Position numbers and translations under genes: made by a program
Notes under the pieces: generated by a model
What the model was told of the DNA's origin: nothing
Databases searched by the model: none
What the model saw: the letters and a program-made list of their open reading frames with translations, nothing else
In this document: positions 1 to 64,000 of the stretch, one piece after another
How the letters are laid out: each line of letters opens with the position of its first letter
How positions within the stretch are numbered: the stretch's first letter is position 1
DNA from: Eledone cirrhosa
Lineage: Eukaryota
Assembly (NCBI GenBank): GCA_964016885.1
Contig: OZ024740.1
Coordinates: forward strand, 87,792,001 to 87,856,000
Length of the DNA: 64,000 bases
Reading direction: 5' to 3'

Positions 1-480
1 GAAAAAGCAAGCTACACAACGATTGCCTCGGAACATCCTCATCCATCATGTCTACAGGCAACTATAGCTGGTGTTGTTAAAACTGGTTATAAAAACAATA
101 TTTATAGCGTACTCTAACAGTCTTCTATAAAATCACTGCCATCTTGGCAAGCCGTCTTGCTACATCCTTTTCTGTATGACACTTCTGTAACGGCTGCAAA
201 CATATTTCATTGCAATGAGTTAATTGTGCGTAAATAGTGTGGTAAAACTAATTATTACGTTAAAATTTGCTAACGGACATATGAGCAAATAAGTGATATT
301 TTAGTAGCTATCACTTCATCACCAGAAAATGCTGTTTATTTTAAGTTGTTTGGGGATTTGTTCAGTGCATTGTCAATTGGTAAAAAGTATTTTTATTGCA
401 AGATAGTTTTTGCGTTTTTATGTGTAAAATTTCGGACAAATCAAGCCTTCTGGTTCCCTTAACTAAAGAGGCCCATAGGG

Positions 481-1840
<1,360 letters not shown>

Positions 1841-2029
1841 GAATGTAAGAAATGATTGTGTTTTCACCAGATTCCCATAAATAAATTGATAAACTTTAGA
1901 CACAAACCTACGTATGTGCACATCTGTATGCAGAAGTGTATTCTGATGTATAACAACGTGTCTTTTAAACCCACCTTTGTAAATCGATACTAATGTATAG
2001 CACATTAGGGTAATATATTGATATGGACC

Positions 2030-2400
2030 CATAATCACACACTTCCAAATTTGTACGTTTCACACAAGAGAGATGCAAACAGTTTCTAAAACATTTGAAG
2101 CATGCTTTATCTATTTCCCCAGTAAAGAAAGCATTTTCTTCCCAGTTGTCATCGTGTATTTTAAAGGCTTTCAAAAAGGACTTTAATGAATCCTTAAATC
2201 GTAGCTTTTGTTTGTGCAATATTTGCTTTCTACTTACAAACCTAACACAGCATCTAACTCGCGATTCTCCGGTCATTTATTCATACAATGTGTCCGGTCC
2301 AACGTTAACCGTTTTGTGTATCATTCCCTCAATATTCCAGACATCAGCTTCATGCAAAATCTCTCTGCCCCCGAGAATGAGTGACATTCAGAATATGTCT
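2030..2400 (-). pseudogene. Degenerate RTE-like LINE 3' fragment
   Basis: Minus-strand peptide QKLRFKDSLKSFLKAFKIHDDNWEENA resembles the conserved C-terminus of RTE ORF2; boundaries approximate. Confidence 0.45.
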
Positions 2401-2584
2401 TTAACATCTCTGATGAAAGTACTCCAGAACATTTATAAAATGCCTGTAAAGAACTCATTTTTAACATGTGTAAAGAAAAAAAATCAACAAAGGATCGATC
2501 GACTTTCGTTAAATCGGACCGAGGAAATAATGTTTCCGTTGGTCTTTCCAGTTGCTAGTACTATCTATCTGTCGCAACTCCAGG

Positions 2585-2710
2585 TAGAAGGAGCAACGTG
2601 AAATAAAGTGTCTTGCTCAAGGACATAACGAATCGCCCGGTCGAGGAATCGAACTCACAACCTCAAAATTGTGAATCCAATTCTCTAACCACTCAGCCAC
2701 ACGCCTTCAC
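2585..2710 (-). mobile_element. tRNA-derived SINE head
   Basis: Minus strand reads GTGAAGGCGTGTGGCTGAGTGGTTAGAG (A box) ... GAGTTCGATTCC (B box) ... GTCCTTGAGCAAGACACTTTATTTCAC, a typical mollusc/cephalopod SINE layout. Confidence 0.75.
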
Positions 2711-3192
2711 CAAGCACGATACACAGCATTCTTTGTTTGAATGTGTCTTTGAATATATAAACTTGCATACCTGAGGAGATATAGAAGAAGAGTCGGGCCC
2801 CGGTTATTATGATTCTACTCTGAGCTGATCGATATTGAATCAATTGTAATATGCTGCAACACTGACTTCGATTCTAATTACTTTTTCGCCTCGCTTTTTC
2901 CTGCCCGCCGAAAATGCGATTCTCGCTGAATCTTTATTTGTATATATATATATAGTATAAAAAAACGAAAAATCAGTGATGCATCTGGATTTAATTTATT
3001 GCGTGTTACAATTGTTTCGCCGGCAGGTAGCTCGAGACATGGTCCCTGTATGGATCTGGCTGATTCTACGGCTGCAGGTTCCTTCAGACACGGGTAGTTC
3101 GTTTGGAGCAAATTGTATCAATAGATTTAGGTGGTGTTTGACCTGTTCCGAGGAGGCTAAATTTTATATGTATATATACATATTATATATAC

Positions 3193-3285
<93 letters not shown>

Positions 3286-3394
3286 AAGTTTTATTTAAAT
3301 TGTTGGGTTAACAACGAGTAAATATTTATAACTGATATAAAAGCACTCAACAAGTATTTGGAGTATATTTACGATATTAAATAAATGGAAACTA

Positions 3395-3501
3395 TATTTA
3401 TAAAACCATATTTATTTCATTATATATATTTCAGGGATATCATATTAAAAATATGTTATGCCTTCTTCAGACAAAATACAATATAAACAGTCTTATAAAT
3501 A
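3395..3501 (-). ncRNA. Minimal hammerhead ribozyme (family B), mirror copy in the left palindrome arm
   Basis: Reverse complement of 3604-3710. Confidence 0.7.
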
Positions 3502-3603
3502 GATAGATTCGACATACCTTTCAACTTCGACTTCTATTTGAAAATAGAAGTCGAAGTTGAAGTCGAAATAGAAGTCGAAGTTGAAAGGTATGTCGAATCT
3601 ATC

Positions 3604-3710
3604 TATTTATAAGACTGTTTATATTGTATTTTGTCTGAAGAAGGCATAACATATTTTTAATATGATATCCCTGAAATATATATAATGAAATAAATATGGT
3701 TTTATAAATA
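3604..3710 (+). ncRNA. Minimal type I hammerhead ribozyme (family B)
   Basis: CUGAAGA at 3635-3641; stem II AGG..CAUAU/AUAUG..CCU; GAAA 3673-3676; palindromic mini stem III UAUAUA; UA then predicted cut after 3684; stem I AUUUUGU/AUGAAAU with outer helix UAUUUAUAAGACUG/UGGUUUUAUAAAUA. Confidence 0.7.
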
Positions 3711-3854
3711 TAGTTTCCATTTATTTAATATCGTAAATATACTCCAAATACTTGTTGAGTGCTTTTATATCAGTTATAAATATTTACTCGTTGTTAACCC
3801 AACAATTTGGGTTATATATATATATATAACCCAAATTGTTAACCCAACAATTTG

Positions 3855-3921
<67 letters not shown>

Positions 3922-3924
<3 letters not shown>

Positions 3925-4034
3925 TTTTAATATAGATGAGATTCTACAGGACTAGAACTGTTTCATTCTTTAGAAATCATCCTGTATTGAGTACCTTACT
4001 TACTGTGGTTACCTCCGATTCAACCCGGAATAAC

Positions 4035-4036
<2 letters not shown>
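3922..4036. mobile_element. Short rearranged PLE end: inverted, core-truncated family-C hammerhead joined to the 3' tail
   Basis: 3922-3981 is the reverse complement of the 20404-20461 region and breaks inside CUGAUGA; 3982-4036 matches the tail at 20476-20530. Confidence 0.75.
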
Positions 4037-4090
<54 letters not shown>

Positions 4091-4106
4091 ATATATATAT
4101 GTGTAT

Positions 4107-4174
<68 letters not shown>

Positions 4175-4254
4175 CAAAGGAATTGTGGTAAGGAACCAGA
4201 TGGACCATAACGCACCAGAGTACTCAATACTTAGGGTAGTAGAGTGGGAAATAG

Positions 4255-4362
4255 GAAAAAGTATGACCCCGACGGCAGAGCTCAAGCCGTTTCGACGGCT
4301 ATTTCAGTCCAGAAATAACTGTCGAAACGGCTTGAGCTCTGCCGTCGGGGTCATACTTTTTC
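4255..4362. repeat. Fold-back inverted repeat containing the 3' half of a hammerhead
   Basis: Arms GAAAAAGTATGACCCCGACGGCAG.../...CTGCCGTCGGGGTCATACTTTTTC; + strand reads hairpin, then GAAA CGGC uugagcucu GCCG UC. Confidence 0.8.
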
Positions 4363-4418
<56 letters not shown>

Positions 4419-5975
4419 CCGACAGTATGAGACGTACAAGCCCATGTACCTGTGGCATTCACTCTGCTTAAATGTTAAATGCTTTCTTTATTAAAATATT
4501 GTTGAAAATATTATACAGAAAATACTTCTAATTCTCACATTTTTCAATCGTTATCTTTGTTTTTTTGTTTTAGTAATTTTCAATAAAAATGTTCGTTTTC
4601 CTGATAACTTTATTTCTTTACATTGTAAAGGTCTAATAATTCCATATAGTTTTAAGTTACATCCTTAACACATTAATCATTGTATCTAGTTGAATATATT
4701 ATCGTGTATTTTGCTAAATATATTACTATTAATTTGTTTATTTAATTTCTAATCAAAGTAAGTTTTATTTTATTTACCAATTGTCCATTTTTATTTCTAC
4801 ATCCAATATCGTCAAATCTAAATTAAGAGCGCATCATCCACAAAATAGTTTAAACACTTGATCTGACCAATATCTGTTGGAATCGAAATAGTGATCTTCT
4901 TTAGACGAGTAACGTTTAAAAAGGTCTGCAAGGAATTGTAATTGTGGCTTTCGGAATGACGTTGGGCGTTTGATTTTAAACACAGAAAAGATTAATTCTT
5001 GAAGAGTATTTTAGTGCCGTGAAGAGGAAAAAGAGAGGTCGTAAGTATCCGGTAGTCATCCATGTTTGAAAATTAGATGGAGTTTTTTTTAGGGATCTCA
5101 TGAAGGGAAGACAACTGGATAGGGGAATAGTTCCAAGTTCCAGCTTGTCATTGAACTCTGCACTAGGAAGTCATCATGGTTTGAGATCCCCCCTCCCCCC
5201 AAAAACCCGGTGATCTGCTGGTAATGACATGGCGAATAACGAAGAAGGTTACAGTATATTGTTAAACATCTGGTGAGCGATGTTAGGTTATTTGAATAAT
5301 ATAGCATCATATCTGCTTGAAGAAGGTTTTAAGAAATTTGACCTGAGGGATGATGCGCAAAACCTGACACTACGCTCAACTATGGGTAGAATAAACAAGA
5401 ATAACCAGTGCAGAAAAGTCCTATCAAGGTACAAACGGTGAGATAATAATAGAGAAAAAACAACAACAATATAGAACAGCAACAAAAAACCCTCAGAGGT
5501 TAGTTGTAAAGAAGTTATAACGATACGTTACTACACGCGGAATTACCTTTCCATTATCTGTTTAGATTAGCTTCTTTTATTCCATTGTGAATATTAAAAT
5601 TCTCACGTGATCAGTTTTATACAAAATACTTCTATTTCTGTACATTACATTATATGATCTTCTATGATGTCTAATTATTTCAATAAAATACAATGATAAT
5701 TTATCGAGTAGGGACAGAACTTTCTATTTTAGCTCTAATTATACATTTTACGATACACCAGTGTTTTTTTTTATTGAAATTTTATTTGATCCTTATTTTT
5801 CATATATCGATCTAGTTGCCTGCTGATACCCTAATACACGGCTTATACGAATATAACAACGAATATTTCCGGGTTTAAATTTTGTTTTCTTCATTATCAG
5901 TTCCCTTGCGCAATATTTAACCTAATACTATTCATATATTCACGCACGCACACACACGCAGACACACATACATAC

Positions 5976-6042
<67 letters not shown>

Positions 6043-6165
6043 TATATATATATATGTATATAAGTATGTATATATATATGTATATATACACAAATATACA
6101 TCTACATACATTTACATACATCTACCATACTCTCTTTCTCTCTCCCTCCCTCTCTCTATCACTCA

Positions 6166-6269
<104 letters not shown>

Positions 6270-6477
6270 ATATATATATATATATAAATCTTATGAATTA
6301 TCGAAGCACTAGGAGATTTGAACTTTTAAAATGTGCGCATTTCAAACGCATAAAATAACTGTAACAGTCGATCGTTGTAAATAATAGTTTAGAAAATCGG
6401 GTAAAATACACTTAGAGGCGGAAAAAGTGGCCTGGGTTATAAAATAAACTGCCTAGGGATAAACGTAAGATCAGTTG

Positions 6478-6570
6478 CATTAAAAAGTACAAACAAGATG
6501 TTACTAAATAGAATTAAGCCACATCAAAGACCTTCATCAAAGACCAAACAAAAATGGCTTCAGACCAATA
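6478..6570 (+). pseudogene. Possible tiny RTE-type RT remnant
   Basis: Degenerate reading NKMLLNRIKPH...NGFRP resembles the RTE RT N-terminal motif; frameshifted. Confidence 0.35.
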
Positions 6571-6915
6571 TAATTCAATTTTTATTAATTGTTTGCAATT
6601 TTATCTTTGCTTTTTATACTGAAAGCCTGGTCGAGAGCTTCCATGGCTCATTCTTTACTTTTTTTAATTTGTAAAAAAATGTACTAGCGTGTTCCTAAAA
6701 AATAGGGAATACTAGTTTAGCTCAATTTAACTGTCACATGACACTGAAAGTGGCGCTGACAACTGTAACAGCCATTTCCCAACGAATAGATTTAGCTGGT
6801 GTTTGACCTGTTCCGAGGAGGCTAACTTCTGTGCACACCAGTCCAACATGGACTGCCGCCAGCATTATCTTAATGATGCTGGCTTAATTAAAGCATTGAG
6901 TGAGTAACAGAACTG

Positions 6916-7342
6916 TCAAAGATACACGAGTTCATCCTCAGAAATTCGTTTCAGCATGTTAACTGCAAACTCTTTTCGTCTTGGTTTATCCTTTGGCTCG
7001 AGTGCCTGTAAGATTTTCCCTTTGTAAGCGTACAATCGCAAGTTCTTGTGTTTAACGTGGCATCTGTAACTGTCTAGCAGCAGTACGGATGGACTTTGTA
7101 GGAGAACGCTCAAAGGCTTGTCTTACACGATCGATGTTTTCATCAGATGTTCTTGGTTGTCCACTCTTCCTTTTATCAAACACAGTCCCTGTGTCCATAA
7201 ATTTCTTGTGCCATGCCCGAATTGACGGACGTGGCGGTGGATCTCTTCCATACTTAGTTCTGTAGTTTCGCTGAGTCGGTGTATCCTTTTTTTTTTCAAT
7301 AAACCATGACACACATTGTGCCTTTTCTTGAGGACTAGCCAT
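6916..7342 (-). pseudogene. Tc1/mariner transposase N-terminal (HTH) remnant
   Basis: MASPQEKAQCVSWFIE...RDPPPRPSIRAWHKKFMDTGTV...SPTKSIRTAARQLQMP, continuing after a frameshift as LRLYAYK..LQALEPKDKPRRKEFAVNMLKRI; truncated before the catalytic domain. Confidence 0.85.
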
Positions 7343-7509
7343 TTTTTAGCGGTTCATTTAATAGTGCCTCTTTTATCAAAAGGTTACCTGAAATACACAA
7401 ATACAATGCGATTAAAAACGTTGATAACTACTGAGTACATAGAATAAAGGTGATTAAGATATCTCATCAATTGCCTTTGAAATATATTAAAAAAATTTTA
7501 AAGAGTCAC

Positions 7510-7577
<68 letters not shown>

Positions 7578-7579
<2 letters not shown>

Positions 7580-7686
7580 GTTTCTACTTTTGGCACAAGG
7601 TCAGCAATTACCCAGTTCATTACTGGTACTTTATTTTATCGACCCCGTAAGGATGAAAGGCAAAGTTAACCTCGGCGGGATTTGAG
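7578..7686 (-). mobile_element. SINE fragment (octopus-type, recognised from memory)
   Basis: CTGGTACTTTATTTTATCGACCCCGTAAGGATGAAAGGCAAAGTTAACCTCGGCGGGATTTGA resembles the central part of cephalopod SINEs. Confidence 0.6.
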
Positions 7687-7813
7687 GTTATATATATATA
7701 TATAATGAATGTAGAAAGGTAACACACGAGTTGATATATATAAAAACAAATAGTAGAAAGGAAAAGGATTTTTTCAGTAGAAAATGTTGAAGAGGTTTTT
7801 TTTAGTGAAATTT

Positions 7814-7885
<72 letters not shown>

Positions 7886-7911
7886 ATATTATATAGATAT
7901 ATAGATATATA

Positions 7912-8942
7912 TTAATAAAGTTAGTCCTTCATCAGTGATCTCCCAACCTTCATTGGTATTTCATCGCTTTAAAGATCATATACCTCCGGTTGGTGCGAGC
8001 AACGGCTAAAGAAAGTCGTTGGGACACGTAAATAAAGGGAACGAGCGAGACTGTAAACAATCAAAGATGGTAATGCAACGAAAAGTGAGGAAGGAGGAGT
8101 CAAGTCCCAGAATTCTATGAATATACGTTCTGTGAAATCGTGGACGAGAGAGAATAAAGACCATCAAACCTAGTCGAAATGTGAGCAAGGAAAGAATTTC
8201 GCACAGGTCAAACTGGAGGAAGAAGGAGTCTAGTCCCTGAATTCGGTGAACATAAGTTCTGTGAAATCGTAGACAAGAGAGAAAAAAAAGGAACAACCAA
8301 CCAGGTCAAGTGTGCGCGAAGAAAGAATTTCGCACAGGTCAAACGGGAGTAAGTAGGAGAGGGAGTAGCAGAGAGTGAGTGAGTGAAGGGTGAGGAAGAG
8401 GTTAACAGAGATAGTGACTGTTAGAGAGGGTAAAGGGAGGTGAATGATACAGAGAAAGAGGAAGCAGTAAGAATGAAATTAACGGGTCACAGCGGAGGAA
8501 AATATATGTGTGAATATGAAAACAAGACGTGCTGTGTGGTTGCAAATGGGTTACATATGAATAAAGTTAATCCTTCACAAGTGATCTTCCAACCTTCATT
8601 GGTATTTCATCGCTTTAAAGACCATATACCTCCGGTTGGTGCGAGCAACGGCTAAAGAAAGTCGTTGGGACACGTAAATAAGAGGAACGAGCGAGACTGT
8701 AAACAATCAAAGATGGTAATGCAACGAAAAGTGAGGAAGAAGGAGTCAAGTCCCAGAATTCTATGAAGATAAGTTCTGTGAAATCGTGGACGAGAGAGAA
8801 TAAAGACCATCAAACCTAGTCGAAATGTGAGCAAGGAAAGAATTTCGCACAGGTCAAACGGGAGGAAGAAGGAGTCTGGTCCCTGAATTCGGTGAACATA
8901 AGTTCTGTGAAATCGTAGACAAGAGAGAAAAAAAAGGAACAA
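7912..8942 (-). repeat. Partial tandem repeat (period 646 bp), PLE pseudo-LTR-like
   Basis: Near-identical blocks offset by 646 bp (ORFs at 8006 and 8652); homologous to 37568-38706, which abuts a PLE RT ORF. Confidence 0.85.
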
Positions 8943-9002
<60 letters not shown>

Positions 9003-9004
<2 letters not shown>

Positions 9005-9090
9005 TTATCCCGGGTTCAATCGGGGGTAACCACAGTAAGTAAGGTACTCAATACAAAGCAGAGTATAAATATTTATTATAGAAAAGGCTT
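9003..9090 (-). mobile_element. Isolated family-C PLE 3' tail
   Basis: TTATCCCGGGTTCAATCGGGGGTAACCACAGTAAGTAAGGTACTCAATAC matches the reverse complement of 20476-20530; other copies at 9738-9790 and 37457-37497. Confidence 0.8.
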
Positions 9091-9125
9091 TCTATATATA
9101 TATATATAACCCTTTTCTATATTAA

Positions 9126-9207
<82 letters not shown>

Positions 9208-9224
9208 TTAATATAGAAAAGGCT

Positions 9225-9266
<42 letters not shown>

Positions 9267-9378
9267 TTGTAATAAAATGAAAACGAAATTTCATTTCTCA
9301 CTCTTAGTACGGCACTTACTTAAATGTAAGTATGTATGTATACGTACATACATATATGCATACAGACGTACAGTAGCA

Positions 9379-9471
<93 letters not shown>

Positions 9472-9875
9472 GTACACATACATATATGTACGTATCAGTT
9501 TAGCGGACGCTTATTATAACGCCCGCTTTGTTCGTTTGTAAACAAACTGAACAGCCTGAATTTATGCCGTACGGTGTTAAGGCAACCACGTCACCTTTTT
9601 GTTCAACACTGACACAGGAACGATGTACTAGTTTCAAGCTTGTTAGCTATCATCAGCACCGTATACCCTTCTGCCAGATGGTTGAACGTTCGAAAGTATA
9701 TACTTTCTTTATGAAAATTAACGGCTGAGCAGCCTAATTTATCCCGGGTTAAATCGGAGGTAACCACAGTAAGTCAGGTACTCAATACATAGTTGTACAA
9801 CATTTTAATATAGAAATCATCGCCCTCTCCTACCACCAGAAAAGGCTTAAATACCACCATATTACTTGGACAGTC

Positions 9876-9926
9876 GGCTCCCTGATGATTTCTCCCGAAT
9901 GAAACAGTTCTAGTTCTGTAGAAGCC
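9876..9926 (+). ncRNA. Type I hammerhead ribozyme (family C)
   Basis: GGCUCC CUGAUGA uUUC uccc GAAu GAAA CAG uucuaguu CUG UA|GAAGCC; predicted cut after 9920. Confidence 0.7.
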
Positions 9927-9989
9927 ATTTCCATATCAAATATATATATACAGATGTGAGAAAAACCACAGACCCTCCATTTCAACTCA

Positions 9990-10027
9990 CCTTTTGAAAA
10001 GCAGAAGAACTGAGAAACCGGTAAAGG
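9990..10027 (+). ncRNA. Candidate minimal hammerhead with U3-A8 core (family E) in a ~210-bp repeat (9955-10167; second copy 12569-12777)
   Basis: CCUU UUGAAAA g CAG aagaa CUG a GAAA CCGG UA|AAGG; the copy at 12604-12641 has GAAG in place of GAAA and a GUC site. Confidence 0.5.
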
Positions 10028-10184
10028 AACCAAATAAATATATATATATATTTTTAAAAATAAGACTCCAGTTGCATTTTCGATTTCATCTCATTTTCTT
10101 TATACTTTCACTCGTGTAGGACACCTCGGTTATTTTTCATTTTGTAAAAATAACCTCACTTTCTAATATATATATATATATATA

Positions 10185-11302
10185 TAATACATTATAAAGA
10201 AAGAAGAAACGTTAGACATAAATAAAAATATATATATACCCAACATTCTTCAACATCCTTGACTGCGCAGTTTCGTGGCTACTATGCAAAAACATTACAT
10301 CATAGAGATGCAGTATTTTTGTGAGGTTTGCCAACTTATCAGTTTCAAAACACGTCCGGAAGGCGTGAGAGAGAATTCCGGAAAGGCGGAGGGGGAACTT
10401 ATCATGTGATACAGTGGTCAAGAAACAGAGTTAAGCCTCTTACAACAAAAAGAAAAATACCACAAATGGCGGAGGTGGTATTAATATCTCGGCTACAGAC
10501 GAGGTGGCTAAGGAGGGCTAGAAGTGTAAATAGTGTAAGCTTGACAGCAGTCACTATACTTCTGTGGTTACTCTACCGTAGGGAGTTATAGACAATAAAA
10601 AGAAATACACAGATACATGCGAATACATACATATACATGCATATACACACATATATCCCTGAATTTGTGTGGTGCCAACCTTAACCGTTGTTGCTCTATG
10701 ATTAATAGGGACAAAATAATCTGAATGAATTAGATTGACTCAATATCAGAGCTATATAATACATTATAAAGAAAGAAGAAACATTAGACATAAATAAAAA
10801 AAATATATATACCCAATATTCTTCAACATCCTCGACTGCGCAGTTTCGTGGATACTATGCAAACACATTACATCATAGAGATGCAGTATTTTTGTGAGGT
10901 TTGCCAAATTATCAAGAGAATACCTCATTAAAGTTTCAAAACACGTCCGCAAGGCGTGAGAGAGAATTCCGGAAAGGCGGAGGAGGAACTTATCACGTGA
11001 TACAGTGGTCAAGAAACAGAGTGAAGCCTCTTACAACCAAATACACGAAACTGCGCAGTCGAGGATGTTGAAGAATATTGGGTATATATATAATTTTGTT
11101 TATGTCTAATGTTTCTTCTTTCTTTATAATGTATTATATAGCTCTGATATTGAGTCAATCTAATTCATTCAGATTATTTTGTCCCTATTAATCATAGAGC
11201 AACAACGGTTAACGTTGGTACCACACAAATTCAGGGATATATGTGTGTATATGCATGTATATGTATGTATTCACATGTATCTGTGTATTTCTTTTTATTG
11301 TA
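10185..11302. repeat. Direct plus inverted repeat block (period about 570 bp) with degenerate hammerhead
   Basis: 10185-10445 resembles 10755-11037; 11044-11302 is the reverse complement of about 10592-10850; minus strand has GAAA CUGCGCAG UC but the core reads AUGAUGU. Confidence 0.85.
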
Positions 11303-11327
11303 TATATATATACATATATATATTTAC

Positions 11328-11375
<48 letters not shown>

Positions 11376-11465
11376 GTATGTATTATGTATGTATTCACTG
11401 AAAATACATATAGACCACATACATGCACACACCATCGCGATCAAAATATACGCTGCCGCAAAACA

Positions 11466-11603
<138 letters not shown>

Positions 11604-11616
11604 CATATATATATAT

Positions 11617-12036
11617 TAGAATTGGTGACTGAAATAGCGATGTATATATGAATGTATATATAGTGTATTTGGTAATACACTGTATGCTTAATTAAAAGCA
11701 TTTTGAAGACCTTACGCTATTGTTTTAAAGTAGTGACTATGTCACTTACTTCTTTTTTCAAGAAACAAAGGGAGATAAGCTGACAGATCTCTGTTTCATA
11801 CTGTTGGTATTCCTCAGAGCTTAGCACTCCCCTTGTTTGTTGAAAATTATGAATGTTGGATTCTTATAGAATTCCAGTAATAATCAGGAACTGATTATAC
11901 AGAGCGGTTGCCGGTCCAGCAAAAATTGAAAATTAGAATTGGTCCTCTGAATTAACGATGTATATATGAATGTATATATAGTGTATTTGGTAATACATGT
12001 ATGCTTAATTAAAAGCATTTTGAAGACCTTACGCTT
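11617..12036 (-). repeat. Diverged ~1.3 copies of the 316-bp HHR repeat (family A)
   Basis: Shares ATTAGAATTGG, TATGCTTAATTAAAAGCATTTTGAAGACC and TAAATAATCAGGA with the 13.5-14.7 kb array; the unit restarts near 11931. Confidence 0.85.
11776..11823 (-). ncRNA. Canonical type I hammerhead ribozyme (family A, C3-G8)
   Basis: Minus strand: UAAGCU CUGAGGA AUAC caaca GUAU GAAA CAG agau CUG UC|AGCUUA; all stems fully paired; cut between 11782 and 11781. Confidence 0.88.
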
Positions 12037-12039
12037 TGG

Positions 12040-12245
12040 AAAATACAACAAGAGTATTATATGGAACAATGAATGAAAGAATGGTGGCACAGTTAGATGG
12101 GTGGGTTCTTCAATGATAAGCCTAGAGGCTTGTTAAGAGATTTCCTTCGCTGGTTGATTTAACGTTATCTTAGGAAGCATCAGGGGATGTGATTCCAACA
12201 TAAGAATCACAGTGGCACAGAAGCAGTAGTATATATAACGGTAGT
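12040..12245 (-). pseudogene. Possible degenerate PLE GIY-YIG remnant upstream of the family-A repeat
   Basis: Minus-strand reading ..LLLCHCDSYVGITS.. resembles the PLE motif YxFxCxCxxxYVGxT; short and disrupted. Confidence 0.3.
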
Positions 12246-12488
12246 GTTATAAGGAATGTCTGTCTGTCTGCTAGGCGTTCTTGCTGAACAGAAATTCGGG
12301 AATGTGTAAACGAGGTTACATCAGTGCATCATTTAGTGGGGATAGACATGCACACACACAAAAAAACACACAAACACGCACACATACACACCCGCACACA
12401 CACACATACACACGCACACACACCGACACATATATTTACATACTCGCACATGCACATTTGTTTACACATACATATACACATAAATAAA

Positions 12489-12566
<78 letters not shown>

Positions 12567-12774
12567 CATGTGAGAAAAACCACAGACCCTCCATCTCAAC
12601 TGTACTTTTGAAAAGCAGAAGAACTGGGAAGCCGGTCAAGGAACCAAATAAATATATATATTAAAAAAAAAATAAGACTCCAGTTGCATTATCGATTTCA
12701 TCTTTTTTTCTTTATACTTTCACTGGTGTAGGACACCGGTTATTTTTCATTTTGTAAAAAAAGCTGACTGTCTA

Positions 12775-12835
<61 letters not shown>

Positions 12836-12839
<4 letters not shown>

Positions 12840-13364
12840 TATAGATGAGATTCTACAGGACTAGAACTGTTTCATTCATTAGAAATCATCAGGAATCTGG
12901 GTATCAAAAAATAAGTATGGTATTTATAGGTCTCTTCAGGTGGTAGGAGAGGGTAGGGAGTGGGATGGGTGTAGGTCATTGGTTGATAGAAAAGGGAATT
13001 CATTAAAAGCTAATTCTTCAAAGCTATAGTTTATTTTTAGAGTAACAAAGGCAGAAAGAATTCTATAAACAAGTTCAGGATGGGGTGCCACTCCTTATTA
13101 TTAAGTTTCTCTTAAGCTAACAGGTGTCTATAAGATCATTGGGGGTCAGTTATGGTTGATGGATTTAAGGAAAAGGGAGATTCTTTAAAAGCTAAATTCT
13201 TTAAGGTTCTACTAAGTGACAAAGAGAATTCTATAGACCAATTCAAAATATTGAGTGCATATCATACGATTATCTTCAAATTTCTCTTAAACTATTCAAC
13301 TATATGCCAAAAATCAATAGACATTCACTCACACACTCGCGCGCACCCACACTTACATATATTC

Positions 13365-13370
<6 letters not shown>
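12836..13370 (-). mobile_element. Inverted copy of the PLE 3' pseudo-LTR region
   Basis: Reverse complement of about 19905-20455. Confidence 0.9.
12848..12898 (-). ncRNA. Type I hammerhead ribozyme (family C)
   Basis: Minus strand: AGAUUC CUGAUGA uUUC uaau GAAu GAAA CAG uucuaguc CUG UA|GAAUCU; stem I is a perfect 6-bp helix. Confidence 0.75.
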
Positions 13371-13454
<84 letters not shown>

Positions 13455-13626
13455 ATATACACATATATATACATATACACACACATATATATACACATAT
13501 ACACATACACATATATATATATATGGATGTATATATAATGTATTTTGCAATACACTTTATGCTTAATTAAAAGCATTTTGAAGACCGTAAGCTATTGTTT
13601 TAAAGTAGTGACAAATTCACTCACTT

Positions 13627-13721
13627 TGATCTCAGCAAACAGGGGAGATAAGCCGACAAGACTTGTTTCGCTTTGGTTGAAGCTTATCAAGGCCAACTAC
13701 CCCACCTGTTTACTGAGATCA
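13627..13721 (-). ncRNA. Hammerhead ribozyme, U3-A8 variant (family A, unit 1)
   Basis: Minus strand: GGCC UUGAUAA GCUU caacca AAGC GAAA CAAG u CUUG UC|GGCU with distal stem I GAUCUCAGUAAACAGG/CCUGUUUGCUGAGAUC; cut at 13655/13654. Confidence 0.82.
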
Positions 13722-13942
13722 TTGATGTTATATTCTTATAGAAATCTAGTAAATAATCAGGAGCTGATTATGCAGAGCGGTTGTTGGTCAGGCAGAAATT
13801 AAAAATTAGAATTGGAGCTCTGAAATAGCAATATATATATGGATGTATATATAATGTATTTTGCAATACACTTTATGCTTAATTAAAAGCATTTTGAAGA
13901 CCGTAAGCTATTGTTTTAAAGTAGTGACAAATTCACTTACTT

Positions 13943-14037
13943 TGATCTCAGCAAACAGGGGAGATAAGCCGACAAGACTTGTTTCGCTTTGGTTGAAGCT
14001 TATCAAGGCCAACTACCCCACCTCTTTACTGAGATCA
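13943..14037 (-). ncRNA. Hammerhead ribozyme, U3-A8 variant (family A, unit 2)
   Basis: Same motif offset by 316 bp; one substitution in distal stem I. Confidence 0.82.
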
Positions 14038-14258
14038 TTGATGTTATGTTCTTATAGAAATCTAGCAAATAATCAGGAGCTGATTATGCAGAGCGGTTGT
14101 TGGTCAGGCAGAAATTAAAATTTAGAATCGGAGCTCTGAAATAGCAATATATATATGGATGTATATATAATGTATTTTGCAATACACTTTATGCTTAATT
14201 AAAAGCATTTTGAAGACCGTAAGCTATTGTTTTAAAGTAGTGACAAATTCACTTACTT

Positions 14259-14353
14259 TGATCTCAGCAAACAGGGGAGATAAGCCGACAAGACTTGTTT
14301 CGCTTTGGTTGAAGCTTATCAAGGCCAACTACCCCACCTGTTTACTGAGATCA
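14259..14353 (-). ncRNA. Hammerhead ribozyme, U3-A8 variant (family A, unit 3)
   Basis: Same motif offset by 632 bp. Confidence 0.82.
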
Positions 14354-14502
14354 TTGATGTTATATTCTTATAGAAATCTAGTAAATAATCAGGAGCTGAT
14401 TATGCAGAGCGGTTGTTGGTCAGGCAGAAATTAAAAATTAGAATTGGAGCTCTGAAATAGCTCCTGATTATTTACTAGATTTCTATAAGAATATAACATC
14501 AA

Positions 14503-14597
14503 TGATCTCAGTAAACAGGTGGGGTAGTTGGCCTTGATAAGCTTCAACCAAAGCGAAACAAGTCTTGTCGGCTTATCTCCCCTGTTTGCCGAGATCA
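14503..14597 (+). ncRNA. Hammerhead ribozyme, U3-A8 variant (family A, inverted unit)
   Basis: Core TTGATAA 14534-14540; stem II 14541-14554; GAAA 14555-14558; GTC 14567-14569; cut after 14569. Confidence 0.82.
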
Positions 14598-14728
14598 AAG
14601 TGAGTGAATTTGTCACTACTTTAAAACAATAGCTTACGGTCTTCAAAATGCTTTTAATTAAGCATAAAGTGTATTGCAAAATACATTATATATACATCCA
14701 TATATATATTGCTATTTCAGAGCTCCAA

Positions 14729-14806
<78 letters not shown>

Positions 14807-15238
14807 TATATACACACACACATATATACACACATATATACTTACACACATACAAACATACATATACATATATATATATACACACACACATACATACATA
14901 ACCTACATATACACATATACACACATACACACACACGCACATATACGCACACATACATACATATACACACACATAGATACACATACATACATACACACAT
15001 ATATACACACATACACACATGCATATACATGTGTATGTGCATATATGCATGTGCGCATGCGTATGCACGTGCACATGTGTGCATGTGCGCATGCGCGCAT
15101 GCGTGTGCGTATATACATATACACACACATACATATACACACGCACACACATATATATATATATATACATATAAAAATATACACATATACACACATATAT
15201 ATATACATTCATGGGTGTATACATACATGCATATGCAT

Positions 15239-15343
<105 letters not shown>

Positions 15344-15360
15344 ACCACCACTACCACCAC

Positions 15361-16644
15361 GCCCGTAAGACCTTTCTATACCACGATGGATCTTACTGGA
15401 TCAACAGGAAATCTCAGACCCCATTTGACGTTATCATGAGAGCGAGTGACTCGGCTGAAATTAGCGACCTTGTGGGCTTGTACATCCTACATCACCTGAA
15501 GAACCTCTTTACCGGCCTAACCGGAGGTTTATACCGAGACGACGGCCTCTTCGCCCCGCACACGGTTAACCCCAGAACCACCGATGGGTTTCGGAAAAAC
15601 TTAAGCTCGTTCTTCTCTAATCTAGGATTTAGTATAACTATAGAATCTAATTTGACTAGGGCCAACTTCTTAGATGTCACTCTCGACCTAGATACTTCCC
15701 TCTATTACCCGTACCACAAACCTAACGAGTCCCTTAGATATATTAATGTTAATTCAAACCACCCCCAAAACATCACTGATAACTTAGTAAAAAGCGTCTC
15801 TATTAGAATATCTAGCCTCTCCGCCAACAAAGATATTTTGAACGCCTCTGCCTCCTACTACAATGACGCCCTCGCCCGCAGCGGATTTAAAGAAAAGATA
15901 ACCTACCTAGAAACCACCGCAAGGTTGCAGAGGAGGAATAGGCATAGGCAGATTAGCTGGTACAACCCTCCTTTCAATAGAGAGGTCTCTACGCTGATAG
16001 CTAGGATTTTCTTCACTTTGCTGAAAATACACTTCCCCATACAACATAGGTACCACACCATCTTTAATAAGAACACAATAAGACTCTCCTACTCCACCAC
16101 ACCTAGCCTAGCTAGGAATATAGCCAACCACAATTCTAAAAAATTAAATAAGCCAACCACCTCCGAACCCAATCCCCGGACTGGGGCTTTGTGTAATTGC
16201 CTAAATAAGGAAGCATGCCCACTTGAAAACAAATGCCTCACAAATGATATCGTATACAAATGCGATATCATCTCAGGCACCGATGATTGCAATAACAAAA
16301 AAACTTTCATCGGCATGACTTCCAATAATTTTAAGACCCGTTGGTATGCCCATACCCACTCCTTCAGAAAACCGGACAAATCAAACCAGACAACACTCGC
16401 CTCCTATGTTTGGGACCTCAAAAGGAACTCCACCCCTTTCACGCTTAAATGGAAAATACTCCAGAAAGCGCGCTCTTACAACGGAGGACACAAGAGCTGC
16501 GACCTTTGTATCTCAGAGAGCTACGAAATTTTATTCTCCAAGGGCCCGCTACTGAACAAACTCTCTGAACACTGCCCGAACTGCATGCACAAGAACTTTG
16601 CAACTTTCAAATACTTTAAGCCAGTGTTAAAGCCCGATGGCTAA
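15361..16644 (+). CDS. 5'-truncated Penelope-like element RT + GIY-YIG endonuclease (Naiad-like)
   Basis: [65 protein letters not shown]; the ORF N-terminus (15211-15360) is only (CA)n read-through. Confidence 0.92.
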
Positions 16645-16847
16645 AAACGACCTCCGCCTTTTAGCCTCTATACCTCCTTCCCACCCTACCCCACCCCTCC
16701 TCAACCTGAAATACGGCCACTATGGTTATGTGAGTACCTCTTACCTATCTGCTTTTTCTGCCTGTAGAGCTGTTTTTATGTGCCTGTGTATATGCGTATA
16801 TTTATTGAGTACTTATTTATTTGATTGTGTATATATGTATTTGTGTG

Positions 16848-16930
<83 letters not shown>

Positions 16931-16937
16931 ATATATA

Positions 16938-17018
<81 letters not shown>

Positions 17019-17055
17019 GTGTATATATATATATATATGTATATGTATGTGTATG

Positions 17056-17086
<31 letters not shown>

Positions 17087-17091
17087 ATGTA

Positions 17092-17210
<119 letters not shown>

Positions 17211-17299
17211 GTGTATGTGTATGTATATGTATGTATGTATGTATGTATGTGTATGTGTGTGTGTGTGTGTATATATGCGTATGTATGTGTGTGCTTGTA

Positions 17300-18709
17300 T
17301 GCTGGAATTTCAAATTTGGCGGTCATTCAATGCGTGAGGGAGCGGCTTAGCAGACACGATTTTTAACTGCGGTAAGAATTTTTTCTTATATCAAAGTTTA
17401 ATGGGCTTCCACTGAAGATTTATAAGTGCCCACCTAAATATATTCTTACATGAATATATGTTAGGCTTCTACATGAACTGGAAACATTCTCCCAATTTGT
17501 AGAAAACTTATAATGAAACAATTGTTTGGAAAGAGAGATATATTTTATCTTTAATTATATCTCATAAAATAATACAACTGGCTTTCCACAAAATACATAT
17601 AGTTAGCACCCCAAACACTTAAATTGGGTTTATACTGACATATAACCTAATGTTTGTTGAGTGAGATGGTTACCAGTCAGAGTTTAGCTTTAAGCCATCT
17701 CTGTTATTGTATTAAATATTTTACTCTTGATTGGCCAGAGGTATTTATTTCCAGGTACCTTATAAATATGACTTTCCGTATTTATTAATGTTATGGGATA
17801 TGGTGGCTTTTCGGTTGTCACTTCTCTGTTTTTAGCCTAAGAAAATATATATATGCATGTGTAAATAATTACATGCATACATTTATTTTTTTAAATTAAT
17901 TGAGTTCTTAACAGGTGGAATTGATATTAGTTTTGAAATAACTAATTAACCCGCGTGTATTTAATATTTTACTCTTAATTCGGCCGGAGATTTACATTCC
18001 CAATTGCCCTTTAAAGCGTATCTTTCCGTATTTACTACGGTTATGAGATGCGGTTTGTTATTCAGGTACGACTTCTGTTTTTAGCCTAAGAAAATATCTA
18101 TATGCGTGTGTAATTAACACACGCATACATTTATTTTTTTAATTTCAATTGAGTTCTTAACACGTTGGATTGATAATGTTTTTGAAAAAACTAATTAACC
18201 CGCGTGTAGATTATTTTTTTCTTTTCTCGTGTATCGTAGTTGTCTCCCCTTCCCGCTTCGTGACGCTATAATACTTCCTCAGTCAAAAACTGCTGGAATT
18301 TCAAATTTGGCGGTCATTCGATGCGCGAGGGAGCGGCTTAGCAGACACGATTTTTAACTGCGGTAAGAATCTTTTCTTATATCAAAGTTTAATGGGCTTC
18401 CACTGAAGATTTATAAGTGCCCACCTAAATATATTCTTACATGAATATATGTTAGGCTTCTACATAAACTGGAAACATTCTCCCAATTTGTAGAAAACTT
18501 ATAATGAAACAATTGTTTTGAAAGAGAGATATATTTTAAATTTAATTAAATCTCATAAAATAATACTACTGGCTTTCCACAAAATACATATAGTTAGCAC
18601 CCCAAACACTTAAATTGGGTTTATACTGACATATAACCTAATGTTTGTTGAGTGAGATGGTTACCAGTCAGAGTTTAGCTTTAAGCTATCTCTGTTATTG
18701 TATTAAATA
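17300..18709 (+). repeat. Direct repeats of about 420 bp (17300-17719 and 18291-18709) downstream of the PLE ORF
   Basis: Both begin TGCTGGAATTTCAAATTTGGCGGTCATTC; offset 991 bp; each contains CTGAAGA..long hairpin..GAAACA..TGTA (degenerate HHR-like). Confidence 0.88.
17706..18210. repeat. Two diverged ~250-bp tandem units
   Basis: Shared TATTTTACTCTT, CTTTCCGTATTTA, CTGTTTTTAGCCTAAGAAAATAT, AATTGAGTTCTTAACA and ACTAATTAACCCGCGTGTA. Confidence 0.85.
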
Positions 18710-18819
18710 TATATATAAATGTATATGTATGTGTGTGTGTGTGTGTGTGTGCAGATGCATATGCATGTATGTATACACCCATGAATGTATATATATATGT
18801 GTGTATATGTGTATATTTG

Positions 18820-18902
<83 letters not shown>

Positions 18903-19257
18903 ATATATATGTGTGTGTATATGTATATACGCACACGCATGCGTGCGCATGCGCACATGCAAACATGTGAACATGCATACGCATGCGCACATGCATATAT
19001 GCACATACACATGTATATGTATGTGTGTATGTGTGTATATATGTGTGTATGTATGTGTGTGTGTGTATATGTATATATTTGTATATGTATGTATGTGTGT
19101 GTATATGTGCATGTGTGTGTATGTGTATATGTGTACATGTATGCAAGTGAATGTGCACACACGTGTACACAGGTATACACATGTGTATCTGCAGGTGCAT
19201 GCATGTACATACATGCACATTCGCACGCACGCGCGTGTGCACATGTATATGTGTGTG

Positions 19258-19312
<55 letters not shown>

Positions 19313-19529
19313 GTGTGTGTCTATATATATGTATATATGTGTATATATGTGTTTGTGTGTGTGGGTGTGTTGTGTGTATGTGTGTATGTGTGTATGTGTT
19401 TGTGTGTTGTGTATATGTGTGTATGTGTTTGTGTGGTTCTCTGTGTGTGTATTTATTTATATATGTGTGTCTATGTGTATATATGTGTGTGTGTGTATAT
19501 ATATATGTGTGTGTGTATATATATATGTG

Positions 19530-19584
<55 letters not shown>

Positions 19585-19709
19585 ATATATATATATATAT
19601 GTGTATGTATGTATATATATATATATGTATTTGTATATATGTATGTGTGCACTTGTATATGTGTATATGTGTATGTGTGTATATGTGTATATGTAGGTAT
19701 ATGTATGTA

Positions 19710-19742
<33 letters not shown>

Positions 19743-19791
19743 GTATATGTATGTGTGTATGTGTGTACGTATATATGTGTGTATATATATA

Positions 19792-19822
<31 letters not shown>

Positions 19823-19877
19823 GTATGTGTTTATATATATGTGTGTGTATATGTATATATATGTGTATATGTATGTG

Positions 19878-19904
<27 letters not shown>

Positions 19905-19911
<7 letters not shown>

Positions 19912-20530
19912 AGTGTGGGTGTATGTGGGTGCGCGCGAGTGTGTGAGTGAGTGTGTGAGTGAATGTGTCTGTTGATTTTTGGCATATAGTTGAATAGTTT
20001 AAGAGAAATTAGAAGATAATCGTATGATATGCACTCAATATTTTGAATTGGTCTATAGAATTCTCTAGGCCTTTGTCACTTAGTAGAACCTTAAAGAATT
20101 TAGCTTTTAAAGAATCCTCGCTTTTCCTTAAATCCATCAACCATGACTGACCCCCAATGATCTTATAGACACCTGTTAGCTTAAGAGAAACTTAATAATG
20201 AGTGGCACCCCATCCTGAACTTGTTTATAGAATTCTTTCTGCCTTTGTTACTCTAAATATAAACTATAGCTTTGAAGAATTTGCTTTTAATGAATTCCCT
20301 TTTCTATCAACCAATGACCTACACCCATCCCACTCCCTACCATCTCCTACCACCTGAAGAGACCTATAAATACCATACTTATTCTTTAATACCCAGATTC
20401 CTGATGATTTTTAATGAATGAAACAGTTCTAGTCCTGTAGATTCTCATCTATATTAAAACTTTTATACTCTGCAATGTATTGAGTACCTTACTTACTGTG
20501 GTTACCTCCGACTCAACCCGGAATAACGTA
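19905..20530 (+). mobile_element. PLE 3' pseudo-LTR and tail (family C)
   Basis: Inverted partner at 12836-13370; ends ..CCCGGAATAACGTA like the other tail copies. Confidence 0.8.
20395..20445 (+). ncRNA. Type I hammerhead ribozyme (family C)
   Basis: AGAUUC CUGAUGA uUUU uaau GAAu GAAA CAG uucuaguc CUG UA|GAUUCU; one mismatch in stem I. Confidence 0.65.
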
Positions 20531-20542
20531 CCTATATATATA

Positions 20543-21624
20543 CTAGAGAACAGTCAGGAACTAGAGAAAAACACAATGGAAAGCATCCTGCAAATAGCAA
20601 ACTCCATCCACCAGAGCATTAGAGTTACTATAGACTACCCAAGTAAACACCCCAACCATCGATTACCTGTACTAGACACAGAGCTCTGGTTAGATACCAT
20701 TAACAACAAAAAACAAATCCTCCATTCCCATTATGCCAAACCCATGACTTCCAAACATCTGATCCATCGAAACTCGGCCATTTCGGACCATACCAAAATC
20801 AACATACTGATTGCGGATTTGGTACGGGTGATGAGAAATGTGTCTCGCATCTGTAACCCCGAAGAACTAGAGAGACACATACAACACTTCATCCACCGTA
20901 TGCAGTTCTCTGGCTACAATAAAATCAGTGTATAGAGGAGCCAGAACCAAATGGGAAAAAATGGTAAATAATGACATAAATGGGACCTGCCCCTTGTATA
21001 GGAGCAAATTTTGGAATAGAATAGAAAGAACTAGGAACAAGGCTAATAGAATAAACTCAAAGGTATGATAGCAATAAATACCAGAGTGTAATGTTCATCA
21101 ATACAACCCCTAGAGGTGAATTAGCTTACAAATTTAGAAGGGCCCTAAATAAACATAAACTCAATATTAAGATAGTAGAAAGACCAGGTACCTCCGTAAA
21201 AACACTTATTAGCAAGACATACCCTTTTCAAAGACCCTCATGTATAGATAAGAAATGTATAACCTGTAAAATAAGCCCCCATATTAACTGTAAAACTAGA
21301 AATGTAGTGTATAGCATAAGATGTACTGAAGGACAATGTAGAGACAAAAATATAGTGTACATAGGTGAGACAGCTCGTAGTGTAGGGGAACGGATAAATG
21401 AACACTGGCGAGACCTTCAAGATAATAAAGAATCATCCGTACTCTACCAACATGCTAAGATAGAACACAAGGGTAAATTAGAGAACATAGAAATAAAAAT
21501 AGAATCTACACACAGAAAAGACGCAACGTTTAGACAAATTACAGAGGCAATAAACATAAAAGAATTACAACCAAAATTAAATAGAAAATATGAGTGGAAC
21601 AGCAACATCACAACTTACAATTAA
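20543..21624 (+). pseudogene. Second PLE family: RT thumb/linker + GIY-YIG, frameshifted and 5'-truncated
   Basis: DYPSKHPNHRLPVLDTELW..HYAKPM..RMQFSGY, then CITC..CKTRNVVYSIRC..YIGETARSVGERINEH..RQITEAINI..PKLN. Confidence 0.9.
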
Positions 21625-21806
21625 GGACAAAATAAAAACACACACACACATAGAACAAACAACCAACCAGTAACATGTAAATAAACAAATAAATAAATGA
21701 ACATAAACACACACAGACACCCGGATGTGGCGCATGCGCAGACTGAGCACACAACACATACACAGAAACAAAATGGCGTAGGACAGAAACAAAGAAAGGA
21801 ATCCCC

Positions 21807-21851
21807 AGTCACTGAAGAGGTCACAGAGTGTGTGACGAAAGAACTATGACT
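21807..21851 (+). ncRNA. Minimal type I hammerhead ribozyme (family D) in PLE 3' region
   Basis: AGUCA CUGAAGA g GUCACA gagug UGUGAC GAAA GAAC UA|UGACU; cut after 21846; about 180 nt downstream of the GIY-YIG stop. Confidence 0.78.
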
Positions 21852-21997
21852 ATATATAAACAACTATCTGGTTGTGGAACCAACCAACCAACCAACCAAC
21901 CAACCAGAAATTTATAAATTTATAAATATATAATAAATTGAAGTGAAAGAAACTGGTGCGTGTGTTTCTTATTGGCAACATGACCCTCCCAAAGTAT

Positions 21998-22085
<88 letters not shown>

Positions 22086-22799
22086 GGGAAGGAAAAGAAA
22101 CAGAAATGCAGAGACGAAGTATAGGAGAGTCAATGATAGGGAGATAGATATGTGAGTATATGTATATATATATATATATATATAGTTGTGGAACACTGGA
22201 AGGTAATATCCGTAGTGGTAGAGCATTCCGTCCAAGGGACGAGTTAGGTAGAAGTGGTTACACAACAGTTAGTTCACCATACCGAGAACAATTGTTTCAC
22301 CTTAGCGGATCTTCAGCTAGGGATGTGCATGGTTATAGGAACAGGAAGGTTATAGTACGAACGCGCATGCGCAGAAACCCGGTCACTTTACACAAGCAAT
22401 ACTAGACTGCGTGCGCGAGGTGTAAGGGAGATAACTGCGAAAGTCCGGATAGTTTTAGGTTGAAAATAAAATTTAAAAAAATTAAAAATAAAATTACAAA
22501 GAATCAGTCCGGAGCCTTGTAGTTATGCAATAGATGTTTGGTGACGTGTGGACAACGTGTGAAAAATTCATCTCTCGTGTTTAGGCAATCACTATTGCCT
22601 AATCTCTTTAGAATAGTTATTTGTTCGTCAATACATAAGCCACACGTCGGGTTTCCCCGTGCGTATGGCTTGTACTTAGTGATGGCTTTCCATTGAATGG
22701 AGTAGCCTATACTTGAGTCTTTGAGGGACCATACATGGCTCGCGAGTTTCGTGGATGATATATACTCATATATATATATATATATGAGTATATATATAT

Positions 22800-23541
<742 letters not shown>

Positions 23542-23749
23542 TTATACAGGCAATTCAAGCTGCACTTGACTAAGTACGCCTGGTTTAAAAAGCTACATAA
23601 GATCTCATCGCTGTACTGAATAAATTAAACTGAAGTGGTCAAGGTTTGTGTTTAGCAGACAACCAAAACCTGCACCCAACCCCTTGCTTCTGCTGAGATT
23701 AATAGAAGCTGCATTCTTATAGAATGCCAGTAATATTTAAGAGCTTTGC

Positions 23750-23901
23750 TTTTGCCGAGAATACGTAAGTGACATAGTCACTACTTTTAAACTCATAGCG
23801 AATGGTCTTCAAAATATTTTAAATTAAACATACAGTATATTGCCAAATATACTATACATACATTCATGTTTACATCGCTATTTCAGAGCACCAAATCTAA
23901 T
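23750..23901 (+). repeat. Diverged 3' part of the family-A 316-bp repeat (HHR not recognisable)
   Basis: GTCACTACTTT..GGTCTTCAAAAT..GCTATTTCAGAGCACCAAATCTAAT followed by (AT)n, as at 14612-14735. Confidence 0.75.
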
Positions 23902-25034
23902 ATATATATACAGTATATATACAGTATATATATATGGGATAACAAGTTATCGTTTTAGATAATCCAGTTAGAGGTTGTGAGCACTCTGTACTATGGATAG
24001 TTTTAAGAGTATTCCAATGATTTGATCAGAGACACACACTGTATTTAAGGTCTAGTGGCGCAATTTCGAGTTATTAGAGGCCTTTAGACTTTTAGCAGCA
24101 TGGATTATAAATGTTATTGAGACACGAGTAACATAATAATAATGTCAACAGCAGAAATTAGAGATGAAATGTATGTTTATTTTGGTTGTAGCACAAATAA
24201 TGTTGGTTAACTTGTATGGTTGAAGTTACACATAAAAATGAGGTTACAAAAGGGAATGTGCCATTGCGCCGGAAAGCCGGCAGGCTAAGGTGCAAAATCT
24301 CACCGTCACATGTACGTGTTGCTGGTTCGAGGTTCCTGGTGCGAGAGAGAAATTCTTCAAATCTTCGCGGGGAATTTCTCCCCCAGGACGCGTAGGGATA
24401 CATCCTCTTCTACTGGCGCTGATTGGCTGAGCTGAGCCAAATCACGCACAGAGAATGTATGTGAGCCCGCGGAATGTAGGTCACTACAGACTCACCTGAT
24501 CAATGAAACAATTGTTAATACTGTAAATAAAACCCTTTTTGTACAGCCGACCATGTTATTCTTAACTTTTTCACTATATACAGTATATATATAACAAACG
24601 CACCCATGTGCCCGAACAGAACATATTTTGTATCTTAGTCAAGGCTTATTTGCACTCTTTAAATCTTTATGTGCGACGAATTGTCGTTAGGACTTCGGAT
24701 AGAATGCTTTGTGGCATTTATTTCGCCGTCTGTTTCTACGGTGCCCCTACGACTCCATCAAGAGTCATGAGTTCATAAAACATACAAAACTGTATAAATG
24801 TGATTTGAAAATTTTTATATGTGAGAAACAGATTCTGCTATAATTCTACTACAGAGGCCTATGATATTATCTTTTCAAAGGACGTTTTAGTTAATAGGGA
24901 TTAAGAATGAATATCTTCTTAACTCCCAATATTCAAAACCTACAAATATTTAAACCCTATTAGGTATGAAATAAGACGAAAATGTTTCTAACATTAAGTC
25001 AGGAAAAATATTATGTACTTGGTGGTTTTGAATT

Positions 25035-25790
25035 GCTAATCTACTTCGAAGTAGGCACCTTGTGCCTCCACAAACTTAACTTAGCAATACTTCCACCTTT
25101 AGAAGAATGTCTGGAACGCTTCTTCCTGAATGGCTCTCCTCTCCACCGTTGCAGTTTTTACAATGTCCTCTTGGTTCTTAAAGCGAGAACCTTTCAGTGC
25201 ATCTTTCCAGATAACAAAATGAACCATATCTCGATTGTATGGAGTCTAGCAAATGAACGAAATAGTTTTCTTTGCCGAGAAATTTTGGATCAGCTGCGAC
25301 GAATGAACCAGTGCGTTATCTTGCTATAGCTTCCCGTCTTTCTAGGCTCACAGATACGATGATGTCAGAGGACTTCCTGATAGTACCCCATTGTAGATGT
25401 CTATCCTTTTGCTTCATATTAGCAAACTCGGAGAAAACCTTCAGCATCATCTTGATTTTGCTGCGCACCTGATATACATTTTGGGGGCCTCGGTGATGTT
25501 GGATGCCTCTAATGTGATGACTGAGATTTAGTTTCCAGGTCATACCAGTACACTCCCATCTCATTTCCAGTTATCACAGTATTCAGGAACTGAAGATCCT
25601 TGGCAGTATCGGACAAAATGAAAATACGACGAGTAAGTAGTACGGCAGCCAGCACACTGGCGCATCTCATGAGTTCACTCGAAATCACGCTTGTGCATGA
25701 ATGTATCCATTCAACTCTGCAAACTTTGGTCTCTCTAACGTCATAACTTCCCACGTAGAAAAAAAGTTGGATAATGTTTCGACAGACCTC
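25035..25790 (-). pseudogene. Degenerate mariner (Mos1/Hsmar-like) transposase
   Basis: FLNTVITGNEMGVYWYDLETKSQSSH (cf. ITGDETWVYxYDPETKxQS), QVRSKIKMMLKVF and C-terminal VEAQGAYFE; many stops and frameshifts. Confidence 0.8.
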
Positions 25791-26715
25791 ATAGTCTTAA
25801 AAGGCTATCATTTTATGATACAACAGAATTGATCATCATATATCTAAACTCATCATGCTATTAAACACTTTGTCATATATTGCTGTACAATGTTTCATAT
25901 ATTTCAATTTGCCTTCCTATTTTTTATTTTTCATTTTATACTGTTATTAAATTTTGTTAGATGTCTTATTAGCTGTTTACTCTTATTTTTTTGTGAGTTT
26001 TTTAAAATAGATTTTTATATTTATTAGTTTTGCAATTTCTTTTTGTTTTAACTTCACCTACATTAATCTTAAAAAAGAACTTACACGTATATTTATTAAT
26101 TAATTCATATATTTAGTTATGACTACTTTTACTAATTTCATATTGTTCTATTCTCTTATCGATCTTGCAATATAGATATTTATTAACCTTTCAATCTTTT
26201 GTGCTAATAAAATAAAGTACCACTTCATGGCAAATTATTGGCAGAATTGTTAGAGTGTTGGACAAGATGTTTTGTAGTATTTTACCGTCTTTCTATGTTC
26301 TGGAGTCTTAGGGAGAAGAGACATCGTGGTCATACAGGTATTTAGACAGTGCTCGGTGTGCCTCAGAGCTGGGTTAAACACGAAAATATGCTATAAAAAC
26401 TGAGGTTATAACCACCGCATGACTATTGAAATGTAAATGGAATGCGTTGTAAGAGAGCAGTGGAAATACGTAGTCTGTTAGCCAGTGCCGTTCGGATACT
26501 TGGGTCGGTTTTAAGATCCAGTCCGCTTCTGTTAGCGGGGTGGAAATTAATCCGTCACCCGGTTTAAGATAACGGAGACCTGAAAAGAAAAAATAAATAA
26601 AGTGCCAAAAGCACTGGCATTTCCCCCCAAAATAAGAAGTGAAAAAAGAGGAATAAATATTTTTCCCCTCGCTCATTTCAGGTGATATTATGTCTTATTA
26701 TGTTGTATAATTGAG

Positions 26716-26824
26716 AATTGAGAATAAATCGGAGATATAAACCCTTGAGGCGGAAAAATGGATAATCGCTTCGATTATCCACTTTTTCCGCCTCAAGGGA
26801 TAAATCACCGATTTATTCTCAATT
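26716..26824. repeat. Imperfect palindrome (MITE-like)
   Basis: AATTGAGAATAAATCGG..CCCTTGAGGCGGAAAAA-TGGATAATCG / CGATTATCCACTTTTTCCGCCTCAAGGG..CCGATTTATTCTCAATT. Confidence 0.85.
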
Positions 26825-26918
26825 ATTTTATAGTAATTCATGCGTTGAGGTACTTTGTATCTTTGCATAACAAAACATACTTTGAAATTTCAATCATACT
26901 AAACGTTTCGTAGACGCT

Positions 26919-27005
<87 letters not shown>

Positions 27006-27107
27006 GAGGTTATATTTAATTTGTTGGGATACAACAAGCAAAATATTTTTATAACTGATATAAAGCACTCAACAAATTATTGCATTTTTAAAGGGTATGT
27101 CAATATT

Positions 27108-27215
27108 TATTTATAAAACTAACCTATATTATATTTTATCTGATGAAAGCGCACCATAGTTTGCTCTGGTGGCCCTTGAAATATGTATAATGAAATAAAT
27201 ATGGTTTTATAAATA
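27108..27215 (+). ncRNA. Minimal type I hammerhead ribozyme (family B, diverged) in pseudo-LTR 27010-27227
   Basis: AUUUUAU CUGAUGA AAG..CACCA uaguuugcuc UGGUG..CUU GAAA UAUGUA UA|AUGAAAU; stem II sequence differs from the 3635 copy but still pairs. Confidence 0.72.
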
Positions 27216-27226
27216 TAGTTTCCATT

Positions 27227-27493
27227 TGAGTATGTGTCTGTAAATTAAAGGTGGAAAACTGGGAGAGGGCACTTGCCCTGGTGGTCAGGGTCATTGTGGC
27301 TTTTTAATGGGCTTTCTCCACCAATGTCCCTCGGAAGTCTCCCCCCTATTGGGAAATTTTTTCATTGTTCTATTATTACATCCTCTGTTTCCTTTTTTTT
27401 ACACGCAGAAATGCCCATTTGTACCGCCCTGTATTGTCCTGTACTGTCGTTAATGTCTACTTTATGTAAACCCTTGTGGTTAATAAAGAAATC
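27227..27493 (+). mobile_element. 3' fragment of the Tx1-like LINE
   Basis: Matches the ORF2 end and 3' UTR at 52307-52585; ends AATAAAGAAATC followed by (ATT)n. Confidence 0.92.
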
Positions 27494-27524
27494 ATTATTA
27501 TTATTATTATTATTATTGTCATTA

Positions 27525-30500
27525 CTCTTTGAGTCTCAGTCATTGATGTTAGTTAACTGGAAAGTTTGTTGAGATGAATATCAAGCCACTACCTGCAGCC
27601 TCAGATATTCAGGACGTATCGGAGGGTTCTTGCTGTTCCCAGCAAGCATGCCTTTTGAAGCGTTCCAAAAAGCGTGAAGGGGCCAATTTTCTTTAACCAT
27701 CCCTGGAAACCTTTTGAGATAGTCCCTAGTGCGCCTATGACAATCGGGATCACTTTGACTTCATGGCAGTTCCAAATCCTTTTTACCTCCCACTTTAAGT
27801 CCTGGTATCGGTTAATTTTCTCCCTCTACTTCTCTTGCACTCTCGTGTCGAATGGGCAGGCCACATCCACAATCAGGAACGATCTTTTTTCTTTGTCCAA
27901 AACCACCAGGTCAGGTCTATTGTGTTCCAGTTTCTTGTCCGTCTGTATCCTAAAATCCCACAGCACCTTCACCTGATCGTTTTCTATCACCGCCTCTGGC
28001 TTATACTCATACCACTTCTCAGAATGTGGTAAATTGTTTACTTTGCATAGGTGCCAGTGGATCACCCTGCCCATCACATCATGTCTCCAGTCCTTATAGT
28101 GAGTCTGGGCTAGGTGTTTACACTCGGATACAATGTGAGCCACAGTCTCCTCTCTCTCCACAGATCCTGCACAGTGGGCTAGCCTCCTCCTTGTAAATGT
28201 GGTGTTTCAACCACTTCGTTTTGAGGGCCTGCTCCTGCGCAGCCATTAACATTCCTTCTGTAGCCTTTTTAAGGTCTCCTCTTTTCAACCAGTTCCATGT
28301 CTGTGGATCTCTAAATTCAGTTTTCTCAAAGAAGGTACTATGAAGGGATTTTTCCCGAAGGCTGCTCTTTCTCCTTGATGTTATTTCCTCCTTGGACATC
28401 CCCTGGCCTATTGTCCCCTCCTTCAGTACAGCTCTGAGCATTGGCTCCTTACTATCAGTCACGTATTTGTGTAGGTTGTTTTTCTCCATCTGAACACAGT
28501 CCTCTATGCTGATAAGACCTCTTCCACCCTCAGATCTCCTTAAGTAGAGTCTATCGACATCACTCCTCTTGTGGAACATATTGTAGATAGTCAATAGCTT
28601 CCTAGTCTTCCTATCCATTTCTTTTTGTTCAGCAACATTCCATCTCAGAATTCCCGCACTGTACCTAATAATAGACACAGCTCGGGAATTTACTGCACTT
28701 ATGGCATTCCTACTGTTCAGATGTGACTTTAATACGCTCCTTACTCTCCGAATGTATTCAGATCTTATCAATTCCTTCATTTTTTTGTTCTTGATGTCAT
28801 ATGCCTCCAGAACACCCAAATACTTGTATCCTTCTTCAGTGTCAATTTCCTTTATCATCTCACCTGTTGGTATCTGGATTCCGTTACTTCTGCTCAATTT
28901 ACCCCTCTTCATCACAAGGACTCCACACTTACTAATACCAAATTGCATACATATATCATTGCTGAAAATACGAACAGTGTCAACAAGCACATCCAACTCC
29001 TTCTCACTCTTCCCGAAGAGCTTAAGATCGTCCATGAAGAGGAGGTGATTGATGGTAAGCTCTCCCTTTCCCAACTTGTATCCTGCTCTCACTTTTCGCA
29101 GTATAATAGTCAGGGGCATCAGGGCAAGGACAAACAACAGAGGGGACAGACTATCTCCCTGGAAGATACCTCTCTTGATCTTCACGCCTCCCAAGGATTC
29201 TCCAGCTGATGTTAACTCTGTTTTCCAGGACTTCATACTTTTGCACAACAACTGTCTGATGTTATCTGCCACCTTGAAGCTCTCTAGGATTTTGGTGATC
29301 CAAGAATGAGGCACCATGTCAAATGCCTTTTTGTAGTCTATCCATCCCATGGCAAGACCAGTGTGTCTCCACTTGCAATTCCTCATTACCATCTTATCAA
29401 TAAGTAACTGGTCCATTGTACCACGGGACTTCTTTCGGTATTCTTTCTGTTCGTCCGGTAACAAGTTGTTTGTGTGGAGGTGATGGTAGATTTCCTCTGA
29501 CATAATGCTTGTCAACAGTTTCCACATTACGGACAGACATGTGATAGGTCTATAGTTGGTAACATCATTACCCTTGATTCGGTCTTTCATTACCAGAACT
29601 GTGGTACCTTTTGTCAACCACTCTGGTACCTCACCTGACATCAAGCAGTCATTGAACATGGTTGTCAGTTTCGGGTGGAGGGATGTTATATTTTTAATCC
29701 AATACCCCTGCACACCATCTGGGCCTGGTGATTTCCAGTTGTTTAGTTTTTTGGCCTGCCCCTTAAGAGTTTCAACTGTGATACTCAAATCAGTTTGTTG
29801 GTGTGCCTGTTCGCTAATCTCCTTTTGTACTGTCTCAATCCACACTGCCTGGTCATTATGTTTAACATCCTGCTCCCATATTCCTCTCCAGAATGTCTTA
29901 GTTTGTTCCGCCTCAGGGATCAAGTCGTTGCCTCTTTCTTTCCCTTCAAGCTGTCCAAACAGCATCTTCTGGTTGTTGTCAAACATGCGATTCTGTCTAT
30001 ACTGACTGACTCTGCTCTCGTATCGCCTAATTTTTGCACTCTTTGCTACAATGCGTTGCTTCAGTTCGTCTATGATAATATTTAGCTTTTTCCTCCTAGT
30101 TTTGTAGTTTATTTACAGTCTATTTTTAGTGTCTATGTTTTTTAGTGTCCCATTCAGTAGGGACTCAAGCTTTCCAATGTCATTTCTCATTTCCCTGATT
30201 TGACCATTCAGTCGTTTCTTCCACCAAGGTTCTGATCTTTCTTGTTTGTTGTTTCCTCTCGCTTTTATGCCAAGTAATTTCCTCACCGCATTTGCTGTTG
30301 CTTTGAGGATATTGTTGCACTGGTGAAGGCTCCTCGCCTCAAGGTATGGGATGAATTTGTTTACCTTAGCTGTTGTTTCTTTTAACTTTTTCCTGTCTAC
30401 AAATCTTAGGTTCATAGGTTTCCCACTATCATTGTTCAATTCATCTACCACTAAGTTTAGGATATCAACCAAATCTTGTCCTAGCCCGTCAGCATTCATC

Positions 30501-31025
30501 TCCTCAATGGCCGTATCTCTGTTCCAGGTATTATTTATTTCAGCATTCAGATCATTGTCTGCTTCGGATGGTTCCCCCGTTCTCTCAACCTCTTCACCTT
30601 CATTTCCCACTGGCTCGTTTGCCTGGCATACTCCACTCTCCATTTCCAACCTAATCTCTCTGCTCAGCTGCTCCAGTTCCAGATCGCTTATCCACCCATT
30701 AGTTCTTATTACCCGAGCCTGCCCGGCTAATTTTTGTTCATCTAATTTAAATAGACCAATCTCGTTCCAGATGTTATGCATCCGTTTCCTATAGCCTTTC
30801 TCCTTGGGGTTACTCTTCAGGTAACATTGCATAGCAGTTCTATTCAATTCTTTCGTTCAGTTGGTTCTGGTCCCTTTCCTACTTCTTCTTCCTCCGACAC
30901 CAGCAGTATTTGCTTGACAGCCAGGTCCCTGCTGCTGAGCCAGGGAGCACCTGCTGGGTGAGTCTGTCACATGACATTCCAGTCTCCACTTCACCGTTAT
31001 TGGAACTGTTTAGGTTCGAGATTTA
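27525..31025 (-). mobile_element. Dong/R4-like non-LTR retrotransposon (family A), frameshifted
   Basis: N-terminal GYRKRMHNIW..EQKLAGQARVI; [46 protein letters not shown]; CRIC..HIVSEC, RHD, RPDLVV..IVDVACP (RLE); 3' end in (TAA)n. Family call from motif recall. Confidence 0.9.
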
Positions 31026-31122
31026 AACACTCTTATCGAGGATTGGTGAATGTATGGTTACATAACCACCGGTGATTTCATCACCCCCGGTGATTTTAGT
31101 GTGGCACTATCACGCTGTAGAC

Positions 31123-33481
31123 CAAAGGTTCTCAACCCATTTCGGCCAAACGCCCCCTTTTTCCCTTCGAAATTACGAACCCCCCCCTTTTTTTTCCCAT
31201 TTTTCAATATACTACTGATTTTGATATCAGTAGATTACTAAAAAAATGATTAACGATATTCCAAAGATACCATTGCAGGCAGTTGAAAGTATAAATACAT
31301 TCCTTGAAAGGAAGTATATAAATTTCAAAAATAGGAACATAAATGTTCTTTTTTATGAATTAGGACCAGTTGAATTTGTTATATTCTCACCAGACGATAG
31401 CAGCTATTTTGAACATTTATACAAGAGCAACTCTGTCTATCCAAAGAGTGCTCTTATATGGAAGAAAGTGGCAATTGTATTATTTCAAAGCTTTCCAATT
31501 TTCCCTTTAATGAAACGGACAGAATATATGTTGATATCTAACTTGATGTCCCCTCCGCTTAGAGACCTCGTAAGAGGGTATATTCATTAGTAAACAGTAA
31601 AATATATATAACAAATGAGTAAGTGAATTGTGGTAGATGGTTTCCAGTCCAGTCAGACTGCAACTACAAATAAAAAATCGACTTACTTTGACCTCGTATC
31701 AATGGGACTCTTGAGCTTCATGGAGTTTAGCTAACTCTTTGACGTCAGGATGGATTTTCGTGAGCTGTAACCGGAGATCTCCACGTGCAATCACATTGTA
31801 GCGGTTGCGAGCCTTACTATGCAGTCTGGAAACAACGCCAAACCCCCTCTCGACTAAGTATGAGCTAGGAAAAGGCAAAGCAAATCTCTTAGCCTCTGCA
31901 TGTAGGAGTGGAAATCGACGCTGAATTTCCTCTTGCATCCAAAGAAGGGGTTCACCTATTTTGGAAAATTTCATTTTGATAATGTCATCTGTCTGAAGTT
32001 CAATTAATTCTTCCTGAAATTTAACGTCGAAATCGTCGACGTTGGCTATGAAGGGATCTGCTATCCACATTGGGATGTCCATCTGCAAAAGGTCGACAAA
32101 CCGTTCTCTCATGTTGTCTTGTAGTGCACGGAGGTGCGCGGTATAAATTTGCAGTTGATCATCGCTTACAATGTTTTGAACATTGGCGACACTAGGAACA
32201 TTATAGAATTCCCGTCGACAAAGATTCCTTTCGATGACTTTCAATTTGGCCAGGAATATTTTCACAGCATTCCTTGCTTTAAACAAGGTGATCTTCTCCC
32301 CCTGCAAAGCCATAATGAGACTATTGCATTTGTCAAAGATGTCGGCGAGGTAGGCACAGTCTTTCCTCACATCGAGGTTTTTTTTATATAGTTCTGTGTT
32401 GCGTCCTCGAAGAAACTCAATGATAGAGTCGAACAGTTTAAAGAAGCGAGTAAGGCACTTGCCCTCTGAAAGCCACCTCACTTCAGTATGAAGGAGCAAC
32501 TCGACGAATTCTTCGTCATTATCTTCGCACAGTTGCCGGAAAATTCGTTCATTGAGGGCATGGCGTTTGATATAATTGATGACATCAATGGCTACCTGCA
32601 AAGACTTGCTCAGCGGCTCGCTGAGTTTCTTCGCAGCCAAGTGTTGTCGATGAATGACACAATGAACAGCAAATACAGATGGATTTTCCCTCTTCAGAAG
32701 AGAGACGAAACCCTTATGTTGGCCGACCATTGCTCTTGCGCCGTCCGTAGCACATGATACAATATTGTTAAGAGGTATCTCTTTTTCTTCGAGGTATCCC
32801 TTGACAGATTCAAAGATCGTGGCACCTTTAGTATCTGTGGCTAGATTCAGAGTGAAGAGAAGCTCCTCGTGCATTTCGTTTTGGTGGAAAAATCGCACGT
32901 ATCCCAATAGTAAGGACTGATTCCCGGAAAGTGTGCTTTCATCAAGTTGAAAAGCAAATTGTGTCGATTTCAAGATGTTGCATAATTGTTGTTCAACATT
33001 TTCCGCCATTTCGTCGATGCGTCTCCTTATTGAGTCGTTACTCAACGGAATACATTTCAAGGTCTTTAACGGGTTCTGACGTAGTACTGTTGAAAGAACT
33101 TCTGAGATGACAGGGGCTACCAATGTTTCACCCAAGGAATGGAGCTTGCCACACTTTGCGATTATGTTAGCAATATTGTAAGATGCGACAAGTCCATCAA
33201 CATTTGAAGCTTCAACTTTTGAAAAGGCAGAAGACATTAGTGTTGTTTTCTGGAATTGTTCCCTAAGAGACTGAAAGTATGCTAAATCTTTACATCTCTT
33301 ATCGGGGTGCCTCACCTCCAGGTGTCTACTCAAACGTGATGGCCTCATCGCCTCATTCGAAAAGGACTCCCTGCAAATTAAACACATGGGTAACAGGTGG
33401 TTCGACGGCGATGGGATGAATCCGAACCGTAAGTAATCAAACGCTGTGCTGCCTGCATTTTTTCTTCATTGCTGAGGCCAT
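31123..33481 (-). mobile_element. hAT (Charlie/Buster-type) DNA transposon; transposase 31699-33481 with an N-terminal frameshift
   Basis: BED finger CLIC..MRPSRLSRHLEVRH, FQLDEST, CATDGA, HCVIHRQHL, TEVRWLS, FPSSYLVERGF; TIR-like CAAAGGTTCTCAACC at 31123 preceded by CTGTAGAC (central TA). Confidence 0.9.
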
Positions 33482-34220
33482 TTTCTGTTTAGCGAATGTG
33501 TTTGGTAAAGTTACGCAAAGATTTGCCTATATAAGCCTATAAAATTATGTATAAGGAACTTATTATAATGAGTCCTGTTCCAGTATGATAAAGTTTCAAG
33601 TAATGTTCTGGAATAACACTTTGTAATAAACAAAACTGCAATGAAAAAGACAAATACTGTCATTAATTAACCAAGTCGAGACAAGTTATATATGAAGATT
33701 AACCAGTCTTTCAAGTAGGAATAGTAATAACTTAGCTTGAGGGAATTAAGGTGGCAGACTCAATAAAGGATCAACAAGGCAACGAGTTCAAGAGAACTTA
33801 ATGCAAGAATGACTAGTAATGTGCTATTTTGAAATGGAATTCATCAATTAAGCACGTAGTGATAAGACGCGATAATACTAAGTTAAGACATTACTTATTA
33901 GTCAGAGTTACTCAAATTATCGCCCTTAACTTAATGCATCACTGTGATATTCTTGTAATGGTGCTGCAATTATAATGGATGACTGTTGAAGACTACAAAA
34001 GCATTTCCTTAAATCCAAGGCTATAACAAGACTTGATCGTAGTATAAACAGTCAGTTTATATAGGAATAGCAACAACCTAGTTATAGAATAAATGATGTG
34101 GAAATGCAATGAAGATAAGATGAAGGTCAAGCAAACCGAATGTTAGTAAGAATGAGCTGAAGTATCGAGGTCAAGCCGATCACGGTGATGAACGGGTCAG
34201 TGAATAATGTTGCTCTTTTC

Positions 34221-35466
34221 CAGGGGCCTCATTTGCCTTAAAAATGTGAGGGGGACAAACCAACATTTGTTGGAGCATTTTAGTATTACTTATGTTGTCT
34301 TTCCTGAACCCTATCACATAAGTAAAGCTTTCTTTACGCTAATTAAATTTTACATATTCAAATGAAGTTCAGATATAAAAAAAAAATAAGCTTAAAAAGT
34401 ATTTATTATATCAAATAAACAAAAAATAAAACATAGACGTTTGAATAAAAATCATATAAAGTAAATTTATTGTCTTTTAGAACTTTCCAAATGTATCATA
34501 TCTCGTATCATTGCTGTCAATAAATAATTTAGCAACTTCTTCACAACTAATCTTTTTCAAAACATCTTTATGAACGTCTCATATTAGAATATGATTCAAC
34601 CTTTGCTAAGTCATGGTCGATCGCAACCAAGTTTTGAGTCTCTGCAGAGCGCTAAAAGATCTTTCAGCTTCACGAGAACTGGTTGGAAACATTAAAAGTA
34701 GCCTGAACAATCGCACATCATTTAGAAACATGCGACGGACTTCTGGTTGCATTTCACCGAATATTTTACGATGATCCTCGAGAGATGATCCACTATGATG
34801 GTTTCTATAAAAAAGTATTTCGTTCCTTAAAGAAAATTCATCAAGCTCTGGATACGGTATGATCACTTCAGCACAAACATTTCCATTCCTGGTATCTTTT
34901 AGGAACTTTTCATTGCCAGGAGAAATATCGAGTTGATAAATCATTTTTTCTGCTGTATTGAACAGCTCCTGGTATTTTGCGTAGATTATTTTAGCTCCCC
35001 CTGCACCAGTTTGACACTATGCAACATACTACCTAGATTGAAGGTGGTACTTTGAAAATATTTGTTCAATCCTTCAAGGAATTGAAGTAATGGAACTACA
35101 ACGTGCAATCCAAGGACACATTGGCCCGGAGAGTGACACGTAAGAATAACATTAGCTCTGGATGCAATGTTGGTGCCAAACTCATTTGTTGCCTCTTGTA
35201 AAGAAATAGGGACATCTGAATAATTGTCAAGAAGGGCTTTGACTGCATCGAGTAGGGCACACATGTGTTAAGGAGCGTGGTGACGATACTTCATTTTCTT
35301 CATCATGTTGTGATAAATACGCTTGCTTAAATTTTCCTGATGTACTATATAGTTTCCGCAATTCATTCACGCAAACTAGAACATTTTTGATAAGTGAAGC
35401 TTGTTGTACAGACTTAGTTATAATAAGTTGAGAAATATGAATGCCGCAGTGCACGTAATGGGCCAA
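34221..35466 (-). pseudogene. Second, degenerate hAT transposase (ZMYM1/Tip100-like) with a TIR-like end at 34221
   Basis: YVHCGIH, LTHVCPTR, LLLMFPTSSREAERSFSALQRLKTWLRSTMT; multiple frameshifts; CAGGGGCC at 34221. Confidence 0.8.
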
Positions 35467-35941
35467 ATCAAGTTATGTTAGAATGATCTTTAAAAAATAC
35501 CCGTACGAATTAAATACAAAAAAAGTTTCAATCCAAAACAAAAGCAAACTATTTCAAATTATATATTTTTGAAAAATAGACGTAAATGTTCTCAAAGACT
35601 TGATTTCAGTCGAAAAAGCTTTCTTTTTAAAATTATATATTTCACTGTTAGCGGTTGTAATATTTTGATTGGATAAACAATTCTACAATTCAAACTGTAA
35701 AGTCAAAATACAAAAGATATAAAATATGAAGAATTTCTTACCTTTCTCTGAAATCACAAACTCAGGGGAAAAATAGTACCTTGCAAAATAAAATACCTCG
35801 TAGCAAAATAAAATACTTAGCAACGATTGATGCTTGGGGACAGTGAGAAAGTAGTATTTGTATCCCTTATATATATATATACATAGATAGATACACAGAC
35901 ACACACAAACACACATAGACACGCACGCACGCACACACGCG

Positions 35942-36045
<104 letters not shown>

Positions 36046-36192
36046 GTTTGTGCGTGTCTATGTGTGTCTTTGTATCTATCTATGTATATATATATTGGTT
36101 TGGGTACAGAAAGAATTTTGTCTACAGTTTTTTATTGCCAGGTCAAAGGCCACTGCTCTTTTCAACAACACCAAATAACAACGCTCCACACG

Positions 36193-36224
<32 letters not shown>

Positions 36225-36304
36225 AATGAAGAGAGAAAGAGGGAGGGACAGAGAGAGTAAGAAATGTGTGTGTGTTTGGTACACATCTATCTATCTATCT
36301 CCAA

Positions 36305-36423
36305 CAGGGGAGCTCACACATGCGGCCCGCGAACTACTTATCTGTGGCCCGTGTTAGAACCAATATTTCATATCACATTATAACTGGTGAAAATTTTCAC
36401 CCACCACCACGTTTGGCCCCCTG
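36305..36423. mobile_element. Possible Charlie-type MITE
   Basis: Begins CAGGGGAGCTCACACATGCGGCCCGCG and ends GTTTGGCCCCCTG; no TSD confirmed. Confidence 0.45.
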
Positions 36424-36504
36424 TGCCTCTCCTCCAGGACATAATAGCCCTTTTCTGTCCTTGAGTTTGATATCCCCCTTCTACACACACACATACGGAC
36501 ATAT

Positions 36505-36874
<370 letters not shown>

Positions 36875-37237
36875 TTACACACACACACACACACATATAT
36901 ATATAACCTTACACACTTAAATATAAATGCATGTATATATACAAATGTATAAATGCATAGCTATATACATACGTAAATGTATGTATGTATATATGTATGT
37001 AGATTTATATATATGTACGTATGTAGATTTATATATATGTATGTAGATTTATATATATATGTATGTATGTATACTTATATATATATATGTATGTATGGAT
37101 ATTTATATATATATGTATGTATGTATATTAATATATATGTATGTATATTTATATATATATGTATGTATGTATATTTATATATATATGTATGTATATTTAT
37201 ATATATATATATGTAGATTTATATATATATATATATG

Positions 37238-37322
<85 letters not shown>

Positions 37323-37325
37323 ATT

Positions 37326-37356
<31 letters not shown>

Positions 37357-37395
37357 ATTTTTATATATATATATATGTATGTAGAGATATATATG

Positions 37396-37460
<65 letters not shown>

Positions 37461-37493
37461 ACTGTGGTTACCTCCGATTCAACCCGGAATAAC

Positions 37494-37567
<74 letters not shown>

Positions 37568-37572
<5 letters not shown>

Positions 37573-38706
37573 ATAAACGTGCTGCGGAGTTGCAAATGGG
37601 TTACATATGAATAAAGTGGTCCTTCATCAGTGATCTTCCAACCATCATCGGTAATTCTTCGCTTTAAAGACCATATACCTCCGGTTGGTGCGAGCAACGG
37701 CTAAAGAAAGTCGTTGGGACATGTAAATAAAGGGAACAGCGAGAGTGTAAACAAACAAAGATGGTGAAGCAACGAAAAGTGAAGAAGAACGAGTCAAGTC
37801 CCAAATTTCCATGAATATAAGTTCGGTGAAATCGTGAACGAGAGAGAATAAAGACCATCAAACCTGGTTGAAATGTGAGAAAGGAAGGAATTTCACACAG
37901 GTCTAACGGGAGGAAGAAGGGGTCTAGTCCGTGAATTCGGTAAACATAAGTTCTATGAAATCGTAGACGAGAGAGAGAAAAAATGCCAACCGGCCTGGCG
38001 AAGCGGGCGAAGAAAAGAATTACGCACAGGTCAAACGGGAAGAAGGAGGAGGAGGAGGAGGAGAGGTAGTAACAGAGAGTGAGTGAGTGAAGGGTGAGGA
38101 AGAGGCTAACAGAGAGAGTGACTGTTAGAGAGGGTAAAGATACAGAGAAAGAGGAAGCAGTAAGAACGAAAAAGACGGGTCACAGCGGAGGAAAAAAATA
38201 TGTGTAAATATGAGAATAAACGTGCTGCGGAGTTGCAAATGGGTTACATATGAATAAAGAGGTCCTTCATCGGTATTTCAAATGGGTTACATATGAATAA
38301 AGTGGTCCAACCATCATCAGTATTTCTCGCACCAACCGGAGGTATATGGTCTTTAAAGCGAAGAAAATACCGATGATGGTTGGAAGATCACTGATGAAGG
38401 ACCACTTTATTCATATGTAACCCATTTGCAACTCCGCAGCACGTTTATTCTCATATTTACACATATTTTTTTCCCCCGCTGTGACCCGTCTATTTCGTTC
38501 TTACTGCTTCCTCTTTCTCTGTATCTTTACCCTCTCTAACAGTCACTCTCTCTGTTAGCCTCTTCCTCACCCTTCACTCACTCACTCTCTGTTACTACCT
38601 CTCCTCCTCCTCCTCCTCCTTCTTCCCGTTTGACCTGTGCGTAATTCTTTTCTTTCGCACGCTTGGCCAGGCCGGTTGGCATTTTTTCTCTCTCTCGTCT
38701 ACGATT
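37568..38706. repeat. PLE pseudo-LTR-like unit (about 640 bp) plus inverted copy
   Basis: 37568-38280 is homologous to 7912-8942 and the unit restarts at 38210; 38326-38706 is in the opposite orientation. Confidence 0.88.
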
Positions 38707-40374
38707 TCACAGAGAAACCTTTTTCCAAGAGATGTTATATTTAATATTTTTGTCTTTCAAGGACCATATGAGTTCTGAGAGAGCCGTGTTGGTTCTTTTA
38801 AGTTTATATTTAAAAGACGAATGATGATTATAAAGACGAGCTTTTAAGGAGGTGGAAGTGGAGCCAAAATAGGTGAAGGAATTGGTGTCAGTTATAACTT
38901 TACATTCGAAAATTAAGTTTTTATCAAGACAATGGTTGTTGAGAGGACATTTATTTTTAGCAGGGCAATTGCAATTGCGATTAGAGAGATTATTAACGAG
39001 TGACCTAGTGTTATCTATAGAAGGAATTGGATTGGAGAAGTTATTTGCGATAGGAATAATAGTTTCTTGATTTAGAATGGGATTAAGAACATTTAGCGAA
39101 GTTGTGTTTGACGTTGTATTTGGGTTTGCAGAAATTAGCCTAGGGTTTACAATGACGTCGGGAGTACTATTACTATTATTATGATATTCAGTGTTGGAAG
39201 GAAGAGATTTAGTATTTAGTATTTTATTGTTATGTTTAGAGATAATGTTGGAAATGTTGGAGGATGTCGAATAGGAAAATTTTATAGTGTGTTTGTTAAA
39301 TATTTTACTATAGATATGTGAGGGAGGGAAGCATTTATTTAAGGCACTAAAGAATAATTTAGGAATATTATTATTAATAGAGATGGAGAAAGGAGCATTA
39401 TACCAGATTATGTTTTTGTATCTAGGTCTTTTATTACAGTTATTGGAATGATCATGATTAATTATTCTACTGTAAGATCTTCTAGAATTTGTTTCTTTAT
39501 TATATTTGATTTTATCAGGATAGCCGACTTTAGAAAGCGCGTTATTATAGTAATTGGCGTTAGCATCGAAGATGTTTTTATTAGAAGATAGGTTAGATAT
39601 TCTTTTTCCAATATTACTAACTATAGTATTCATAATATTAGTAGGGTGGTTAGATTTAAAATTAACATAATTTAGGTTCTCATTGTTTTTATGGTAAGGG
39701 TAATATAGGCCAGTGTCAAGATTAAGAGATACATCCAAGAAATTAGCTAGTTGGATGCTGTTATCAAATTCAATTTTTAGGTTATGTTGGTTAAAGAGAT
39801 TACGTATATTGTTCTTAATAATATTAAGGTTAACTATGTTGCAATTTAAGATAGTAAAGAGTCCATCGTCACGATAAATTCCACCGCGAAGTTGAGGAAT
39901 TTTCCGACTCAAAGAGTTCAAAATAAAGATACCAATTAAATCAGTCAATTGGGATGAATCGGATGCTCCCATTGTGATGTCGAAGTTGTTAGAAGTATCA
40001 GCTCTGGTCCAATATTCATTGTTGAACTCAAGGATGGTTTTACGTGCGGTGAGAATGATGTGAAGTTCATCTGTGGTGATGTCAGATTATTTAAATGCGA
40101 AAGATAGAGCATTGTTGAGAAGTGAAGGCGAAATAGAAGAATAGTAGCTGGCAATATCAAATTGAACAAATTTTAGTTTGTTTTTATTATTCAATTTGTT
40201 GAACCAGTCAATCACTTCAGAAGTACCAAACCATAAATTTAAGTTCAAAGAAGAGCAATTAGAACGAACCTGTGGGATAATTCTATCCAAGATGGCTTTA
40301 CTAACAACCCCCAGATCTGATTTAGAGGGGGCGATTAATCTAACAGGTAGTTCAGTGCGAAAACTGTTTTTGTG

Positions 40375-40378
<4 letters not shown>
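38707..40378 (-). pseudogene. Penelope-like (Naiad-like) RT + partial GIY-YIG with one in-frame TAA
   Basis: PVRLIAPSKSDLG, FVQFDIASYYSSI, stop at 40087-40089, FDITMGASD, GIYRDDGL, NFLDVSLNL, NIIWYNAPFS, CNC..CPL..CL, YFGST; truncated by the inverted repeat. Confidence 0.92.
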
Positions 40379-40422
<44 letters not shown>

Positions 40423-40970
40423 CATACATATATACATACATACATACATTTGATATGATCTGTCTTTTTTGTTTGGTAAGGAGAACATTTTTGTCGCCAG
40501 ATTTTATTACCTAGGGAGATAAATACCACACTTCTGGCTGAAAGCTGACCAGGTTCTCAACCTCATCAAACACTAATGCCGACCTGTGTGTGTATATATA
40601 TGTGTGTGTGTATGTATGTGTATATATGTGTGTGTGTGTATGTTCACCACCATTGCTTCTTCTTGTCATTTCTGTTGAAGGAGTCCTTACTTTCATTCTC
40701 TTTGATTTCTTTTGATTTTCTTTTATCTCCCTAGGGAATTCGTTGACAAGCTTCTTTTATTTATTTTCTTCGTTTTCTTCATTCAAATCACTGACTGTCT
40801 AAGAGACGTACAAATATGACTTATCAAACTTACCAAACTAAAGGGGCTTCTAGCGCCCTCAAATTTTCAAACGCCCCCTTACTGCATAACAACGCCTCCC
40901 TACGCCACCTCACAGCATAACGCCCCCCCCTGGAGCAACGAAACGCCCACCGGGGTGGGGGGTGGGGATT

Positions 40971-41047
40971 AAGGCATCAAAAGATATAAATAGACTGATT
41001 TTTTGACCGGGTCATCAAATCAGTCTATTTATATCTTTTGATGCCTT
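40971..41047. repeat. Fold-back hairpin at the left end of an unknown repeat
   Basis: AAGGCATCAAAAGATATAAATAGACTGATTT / AAATCAGTCTATTTATATCTTTTGATGCCTT. Confidence 0.9.
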
Positions 41048-41506
41048 CCTCTTTTAGTGGGGACACTACGATGCATGTCTTAGCAGGAGGTAGTGGGAGA
41101 GAATAGCGGCGGTAGCGATAATGAGTGGTGGTGGTGATGTGATCGTAGTACTGTAGTGATGGTGTTGAAGTTGAAGTAGAAATAGAAGTTGAGGTAACTT
41201 GACTAGAGTTTTTGGCGTGGTAGTGGTGATGGTGGCGATGGTGGTGTTGGTGGTGAAATTATTTGCCTGTCACTTAGCCATTTTGCCATTTTCCTCTTTT
41301 TCGACTATAACATATCTGATCCAAAATTAAATATTAAATATTGGGGCCCTATGTCGTAAAGTGATGCGTTGTGGCTTGCTGAGCGTTGAAAATGTAATCT
41401 TATACTTCATGTGTAATAAGAATTATTCTATCACAGTTGTTTTAAATAAGTAAAAATCAAAAACTTACGGGAGCGATTCCATAACGATATATATCCACCA
41501 TGTGCG
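41010..41506. repeat. Unidentified repeat ending in (TTC)n/(TTA)n, copy 1
   Basis: Shares GGGTCAT..TCTATTTATATCTTTTG and AAAATCAAAA-CTTACGGGAGCGATT..TATCCACCA-GTGCGT with 45787-46532. Confidence 0.75.
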
Positions 41507-41571
41507 TTCTTCTTCTTCTTCTTCTTCTTCTTCTTCTTCTTCTTCTTCTTCTTCTTCTTCTTCTTCTTCTT

Positions 41572-41638
<67 letters not shown>
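41506..41638. repeat. (TTC)n followed by (TTA)n microsatellite
   Basis: Directly visible. Confidence 0.97.
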
Positions 41639-41639
<1 letters not shown>

Positions 41640-44600
41640 AGTTGCATTTATCTTGCTTTATGTTCATACGAGTCACAACCAGTGACCTCAAGAGACAACA
41701 AGGTCCGCCATGTTCAAGAAAGAACATACATACTCACACATGCATCTTTAGTGTTTAGACTTGTGATGTACTTATATTGACAGAATCTTCCTTAGTATAT
41801 GGGCAGTTCCAATTAGTACTATCTTTTGTATTTCTCCTATACGCGGGCTTCCTGGGATTTGCGATAAGTAATCATTAGACCCCTTAGGTATCATTCCCAG
41901 AGCGCCTACAACCACTGGTATTGTTTTAGTTCTCAATTTCCACATTTTTCCAATTTCTATCTCCAGGTCCTTATACTTGCTCAATTTTTCAAATGTTTTT
42001 ATAGATACATTCTTGTCTATTGGAACGGACATATCAATTAGCAGGCATACCCTCTTTTTAAAGTCCTTCAATACTATATCAGGTCTATTTGCATCTAGTT
42101 TTAGGTCTGTTTGGATGCTAAAGTTCCACAAGATTGAGAAGTGATCTTTTTCAAGTATGGGAGGTGGTTGATGCTCCCACCAATTCTTTTGATGGGGCAG
42201 GTCAAAATGCTTACACATTATCCAATGTATGTATTGTGCAGCTCTGTCATGCCTGTTTAGGTATTCGGTTGGAGCTATAGGACTGCACATTGAAATTATA
42301 TGGTCAATGGTCTCTGGTTGTTTTTTACATACACGGCATAATGGGCTGCATCCATTTTTTATTATGTTGGCTTGGTAATTTTTTGTTGGCAAACACTAAT
42401 CTTGTGCTGATATAATCAGTCCTTCAGTCTCCGATTTCAGTCCAGAGGATGCCAACCACTGATGGGTTAAAGTTTTGTCAACATCAGGATTGTTAGCTCG
42501 TTCTAGGTATTTTCCATACAGAGGCTTTTCTTGCCATTTCTTAGCCAGTTTCTTTGCAGTTACTTTTACCTGCTTTGCTTTTTCTGTGTTTTCCATTTCA
42601 GCAGTAAATGGGACTTCTGAAATTTGTAGTCCATTACTGTATCTTTGTGCATCTTTTGTAATGGAGTATGATCTTTTGATGCTTTCGTGTTTCAAAACGA
42701 GTTTGATCATCCAATCATGTGATTCCCTTAGATATGTAGATAATCCAATTGTTGCAGTTTTCAACGCAATGTCTAACTGGATTAACCCACGTCCTCCTTC
42801 TTTCCTAGGGAGATATATTCTATCTGTATCTGCCTTAGGGTGATGCATTCTGTGCATGGTTAAGAATTTTCGAAGTTTTGTATCGAGCTTACGGATCTCT
42901 GTGCTTGACCAGTTGATGACATTGTAACTGTAGGTTACTACTGGTATGCCAAGCGTGTTTATGGCATCGATCCTATTCCTTGCATTCAATTCCGTTCTTA
43001 AGATTGCTCTTACTCTGCGGTAACAATCCTTCCTTATCCTTTCCCTCATTGTCGAGTGTGCTTGATTCCGTCTCCTTCACAAACACCTAGATATTTGTAA
43101 GTTTCCTCTTGATCAAGTTCTCTTATCACATTCCCCCGATCAAGATTAATGTCTGAACTTTTCAGCAGCTTTCCTCTGGTGAACGTTGCTTTGGCGCATT
43201 TATCTAGTCCAAACTCCATTTTAATGTCATCACTGAACTGCTCCACGGTGGATAATAGCCCTTGCAATTGTTCATAATTTTTTGCAAATAGTTTCAGGTC
43301 ATCCATGTAGAACAAGTGATTAATGGTTTTGTCATAGACTTTATATCCATGTTTTGTTTCATTGAGCATTTTACTTAATGGTATAAGTGCGATGCAGAAT
43401 AAAAGCGGTGATAAAGAGTCACCCTGAAAAATTCCACAATTAATATTAACTTCTCCAGCTTCCAGTGATTTTGTTTCACTATTCAAAAGGAGTGTCGTTT
43501 TCCATGTCTTCATACTGAATGACAAAAACCTCCTGACAACGGGAGATATTTTGAAAATCTCTAAACATTTTTCAATCCAACTGTGTGGCAAACTATCGAA
43601 TGCTTTTTTATAATCTATCCAAGCAATTGATAGATTTTTGTGTCTATTATGACAATATTCCAGTATCATTTTGTTAACCAAAAGCTGATCCTTACAGCCA
43701 TATGAGCCTCGTTTACACCCTTTCTGCTAAATGGGAAATAGGTCATTTGTTATCAGGTGGTCATATGTATATTCAGTTAGGACTGATGTTAAAATGTTAT
43801 ACATTGTGGTCAAGCAAGTTATCGGTCTGTAATTTTTGGGATTGTTTGTCTCATCATTCTTCGGAAGCAGGAATGTAATGCCGTTAACTAGCCATTATGG
43901 TATCTTTTCTGGATCCTTAACTATTTCATTGTAAAGTTGGGCTCACAGCTCATGAGACTCTGTAAAGGCATTTATCCAAAAATTTTGTATTTTGTCTTTT
44001 CCTGGGGATTTCCATTTGCTGGTTTTTCTTAGAGCCAAACGCAACTGTTCAACTGTTATATTTTCCAATATTTGTTCCTCAAGGTGAGCTGTATCTTTCA
44101 TTTGTCTGTCTATCCATGGGGCATGTATATTATGAACTTTTTCTTCGGCCCAGATCTTTTCCCAGAATTCTTGCACTTCCTCCTTGGGTGGTATTGATTT
44201 AGCAGCTATTGTTGACTTTTCTGTAGAAGTTTCTTTGGTTGTTTTTGAACATATTATTGTCCTTATAGAATCTAGATCGTTTTTCAAAGCGCCTTATACG
44301 AGCAGCTTTGGCCGACACTTTTTGCTTGATTATTTCTATCAGCATGTCTATGTCACTTGTTGATTTTATACTGTACTTTCTTTTCAATTTTCTAAGTTTA
44401 GTTTGTTTAACATGTTCACCTACTTTATAGTTTGTTAAAATTTCTATGTCAGATCGGAGAAGGTTTATTTGGCGATTGATGTTCTCTTGCCAAGTAGATT
44501 TCTTGTGGGAATTCCTTTGTTTTTTCATTTTCACTCCACATAAGTGAGTGATGACTTTAGCCGATGCATAATAGAGATGATTTAAATCAGTAATGTTTAG

Positions 44601-45562
44601 TTTGTTTGTGATGATAATGTCTTTGAGAATTATGTTAGTCTTGTGTATTATCTATTGGTTCTGTTTGGAGTTCTGGATCTTAGGGAGGGTGTCTCGTTCC
44701 CCCATGTCAGATTCTTTCATTTTCATCCATTCGATCATAATTTCATCCTTCAAGTTGGCAAGTTTATTCTCATTCATTTCTTTATCATTTACGATCTCAT
44801 TGTTTTCATTTTGAGTTTCATCTTGAGCATGCACTCCCTCCACTTTTTCGATCCTTTCTTTAATTTGTTCTGTTCTCAGTGATTCCGCCCCAACCCTGGG
44901 ATTCGAAGTGTTACAATTTACCTCGTTTTCACTGACACATGTTTCATTTTCCCTTCGCTGACTTTGTGCTAATAGCTTGATCTGATCAATTTCTATATCA
45001 GTTAGTAACTTTTTTTTTACAATATTTCTTCGTATATTGGCTAGTTTGTTACTGTCAATATAGCCTCTGTTTTCGGGATGTTTCTTTTTCCAGTTGATAT
45101 GTGTCTGTTCTGTATTCGATGTATTTGATGGGTAGTACATGGCAGTGTAGAAAGCCTCAAGGACTTCTTTATTATCTTCCCTTGACCATTTTTCTCTCTT
45201 TTTCTTTGGATTTCTTGGTGGTGAGCATGGAGGGCCAACAGTAGGAGTATTCCGGTTATGGGAGGTCTCCAGCTCCGAAGTGATGGGAAGGTTTGAACCA
45301 TTAGCTGATTTTTCGACCCCAGTCTGGTTCCTCTCTGAGGGACGCGGCCCTTTTTGACCTGGGTGACGGCCGATCCGGTATGAGATTTTATCATTAGACA
45401 TTTACTTTATTTTGTCGCGTTTTATCCTTATCCGCCAAGGGGTAATCATTTCGTGTTACCACTTCCAGGACGAGTGTCAACCAAGACTAGAGGGGTCGTC
45501 CTCCCCTAGAGACACGGCTATTCCCCGCCGGCCGCCATCCCGGTATTTCTTGATCACGGGGT
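41639..45562 (-). mobile_element. Dong/R4-like non-LTR retrotransposon (family B), near full length, frameshifted
   Basis: [86 protein letters not shown]; 3' end in (TAA)n; structured 5' UTR. Confidence 0.9.
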
Positions 45563-45786
45563 TTTCTTTTTTGTTGTTTTTTTAAATTGTTATTATCATG
45601 AGTGGTTCCTTAATGTGAGCATTGCGTGGCTTAAGAATGAAATTATTAATAATATAATATACTTTTTGCTGAAGTTGCCTGTTACTGTTGTTGGCTATGT
45701 CGGTGGTGGTGCTGGGGATTTTTCTATTGTTGGTGGGGAAGGGGGGAGCCAGCAGTGCCATAGTCGTTGACGTTTGGCCGGTGGCC

Positions 45787-46532
45787 GGGTCATTAAGTCA
45801 ATCTATTTATATCTTTTGCTAGCCTCTCCCTTGTCTAGTGATACCGCCACCTTCCCCTTTCTTAAGTTAACAGAAGGTAATGGGGGAATAGTGGTGGTAG
45901 CAATGAAGGAGTGGTGGCGGCGGTGATGGGATAGTGGTAGCAATGATGGATGGAGTGGTGGCGGCGGTAACTATAGTGATGGCGTTGTCGTTACTGAGTT
46001 TTGTTGAATAGACTAGTTTGTTTGATCTGTGTATTTATGCGTTTGTCTCGTATGTTTAATATATGTGTTGACATATTTACTTAATATTGGAATTAAACAT
46101 TTTGTGAAAACTTGAGACCATAATAATAGTAATTATTATTATTATGCTGGGATTGGTGGTGGTGGTGGTGAAATTGCCCTTATCTGGCTGTTGTATTTAG
46201 TCTACACAGAGGGATGATGGGATAGGTGGTGTATCTAGTTTGTGGTGTTGGTGAAATTGCTGTTATTTGGCTGTTGTATATAGTGTAGACAGAGGGGGTT
46301 TTCTTCCATTTATAACCATTTTCTTTTTTGAATATAAAATGTATAATACAAAATTAAATATTTGAGCGATATAACAATATATTATGGATCCGAATATTCT
46401 GAGACTTGAGTCTGGTGCTTTATGTATCATTTGTACTAAGAATTGTTATTTCACAATTGATTTAAATATGTTAAAAATCAAAATCTTACGGGAGCGATTT
46501 CATGACCTTCTATCCACCACGTGCGTCTTCCC
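45787..46532. repeat. Unidentified repeat ending in (TTA)n, copy 2
   Basis: Homologous to 41010-41506; immediately followed by (TTA)n and the Tx1 5' end. Confidence 0.75.
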
Positions 46533-46768
46533 TTATTATTATTATTATTATTATTGAATGCCATGGTTGACGGAGGCTCGGCTCTGTAAGGTATAGTAAT
46601 TTTTAACCCTTAAAACAATTGTAAATTGTTTAAAACTTGAACCAAATTGTTGATAAAGACACCCTCCTCCTCGTGAGAGGGGTCTTTCTGTCCGTTATTT
46701 GGCCCTTCGGGGTTAAATAATCAGTTATTGGGGTTTTGTACCCAAAATTTCATTTTAAACAAAAAAAC

Positions 46769-48868
46769 ATGGCTACCAAAAAAAAAAAATTTCATACGTC
46801 ACTCCCACTCATTCCGTCTTCTTCTTCCTCAATCATCACTACAGGAGAGAGAAGATTGTCTCTCTCCCTCCCTTCTTTAAATGTGTCTCTCTCCCTACCT
46901 TCTCTTTCGCAAGCGACGAAAGAAAAGAAAAGTCTCGTGCAAAGCGTGCAAGGTTTCTCCACGACGACGACGACAGCGACGAAACAGGTGTGCGGGAAAT
47001 ACGAAAACCCAGTTCATTCGTCTGACGTCAGGAATAATAGCAGTAGCAGCCGTAATAACAACAGCAACAGTGACAATGAAAACAACAGTAGCAGCCGCAA
47101 CAGCATCACCAGCAGCATAAACAACAACAGCATTAGCAGCAGCAACACCAACAACAACCACAGCAACAGCGGCGGAGGCAGTAGTCGTAGTACCTGCAGC
47201 AACAACAAAAGTACCAGCAGCTCTGACGACAACAACAACAGCAGAGAAAAACCAATCTCATTTGCAGGTATTGCGAAAAACCTGGAAACAATCCTCATAA
47301 CAAATGAGGAATTAGAGGAAGCGAAGAAGATGGTGACAAAGAACGGACACCGAGCAATCTGCAAGGCAGCGAAAAATTTTTTCGAAACCCAAGAGCACTG
47401 TACGGTCACGTACCGTACAGTAAGTACAAAATCCCGTAGGGTGGAAAGAGCCACAGAGGCCCAAATACAAAAAGCCTTGGGGTCTGTGTGGCAGAGGAAA
47501 ACGCACATCACCCGAGGCAAAAAATACGCCACCGTAGACGTACTTTTTGCCACACCCCAGGAGGCAAAGGCCCAATCAGTAGTGACCCTAAGGAGCGAGG
47601 AAATGGTGTTGGTGCCCTCCTACTGCGGGCAAAAAATTGTGAGGGTCAAACTGACCCACGTCCCCCCCGGAATGACCCCTTCTTGGCTGGCCGCGTCTGT
47701 CCTCGTCGGAATCGAGGACAAAACAACTGTACTGCAAGTACAGAAAAAAGTAAGAGAAGATTGGGTCGGCTCCTCCATTGAGATGCTAATCCAAACCAAC
47801 CAGGAGTGCATCGAAGCTATCCCGGATGTGATAGACTTCGATAACGGCACTCAACTGCCCATAAGTGTTGAGGGCAAACGCCCGAAATGCTTTCGCTGTG
47901 GATCGAAGACTCACCTCAGGGCCTTCTGCAACGAGAAGACCCTGAGAAAGGAGAAAACCCCCCTCCTCCCGAATCCGGTTCCACGGCTACCAGCAACAGG
48001 ACAAGCGGCAACCAGGAACGATAGGTCCGTGGCACCCATACCCACTCCACGGAAATCAAAGACAGCAGCAGCAGTGGAAATATTAACAACAACAACAGCA
48101 ATACCAAATGCAGCTGCAACAGAGACTCCAGTGCAAACATCACCAACAACAACAAGTGAAAGAGTGGAGCTGGTACCCCTCCCCGACCTTACAGAATCAG
48201 ACATGGAGTGTGAGGTGGGAGAGGGATGGCAAAAGGTCTCAAGAAGGCACAAACGCAGAAGCAGCGCATCGTCGCCTTTGAAAAGGGAGGAAAGAAATGA
48301 GAAAAGGGTAAAGTCTACTGCAAAGAGACCCACAGCAGCAACACCACCAACACCATCACCACCCACACCAGCACCACCATCACCACCGGCGACAACCCCA
48401 CCGCCAACAACACCTTCAACACCACCACCACAAGCACCAACATCGCAAACACAACAACAAAACACACACACCCAGCAACAACGACAAGAAAATAGCAGAA
48501 CCACACCCCACCCCCAGAAAAACAAATGCACGGCAATAAACACACACAACAAGAAACTAATGACTTACATAATTGAACACACAGACATTTCACAACAGGA
48601 CTACATAATACCAGCACCAATCAAAACGCCAACTAACATAAGACTGCTAAAAATAGCACAGAAACAATACACAAACATTAAAACGAAATTTCCCAACGCA
48701 GTTGGTGATTTCAGGGACCTAGGAGGAACCATTAATCGAAGAGTATATTCAGACATTCTCTTAGAAGAGCCGACGACCAGCCGAAGGGACGATTCAACGG
48801 TCCCTTCACCAGACGATCAAGTGAAAAGGGATGTAAAAACCATCCCTCCTCTACCAAAAATACGGTAA
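46769..48868 (+). CDS. LINE ORF1 gag-like protein with CCHC zinc knuckle
   Basis: CFRCGSKTHLRAFC (CX2CX4HX4C); Ser/Asn-rich and Pro/Thr-rich low-complexity segments; ATG at 46769. Confidence 0.88.
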   Translation: MATKKKKFHTSLPLIPSSSSSIITTGERRLSLSLPSLNVSLSLPSLSQATKEKKSLVQSVQGFSTTTTTATKQVCGKYENPVHSSDVRNNSSSSRNNNSNSDNENNSSSRNSITSSINNNSISSSNTNNNHSNSGGGSSRSTCSNNKSTSSSDDNNNSREKPISFAGIAKNLETILITNEELEEAKKMVTKNGHRAICKAAKNFFETQEHCTVTYRTVSTKSRRVERATEAQIQKALGSVWQRKTHITRGKKYATVDVLFATPQEAKAQSVVTLRSEEMVLVPSYCGQKIVRVKLTHVPPGMTPSWLAASVLVGIEDKTTVLQVQKKVREDWVGSSIEMLIQTNQECIEAIPDVIDFDNGTQLPISVEGKRPKCFRCGSKTHLRAFCNEKTLRKEKTPLLPNPVPRLPATGQAATRNDRSVAPIPTPRKSKTAAAVEILTTTTAIPNAAATETPVQTSPTTTSERVELVPLPDLTESDMECEVGEGWQKVSRRHKRRSSASSPLKREERNEKRVKSTAKRPTAATPPTPSPPTPAPPSPPATTPPPTTPSTPPPQAPTSQTQQQNTHTQQQRQENSRTTPHPQKNKCTAINTHNKKLMTYIIEHTDISQQDYIIPAPIKTPTNIRLLKIAQKQYTNIKTKFPNAVGDFRDLGGTINRRVYSDILLEEPTTSRRDDSTVPSPDDQVKRDVKTIPPLPKIR

Positions 48869-48903
48869 GTGGTCTTTCCCATCTTTTCCACTCTATTTTA
48901 AAC

Positions 48904-51900
48904 ATGACCTCACTCAGAATAGGCAGCATAAATGCGCGTGGCTTGGGGTCGTCATGGAAGCAGGGTCACCTGCTCAACGACCTCAGGTCACTAAACATAG
49001 ATGTAGTGGCCATCAGCGAGACCAGAATCTCCGAAGCACGGGCCTTCGCACCGATCTTCGGCGGCTACGATGTGTACGCATCTCCCAGCCGTCCTGGATC
49101 CGGTGGAGGAGTTGCTGTACTTTTTCGGAGAGGTTTGGATCTCGCCATACGGGCCATCTTCCTGGACCCAGAGGGTAAGCTGGTGGTGCTGGACGTGACC
49201 AGCGGAGACGGGCAAGCCTTCAGGCTAGTGGCCGTCTATGCCCCGACAGGAGCAGGGCGGCCTGATTTCTTCCGGCGTCTGGAGACCTTTCTTGGAACGT
49301 CCCGCTCTTTAGTGTTAGTGGGCGACTGGAACGGGATCTTAGATGCACGCTGGGACTGTGTGGGATTAGCGGATAGGGGTGGAGGGTGCAAGAGCCTCAC
49401 CAACCTGCTCAGGCGTTTTGAACTGTCTGACAGGTACCGATTGGATTTCCCGAATGTGCCAATGTGGACTTGGACAAACCGCATAGGGTCATCCAGATCA
49501 TATCTAGATAGAGTATTTTGTAGGGAAATAGATAGGTCTAGCATAGGCTGTCCACAATTCAAGATAGTCAGCTACACGGACCACAAATTCGTGATCTGTG
49601 TGCTTGACTTAGATAGGCTTCATAGACGAGGACCCGGCTACTGGAAGCTAAACGCGTCCTTACCAGCGCGCAAGGCCTACAGAGACCGGATTAGCGAACT
49701 AGTTAAGCGGGCGTTGACGGGGGCCATCGTCAACAACAAGTGGTGGTTTGCTCTGAAAAGAGCGATTAGAATAGAATCGATTAGGTTTAGTAAGGCTTTA
49801 GCAATAGAGAAAAATAGAGCAGAGGGAGAACTAGTTAGAAAATTAGACGAGGCGCTTAGCAAAGGCATTGCGACCGACGTGCTTGCGGCGAAATTGGCCC
49901 TTGACCAATTCTTCAATGCAAAGCACGAAGGCTGCGTTGTCAGAGCTAGAGTGCGTGCTCTCAGACACGAGGGGACGAAAGCCGTTCAATGGGCCCGAGT
50001 GGCGGAGGCGCGTCGTGGCAACAAAGCCACGATCCGGTCTTTGGTGGACCACGACGGGCGCATGCTACTCGATCCCGGGCAAATGTGTGAAACTTTTCAG
50101 CGACACTTCGCTCAGCTGTTCGGGGGCAGCGGGGGGCCGGGTAGAGGGATGGACTTTAGTGTCTACCTCGACGGGCTGCCGCGGCTCTCGGCCACTGAGG
50201 CGAGGTGTTGCGAAAAGCCGATAACAGCCGCTGAAGTACGGGAGGCAATGACTGGCTGCACAAGGGGTAAATCGCCTGGTTTGGATGGTCTGCCCTATGA
50301 ACTTTACGTACAGATGCCAGACTTGTTCGGAGGCCTCTTGGCGGACGTCTACTGCAACTGGCAACAGAACGGGAGAATTCCCAGTTCTGTGAGCCGAGGA
50401 GCGGTGGCACTGCTGAGAAAGGATCCGAACAAGGGGGATAACATAGACAATTTCCGGCCCATAACTCTGCTAAACACAGAGTTTAAGATTTTGGCCAAGG
50501 TGCTAGCAAAGAGGTTGGCGCTTGTCGTTGGTGGTCTGGTGGGAGAGGCGCAGACATGCGCCATTCCCGACAGATCCATCCACGACAACCTCCACCTCAT
50601 GCGATACATCGTAGAGAGGGTAGCTAGGGAACCTGGCACGGGTGGGTCCTTGATCAATTTAGATCAGTCGAAAGCTTTCGATAGGGTCGACCATCGTTAC
50701 CTAGCGGCAGTCCTGAGGGCGGCTGGCTTTGGGCCCGTCTTCAGAGGCTGGATCGCTGCCATGCACAGCGACATCTGCTCTGTGGTGAGAGTGAACGGTC
50801 ACCTGTCGGAACCGTTCAACATCATGCGCTCGGTCCGCCAAGGATGTCCCCTCTCGTCCCTCTTGTACGTATTGACTCTCGAGCCATTACTGCACAAACT
50901 GGAGACGTTGAGGGGAGTCCCGCGCGAACTAGGATGCGGAAGATCCGTGTCAGCATATGCGGACGATGTCACCGTAGTGGTGTCGAACGCCAAACACATC
51001 GAGGCGATCGGCACTACACTAAGAGAATACGAAGCGGTGACAGGAGCAATGATCAACCAGGAAAAGTCAGTGGGCCTGCAGCTCGGCACCTGGAGAGGCA
51101 GGTCCATGCCGTCCAACAGCGTCGTCGGGCGCTGGACGGACGGACCGGTTAAATTGCTAGGGGTCTGGTTCGGTCCGGACCTCCAGACGGACAAAAACTG
51201 GGACGAGGTGACGAGCAGGGTGGCTTCTCTCACCCAGAAATGGGCGGAGAGGAAGCTATCCCTGAAAGGTCGAGCGGAGGTGGCTAACGCGTACATCGCG
51301 TCTGTCATCTGCTACCGCCTAACCGTCGTACCTTGTCCTAAGCCTCGCCTGACTGCGCTGGAGCGTTTGCTCTTTCGCTTTTTGTGGAAGGGACGTGCTC
51401 CGATGGTCAGGCGGTCCATCTGTTGTCAACACCCGCTACGTGGAGGGCTGGGCATGCCGTGGCTGATGATGCGCAGGCACGCGCTCAGGCTACGACATCT
51501 CCACCTCTTCCTCGACGGTGATCAGGTGTGGTCGCCGTTTGCTAGACGCGTTTTTCCCCAGCTCGTTTCCTTGACGGAGCTGCAGTCCTGGGTCAAGCGA
51601 AGACCGAGAGGGAGCGCCTGGAGACTGGAATGTCTTCAGGCGCTCACAGCCCTCGACCAATCGGGCAATGTGATCGGTGGAAACTCCACCTCGGCGTTCT
51701 ATAGAGGATTAGTGGAGGGGAAGAGCGACGACGTACTTGGGGAAACTCTAGGCGTCGACGAAAATCAACTAGCCAATCTCTTCGGAAGAACTTTCGGGCC
51801 AGGGCCTATGGACAACTTCCAGAAATCTCTGGCCTGGCAGTGCTACCGAGGAGCCTTGCCAGTTCGGGATAAACTCTACAGGCATGGAGGTGCCGTCAGC

Positions 51901-52323
51901 CGGGCATGTCCGAGATGCGCGCAGGGCGACGAAACCGTCCTGCACGCACTCGTCCAGTGTCCGAAAATTGCTGACTTGTGGGTTTATGTCGAACACCTGC
52001 TGTCGCGTTTAGGACGGATCCAGCTATCATCTGAGTCCATCGTGAGGATTGCCCCGCCCTCCTCCTTTAGCCGGGAAGGGCAGGCAGTTTTTATCTGTCT
52101 GGTGGCCATGGCGAAAGAGATAGTATGGTGGACACGTTTGAAAGGGCTGAAGACGAGCACTTACCTCTTCGGTGATGCTCTGATTGACTTTTTCAAATTT
52201 CATTTGAAAAGGAAAATCAGAGTAGAGAGGGAAGTGCTCTCTTCCCAGCATTTTGTTGAAAGATGGGTGAGAGAAGCAAGAATGGCCCGAGTGAATGGGC
52301 CGACTCTGAGTATATATCTGTAA
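48904..52323 (+). CDS. LINE ORF2: APE endonuclease + RT + C-terminal Cys/His motif (1139 aa)
   Basis: SINARGL, ISET, VYAP, GDWN, SYLDR, TDH; GYWKLN, KSPGLDGLPYE, FRPITLLN, DQSKAFDRV, QGCPLS, YADD; CPRC..HALVQC. Confidence 0.95.
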   Translation: MTSLRIGSINARGLGSSWKQGHLLNDLRSLNIDVVAISETRISEARAFAPIFGGYDVYASPSRPGSGGGVAVLFRRGLDLAIRAIFLDPEGKLVVLDVTSGDGQAFRLVAVYAPTGAGRPDFFRRLETFLGTSRSLVLVGDWNGILDARWDCVGLADRGGGCKSLTNLLRRFELSDRYRLDFPNVPMWTWTNRIGSSRSYLDRVFCREIDRSSIGCPQFKIVSYTDHKFVICVLDLDRLHRRGPGYWKLNASLPARKAYRDRISELVKRALTGAIVNNKWWFALKRAIRIESIRFSKALAIEKNRAEGELVRKLDEALSKGIATDVLAAKLALDQFFNAKHEGCVVRARVRALRHEGTKAVQWARVAEARRGNKATIRSLVDHDGRMLLDPGQMCETFQRHFAQLFGGSGGPGRGMDFSVYLDGLPRLSATEARCCEKPITAAEVREAMTGCTRGKSPGLDGLPYELYVQMPDLFGGLLADVYCNWQQNGRIPSSVSRGAVALLRKDPNKGDNIDNFRPITLLNTEFKILAKVLAKRLALVVGGLVGEAQTCAIPDRSIHDNLHLMRYIVERVAREPGTGGSLINLDQSKAFDRVDHRYLAAVLRAAGFGPVFRGWIAAMHSDICSVVRVNGHLSEPFNIMRSVRQGCPLSSLLYVLTLEPLLHKLETLRGVPRELGCGRSVSAYADDVTVVVSNAKHIEAIGTTLREYEAVTGAMINQEKSVGLQLGTWRGRSMPSNSVVGRWTDGPVKLLGVWFGPDLQTDKNWDEVTSRVASLTQKWAERKLSLKGRAEVANAYIASVICYRLTVVPCPKPRLTALERLLFRFLWKGRAPMVRRSICCQHPLRGGLGMPWLMMRRHALRLRHLHLFLDGDQVWSPFARRVFPQLVSLTELQSWVKRRPRGSAWRLECLQALTALDQSGNVIGGNSTSAFYRGLVEGKSDDVLGETLGVDENQLANLFGRTFGPGPMDNFQKSLAWQCYRGALPVRDKLYRHGGAVSRACPRCAQGDETVLHALVQCPKIADLWVYVEHLLSRLGRIQLSSESIVRIAPPSSFSREGQAVFICLVAMAKEIVWWTRLKGLKTSTYLFGDALIDFFKFHLKRKIRVEREVLSSQHFVERWVREARMARVNGPTLSIYL

Positions 52324-52583
52324 ACTAAAGGTGGAAAACTGGGAGAGGGCACTTGCCTTGGTGGTCAGGGTCATTGTGGCTTTTTACTGGGCTTTCTCCA
52401 CAAATGTCCCTCCGAAGTCTCCCCCCTATTGGGGAATTTTTCATTGTTATTTTCATTGTTATTTTTGTTACATCCTCTGTTTTTGTTTTTTTACACGCAG
52501 AAATGCCCATTTGTACCGTCCTGCATTGTCCTGCACTGTCCTTAATGTCTACTTTATGTAAACCCTTGTGGTTAATAAAGAAA

Positions 52584-52660
<77 letters not shown>

Positions 52661-52662
<2 letters not shown>

Positions 52663-52983
52663 AGCTGCATTTATCTTGTTTTATGTTCATACGAGTTATC
52701 ACCAAGTCACAACCAGTGACCTCAAGAGACAACAAGGTCCGCCATGTTCAAGGAAGAACATACATACTCACACATGCATCTTTAGGTGCTTAGACTTGTG
52801 ATGTACTTATATTGACAGAATCTTCCTTAGTATATGGGCAGTTACCATTAGTACTATCTTTTGTATTTCTCTTATACGCGGGTTTCCTGGGATTTGCGAT
52901 AAGTATTCATTAGACCCCTTAGGTATCATTCCTAGAGCGCCTAAAACCACTGGTATTGTTTTAGTTCTCAATTTCCACATTTT
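52661..52983 (-). mobile_element. 5'-truncated 3' fragment of Dong/R4-like family B
   Basis: Matches about 41639-41948; (TTA)n on both sides. Confidence 0.92.
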
Positions 52984-53002
52984 TATTATTATTATTATTA
53001 TT

Positions 53003-53680
53003 GAATGCTATGGTTGACGGAGGCTCGGCTCTGTAAGGTATTGTAAATTTTCACCGCTATAACAATTGTAAATTGTTTAAAACTTTAACCAACTTGTAGA
53101 CAAAAACACCCTCCTCCTCGTGAGAGGGGTCTTTCTGCCCGTTATTTGGCCCTTCGGGGTTAAATAAACGCTTATTGGGGTTTTGTGCCCAATATTTATT
53201 TTAAACAAAAAAAAAAAACATGGCTACGAAAAAGAATTTTCATAGGTCACTCCCACTCATTCCGTCTTCTTCTTCCTCAATCGTCACTACAGCAGAGAGA
53301 AGATTGTCTCTCTCCCTCCCTTCTCTAAATGTGTCTCTCTCCCTCCCTTCTCTTTCGCAAGCGACGCCAGAAAAGAAAAATCACGTGCAAAGCGTGTAAG
53401 ATTTCTCCACGACGACGACGACAACGACGAAAAAGGTGTGCGGGAAATACGAAAACCCATTTCATTCGTCTGACGTCAGGAATAATAGCAGTAGCAGCCG
53501 TAATAACAGCAGCAGCAGCAACCTGTTTCAAGGAAAACAACAGTAGCAGCCGCAACAGAATCAGCAGCAGCATAAACAACAACAGCATTAGCAGCAACAG
53601 CAACAACAACAGCAGCAGCAGCGGCGGCGGCAGTAGTCGTAGTACCTGCAGCAACAACAAAAGTAACAGCAGCTCTGACG

Positions 53681-53711
<31 letters not shown>

Positions 53712-55967
53712 AGACTCCACTGCAAACATCACCAACAACAAGTGAAAGAGTGGAGCTGGTACCCCTCCCCGACCTCACAGAATCAGACATGGAGTGTGAG
53801 GTGGGAGAGAGATGGCAAAAGGTCGTAAGAAGGCACAAACGCAGAAGCAGCGCATCGTCGCCTTCGAAAAGGGAGGAAAGAAATGAAAAAAGGGTAAAGG
53901 CTACTGCAAAGAGACTCACAGCAGCAACACCACCAACACCATCACCACCCACACTAGCACCACCATCACCACCGGCGACAACCCCACCGCCAACAACAAC
54001 AACACCTTCAACACCACCACCACAAGCACCAACATTGCAAACACAACAACAAAACACACACACAAAGCAACAACGACAAGAAAATAGCAGAACCACACCC
54101 CACCCCCAGAAAAACAAATGCACGGCAATAAATACACACAACAAGAAACTAATGACTTACATAATTGAACACACAGACATTTCACAACACGACTACATAA
54201 TACCAGCACCAATCAAAACGCCAACGAACATAAGACTGCTAAAAATAGCACAGAAACAATACACAAACATTAAAACGAAATTCCCCAACGCAGTTGGTGA
54301 TTTCAGAGACCTAGGAGGGGCTCTCAACCGGAGAGTATATTCGGACATACTCATAGAAGAGCCGACGACCAGCCGAAATGACGATTCCACGGTCATTTCA
54401 CCAGACGATAAAATGAAAAGGGTGGGAGAAACCATCCTTCCTCTACGAAAAGTACGGTAAGTGGTCTTTCCCATCTTTTACACTCTATTTTAAACATGAC
54501 CTCACTCAGAATAGGCAGCATAAATGCGTGTGGCTTGGGGTTGTCATGGAAGCAGGGTCACCTGCTCAACGACCTCAGGTCACTAAACATAGATGTAGTG
54601 GCCACCAGCGAGACCAGAATCTCCGAAGCACGGGCCTTCGCACCGATCTTCGGCGGCTACGATGTGTACGCATCTCCCAGCCGTCCTGGATCGGGGGGAG
54701 GAGTTGCTGTGCCTTTTCGGAGAGGTTTGGATCTCGCCATACGAGCCATCTTCCTGGACCCAGAGAGTAAGTTGGTGGTGCTGGACGTGACCAGCAGAGA
54801 CGGGCAAGCTTTCAGGCTAGTGGCCGTCTATGCACCGACAGGAGCAAGGCGGCCTGATTTCTTCCGGCGTCTGGAGACCTTTCTTGGACATCTCCACCTC
54901 TTCCTCGACGGTGATCAGGTGTGGTCGCCGTTTGCTAGACACGTATTTCCCCAGCTCATTTTCTTGACGGAGCTACAGTCCTGGGTCAAGCGAAGACCGA
55001 GAGGGAGGGCCTGGAGACTGGAATGTCTTCAGGCGCTAACAGCCCTCGACCAATCGGGCAATGTGATCGGTGGAAACTCCACCTTGGCGTTCTATAGAGG
55101 ATTAGTGGAGGGGAAGAGCGACGACGTACTTGGGGAAACTCTAGGCGTTGACGAAAATCAACTAGCCAATCTCTTCGGAAGAACTTTCGGGCCGGGACCT
55201 ATGGACAACTTCCAGAAATCTGTGGCCTGGCAGTGCTACCGAGGAGCCTTGCCAGTTCGGGATAAACTCTACACGCATGGAGGTGCCGTCAGCCGGGCAT
55301 GATCGAGATGCGCGCAGGGCGACGAAACCGTCCTGCACGCACTCGTCCAGTGTCCGAAAATTTCTGACTTGTGGGTTTATGTCGAACACCTGCTGTCGCG
55401 TGTAGGACGGATCCGGCTATCATCTGAGTCCATCGTGAGGATTGCCCCGCCCTCTTCCTTTAGCCGGGAAGGGCAGGCAGTTTTTATCTGTCTGGTGGCC
55501 ATGGCGAAAGAGATAGTATGGTGGACACGTTTGAAAGGGCTGAAGACGAGCACTTACCTCTTCGGTGATGCCCTGATTAACTTTTTCAAATTTCATTTGA
55601 AAAGGAAAATCAGGGTAGAGAGGGAAGTGCTCTCTTCGCAGCATTTTGTTGAAAGATGGGTGAGAGAAGCAAGAATGGCCCGAGTGAATGGGCCTACTCT
55701 GAGTACGTATCTGTAAATTAAAGGTGGAAAACTGGGAGAGGGCACTTTCCTTGGTGGTCAGGGTCACTGTGGCCTTTTACTGGGCTTTCTCCACAAATGT
55801 CCCTCCGAAGTCTCCCCCCTATTGGGGAATTTTTCATTGTTATTTTTTTGGTACATTCTCTGTTTTTGTTTTTTACACGCAGAAATGCCCATTTGTACCG
55901 TCCTGTATTGTCCCGCACTGTCCTTAATGTCTACTTTATGTAAACCCTTGTGGTTAATAAAGAAATC
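53003..55967 (+). mobile_element. Internally deleted non-autonomous Tx1-like copy
   Basis: Both termini intact with (ATT)n flanks; deletion in ORF1 near 53710 and an in-frame 2199-bp ORF2 deletion at 54888 removing the RT; premature TGA at 55300. Confidence 0.92.
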
Positions 55968-56199
55968 ATTATTATTATTATTATTGAATGCCATGGTTGA
56001 CGGAGGCTCGGCTCTGTAAGGTATAGTAATTTTTAACCGTTAAAACAATTGTAAATTGTTTAAAACTTGAACCAAATTGTTGATAAAGACACCCTCCTCC
56101 TCGTGAGAGGGGTCTTTCTGTCCGTTATTTGGCCCTTCGGGGTTAAATAATCAGTTATTGGGGTTTTGTACCCAAAATTTCATTTTAAGCAAAAAAAAC

Positions 56200-58299
56200 A
56201 TGGCTACCAAAAAAAAAAAATTTCATACGTCACTCCCACTCATTCCGTCTTCTTCTTCCTCAATCATCACTACAGGAGAGAGAAGATTGTCTCTCTCCCT
56301 CCCTTCTTTAAATGTGTCTCTCTCCCTACCTTCTCTTTCGCAAGCGACGAAAGAAAAGAAAAGTCTCGTGCAAAGCGTGCAAGGTTTCTCCACGACGACG
56401 ACGACAGCGACGAAACAGGTGTGCGGGAAATACGAAAACCCAGTTCATTCGTCTGACGTCAGGAATAATAGCAGTAGCAGCCGTAATAACAACAGCAACA
56501 GTGACAATGAAAACAACAGTAGCAGCCGCAACAGCATCACCAGCAGCATAAACAACAACAGCATTAGCAGCAGCAACACCAACAACAACCACAGCAACAG
56601 CGGCGGAGGCAGTAGTCGTAGTACCTGCAGCAACAACAAAAGTACCAGCAGCTCTGACGACAACAACAACAGCAGAGAAAAACCAATCTCATTTGCAGGT
56701 ATTGCGAAAAACCTGGAAACAATCCTCATAACAAATGAGGAATTAGAGGAAGCGAAGAAGATGGTGACAAAGAACGGACACCGAGCAATCTGCAAGGCAG
56801 CGAAAAATTTTTTCGAAACCCAAGAGCACTGTACGGTCACGTACCGTACAGTAAGTACAAAATCCCGTAGGGTGGAAAGAGCCACAGAGGCCCAAATACA
56901 AAAAGCCTTGGGGTCTGTGTGGCAGAGGAAAACGCACATCACCCGAGGCAAAAAATACGCCACCGTAGACGTACTTTTTGCCACACCCCAGGAGGCAAAG
57001 GCCCAATCAGTAGTGACCCTAAGGAGCGAGGAAATGGTGTTGGTGCCCTCCTACTGCGGGCAAAAAATTGTGAGGGTCAAACTGACCCACGTCCCCCCCG
57101 GAATGACCCCTTCTTGGCTGGCCGCGTCTGTCCTCGTCGGAATCGAGGACAAAACAACTGTACTGCAAGTACAGAAAAAAGTAAGAGAAGATTGGGTCGG
57201 CTCCTCCATTGAGATGCTAATCCAAACCAACCAGGAGTGCATCGAAGCTATCCCGGATGTGATAGACTTCGATAACGGCACTCAACTGCCCATAAGTGTT
57301 GAGGGCAAACGCCCGAAATGCTTTCGCTGTGGATCGAAGACTCACCTCAGGGCCTTCTGCAACGAGAAGACCCTGAGAAAGGAGAAAACCCCCCTCCTCC
57401 CGAATCCGGTTCCACGGCTACCAGCAACAGGACAAGCGGCAACCAGGAACGATAGGTCCGTGGCACCCATACCCACTCCACGGAAATCAAAGACAGCAGC
57501 AGCAGTGGAAATATTAACAACAACAACAGCAATACCAAATGCAGCTGCAACAGAGACTCCAGTGCAAACATCACCAACAACAACAAGTGAAAGAGTGGAG
57601 CTGGTACCCCTCCCCGACCTTACAGAATCAGACATGGAGTGTGAGGTGGGAGAGGGATGGCAAAAGGTCTCAAGAAGGCACAAACGCAGAAGCAGCGCAT
57701 CGTCGCCTTTGAAAAGGGAGGAAAGAAATGAGAAAAGGGTAAAGTCTACTGCAAAGAGACCCACAGCAGCAACACCACCAACACCATCACCACCCACACC
57801 AGCACCACCATCACCACCGGCGACAACCCCACCGCCAACAACACCTTCAACACCACCACCACAAGCACCAACATCGCAAACACAACAACAAAACACACAC
57901 ACCCAGCAACAACGACAAGAAAATAGCAGAACCACACCCCACCCCCAGAAAAACAAATGCACGGCAATAAACACACACAACAAGAAACTAATGACTTACA
58001 TAATTGAACACACAGACATTTCACAACAGGACTACATAATACCAGCACCAATCAAAACGCCAACTAACATAAGACTGCTAAAAATAGCACAGAAACAATA
58101 CACAAACATTAAAACGAAATTCCCCAACGCAGTTGGTGATTTCAGGGACCTAGGAGGAACCATTAATCGAAGAGTATATTCAGACATTCTCTTAGAAGAG
58201 CCGACGACCAGCCGAAGGGACGATTCAACGGTCCCTTCACCAGACGATCAAGTGAAAAGGGATGTAAAAACCATCCCTCCTCTACCAAAAGTACGGTAA
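56200..58299 (+). CDS. LINE ORF1 gag-like zinc-knuckle protein
   Basis: Near-identical to 46769-48868. Confidence 0.88.
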   Translation: MATKKKKFHTSLPLIPSSSSSIITTGERRLSLSLPSLNVSLSLPSLSQATKEKKSLVQSVQGFSTTTTTATKQVCGKYENPVHSSDVRNNSSSSRNNNSNSDNENNSSSRNSITSSINNNSISSSNTNNNHSNSGGGSSRSTCSNNKSTSSSDDNNNSREKPISFAGIAKNLETILITNEELEEAKKMVTKNGHRAICKAAKNFFETQEHCTVTYRTVSTKSRRVERATEAQIQKALGSVWQRKTHITRGKKYATVDVLFATPQEAKAQSVVTLRSEEMVLVPSYCGQKIVRVKLTHVPPGMTPSWLAASVLVGIEDKTTVLQVQKKVREDWVGSSIEMLIQTNQECIEAIPDVIDFDNGTQLPISVEGKRPKCFRCGSKTHLRAFCNEKTLRKEKTPLLPNPVPRLPATGQAATRNDRSVAPIPTPRKSKTAAAVEILTTTTAIPNAAATETPVQTSPTTTSERVELVPLPDLTESDMECEVGEGWQKVSRRHKRRSSASSPLKREERNEKRVKSTAKRPTAATPPTPSPPTPAPPSPPATTPPPTTPSTPPPQAPTSQTQQQNTHTQQQRQENSRTTPHPQKNKCTAINTHNKKLMTYIIEHTDISQQDYIIPAPIKTPTNIRLLKIAQKQYTNIKTKFPNAVGDFRDLGGTINRRVYSDILLEEPTTSRRDDSTVPSPDDQVKRDVKTIPPLPKVR

Positions 58300-58334
58300 G
58301 TGGTCTTTCCCATCTTTTCCACTCTATTTTAAAC

Positions 58335-61300
58335 ATGACCTCACTCAGAATAGGCAGCATAAATGCGCGTGGCTTGGGGTCGTCATGGAAGCAGGGTCAC
58401 CTGCTCAACGACCTCAGGTCACTAAACATAGATGTAGTGGCCATCAGCGAGACCAGAATCTCCGAAGCACGGGCCTTCGCACCGATCTTCGGCGGCTACG
58501 ATGTGTACGCATCTCCCAGCCGTCCTGGATCGGGTGGAGGAGTTGCTGTGCTTTTTCGGAGAGGTTTGGATCTCGCCATACGGGCCATCTTCCTGGACCC
58601 AGAGGGTAAGCTGGTGGTGCTGGACGTGACCAGCGGAGACGGGCAAGCTTTCAGGCTAGTGGCCGTCTATGCCCCGACAGGAGCAGGGCGGCCTGATTTC
58701 TTCCGGCGTCTGGAGACCTTTCTTGGAACGTCCCGCTCTTTAGTGTTAGTGGGCGACTGGAACGGGATCTTAGATGCACGCTGGGACTGTGTGGGATTAG
58801 CGGATAGGGGTGGAGGGTGCAAGAGCCTCACCAACCTGCTCAGGCGTTTTGAACTGTCTGACAGGTACCGATTGGATTTCCCGAATGTGCCAATGTGGAC
58901 TTGGACAAACCGCATAGGGTCATCCAGATCATATCTAGATAGAGTATTTTGTAGAGAAATAGATAGGTCTAGCATAGGCTGTCCACAATTCAAGATAGTC
59001 AGCTACACGGACCACAAATTCGTGACCTGTGTGCTTGACTTAGATAGGCTTCATAGACGAGGACCCGGCTACTGGAAGCTAAACGCGTCCTTACCAGCGC
59101 GCAAGGCCTACAGAGACCGGATTAGCGAACTAGTTAAGCGGGCGTTGACGGGGGCCATCGTCAACAACAAGTGGTGGTTTGCTCTGAAAAGAGCGATTAG
59201 AATAGAATCGATTAGGTTTAGTAAGGCTTTAGCAATAGAGAAAAATAGAGCAGAGGGAGAACTAGTTAGAAAATTAGACGAGGCGCTTAGCAAAGGCATT
59301 GCGACCGACGTGCTTGCGGCGAAATTGGCCCTTGACCAATTCTTCAATGCAAAGCACGAAGGCTGCGTTGTCAGAGCTAGGGTGCGTGCTCTCAGACACG
59401 AGGGGACGAAAGCCGTTCAATGGGCCCGAGTGGCGGAGGCGCGTCGTGGCAACAAAGCCACGATCCGGTCTTTGGTGGACCACGACGGGCGCATGCTACT
59501 CGATCCCGGGCAAATGTGTGAAGCTTTTCAGCGACACTTCGCTCAGCTGTTCGGGGGCAGCGGGGGGCCGGGTAGAGGGATGGACTTTAGTGTCTACCTC
59601 GACGGACTGCCGCGGCTCTCGGCCACTGAGGCGAGGTGTTGCGAAAAGCCGATAACAGCCGCTGAAGTACGGGAGGCAATGACTGGCTGCACAAGGGGTA
59701 AATCGCCTGGTTTGGATGGTCTGCCCTATGAACTTTACGTACAGATGCCAGACTTGTTCGGAGGCCTCTTGGCGGACGTCTACTGCAACTGGCAACAGAA
59801 CGGGAGAATTCCCAGTTCTGTGAGCCGAGGAGCGGTGGCACTGCTGAGAAAGGATCCGAACAAGGGGGATAACATAGACAATTTCCGGCCCATAACTCTG
59901 CTAAACACAGAGTTTAAGATTTTGGCCAAGGTGCTAGCAAAGAGGTTGGCGCTTGTCGTTGGTGGTCTGGTGGGAGAGGCGCAGACATGCGCCATTCCCG
60001 ACAGATCCATCCACGACAACCTCCACCTCATGCGATACATCGTAGAGAGGGTAGCTAGGGAACCTGGCACGGGTGGGTCCTTGATCAATTTAGATCAGTC
60101 GAAAGCTTTCGATAGGGTCGACCATCGTTACCTAGCGGCAGTCCTGAGGGCGGCTGGCTTTGGGCCCGTCTTCAGAGGCTGGATCGCTGCCATGCACAGC
60201 GACATCTGCTCTGTGGTGAGAGTGAACGGTCACCTGTCGGAACCGTTCAACATCATGCGCTCGGTCCGCCAAGGATGTCCCCTCTCGTCCCTCTTGTACG
60301 TATTGACTCTCGAGCCATTACTGCACAAACTGGAGACGTTGAGGGGAGTCCCGCGCGAACTAGGATGCGGAAGATCCGTGTCAGCATATGCGGACGATGT
60401 CACTGTAGTGGTGTCGAACGCCAAACACATCGAGGCGATCGGCACTACACTAAGAGAATACGAAGCGGTGACAGGAGCAATGATCAACCAGGAAAAGTCA
60501 GTGGGCCTGCAGCTCGGCACCTGGAGAGGCAGGTCCATGCCGTCCAACAGCGTCGTCGGGCGCTGGACGGACGGACCGGTTAAATTGCTAGGGGTCTGGT
60601 TCGGTCCGGACCTCCAGACGGACAAAAACTGGGACGAGGTGACGAGCAGGGTGGCTTCTCTCACCCAGAAATGGGCGGAGAGGAAGCTATCCCTGAAAGG
60701 TCGAGCGGAGGTGGCTAACGCGTACATCGCGTCTGTCATCTGCTACCGCCTAACCGTCGTACCTTGTCCTAAGCCTCGCCTGACTGCGCTGGAGCGTTTG
60801 CTCTTTCGCTTTTTGTGGAAGGGACGTGCTCCGATGGTCAGGCGGTCCATCTGTTGTCAACACCCGCTACGTGGAGGGCTGGGCATGCCGTGGCTGATGA
60901 TGCGCAGGCACGCGCTCAGGCTACGACATCTCCACCTCTTCCTCGACGGTGATCAGGTGTGGTCGCCGTTTGCTAGACGCGTTTTTCCCCAGCTCGTTTC
61001 CTTGACGGAGCTGCAGTCCTGGGTCAAGCGAAGACCGAGAGGGAGCGCCTGGAGACTGGAATGTCTTCAGGCGCTCACAGCCCTCGACCAATCGGGCAAT
61101 GTGATCGGTGGAAACTCCACCTCGGCGTTCTATAGAGGATTAGTGGAGGGGAAGAGCGACGACGTACTTGGGGAAACTCTAGGCGTCGACGAAAATCAAC
61201 TAGCCAATCTCTTCGGAAGAACTTTCGGGCCAGGGCCTATGGACAACTTCCAGAAATCTCTGGCCTGGCAGTGCTACCGAGGAGCCTTGCCAGTTCGGGA

Positions 61301-61754
61301 TAAACTCTACAGGCATGGAGGTGCCGTCAGCCGGGCATGTCCGAGATGCGCGCAGGGCGACGAAACCGTCCTGCACGCACTCGTCCAGTGTCCGAAAATT
61401 GCTGACTTGTGGGTTTATGTCGAACACCTGCTGTCGCGTTTAGGACGGATCCAGCTATCATCTGAGTCTATCGTGAGGATTGCCCCGCCCTCCTCCTTTA
61501 GCCGGGAAGGGCAGGCAGTTTTTATCTGTCTGGTGGCCATGGCGAAAGAGATAGTATGGTGGACACGTTTGAAAGGGCTGAAGACGAGCACTTACCTCTT
61601 CGGTGATGCTCTGATTGACTTTTTCAAATTTCATTTGAAAAGGAAAATCAGAGTAGAGAAGGAAGTGCTCTCTTCCCAGCATTTTGTTGAAAGATGGGTG
61701 AGAGAAGCAAGAATGGCCCGAGTGAATGGGCCGACTCTGAGTATATATCTGTAA
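58335..61754 (+). CDS. LINE ORF2 APE-RT polyprotein (1139 aa)
   Basis: Near-identical to 48904-52323; all motifs intact. Confidence 0.95.
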   Translation: MTSLRIGSINARGLGSSWKQGHLLNDLRSLNIDVVAISETRISEARAFAPIFGGYDVYASPSRPGSGGGVAVLFRRGLDLAIRAIFLDPEGKLVVLDVTSGDGQAFRLVAVYAPTGAGRPDFFRRLETFLGTSRSLVLVGDWNGILDARWDCVGLADRGGGCKSLTNLLRRFELSDRYRLDFPNVPMWTWTNRIGSSRSYLDRVFCREIDRSSIGCPQFKIVSYTDHKFVTCVLDLDRLHRRGPGYWKLNASLPARKAYRDRISELVKRALTGAIVNNKWWFALKRAIRIESIRFSKALAIEKNRAEGELVRKLDEALSKGIATDVLAAKLALDQFFNAKHEGCVVRARVRALRHEGTKAVQWARVAEARRGNKATIRSLVDHDGRMLLDPGQMCEAFQRHFAQLFGGSGGPGRGMDFSVYLDGLPRLSATEARCCEKPITAAEVREAMTGCTRGKSPGLDGLPYELYVQMPDLFGGLLADVYCNWQQNGRIPSSVSRGAVALLRKDPNKGDNIDNFRPITLLNTEFKILAKVLAKRLALVVGGLVGEAQTCAIPDRSIHDNLHLMRYIVERVAREPGTGGSLINLDQSKAFDRVDHRYLAAVLRAAGFGPVFRGWIAAMHSDICSVVRVNGHLSEPFNIMRSVRQGCPLSSLLYVLTLEPLLHKLETLRGVPRELGCGRSVSAYADDVTVVVSNAKHIEAIGTTLREYEAVTGAMINQEKSVGLQLGTWRGRSMPSNSVVGRWTDGPVKLLGVWFGPDLQTDKNWDEVTSRVASLTQKWAERKLSLKGRAEVANAYIASVICYRLTVVPCPKPRLTALERLLFRFLWKGRAPMVRRSICCQHPLRGGLGMPWLMMRRHALRLRHLHLFLDGDQVWSPFARRVFPQLVSLTELQSWVKRRPRGSAWRLECLQALTALDQSGNVIGGNSTSAFYRGLVEGKSDDVLGETLGVDENQLANLFGRTFGPGPMDNFQKSLAWQCYRGALPVRDKLYRHGGAVSRACPRCAQGDETVLHALVQCPKIADLWVYVEHLLSRLGRIQLSSESIVRIAPPSSFSREGQAVFICLVAMAKEIVWWTRLKGLKTSTYLFGDALIDFFKFHLKRKIRVEKEVLSSQHFVERWVREARMARVNGPTLSIYL

Positions 61755-62054
61755 ACTAAAGGTGGAAAACTGGGAGAGGGCACTTGCCTTGGTGGTCAGG
61801 GTCATTGTGGCTTTTTACTGGGCTTTCTCCACAAATGTCCCTCCGAAGTCTCCCCCCTATTGGGGAATTTTTCATTGTTATTTTCATTGTTATTTTTGTT
61901 ACATCCTCTGTTTATGTTTTTTTACACGCAGAAATGCCCATTTGTACCGTCCTGCATTGTCCTGCACTGTCCTTAATGTCTACTTTATGTAAACCCTTGT
62001 GGTTAATAAAGAAATCATTATTATTATTATTATTATTATTATTGTTATTGTTAT

Positions 62055-64000
62055 TCCTTGAATCTCAGTCATTGATGTTGGTTAACTGGAAAGTCCGTTG
62101 GATTGAATATCAAGCCACTACCTGCAGCCTCAGATATTCAGGACGTATCGGAGGGTTCTTGCCGTTCCAAGCAAGCATGCCTTTTGAAGCGTTCCAAAAA
62201 GCGTGAAGGGGCCGATTTTCTTTAACCATCCCTGGAAACCTTTGGAGATAGTCCCCAGTGCGCCTATGACAATCGGGATCACTTTGACTTCATGGCAGTT
62301 CCAAATCCTTTTCACCTCCCACTTTAGGTCCTGGTATCGGTTAATTTTCTCCCTCTCCTTCTCTTGCACTCTCGTGTCGAACGGGCAGGCCACATCCACA
62401 ATCAGGCACGATCTTTTTTCTTTGTCCACAACCACCAGGTCAGGTCTATTGTGTTCCAGTTTTTTGTCCGTCTGTATCCTAAAATCCCACAGCACCTTCA
62501 CCTGACTGTTCTCCATCACCGCCTCTGGCCTATGCTCATACCATTTCTCAGAATGTGGTAGATTGTTTACTTTGCACAGGTGCCAGTGGATCACCCTGCC
62601 CATCACATCGTGTCTCCAGCCCTTATAGTGGGTCTGGGCTAGGTGTTTACACTCGGACACAATGTGAGCCACAGTCTCCTCTCTCTCTCCACAGATCCTG
62701 CACAGTGGGCTAGCCTCCTCCTTGTAGATATGGTGCTTCAACCACTTCGTTTTGAGGGCCTGCTCCTGCGCAGCCATTAGCATTCCTTCTGTAGCCTTTT
62801 TGAGGTCTCCTCTTCTCAACCAGTTCCATGTCTGTGGATCTCTAAATTCAGTTTTCTCAAAGAAGGTACTATGAAGGGATTTTCCCTTAAGGCTGCTCTT
62901 CCTCCTTGATGTTATTTCCTCCTTGGGTATCCCCTGGCCTACTCTCCCCTCCTTCAGTACAGCTCTGAGCATTGGCTCCTTACTATAGGTCACGTATTTG
63001 TATAGGTTGTTTTTCTCCATCTGAACACAGTCCTCTATGCTGATAAGACCTCTTCCACCCTCAGATCTCCTTAGGTAGAGTCTATCGACATCACTCCTCT
63101 TGTGGAACATGTTGTAGATAGTCAATAGCTTCCTAGTCTTCCTATCCATTTCTTTTTGTTCAGCAACATTCCATCTCAGAATTCCCGCACTGTACCTAAT
63201 AATAGACACAGCTCGGGAATTTACTGCGCTTATGGCATTTCTGCTGTTCAGATGTGACTTCAATACGCTCCTTACTCTCCGAATGTATTCAGTTCTTAAC
63301 AATTCCTTCATTTTTTTGTTCTTTATGCCATCAGCCTCCAGAACGCCCAAATACTTGTATCCTTCCTCAGAGTCAATTTCCTTTATCATCTCACCTGTTG
63401 GTATCTGGATCCCGTTACTTCTGCTCAACCTACCCCTCCTCATCACAATGACTCCACATTTACCAATACCAAACTGCATACATATATCACTGCTGAAAAT
63501 ACGGACAGTGTCAACAAGCACATCCAACTCCTTCTCACTTTTCCCGAAGAGCTTAAGATCGTCCATGAAGAGGAGGTGATTGATGGTAAGCTCTCCCCTT
63601 CCCAACTTGTATCCTGCTCTCACTTTTCGCAGCATAATGGTCAAGGGCATCAGGGCAAGGACAAACAACAGAGGGGACAGGCTATCTCCCTGGAAGATAC
63701 CTCTCTTGATCTTCACGCTTCCCAAGGATACTCCAGTTGATGTCAACTCTGTCTCCCAGGACCCCATACTCCTGCCCAGCAACTCTCTGATGTTATCTGC
63801 CACCCTGAAGATCTCCAGGCTTTTGGTGATCCAGGAATGAGGCACCATGTCAAATGCCTTTCTGTAGTCTATCCATCCCATGGCAAGATCAGTGTGTCTC
63901 CTCCTGCAATTCCCCATTACCATCTTATCAATAAGCAACTGGTCCTTTGTACCACGTGACTTCTTTCGGCATCCTTTCTGTTCGTCCGGCAACAAGTTGT
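62055..64000 (-). mobile_element. Dong/R4-like family A copy with open RT-RLE frame (62130 to beyond the window edge)
   Basis: Uninterrupted 621-aa frame with [44 protein letters not shown]; homologous to 27525-29470. Confidence 0.93.

Follow-up and report, generated by a model that had tools for sequence, protein, structure and literature searches.

Units of non-LTR retrozymes measure 150-450 bp (Cervera and de la Pena 2020, PMC7229834), and a preprint derives these elements from the pseudo-LTRs of Penelope-like elements, or PLEs (Li, Clavereau and Pollet, bioRxiv 10.64898/2026.07.22.740005); here and below, statements on cited work refer to the available parts of each text. The same preprint reports that eight of nine predicted Xenopus retrozymes were inactive in vitro, so a motif that looks intact is often inactive. 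Natural covariation of the hammerhead core pair from C3-G8 to U3-A8 is also on record (Perreault et al. 2011, PMC3088659), and about 1,300 U3-A8 motifs beside C3-G8 motifs have been described in the PLEs of Schistosoma mansoni, called Cercyon (Cervera and de la Pena 2014, PMC4209133).

Here we describe a 316-bp repeat family that carries both core variants within one 64-kb stretch of DNA from a repeat-rich animal, apparently a cephalopod, the whole of which was analysed and is called the window below. We consider it probable, at roughly 0.8, that both motifs are type I hammerheads of one non-coding mobile repeat family, which would most likely be a non-LTR retrozyme borrowing PLE enzymes, and that the U3-A8 lineage probably cuts mainly as a dimer.

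A 316-bp repeat family with two hammerhead variants

BLASTN placed three loci of the family in the window: a dispersed copy that bears the C3-G8 motif, an array that bears the U3-A8 motif, and a more diverged fragment. Their features are as follows.

11615..12035, minus strand: dispersed copy of 1.3 units (BLASTN, termini)
11756..11846, minus strand: C3-G8 form of the type I hammerhead motif, its helix I extended (sequence, descriptor match, fold)
11818..11826, minus strand: 5' strand of proximal helix I and a 3-nt internal loop starting with U
11811..11817, minus strand: 5' catalytic core C3-U4-G5-A6-G7-G8-A9 (C3 = 11817, G8 = 11812)
11798..11810, minus strand: helix II of 4 bp with A10.1-U11.1, and a 5-nt loop (11802-11806) ending in A
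11783..11797, minus strand: GAAA core (11797-11794) and near-palindromic helix III (4 bp, 4-nt loop)
11781..11782, minus strand: predicted cut directly 3' of C17 in a GUC triplet (hammerhead consensus position)
13515..14461, minus strand: three head-to-tail 316-bp units, each with a U3-A8 hammerhead (TRF)
14459..14735, plus strand: fourth unit, inverted and truncated at its 5' end, with U3 of its U3-A8 hammerhead at 14534
23680..23901, both orientations (minus in 23680-23735, plus in 23751-23901): third family locus, a more diverged fragment

The dispersed copy reads as a partial unit, a full unit and about 25 nt of the next unit, followed by (TA)n. The three array units are 98-100% identical to one another, with U3 at 13690, 14006 and 14322 on the minus strand, and the fourth, inverted unit stops before (TA)n where the dispersed copy does too. 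The fragment at 23680-23901 shares this 3' end and has no hammerhead core. Three of the family ends coincide about 25 nt past the unit junction and then give way to (TA)n, and because most family ends run into (TA)n, target-site duplications are hidden. This combination of a partial tandem, an inverted 5'-truncated copy, a short extension at one end and microsatellite targets matches the layout described for PLE insertions, where partial tandems, inverted copies, one-sided extensions and microsatellite targets occur together (PMC8557442). The units also resemble retrozymes in size and content: at 316 bp they fall inside the 150-450 bp range, each holds one type I hammerhead, the repeat region has 33% GC in 2-kb bins (below the 50% retrozyme limit), and no ORF of at least 120 aa was found in them except microsatellite frames at the edges. 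As circles, the two units are predicted to fold with z-scores of -6.4 and -6.5 (100 shuffles each).

Two further observations concern the surroundings of these copies. The fragment at 23680-23901 is inverted close to the place where the ribozyme would be expected, and the ribozyme itself is absent. A pair of inverted repeats of about 510 bp, 95% identical (12838-13346 and 19941-20455), brackets the array together with the PLE-like ORF at 15.3 kb.

To locate hammerheads, the 64-kb window was scanned with a descriptor of the full type I motif that accepts either core, C3-G8 or U3-A8. It returned five type I motifs, the copy at 11756-11846 and four in the array, and none of 200 block-shuffled windows held any such motif. 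The 91-nt stretch 11756-11846 folds with a z-score of -3.98, none of 200 shuffles being equally stable, and the array hammerhead stretch with a z-score of -7.61. In standard hammerhead numbering on the minus strand, C17 of the dispersed copy is 11782 and nucleotide 1.1 is 11781; its proximal helix I has 6 bp, the partner of the 5' strand being 11776-11781. Both variants show the core rule of the hammerhead (CUGANGA...GAAA...UH or its U3-A8 covariant, three helices, helix I open).

The conserved reverse Hoogsteen pair of the hammerhead loop contact joins a U with an A. Both variants have a 3+1 internal loop that starts with U and lies 6 bp from the core, and in both loop II ends in A; the contact between loop 1 and loop 2 has been described as a conserved reverse Hoogsteen pair (PMC6155905). 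At the gathering score, Rfam gave no match for either variant. With E-values up to 10, the four array copies matched HH9 weakly (24.1-24.6 bits versus a cut-off of 52, E 0.005-0.008), and the 11756-11846 copy was absent among the 44 Rfam matches.

Homology and covariation of the two core variants

The sequence-only reading held that the two motifs are positionally homologous, and this was borne out. The dispersed copy and the array unit align over the whole unit at 78.5% identity (317 columns), and in the MAFFT alignment the 5' core and the cleavage site of both variants share columns; non-homology, which would have refuted that reading, is thereby contradicted. The one-column shift of GAAA comes from the loop lengths, with loop II having 5 nt in the dispersed copy and 6 nt in the array, and loop III 4 nt and 3 nt. 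The minus-strand sequence that had been quoted for 11756-11846 is present as written, and each pair change that had been listed relative to the array (3-8 and stems I, II and III) is real; three of the six proximal helix I pairs had been quoted.

We compared 15 pairs anchored on the core, made up of the pair 3-8, four pairs each from helices II and III, and six from proximal helix I. Between the dispersed copy and the array, seven of these changed on both sides, one changed on one side, one is broken and six are unchanged. All four pairs of helix II changed on both sides. The one-sided change is 2.4-1.4 (A-U in the dispersed copy, G-U in the array), and the broken pair is 2.5-1.5, which is A-U in the dispersed copy and U.U in the array and which the sequence-only reading had not mentioned. 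Therefore, the earlier statement that all changes keep pairing, which applies to 14 of the 15 pairs, was overstated. When the same 16 changes were scattered at random in 200,000 trials, seven both-sided changes were reached in 7 trials with 60% transitions and in 217 trials with 90% transitions. Inclusion of 18 distal helix I pairs brought the set to 33 pairs with 10 both-sided changes, a number reached in none of the 200,000 trials at 60% transitions and in 6 at 90%. These counts leave out d5, which is bulged in the array, and 15.5-16.5. In the latter pair, too, both partners changed (A-U versus G-C), although in a monomer the loop inside it would have only 1-2 nt; its change fits the dimer pairing described in PMC4209133.

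The core was more conserved than the helices, with 2 differences among its 12 positions versus 14 among 26 in the helices (binomial P 0.0098); the two differing core positions are exactly 3 and 8 (chance 1 in 66). All of these covariation statistics compare two independent sequence types only. Taken as such a comparison, the sequences support past selection among subfamilies on hammerhead structure. The claim that the changes imply selection on ribozyme function thus holds for the hammerhead structure, through the excess of both-sided changes and the conserved core, and does not carry over to present-day cutting by the 11756-11846 copy. The natural core switch within one family is likewise real, and such switches had already been published (PMC3088659, PMC4209133).

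Predicted folding of monomers and dimers

In the dispersed copy, the active secondary structure is predicted to lie 0.7 kcal/mol above the minimum (P 0.038), and in the array monomer 6.2 kcal/mol above it (P 1.5e-5). For the genomic array dimer, which runs from 14036 to 13628 on the minus strand, the double hammerhead is predicted at 2.2 kcal/mol above the minimum, with a P of 0.0036 for both sites and 0.012 for one site; none of these energies takes account of tertiary contacts. The array monomer is predicted to misfold because 2.1-3-4-5 pairs with helix III. Placing a C3-G8 core in the array in silico removes 1.9 of the 6.8 kcal/mol ensemble gap, so the predicted misfold is not due mainly to U3. 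In both variants helix III is close to a palindrome and can consequently pair between two copies: that of the dispersed copy is predicted at -1.8 kcal/mol as a hairpin versus -12.2 kcal/mol as a two-strand duplex, and the array helix III hairpin alone is predicted not to be stable. Moreover, in both variants 2.1-3-4-5 reads the same as the helix III 3' strand (UCUG in the dispersed copy, CUUG in the array), an identity kept through matched changes at 3/15.4 and 2.1/15.5.

These folding models invite the reading that the core swap was a regulatory retuning, which we find unlikely. The pairing of the core with helix III would then be an off state, dominant in the U3-A8 monomer and relieved only in tandem transcripts, and A8 may have come in through a single template switch that copied helix I. 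The loose ends of two other subfamilies, which have no full 4-bp match, speak against it, as does the fact that all four changes are transitions. If it were true, the family would record the natural exchange of a catalytic core pair and also the shift of a retroelement between monomer-competent and dimer-only cutting.

Variation of the family in public DNA runs

Of eleven listed public runs, none recorded as RNA, four DNA runs (X1, X4, X5 and X9) were compared, using a filter of 80% likeness to the dispersed copy that disfavours array-type reads. The family is abundant: X1 yielded 4,381 contigs, and of 7,182 matching reads from X9, 6,382 fit only partly. Joints between opposite strands were present in X1 and X9, and head-to-tail junctions in X1, X4 and X5; together with the three loci in the window, these junctions show a family that is multi-copy, dispersed as well as tandem. 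X4 and X5, which carry other organism labels, yielded 37 and 16 contigs versus the 4,381 of X1. These may be traces of the same animal's DNA, and they are too shallow to speak for presence across species.

The site counts for X9 are unlinked frequencies, taken from the 40 listed of 178 variant positions, among which 11817 and 11812 (positions 3 and 8) do not figure. Partner sites varied at similar frequencies. At the paired sites 10.1 and 11.1, G was found in 336/614 reads (55%) and C in 420/704 (60%); at the paired sites 11840 and 11761, G was found in 523/685 (76%) and C in 487/774 (63%). N7 was U in 271/613 reads, and U stood at 2.5 in 189/658. The distal helix I of the 11756-11846 copy contains a C.C mismatch at 11839/11762. 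Since 715 of 774 X9 reads have G at 11762, which restores a C-G pair there, this mismatch is a minority state and probably a private change. Loose ends revealed further subfamilies with other letters in helices I, II and III, and among those of X1 there appears a subfamily matching the fragment at 23680-23901.

An exact search with a 22-nt flank in metagenome, viral and genome contigs recovered no stretch. Three metagenome loci picked up by a gapped pattern were rejected as chance matches, the best being 44 nt at 77%; no hammerhead core was found upstream of two of them (L001 and L003), and the third (L002) was judged from BLAST only.

Other mobile elements in the window

The window also contains PLE-like sequences. 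A GIY-YIG ORF (21055-21624) is followed by a minimal Penelope-type hammerhead at 21807-21850 on the plus strand, with its core at 21812, a 6-bp helix II after one bulged base and a 5-bp helix I, directly before (TA)n; it belongs to a different family from the 316-bp repeat. Two related PLE-like ORFs with reverse transcriptase and endonuclease, 35% identical, lie at 15334-16644 (plus) and 38707-40503 (minus). Neither had a Pfam match at E 0.001, and a minimal-hammerhead scan found none at their ends; the ORF at 15334-16644 has matches in Atlas clusters of RT, HTH_animal and GIY-YIG. The terminal repeat of the PLE-like element at 38.7 kb spans 37553-38713 and occurs again at 7914-8927. It comprises direct and inverted copies (38010-38274 versus 38390-38654, 98%) and contains CUGAUGA; helix II and GAAA were not detected in it.

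Other retroelements are present as well. Three LINE copies stand in tandem (46556-52435, 53003-55828 and 55986-61866), with ORF1 and a 1,195-aa ORF for endonuclease, RT and zf-RVT; the outer two share 99.7% identity over 3.9 kb, and the copy between them has an internal deletion. Copies of an RT-bearing non-LTR retrotransposon lie on the minus strand at 27227-30856, 61738-64000 and 41772-45401, with RVT_1 in 28118-30112, and 27227-29469 recurs at 61738-64000 with 93% identity. A 588-aa ORF at 31699-33465 on the minus strand had no Pfam match; we take it to resemble a hAT or Buster-type transposase.

Proposed mobilisation and alternative explanations

We propose that the family is spread as a retrozyme by PLE enzymes. 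Read-through transcripts of tandem copies would be cut after C17, once per unit, and the unit-length RNAs would be circularised. A PLE reverse transcriptase with its GIY-YIG nuclease would then copy the circle into (TA)n sites, and this copying would produce 1.3-mers, 3-mers and inverted copies. Between the repeat and the PLE-like genes or PLE ends within the 64-kb window there was no sequence similarity. Under this proposal, the helix letters of subfamilies would drift while pairing and core stay, because only variants that cut would spread; selection would act among element lineages, with core and pairing fixed and helix letters free. One lineage would have swapped C3-G8 for the tolerated U3-A8 and would probably cut mainly as a double hammerhead in tandem transcripts, and the C3-G8 form could fold as a monomer too.

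No part of the repeat has diverged as much as the ribozyme (24/43 positions identical, 56%, versus 189/222 in the flanks, 85%; Fisher p 7.5e-5). This fits constraint on structure only and also fits an exchange of cassettes, in which recombination or a jump of the reverse transcriptase between templates brought in one ribozyme from another subfamily as a module instead of by steps; the two ribozymes would then share a slot in the unit but have a much older separation than the flanks around them. Such an exchange is compatible with selection, and we regard it as rather unlikely. The X1 data lend it some weight, since the summed contig depth, about 300,000-670,000 where the flanks peak, drops to about 6,500-42,000 across the ribozyme, which is skipped or replaced in some contigs. 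However, constraint on structure likewise predicts faster change in helices, and high ribozyme variability has been reported for PLEs (PMC4209133). Reads at least 80% like the dispersed copy also have array-type letters at frequencies of 29-76% at several helix I and helix II sites, and one X4 contig combines array-type letters in helix I with a helix II 3' strand nearer to the dispersed copy, so the family looks like a graded series of subfamilies. It is also unlikely that the U3-A8 array is a weak or dead ribozyme, expanded passively by unequal crossover or by mobilisation free of cutting, with only C3-G8 subfamilies able to cut. The predicted trapping of the monomer through 2.1-3-4-5 and helix III, the unstable lone helix III hairpin, the U.U in helix I and the inactivity of eight of nine Xenopus elements in vitro (bioRxiv 10.64898/2026.07.22.740005) would all suit a dead array. 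Yet U3 and A8 are complementary and 14/15 pairs are kept, the genomic dimer lifts the active fold to a predicted P of 0.004-0.012 before any tertiary contacts, and U3-A8 is active in vitro according to PMC3088659, which cites its reference 32 for this. The 98-100% identity of the units, together with the inverted copy, points to recent insertion.

A mutational origin of the matched changes, by template switching that wrote one helix strand from the other with no selection on catalysis, appears very unlikely. The mechanism is published for RNA hairpins (PMC8794818), and the array stretch from 5 to 10.3, including A8, is perfectly reverse-complementary over 8 nt to the 3' strand of helix I in the dispersed copy; counted post hoc, 6 of 1,024 possible strings of U3-A8 core and helix II would match this by chance. 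However, template switching leaves unexplained why 10 of the 12 core positions stay fixed, and because 3-8 lies outside any hairpin stem, the arrival of U3 together with A8 is beyond its reach. It may at most supply variants that selection keeps, and it may be the source of A8. Chance resemblance or non-homologous motifs would accord with the Rfam results, in which no match reached the gathering score and the dispersed copy was missing from the 44 E-value matches. We consider this practically negligible, given the motif-free shuffled windows (0/200), the covariation and an alignment over the full unit in which the core and the cleavage site coincide. We retain as our preferred reading a PLE-mobilised retrozyme family whose subfamilies carry both core variants.

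Comparison with known systems

Across the partly covered literature, we found no account of the 316-bp family or of U3-A8 in a tandem retrozyme of full architecture. Since both the element class and the core variant have been published, the novelty is modest, and the value of the family is that of a test system and not of a mechanism new to science. It is one more retrozyme-like family, and its natural covariation is unusually clean. Its homologous, full-architecture pair of C3-G8 and U3-A8 motifs could be used to compare rates and monomer versus dimer dependence in native context, and across a genome so high a copy number could reveal which route the core pair takes, through a U3-G8 wobble or by a one-step change.

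The motifs share type I topology and a helix I internal loop with RF02275 (Hammerhead_HH9) and with Sm-alpha of Schistosoma. They are not members of RF02275, because the array scores 24 bits versus the cut-off of 52 and the dispersed copy is unmatched. The Cercyon hammerheads of Schistosoma show the same C3-G8/U3-A8 covariation within one animal genome, and palindromic helix III for dimers, high ribozyme variability and close copies in opposite orientation are found in both systems (PMC4209133). As described there, however, Cercyon hammerheads are minimal, without helix III or a defined loop 1, in repeats that flank an RT gene, whereas the motifs here have a 6-bp helix I, a 4-bp helix II, a complete helix III and candidate loop-loop elements, and the unit that contains them has no ORF. 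The core variants that the available text of Perreault et al. 2011 (PMC3088659) gives are scattered examples; in the present family the two states occur in subfamilies that can be aligned and lie about 2 kb from each other.

A close likeness is also seen to the non-LTR retrozymes of metazoans (PMC7229834; bioRxiv 10.64898/2026.07.22.740005). As portrayed in those texts, their tandem units are likewise short, non-coding and low in GC, with a single type I hammerhead each; they occur as monomers and multimers and share their genome with PLEs. Mussel and axolotl retrozymes likewise comprise two ribozyme subfamilies in one genome, and the dimer dependence of axolotl retrozymes has its counterpart in the dependence predicted here. 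Helix III has 4 bp here and is thus longer than the usual 1-2. In addition, the subfamilies of the present family differ in the core itself, at the 3-8 pair, a difference that the available text of those papers does not report for retrozymes.

Follow-up and report, generated by a model that had tools for sequence, protein, structure and literature searches.

A Tx1-like LINE with a probable preference for ATT microsatellites in an octopod genome

The 64-kb stretch of Eledone cirrhosa DNA analyzed here (hereafter, the window) holds four copies of a LINE that is probably an autonomous, recently active Tx1-like non-LTR retrotransposon preferring (ATT)n/(AAT)n, which it would enter in a fixed orientation by target-primed reverse transcription. 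Judging from these few copies, the family likely represents a new target, ATT, for a known class of site-preferring retrotransposons; ATT would join the targets known for APE elements, and the known retrotransposon classes are unchanged by the window LINE. The sample comprises four copies (A, B, C, and F), and all three ATT-flanked 5' ends lie within one compound locus (Table 1).

Table 1. LINE copies, Dong/R4-like neighbors, and ATT tracts in the window, ordered by position.
Feature	Position	Strand	Description
Copy F	27227..27493	+	3' remnant of the LINE, 267 bp, 93% to A across aligned bases
ATT tract	27494..27517	+	(ATT)8, F to E0 3' end
E0	27518..30832	-	Copy of family E (94% nt to E1) whose 3' end meets the ATT tract next to F
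D0	41407..41638	-	5' end of another family-D copy, 82% to D1
D1	41639..46532	-	Full-length, frame-broken RT element of family D with a PD..D nuclease motif and, at either end, TAA repeats
ATT tract	46533..46555	+	23 bp, D1 5' end to A 5' end
Copy A	46556..52585	+	Intact full-length LINE, 6030 bp
ORF1 of A	46769..48868	+	699 aa
ORF2 of A	48904..52323	+	1139 aa
ATT tract	52586..52661	+	76 bp, A 3' end to D2 3' end
D2	52662..52982	-	5'-truncated family-D copy, 93% to D1, TAA at both ends
ATT tract	52983..53002	+	20 bp, truncated D2 5' end to B 5' end
Copy B	53003..55967	+	Internally deleted LINE, both ends kept
ATT tract	55968..55985	+	(ATT)6, B to C, candidate 18-bp target-site duplication
Copy C	55986..62016	+	Intact full-length LINE, 6031 bp; ORF1 56200-58299, ORF2 58335-61754
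ATT tract	62017..62055	+	27 bp perfect, then GTT-interrupted, C 3' end to E1 3' end
E1	62056..64000	-	3' part of a second Dong/R4-like family, leaves the window

The two 6.03-kb copies that the earlier note had described as intact and differing at few sites are A and C, in both of which ORF1 and ORF2 are open. They differ at 17 positions (16 substitutions and 1 indel, mostly synonymous), amounting to 99.7% identity between elements 3.4 kb apart. Copy A consists of a 213-bp 5' UTR, ORF1, ORF2, and a 262-bp 3' UTR that ends with AATAAA plus 6 bases. Copy B has two internal deletions (approximately A positions 689-1530 and 2742-4938) and a stop within the ORF2 remnant, and is 92% identical to A over the 5' 440 bp and 97% over the 3' 1.08 kb; copy C follows it head to tail. 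The 3' UTR folds no better than shuffled sequences (z -0.01), an Rfam scan of 40.5-64 kb returned 0 families at the gathering score, and a ribozyme family search around the LINE 5' end returned 0 at E values up to 5. An HDV-like ribozyme, sought by descriptor, was rejected because the matches occurred only at shuffle level.

The case for a target preference is made at the junctions. Three 5' ends reading (ATT)n|GAATGC had been claimed, and these were located at 46556 (A), 53003 (B), and 55986 (C), behind perfect ATT runs of 23, 20, and 18 bp. The claim that four 3' ends run into (ATT)n without poly(A), in one orientation and phase, likewise agrees with the data: AATAAAGAAATC|(ATT)n is found at 27493, 52585, 55967, and 62016, where the perfect runs measure 24, 76, 18, and 27 bp, and all of these 5' and 3' junctions are on the plus strand, in a single phase, and without poly(A). 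In-phase ATT is present at 3/4 of the 5' junctions and 4/4 of the 3' junctions. The proposed (ATT)n targeting is upheld insofar as copies occur in ATT far above chance, but it does not extend to the 5' side of copy F, which has no ATT run (3 bp), a point absent from the earlier note, and adjoins a truncated hairpin repeat. Because the hairpin's other arm is nowhere in the window, this junction may have arisen secondarily.

Positions preceded by in-phase (ATT)4 make up only 53 of 128,000 strand-positions (0.04%). The chance that the 5' ends of A and B both fall after such a run is ~2e-7, a rough and post hoc figure that is limited to the 5' ends not explicable by a neighbor's tail and that applies to tracts lengthened by the LINE insertions themselves. 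None of the four copies lies in the 79 AT-dinucleotide tracts of the window (2618 bp, roughly tenfold what ATT covers), nor in its 25 AC, 8 AAC, 6 AG, or 1 AAG tracts. Beyond the repeat, the sequences upstream of the 5' junctions are unrelated (the 5' end of D1 for A, a point midway in the D2 ORF for B, and B's own 3' end for C), and those downstream of the 3' junctions are the 3' ends of families D and E, between which there is no nucleotide match. ATT is the only sequence common to the junctions and, because the non-repeat neighbors of the copies are unrelated, is itself the likely insertion signal. No 5'-truncated copies with a native ATT junction were seen in the window. Neither the duplication length nor the nick positions are readable from a perfect repeat, and the 18-bp length given for B-C is taken from an array in the sister clade described below (G001:C17). 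For a family to be called target-specific, PMC4494074 uses the occurrence of one sequence type in >20% of the flanks of its copies.

The same tracts are occupied by other retrotransposons. The earlier note had presented the tracts as the target of the LINE, which fits the ATT at its junctions, but had overlooked that they are shared with Dong/R4-like TAA targeters. Eight ATT tracts have at least 4 units: 6 of them adjoin a minus-strand Dong/R4-like element at one of its ends, 1 is internal to such an element, and 1 is the B-C junction, within the array described next. No ATT tract free of Dong-like elements is present in the window as a control. Copies A, B, and C fill two of the three junction tracts of one head-to-tail Dong/R4-like array on the opposite strand and therefore represent one locus. 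The neighbors of both families carry Dong/R4 marks (RT followed by CCHC and a PD..D motif in E1; PD..D in D1), with E1 sharing 30-50% of its amino acids with family D. On their sense strand, TAA repeats occur at both ends of D1 and D2 and at the 3' ends only of E0 and E1. On the plus strand, D0 is followed by (TTC)31(TTA)13, and the D0-D1 junction has no Tx1-like insert. The closest solved relatives of the neighbors are R2 proteins, and no informative name appears among the best 120 of their 1278 homologues.

The coding regions match the Tx1-like APE LINE build that had been proposed. ORF1 of A has a Ser/Asn-rich start, two RRM-like domains (~aa 190-365), a CCHC knuckle at aa 374, and a Pro/Thr-rich tail. 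The protein had no match in Pfam; its AlphaFold model (pLDDT 91) has tandem-RRM proteins as best Foldseek matches (E 1.6e-4, TM 0.2-0.4), its neighbors in the Atlas are ZCCHC3-RBD/zf-CCHC at 0.90-0.93, and it is predicted to fold as two RRMs plus a CCHC knuckle. A separate ORF1 of this composition, with RRM domains and a CCHC knuckle, is typical of Tx1-type elements, and the window LINE has it. ORF2 likewise has the Tx1-type order of an N-terminal APE endonuclease (E39, Y112, D141, N143, D202, D226, and H227 present), an RT with YADD at 685, and a C-terminal zinc motif at 1002, with Pfam matches to PF03372, PF00078, and PF13966. With both ORFs intact and the catalytic residues kept, the LINE is putatively autonomous. 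The endonuclease model (pLDDT 94) is closest in fold to the LINE-1 EN (TM 0.82), and its hairpin loop has 9 residues between anchors, as in human L1, whereas that of Xenopus Tx1 is two longer; the endonuclease thus bears no structural mark of strict target specificity. An exact-sequence look-up of 6 window proteins in the protein collection found 0.

Comparison of ORF2 with Xenopus Tx1L (P0091) gave 29% identity and 327 bits, versus 183 bits with human L1, and the closest named relative is an Argonauta protein (69%). In an RT tree of 50 rows (chosen for spread, with no named L1 row and with the backbone order not resolved), the LINE falls in its own 15-row clade (100/99), outside a clade of 13 rows in which Xenopus Tx1 and most of the named relatives from fish are placed. 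Another tree used 91/125 rows after 4 short matches were removed and near-identical ones thinned, and a HMMER scan yielded 299 relatives. The LINE is Tx1-like in build but probably a separate lineage. Its sister clade in the RT tree (100/99; P0003-P0067, with arrays in G001) is 38-48% identical and resembles it in having the same ORF1 knuckle, a 3' end soon after AATAAA without poly(A), and tandem copies; however, it forms long head-to-tail arrays and, at 41-43% identity to the LINE, has ATT at 0/41 junction contexts in a motif search. The sister families have their own short junction motif, common to inner junctions and array 3' ends, and in one array recovered with its two ends (G001:C17), direct repeats of 18 bp (16/18 identical) lie on either side. 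A metagenome scan found 55 loci of distant relatives (20-48% in the best segment), none of which has an ATT run in the repeat listing. Viral contigs yielded 1 chance match and 0 matches in exact searches for the two LINE termini and no relative in a profile scan, and an ORF1 word search found nothing.

The LINE was also sought in other sequencing runs, in alignments that skipped both junction repeats. Words of copy A are shared by 20 runs from 16 studies, with no evidence of range for 16 of the runs. In run X2, 48,601 contigs align to the LINE and 30/30 bins are covered; in run X5, pieces at ~99% tile 46565-52572; from the raw-read runs X22 and X23, just 3 and 7 reads aligned, in a stretch of low complexity. 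Among the 10 listed of 1445 loose ends, none lies at a LINE end. The family is present in other runs, and the LINE itself is young, intact, and probably recently active.

In the mechanism that we propose, the endonuclease would nick the (AAT)n strand between T and A (AAT/AAT), with which the phase of the 3' junction agrees. The LINE RNA would not be polyadenylated and would probably extend into the tract, ending in (AUU)n that could pair with the freed primer. A second nick, likewise between T and A (ATT/ATT) but on the (ATT)n strand and ~15-21 bp off, would account for the uniform 18-23 bp of ATT at the 5' ends; the phases of both junctions are compatible with nicking at T/A steps. The Dong-like elements would use a PD..D nuclease, unrelated to the LINE endonuclease, to nick the opposite strand of these tracts, and two enzymes would have converged on one microsatellite, with the elements piling up in opposite orientations.

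Several other explanations of the arrangement must be weighed. The earlier note had itself raised the concern that A and C might go back to a single insertion through segmental duplication or mis-assembly, and 99.7% identity over a distance of 3.4 kb is what such an event would leave. Homology between the two nevertheless ends on either side at the ATT tracts, the flanks beyond are different, the ORF2 differences are biased towards synonymous changes (9 versus 3 non-synonymous, p ~0.0014 under a transition-weighted neutral expectation), and the C-type letter is the majority in the independent runs X2 and X5 at 9/17 A/C sites (among the 40 rows listed of 161). Doubling is highly improbable; because of the synonymous bias and the different flanks, the data point to separate insertions from functional sources. 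It is also quite unlikely that ATT is the LINE's own 3' tail, insertion being unspecific or weakly AT-preferring and the 5' tracts being accidental in a region dense with TEs or the Dong elements having entered the tails later. Copy F has ATT at the 3' side only, the 5' tract of C could be the tail of B, and (ATT)n tails are described in RandI/Dualen elements (PMC3747384), but A and B start directly after in-phase ATT that is no copy's tail (a context found at 0.04% of positions), and D1, frame-broken and older-looking than intact A, has TAA on both sides. Targeting of Dong/R4-like elements or arrays by tethering or chromatin state, with ATT merely present at Dong ends, is somewhat less improbable, though still unlikely. 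All 5 ATT junctions outside B-C (A 5', B 5', A 3', C 3', and F 3') face a Dong-like end, and transposon-targeting Tx1 families are reported in PMC4494074. The neighbors, however, come from two families that share no nucleotide similarity, one neighboring site is a position within an ORF where the element is truncated, and the insertion site of C is behind B rather than at a Dong 5' end itself. If the host resembles O. vulgaris, moreover, many TAA tracts would touch Dong anyway, because Dong-R4 is given as 92.7 Mb of that genome (PMC13282606).

It is quite possible, if short of probable, that the target is set mainly by RNA-primer pairing, i.e., by a loose T/A-nicking endonuclease together with a read-through transcript in which the flank of the source element is the guide. 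A founder in an ATT tract would have locked the family to ATT, and sister families would re-insert behind themselves and produce arrays. This is a variant of the pairing step in the mechanism above and not an alternative to ATT targeting. Poly(A) is absent in both the window LINE and the sister clade, the junction motif of the sister families recurs at inner junctions and array 3' ends, the two 18-bp repeats that flank G001:C17 are mismatched at 2 sites, the endonuclease hairpin loop is of L1 length, B-C shows the same element-spacer-element build, and the plentiful (TA)n tracts have T/A steps yet are unused. Conversely, sister arrays could come from unequal crossing-over, their recovery from a bacterial bin is biased, and the array 5' ends L106 and L103 lack a clear copy of the junction motif. 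A broader version, in which the whole lineage selects its target via its own read-through 3' flank rather than a dedicated nuclease, so that locus-bound sister arrays and genome-wide ATT targeting share machinery, is doubtful. Were it true, changing the RNA tail would reprogram target choice, the LINE would compete for one microsatellite with an unrelated restriction-like-nuclease element that enters from the opposite strand, and nature would have provided in these two a test of how APE elements gain microsatellite specificity.

According to PMC3812793, the way in which APE-type retrotransposons acquire microsatellite targets is poorly understood. With two intact copies, a close sister clade that differs in insertion habit, and an unrelated Dong-like competitor in the same tract, the shares of endonuclease and RNA-primer pairing in target choice become directly testable. 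A preference of the LINE for ATT would show two nuclease types converging on one repeat and would provide a way for TE hotspots to form in octopod genomes, in which young Dong-R4 and L1-Tx1 insertions are reported to be numerous (PMC13282606).

Among known systems, microsatellite-specific Tx1 families are described in PMC4494074, and examples include teleost Kibi in (TC)n and Koshi in (TTC)n and crocodilian Tx1 families in (TTCC)n/(TTTC)n (PMC4494074, PMC3812793). As described there, these share with the window LINE the presence of an APE-encoding Tx1-type element within a microsatellite; the target here is ATT, however, and the (TTC)31 and 6 AG tracts of the window are unused, with 0/4 copies in the 6 AG or 1 AAG tracts. 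No ATT-targeting Tx1 or APE family was found in the searched literature outside Repbase Reports, where an ATT-specific Tx1 family may already be recorded. For Octopus vulgaris L1-Tx1, PMC13282606 gives 80 consensus sequences, 13 recently active families, and 421 insertions, with no targets in the part of that source available; these resemble the window LINE in class and youth, and its family may well be among them. Transposon-targeting Tx1 families (e.g., Xenopus Tx1L in Tx1D, crocodilian Tx1-Mar in Mariner-N4; PMC4494074) are similar in inserting beside other elements, but the junctions of the window LINE are in a repeat and not in transposon sequence. Endonucleases of L1 type are reported to nick TTTT/AA, and that of Tx1L to be sequence-specific (PMC1950540); compared with Tx1L, the window LINE has a shorter hairpin loop and an ORF2 of 1139 versus 1308 aa. 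Dong (R4 clade) of Bombyx, Anopheles, and Biomphalaria is described as TAA-specific (PMC3812793, PMC3774820), and the Dong/R4 clade has a restriction-like nuclease (PMC4640811). It uses the same microsatellite as the window LINE, every ATT junction of which is flanked by Dong-like elements. The Dong build comprises a single ORF, with TAA read on the sense strand, whereas the window LINE has two ORFs and an N-terminal APE domain and lies in the opposite orientation.

Exactly four copies of the Tx1-like LINE were recovered when the window was searched with copy A, namely the intact copies A and C, the internally deleted copy B, and the 3' remnant F. The earlier note had proposed a young family apparently specific for (ATT)n, and its positions for four 3' and three 5' junctions with ATT were borne out. 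Perfect ATT runs of 23, 20, 18, and 3 bp lie 5' of A, B, C, and F, and runs of 24, 76, 18, and 27 bp lie 3' of F, A, B, and C, respectively; in-phase sites following (ATT)4 make up 0.04% of window positions. No copy lies within the AT tracts of the window, though these are ten times more abundant. The 5' ATT rule holds for A, B, and C but not for F, an exception that the note had overlooked and that is counted here as a miss. Copy F is older (93%), and its 5' junction may be secondary, since the remaining arm of the hairpin repeat that it adjoins is absent from the window. A near-perfect (97%) hairpin repeat is found between TA tracts at 3283-3856, and its diverged, truncated relative (27003-27226) adjoins the F 5' end. 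Elsewhere, a 316-bp unit occurs in three tandem copies (13515-14461; 98% matches).

Features of the LINE, its Dong/R4-like neighbors, and the related arrays
Feature	Position	Strand	Remark
Copy A	46556-52585	+	self-search of window
Copy B	53003-55967	+	three pieces; self-search with copy A
Copy C	55986-62016	+	self-search with copy A
Copy F	27227-27493	+	self-search with copy A
D1	41639-46532	-	TAA at both ends on own strand
D2, truncated	52662-52982	-	TAA at both ends on own strand
G001 arrays	contigs C3-C15, C17-C19		loci L056-L091, L094-L103, L105-L114

Copies A and C differ by 16 substitutions and 1 indel. If transitions are given fourfold weight, 29% of ORF2 changes should be synonymous; the observed figure is 9 of 12 (p about 0.0014). 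A duplicated segment could also have produced two such copies, but their homology stops at the ATT tracts, so they represent separate insertions. The tracts themselves, as the earlier note did not recognize, are the ends of minus-strand reverse transcriptase (RT) elements that carry a PD..D nuclease motif and whose closest solved structure is R2. Four of these, from two families, form a head-to-tail array (E1, D2, D1, D0; 41407-64000, minus strand) with TAA tracts between the copies. D1 and D2 have TAA at both ends, and E0 and E1, the second family, have it at their 3' ends. Such TAA ends match the habit given for Dong in the available text of PMC3812793 and PMC3774820. Of the three junction tracts in the array, one is filled by A, one by B and C, and the third is empty. 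Because one array hosts all three copies, their 5' ends next to ATT record independent insertions into a single locus, and the window holds no free ATT tract to serve as a control. Targeting of Dong sequence rather than ATT is disfavored, as the non-repeat neighbors of the junctions are unrelated to each other. A (TTC)31 tract (41507-41601) seems to be an expansion from the 5' end of D0. Just upstream of E0 lies a 562-aa transposase-like ORF (31699-33387, -) with no Pfam match, presumably hAT/Buster-like. Three further ORFs (15211-16644, +; 38707-39972, -; 21091-21624, +), the first two mutually 35% identical, resemble Penelope-type RT/GIY-YIG proteins; the two that were scanned gave no Pfam match.

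Relatives with flanks came from a scan of species-representative genomes, in which 38 of 40 loci belonged to one bacterial bin, G001 (86 matches on 16 contigs, 56 of them near full length and stop-free). The AC/AT-rich flanks suggest that these contigs are animal DNA. They carry head-to-tail arrays of intact Tx1-like LINEs (41-43%) from several families, with units of about 6.4-6.9 kb, 3' ends shortly past AATAAA without poly(A), and inner junctions whose short spacer is typical of the family and reappears where the arrays end 3'. ATT was found at none of 41 junction contexts in a motif search of 46 loci, nor in the junction listing of the families that the motif missed; ATT use thus does not characterize the clade as a whole. 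An 18-bp direct repeat (16/18 identical) flanks one array that was captured at both ends, and two other array 5' ends showed no clear flanking repeat; a duplication near 18 bp fits the uniform 18-23 bp of ATT before A, B, and C. In the G001 host flank (L102:6589-11450), a broken Dong-like copy has two (ATT)6 tracts nearby, untouched by the Tx1-like relatives at that locus. Another bacterial bin (L092:4933-8403) holds a full-length Tx1-like ORF2 (28%) among long GA/CA/TA repeats, apparently in host DNA.

Outside the assembly, 48,601 contigs of sequencing run X2 align across 30 of 30 bins of copy A (11,908 at ≥99%), with ORF2 covered at several-fold the summed depth of the 5' part, and run X5 yields tiled pieces along the element that match at about 99%. 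These figures show a multi-variant family and do not give copy number.

The element works like a Tx1-type LINE. ORF2 contains the Pfam domains Exo_endo_phos, RVT_1, and zf-RVT and keeps its catalytic residues (E39, Y112, D141, N143, D202, D226, H227) and YADD; the predicted endonuclease (pLDDT 94) has the LINE-1 endonuclease as its top fold match (TM 0.82). Residue 38 (window 48904-49635), adjoining Glu39, is Ser; in the 62 rows of an endonuclease alignment, this position is almost always Gln. ORF1 matched no Pfam domain; its core has a confident predicted fold (pLDDT 91) that best matches tandem-RRM proteins and is followed by a CCHC knuckle. The closest proteins are one at 79%, one from Argonauta hians at 69%, and then a group at 38-48%; Xenopus Tx1 scores 327 bits (29%) and human L1 183 bits. 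The Argonauta match suggests that the host is an octopod. In an RT tree with an unresolved backbone and no named L1 row, the LINE and the first two proteins form one clade (100/100), sister to the 38-48% group (100/99). The Tx1-type build claimed earlier stands, but the grouping falls outside the clade containing Xenopus Tx1, and Tx1 membership is no more than likely.

Insertion would begin with a nick at AAT/AAT on the bottom strand, followed by one at ATT/ATT on the top strand; these positions are the simplest reading of the junctions, which a perfect repeat cannot fix. Both would be T/A steps, as nicked by the L1 endonuclease (PMC1950540, as far as its available text goes). Since T/A steps by themselves cannot account for why (TA)n is avoided, specificity must lie in the endonuclease surface, RNA-primer pairing, or both. 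The endonuclease hairpin loop has the length of that in L1, which leaves room for a pairing route, whereby the (AUU)n RNA end would anneal with the primer; in R1 and SART elements, tails made by read-through are known to pair with the target.

The element is real and young. With evidence from a single window, we consider it reasonably probable that it targets ATT, and rather doubtful that the family is already catalogued. No ATT-targeting APE element was found in the literature covered, which excludes Repbase and a figure of PMC4494074, and the accessible portions of PMC3747384 and PMC8869645 name no ATT-targeting Tx1. Cephalopod L1-Tx1 and Dong-R4 elements are described as abundant and young, with targets not given in the available parts of PMC13282606, PMC8967140, and PMC9115989. 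The novelty would lie in ATT as a new target in a separate lineage. In the text available from each source, known microsatellite targets include ACAY and AC (Waldo, Mino), TC and TTC (Kibi, Koshi), and TAA (Dong) (PMC3812793), TTCC/TTTC for crocodilian Tx1 (PMC4494074), TG for Togen (PMC4640811), and telomeric repeats for Tx1-1_ACar (PMC10088271). Set beside these, the LINE and its Dong-like neighbors would represent an unusual convergence, from opposite strands, on the Dong target.
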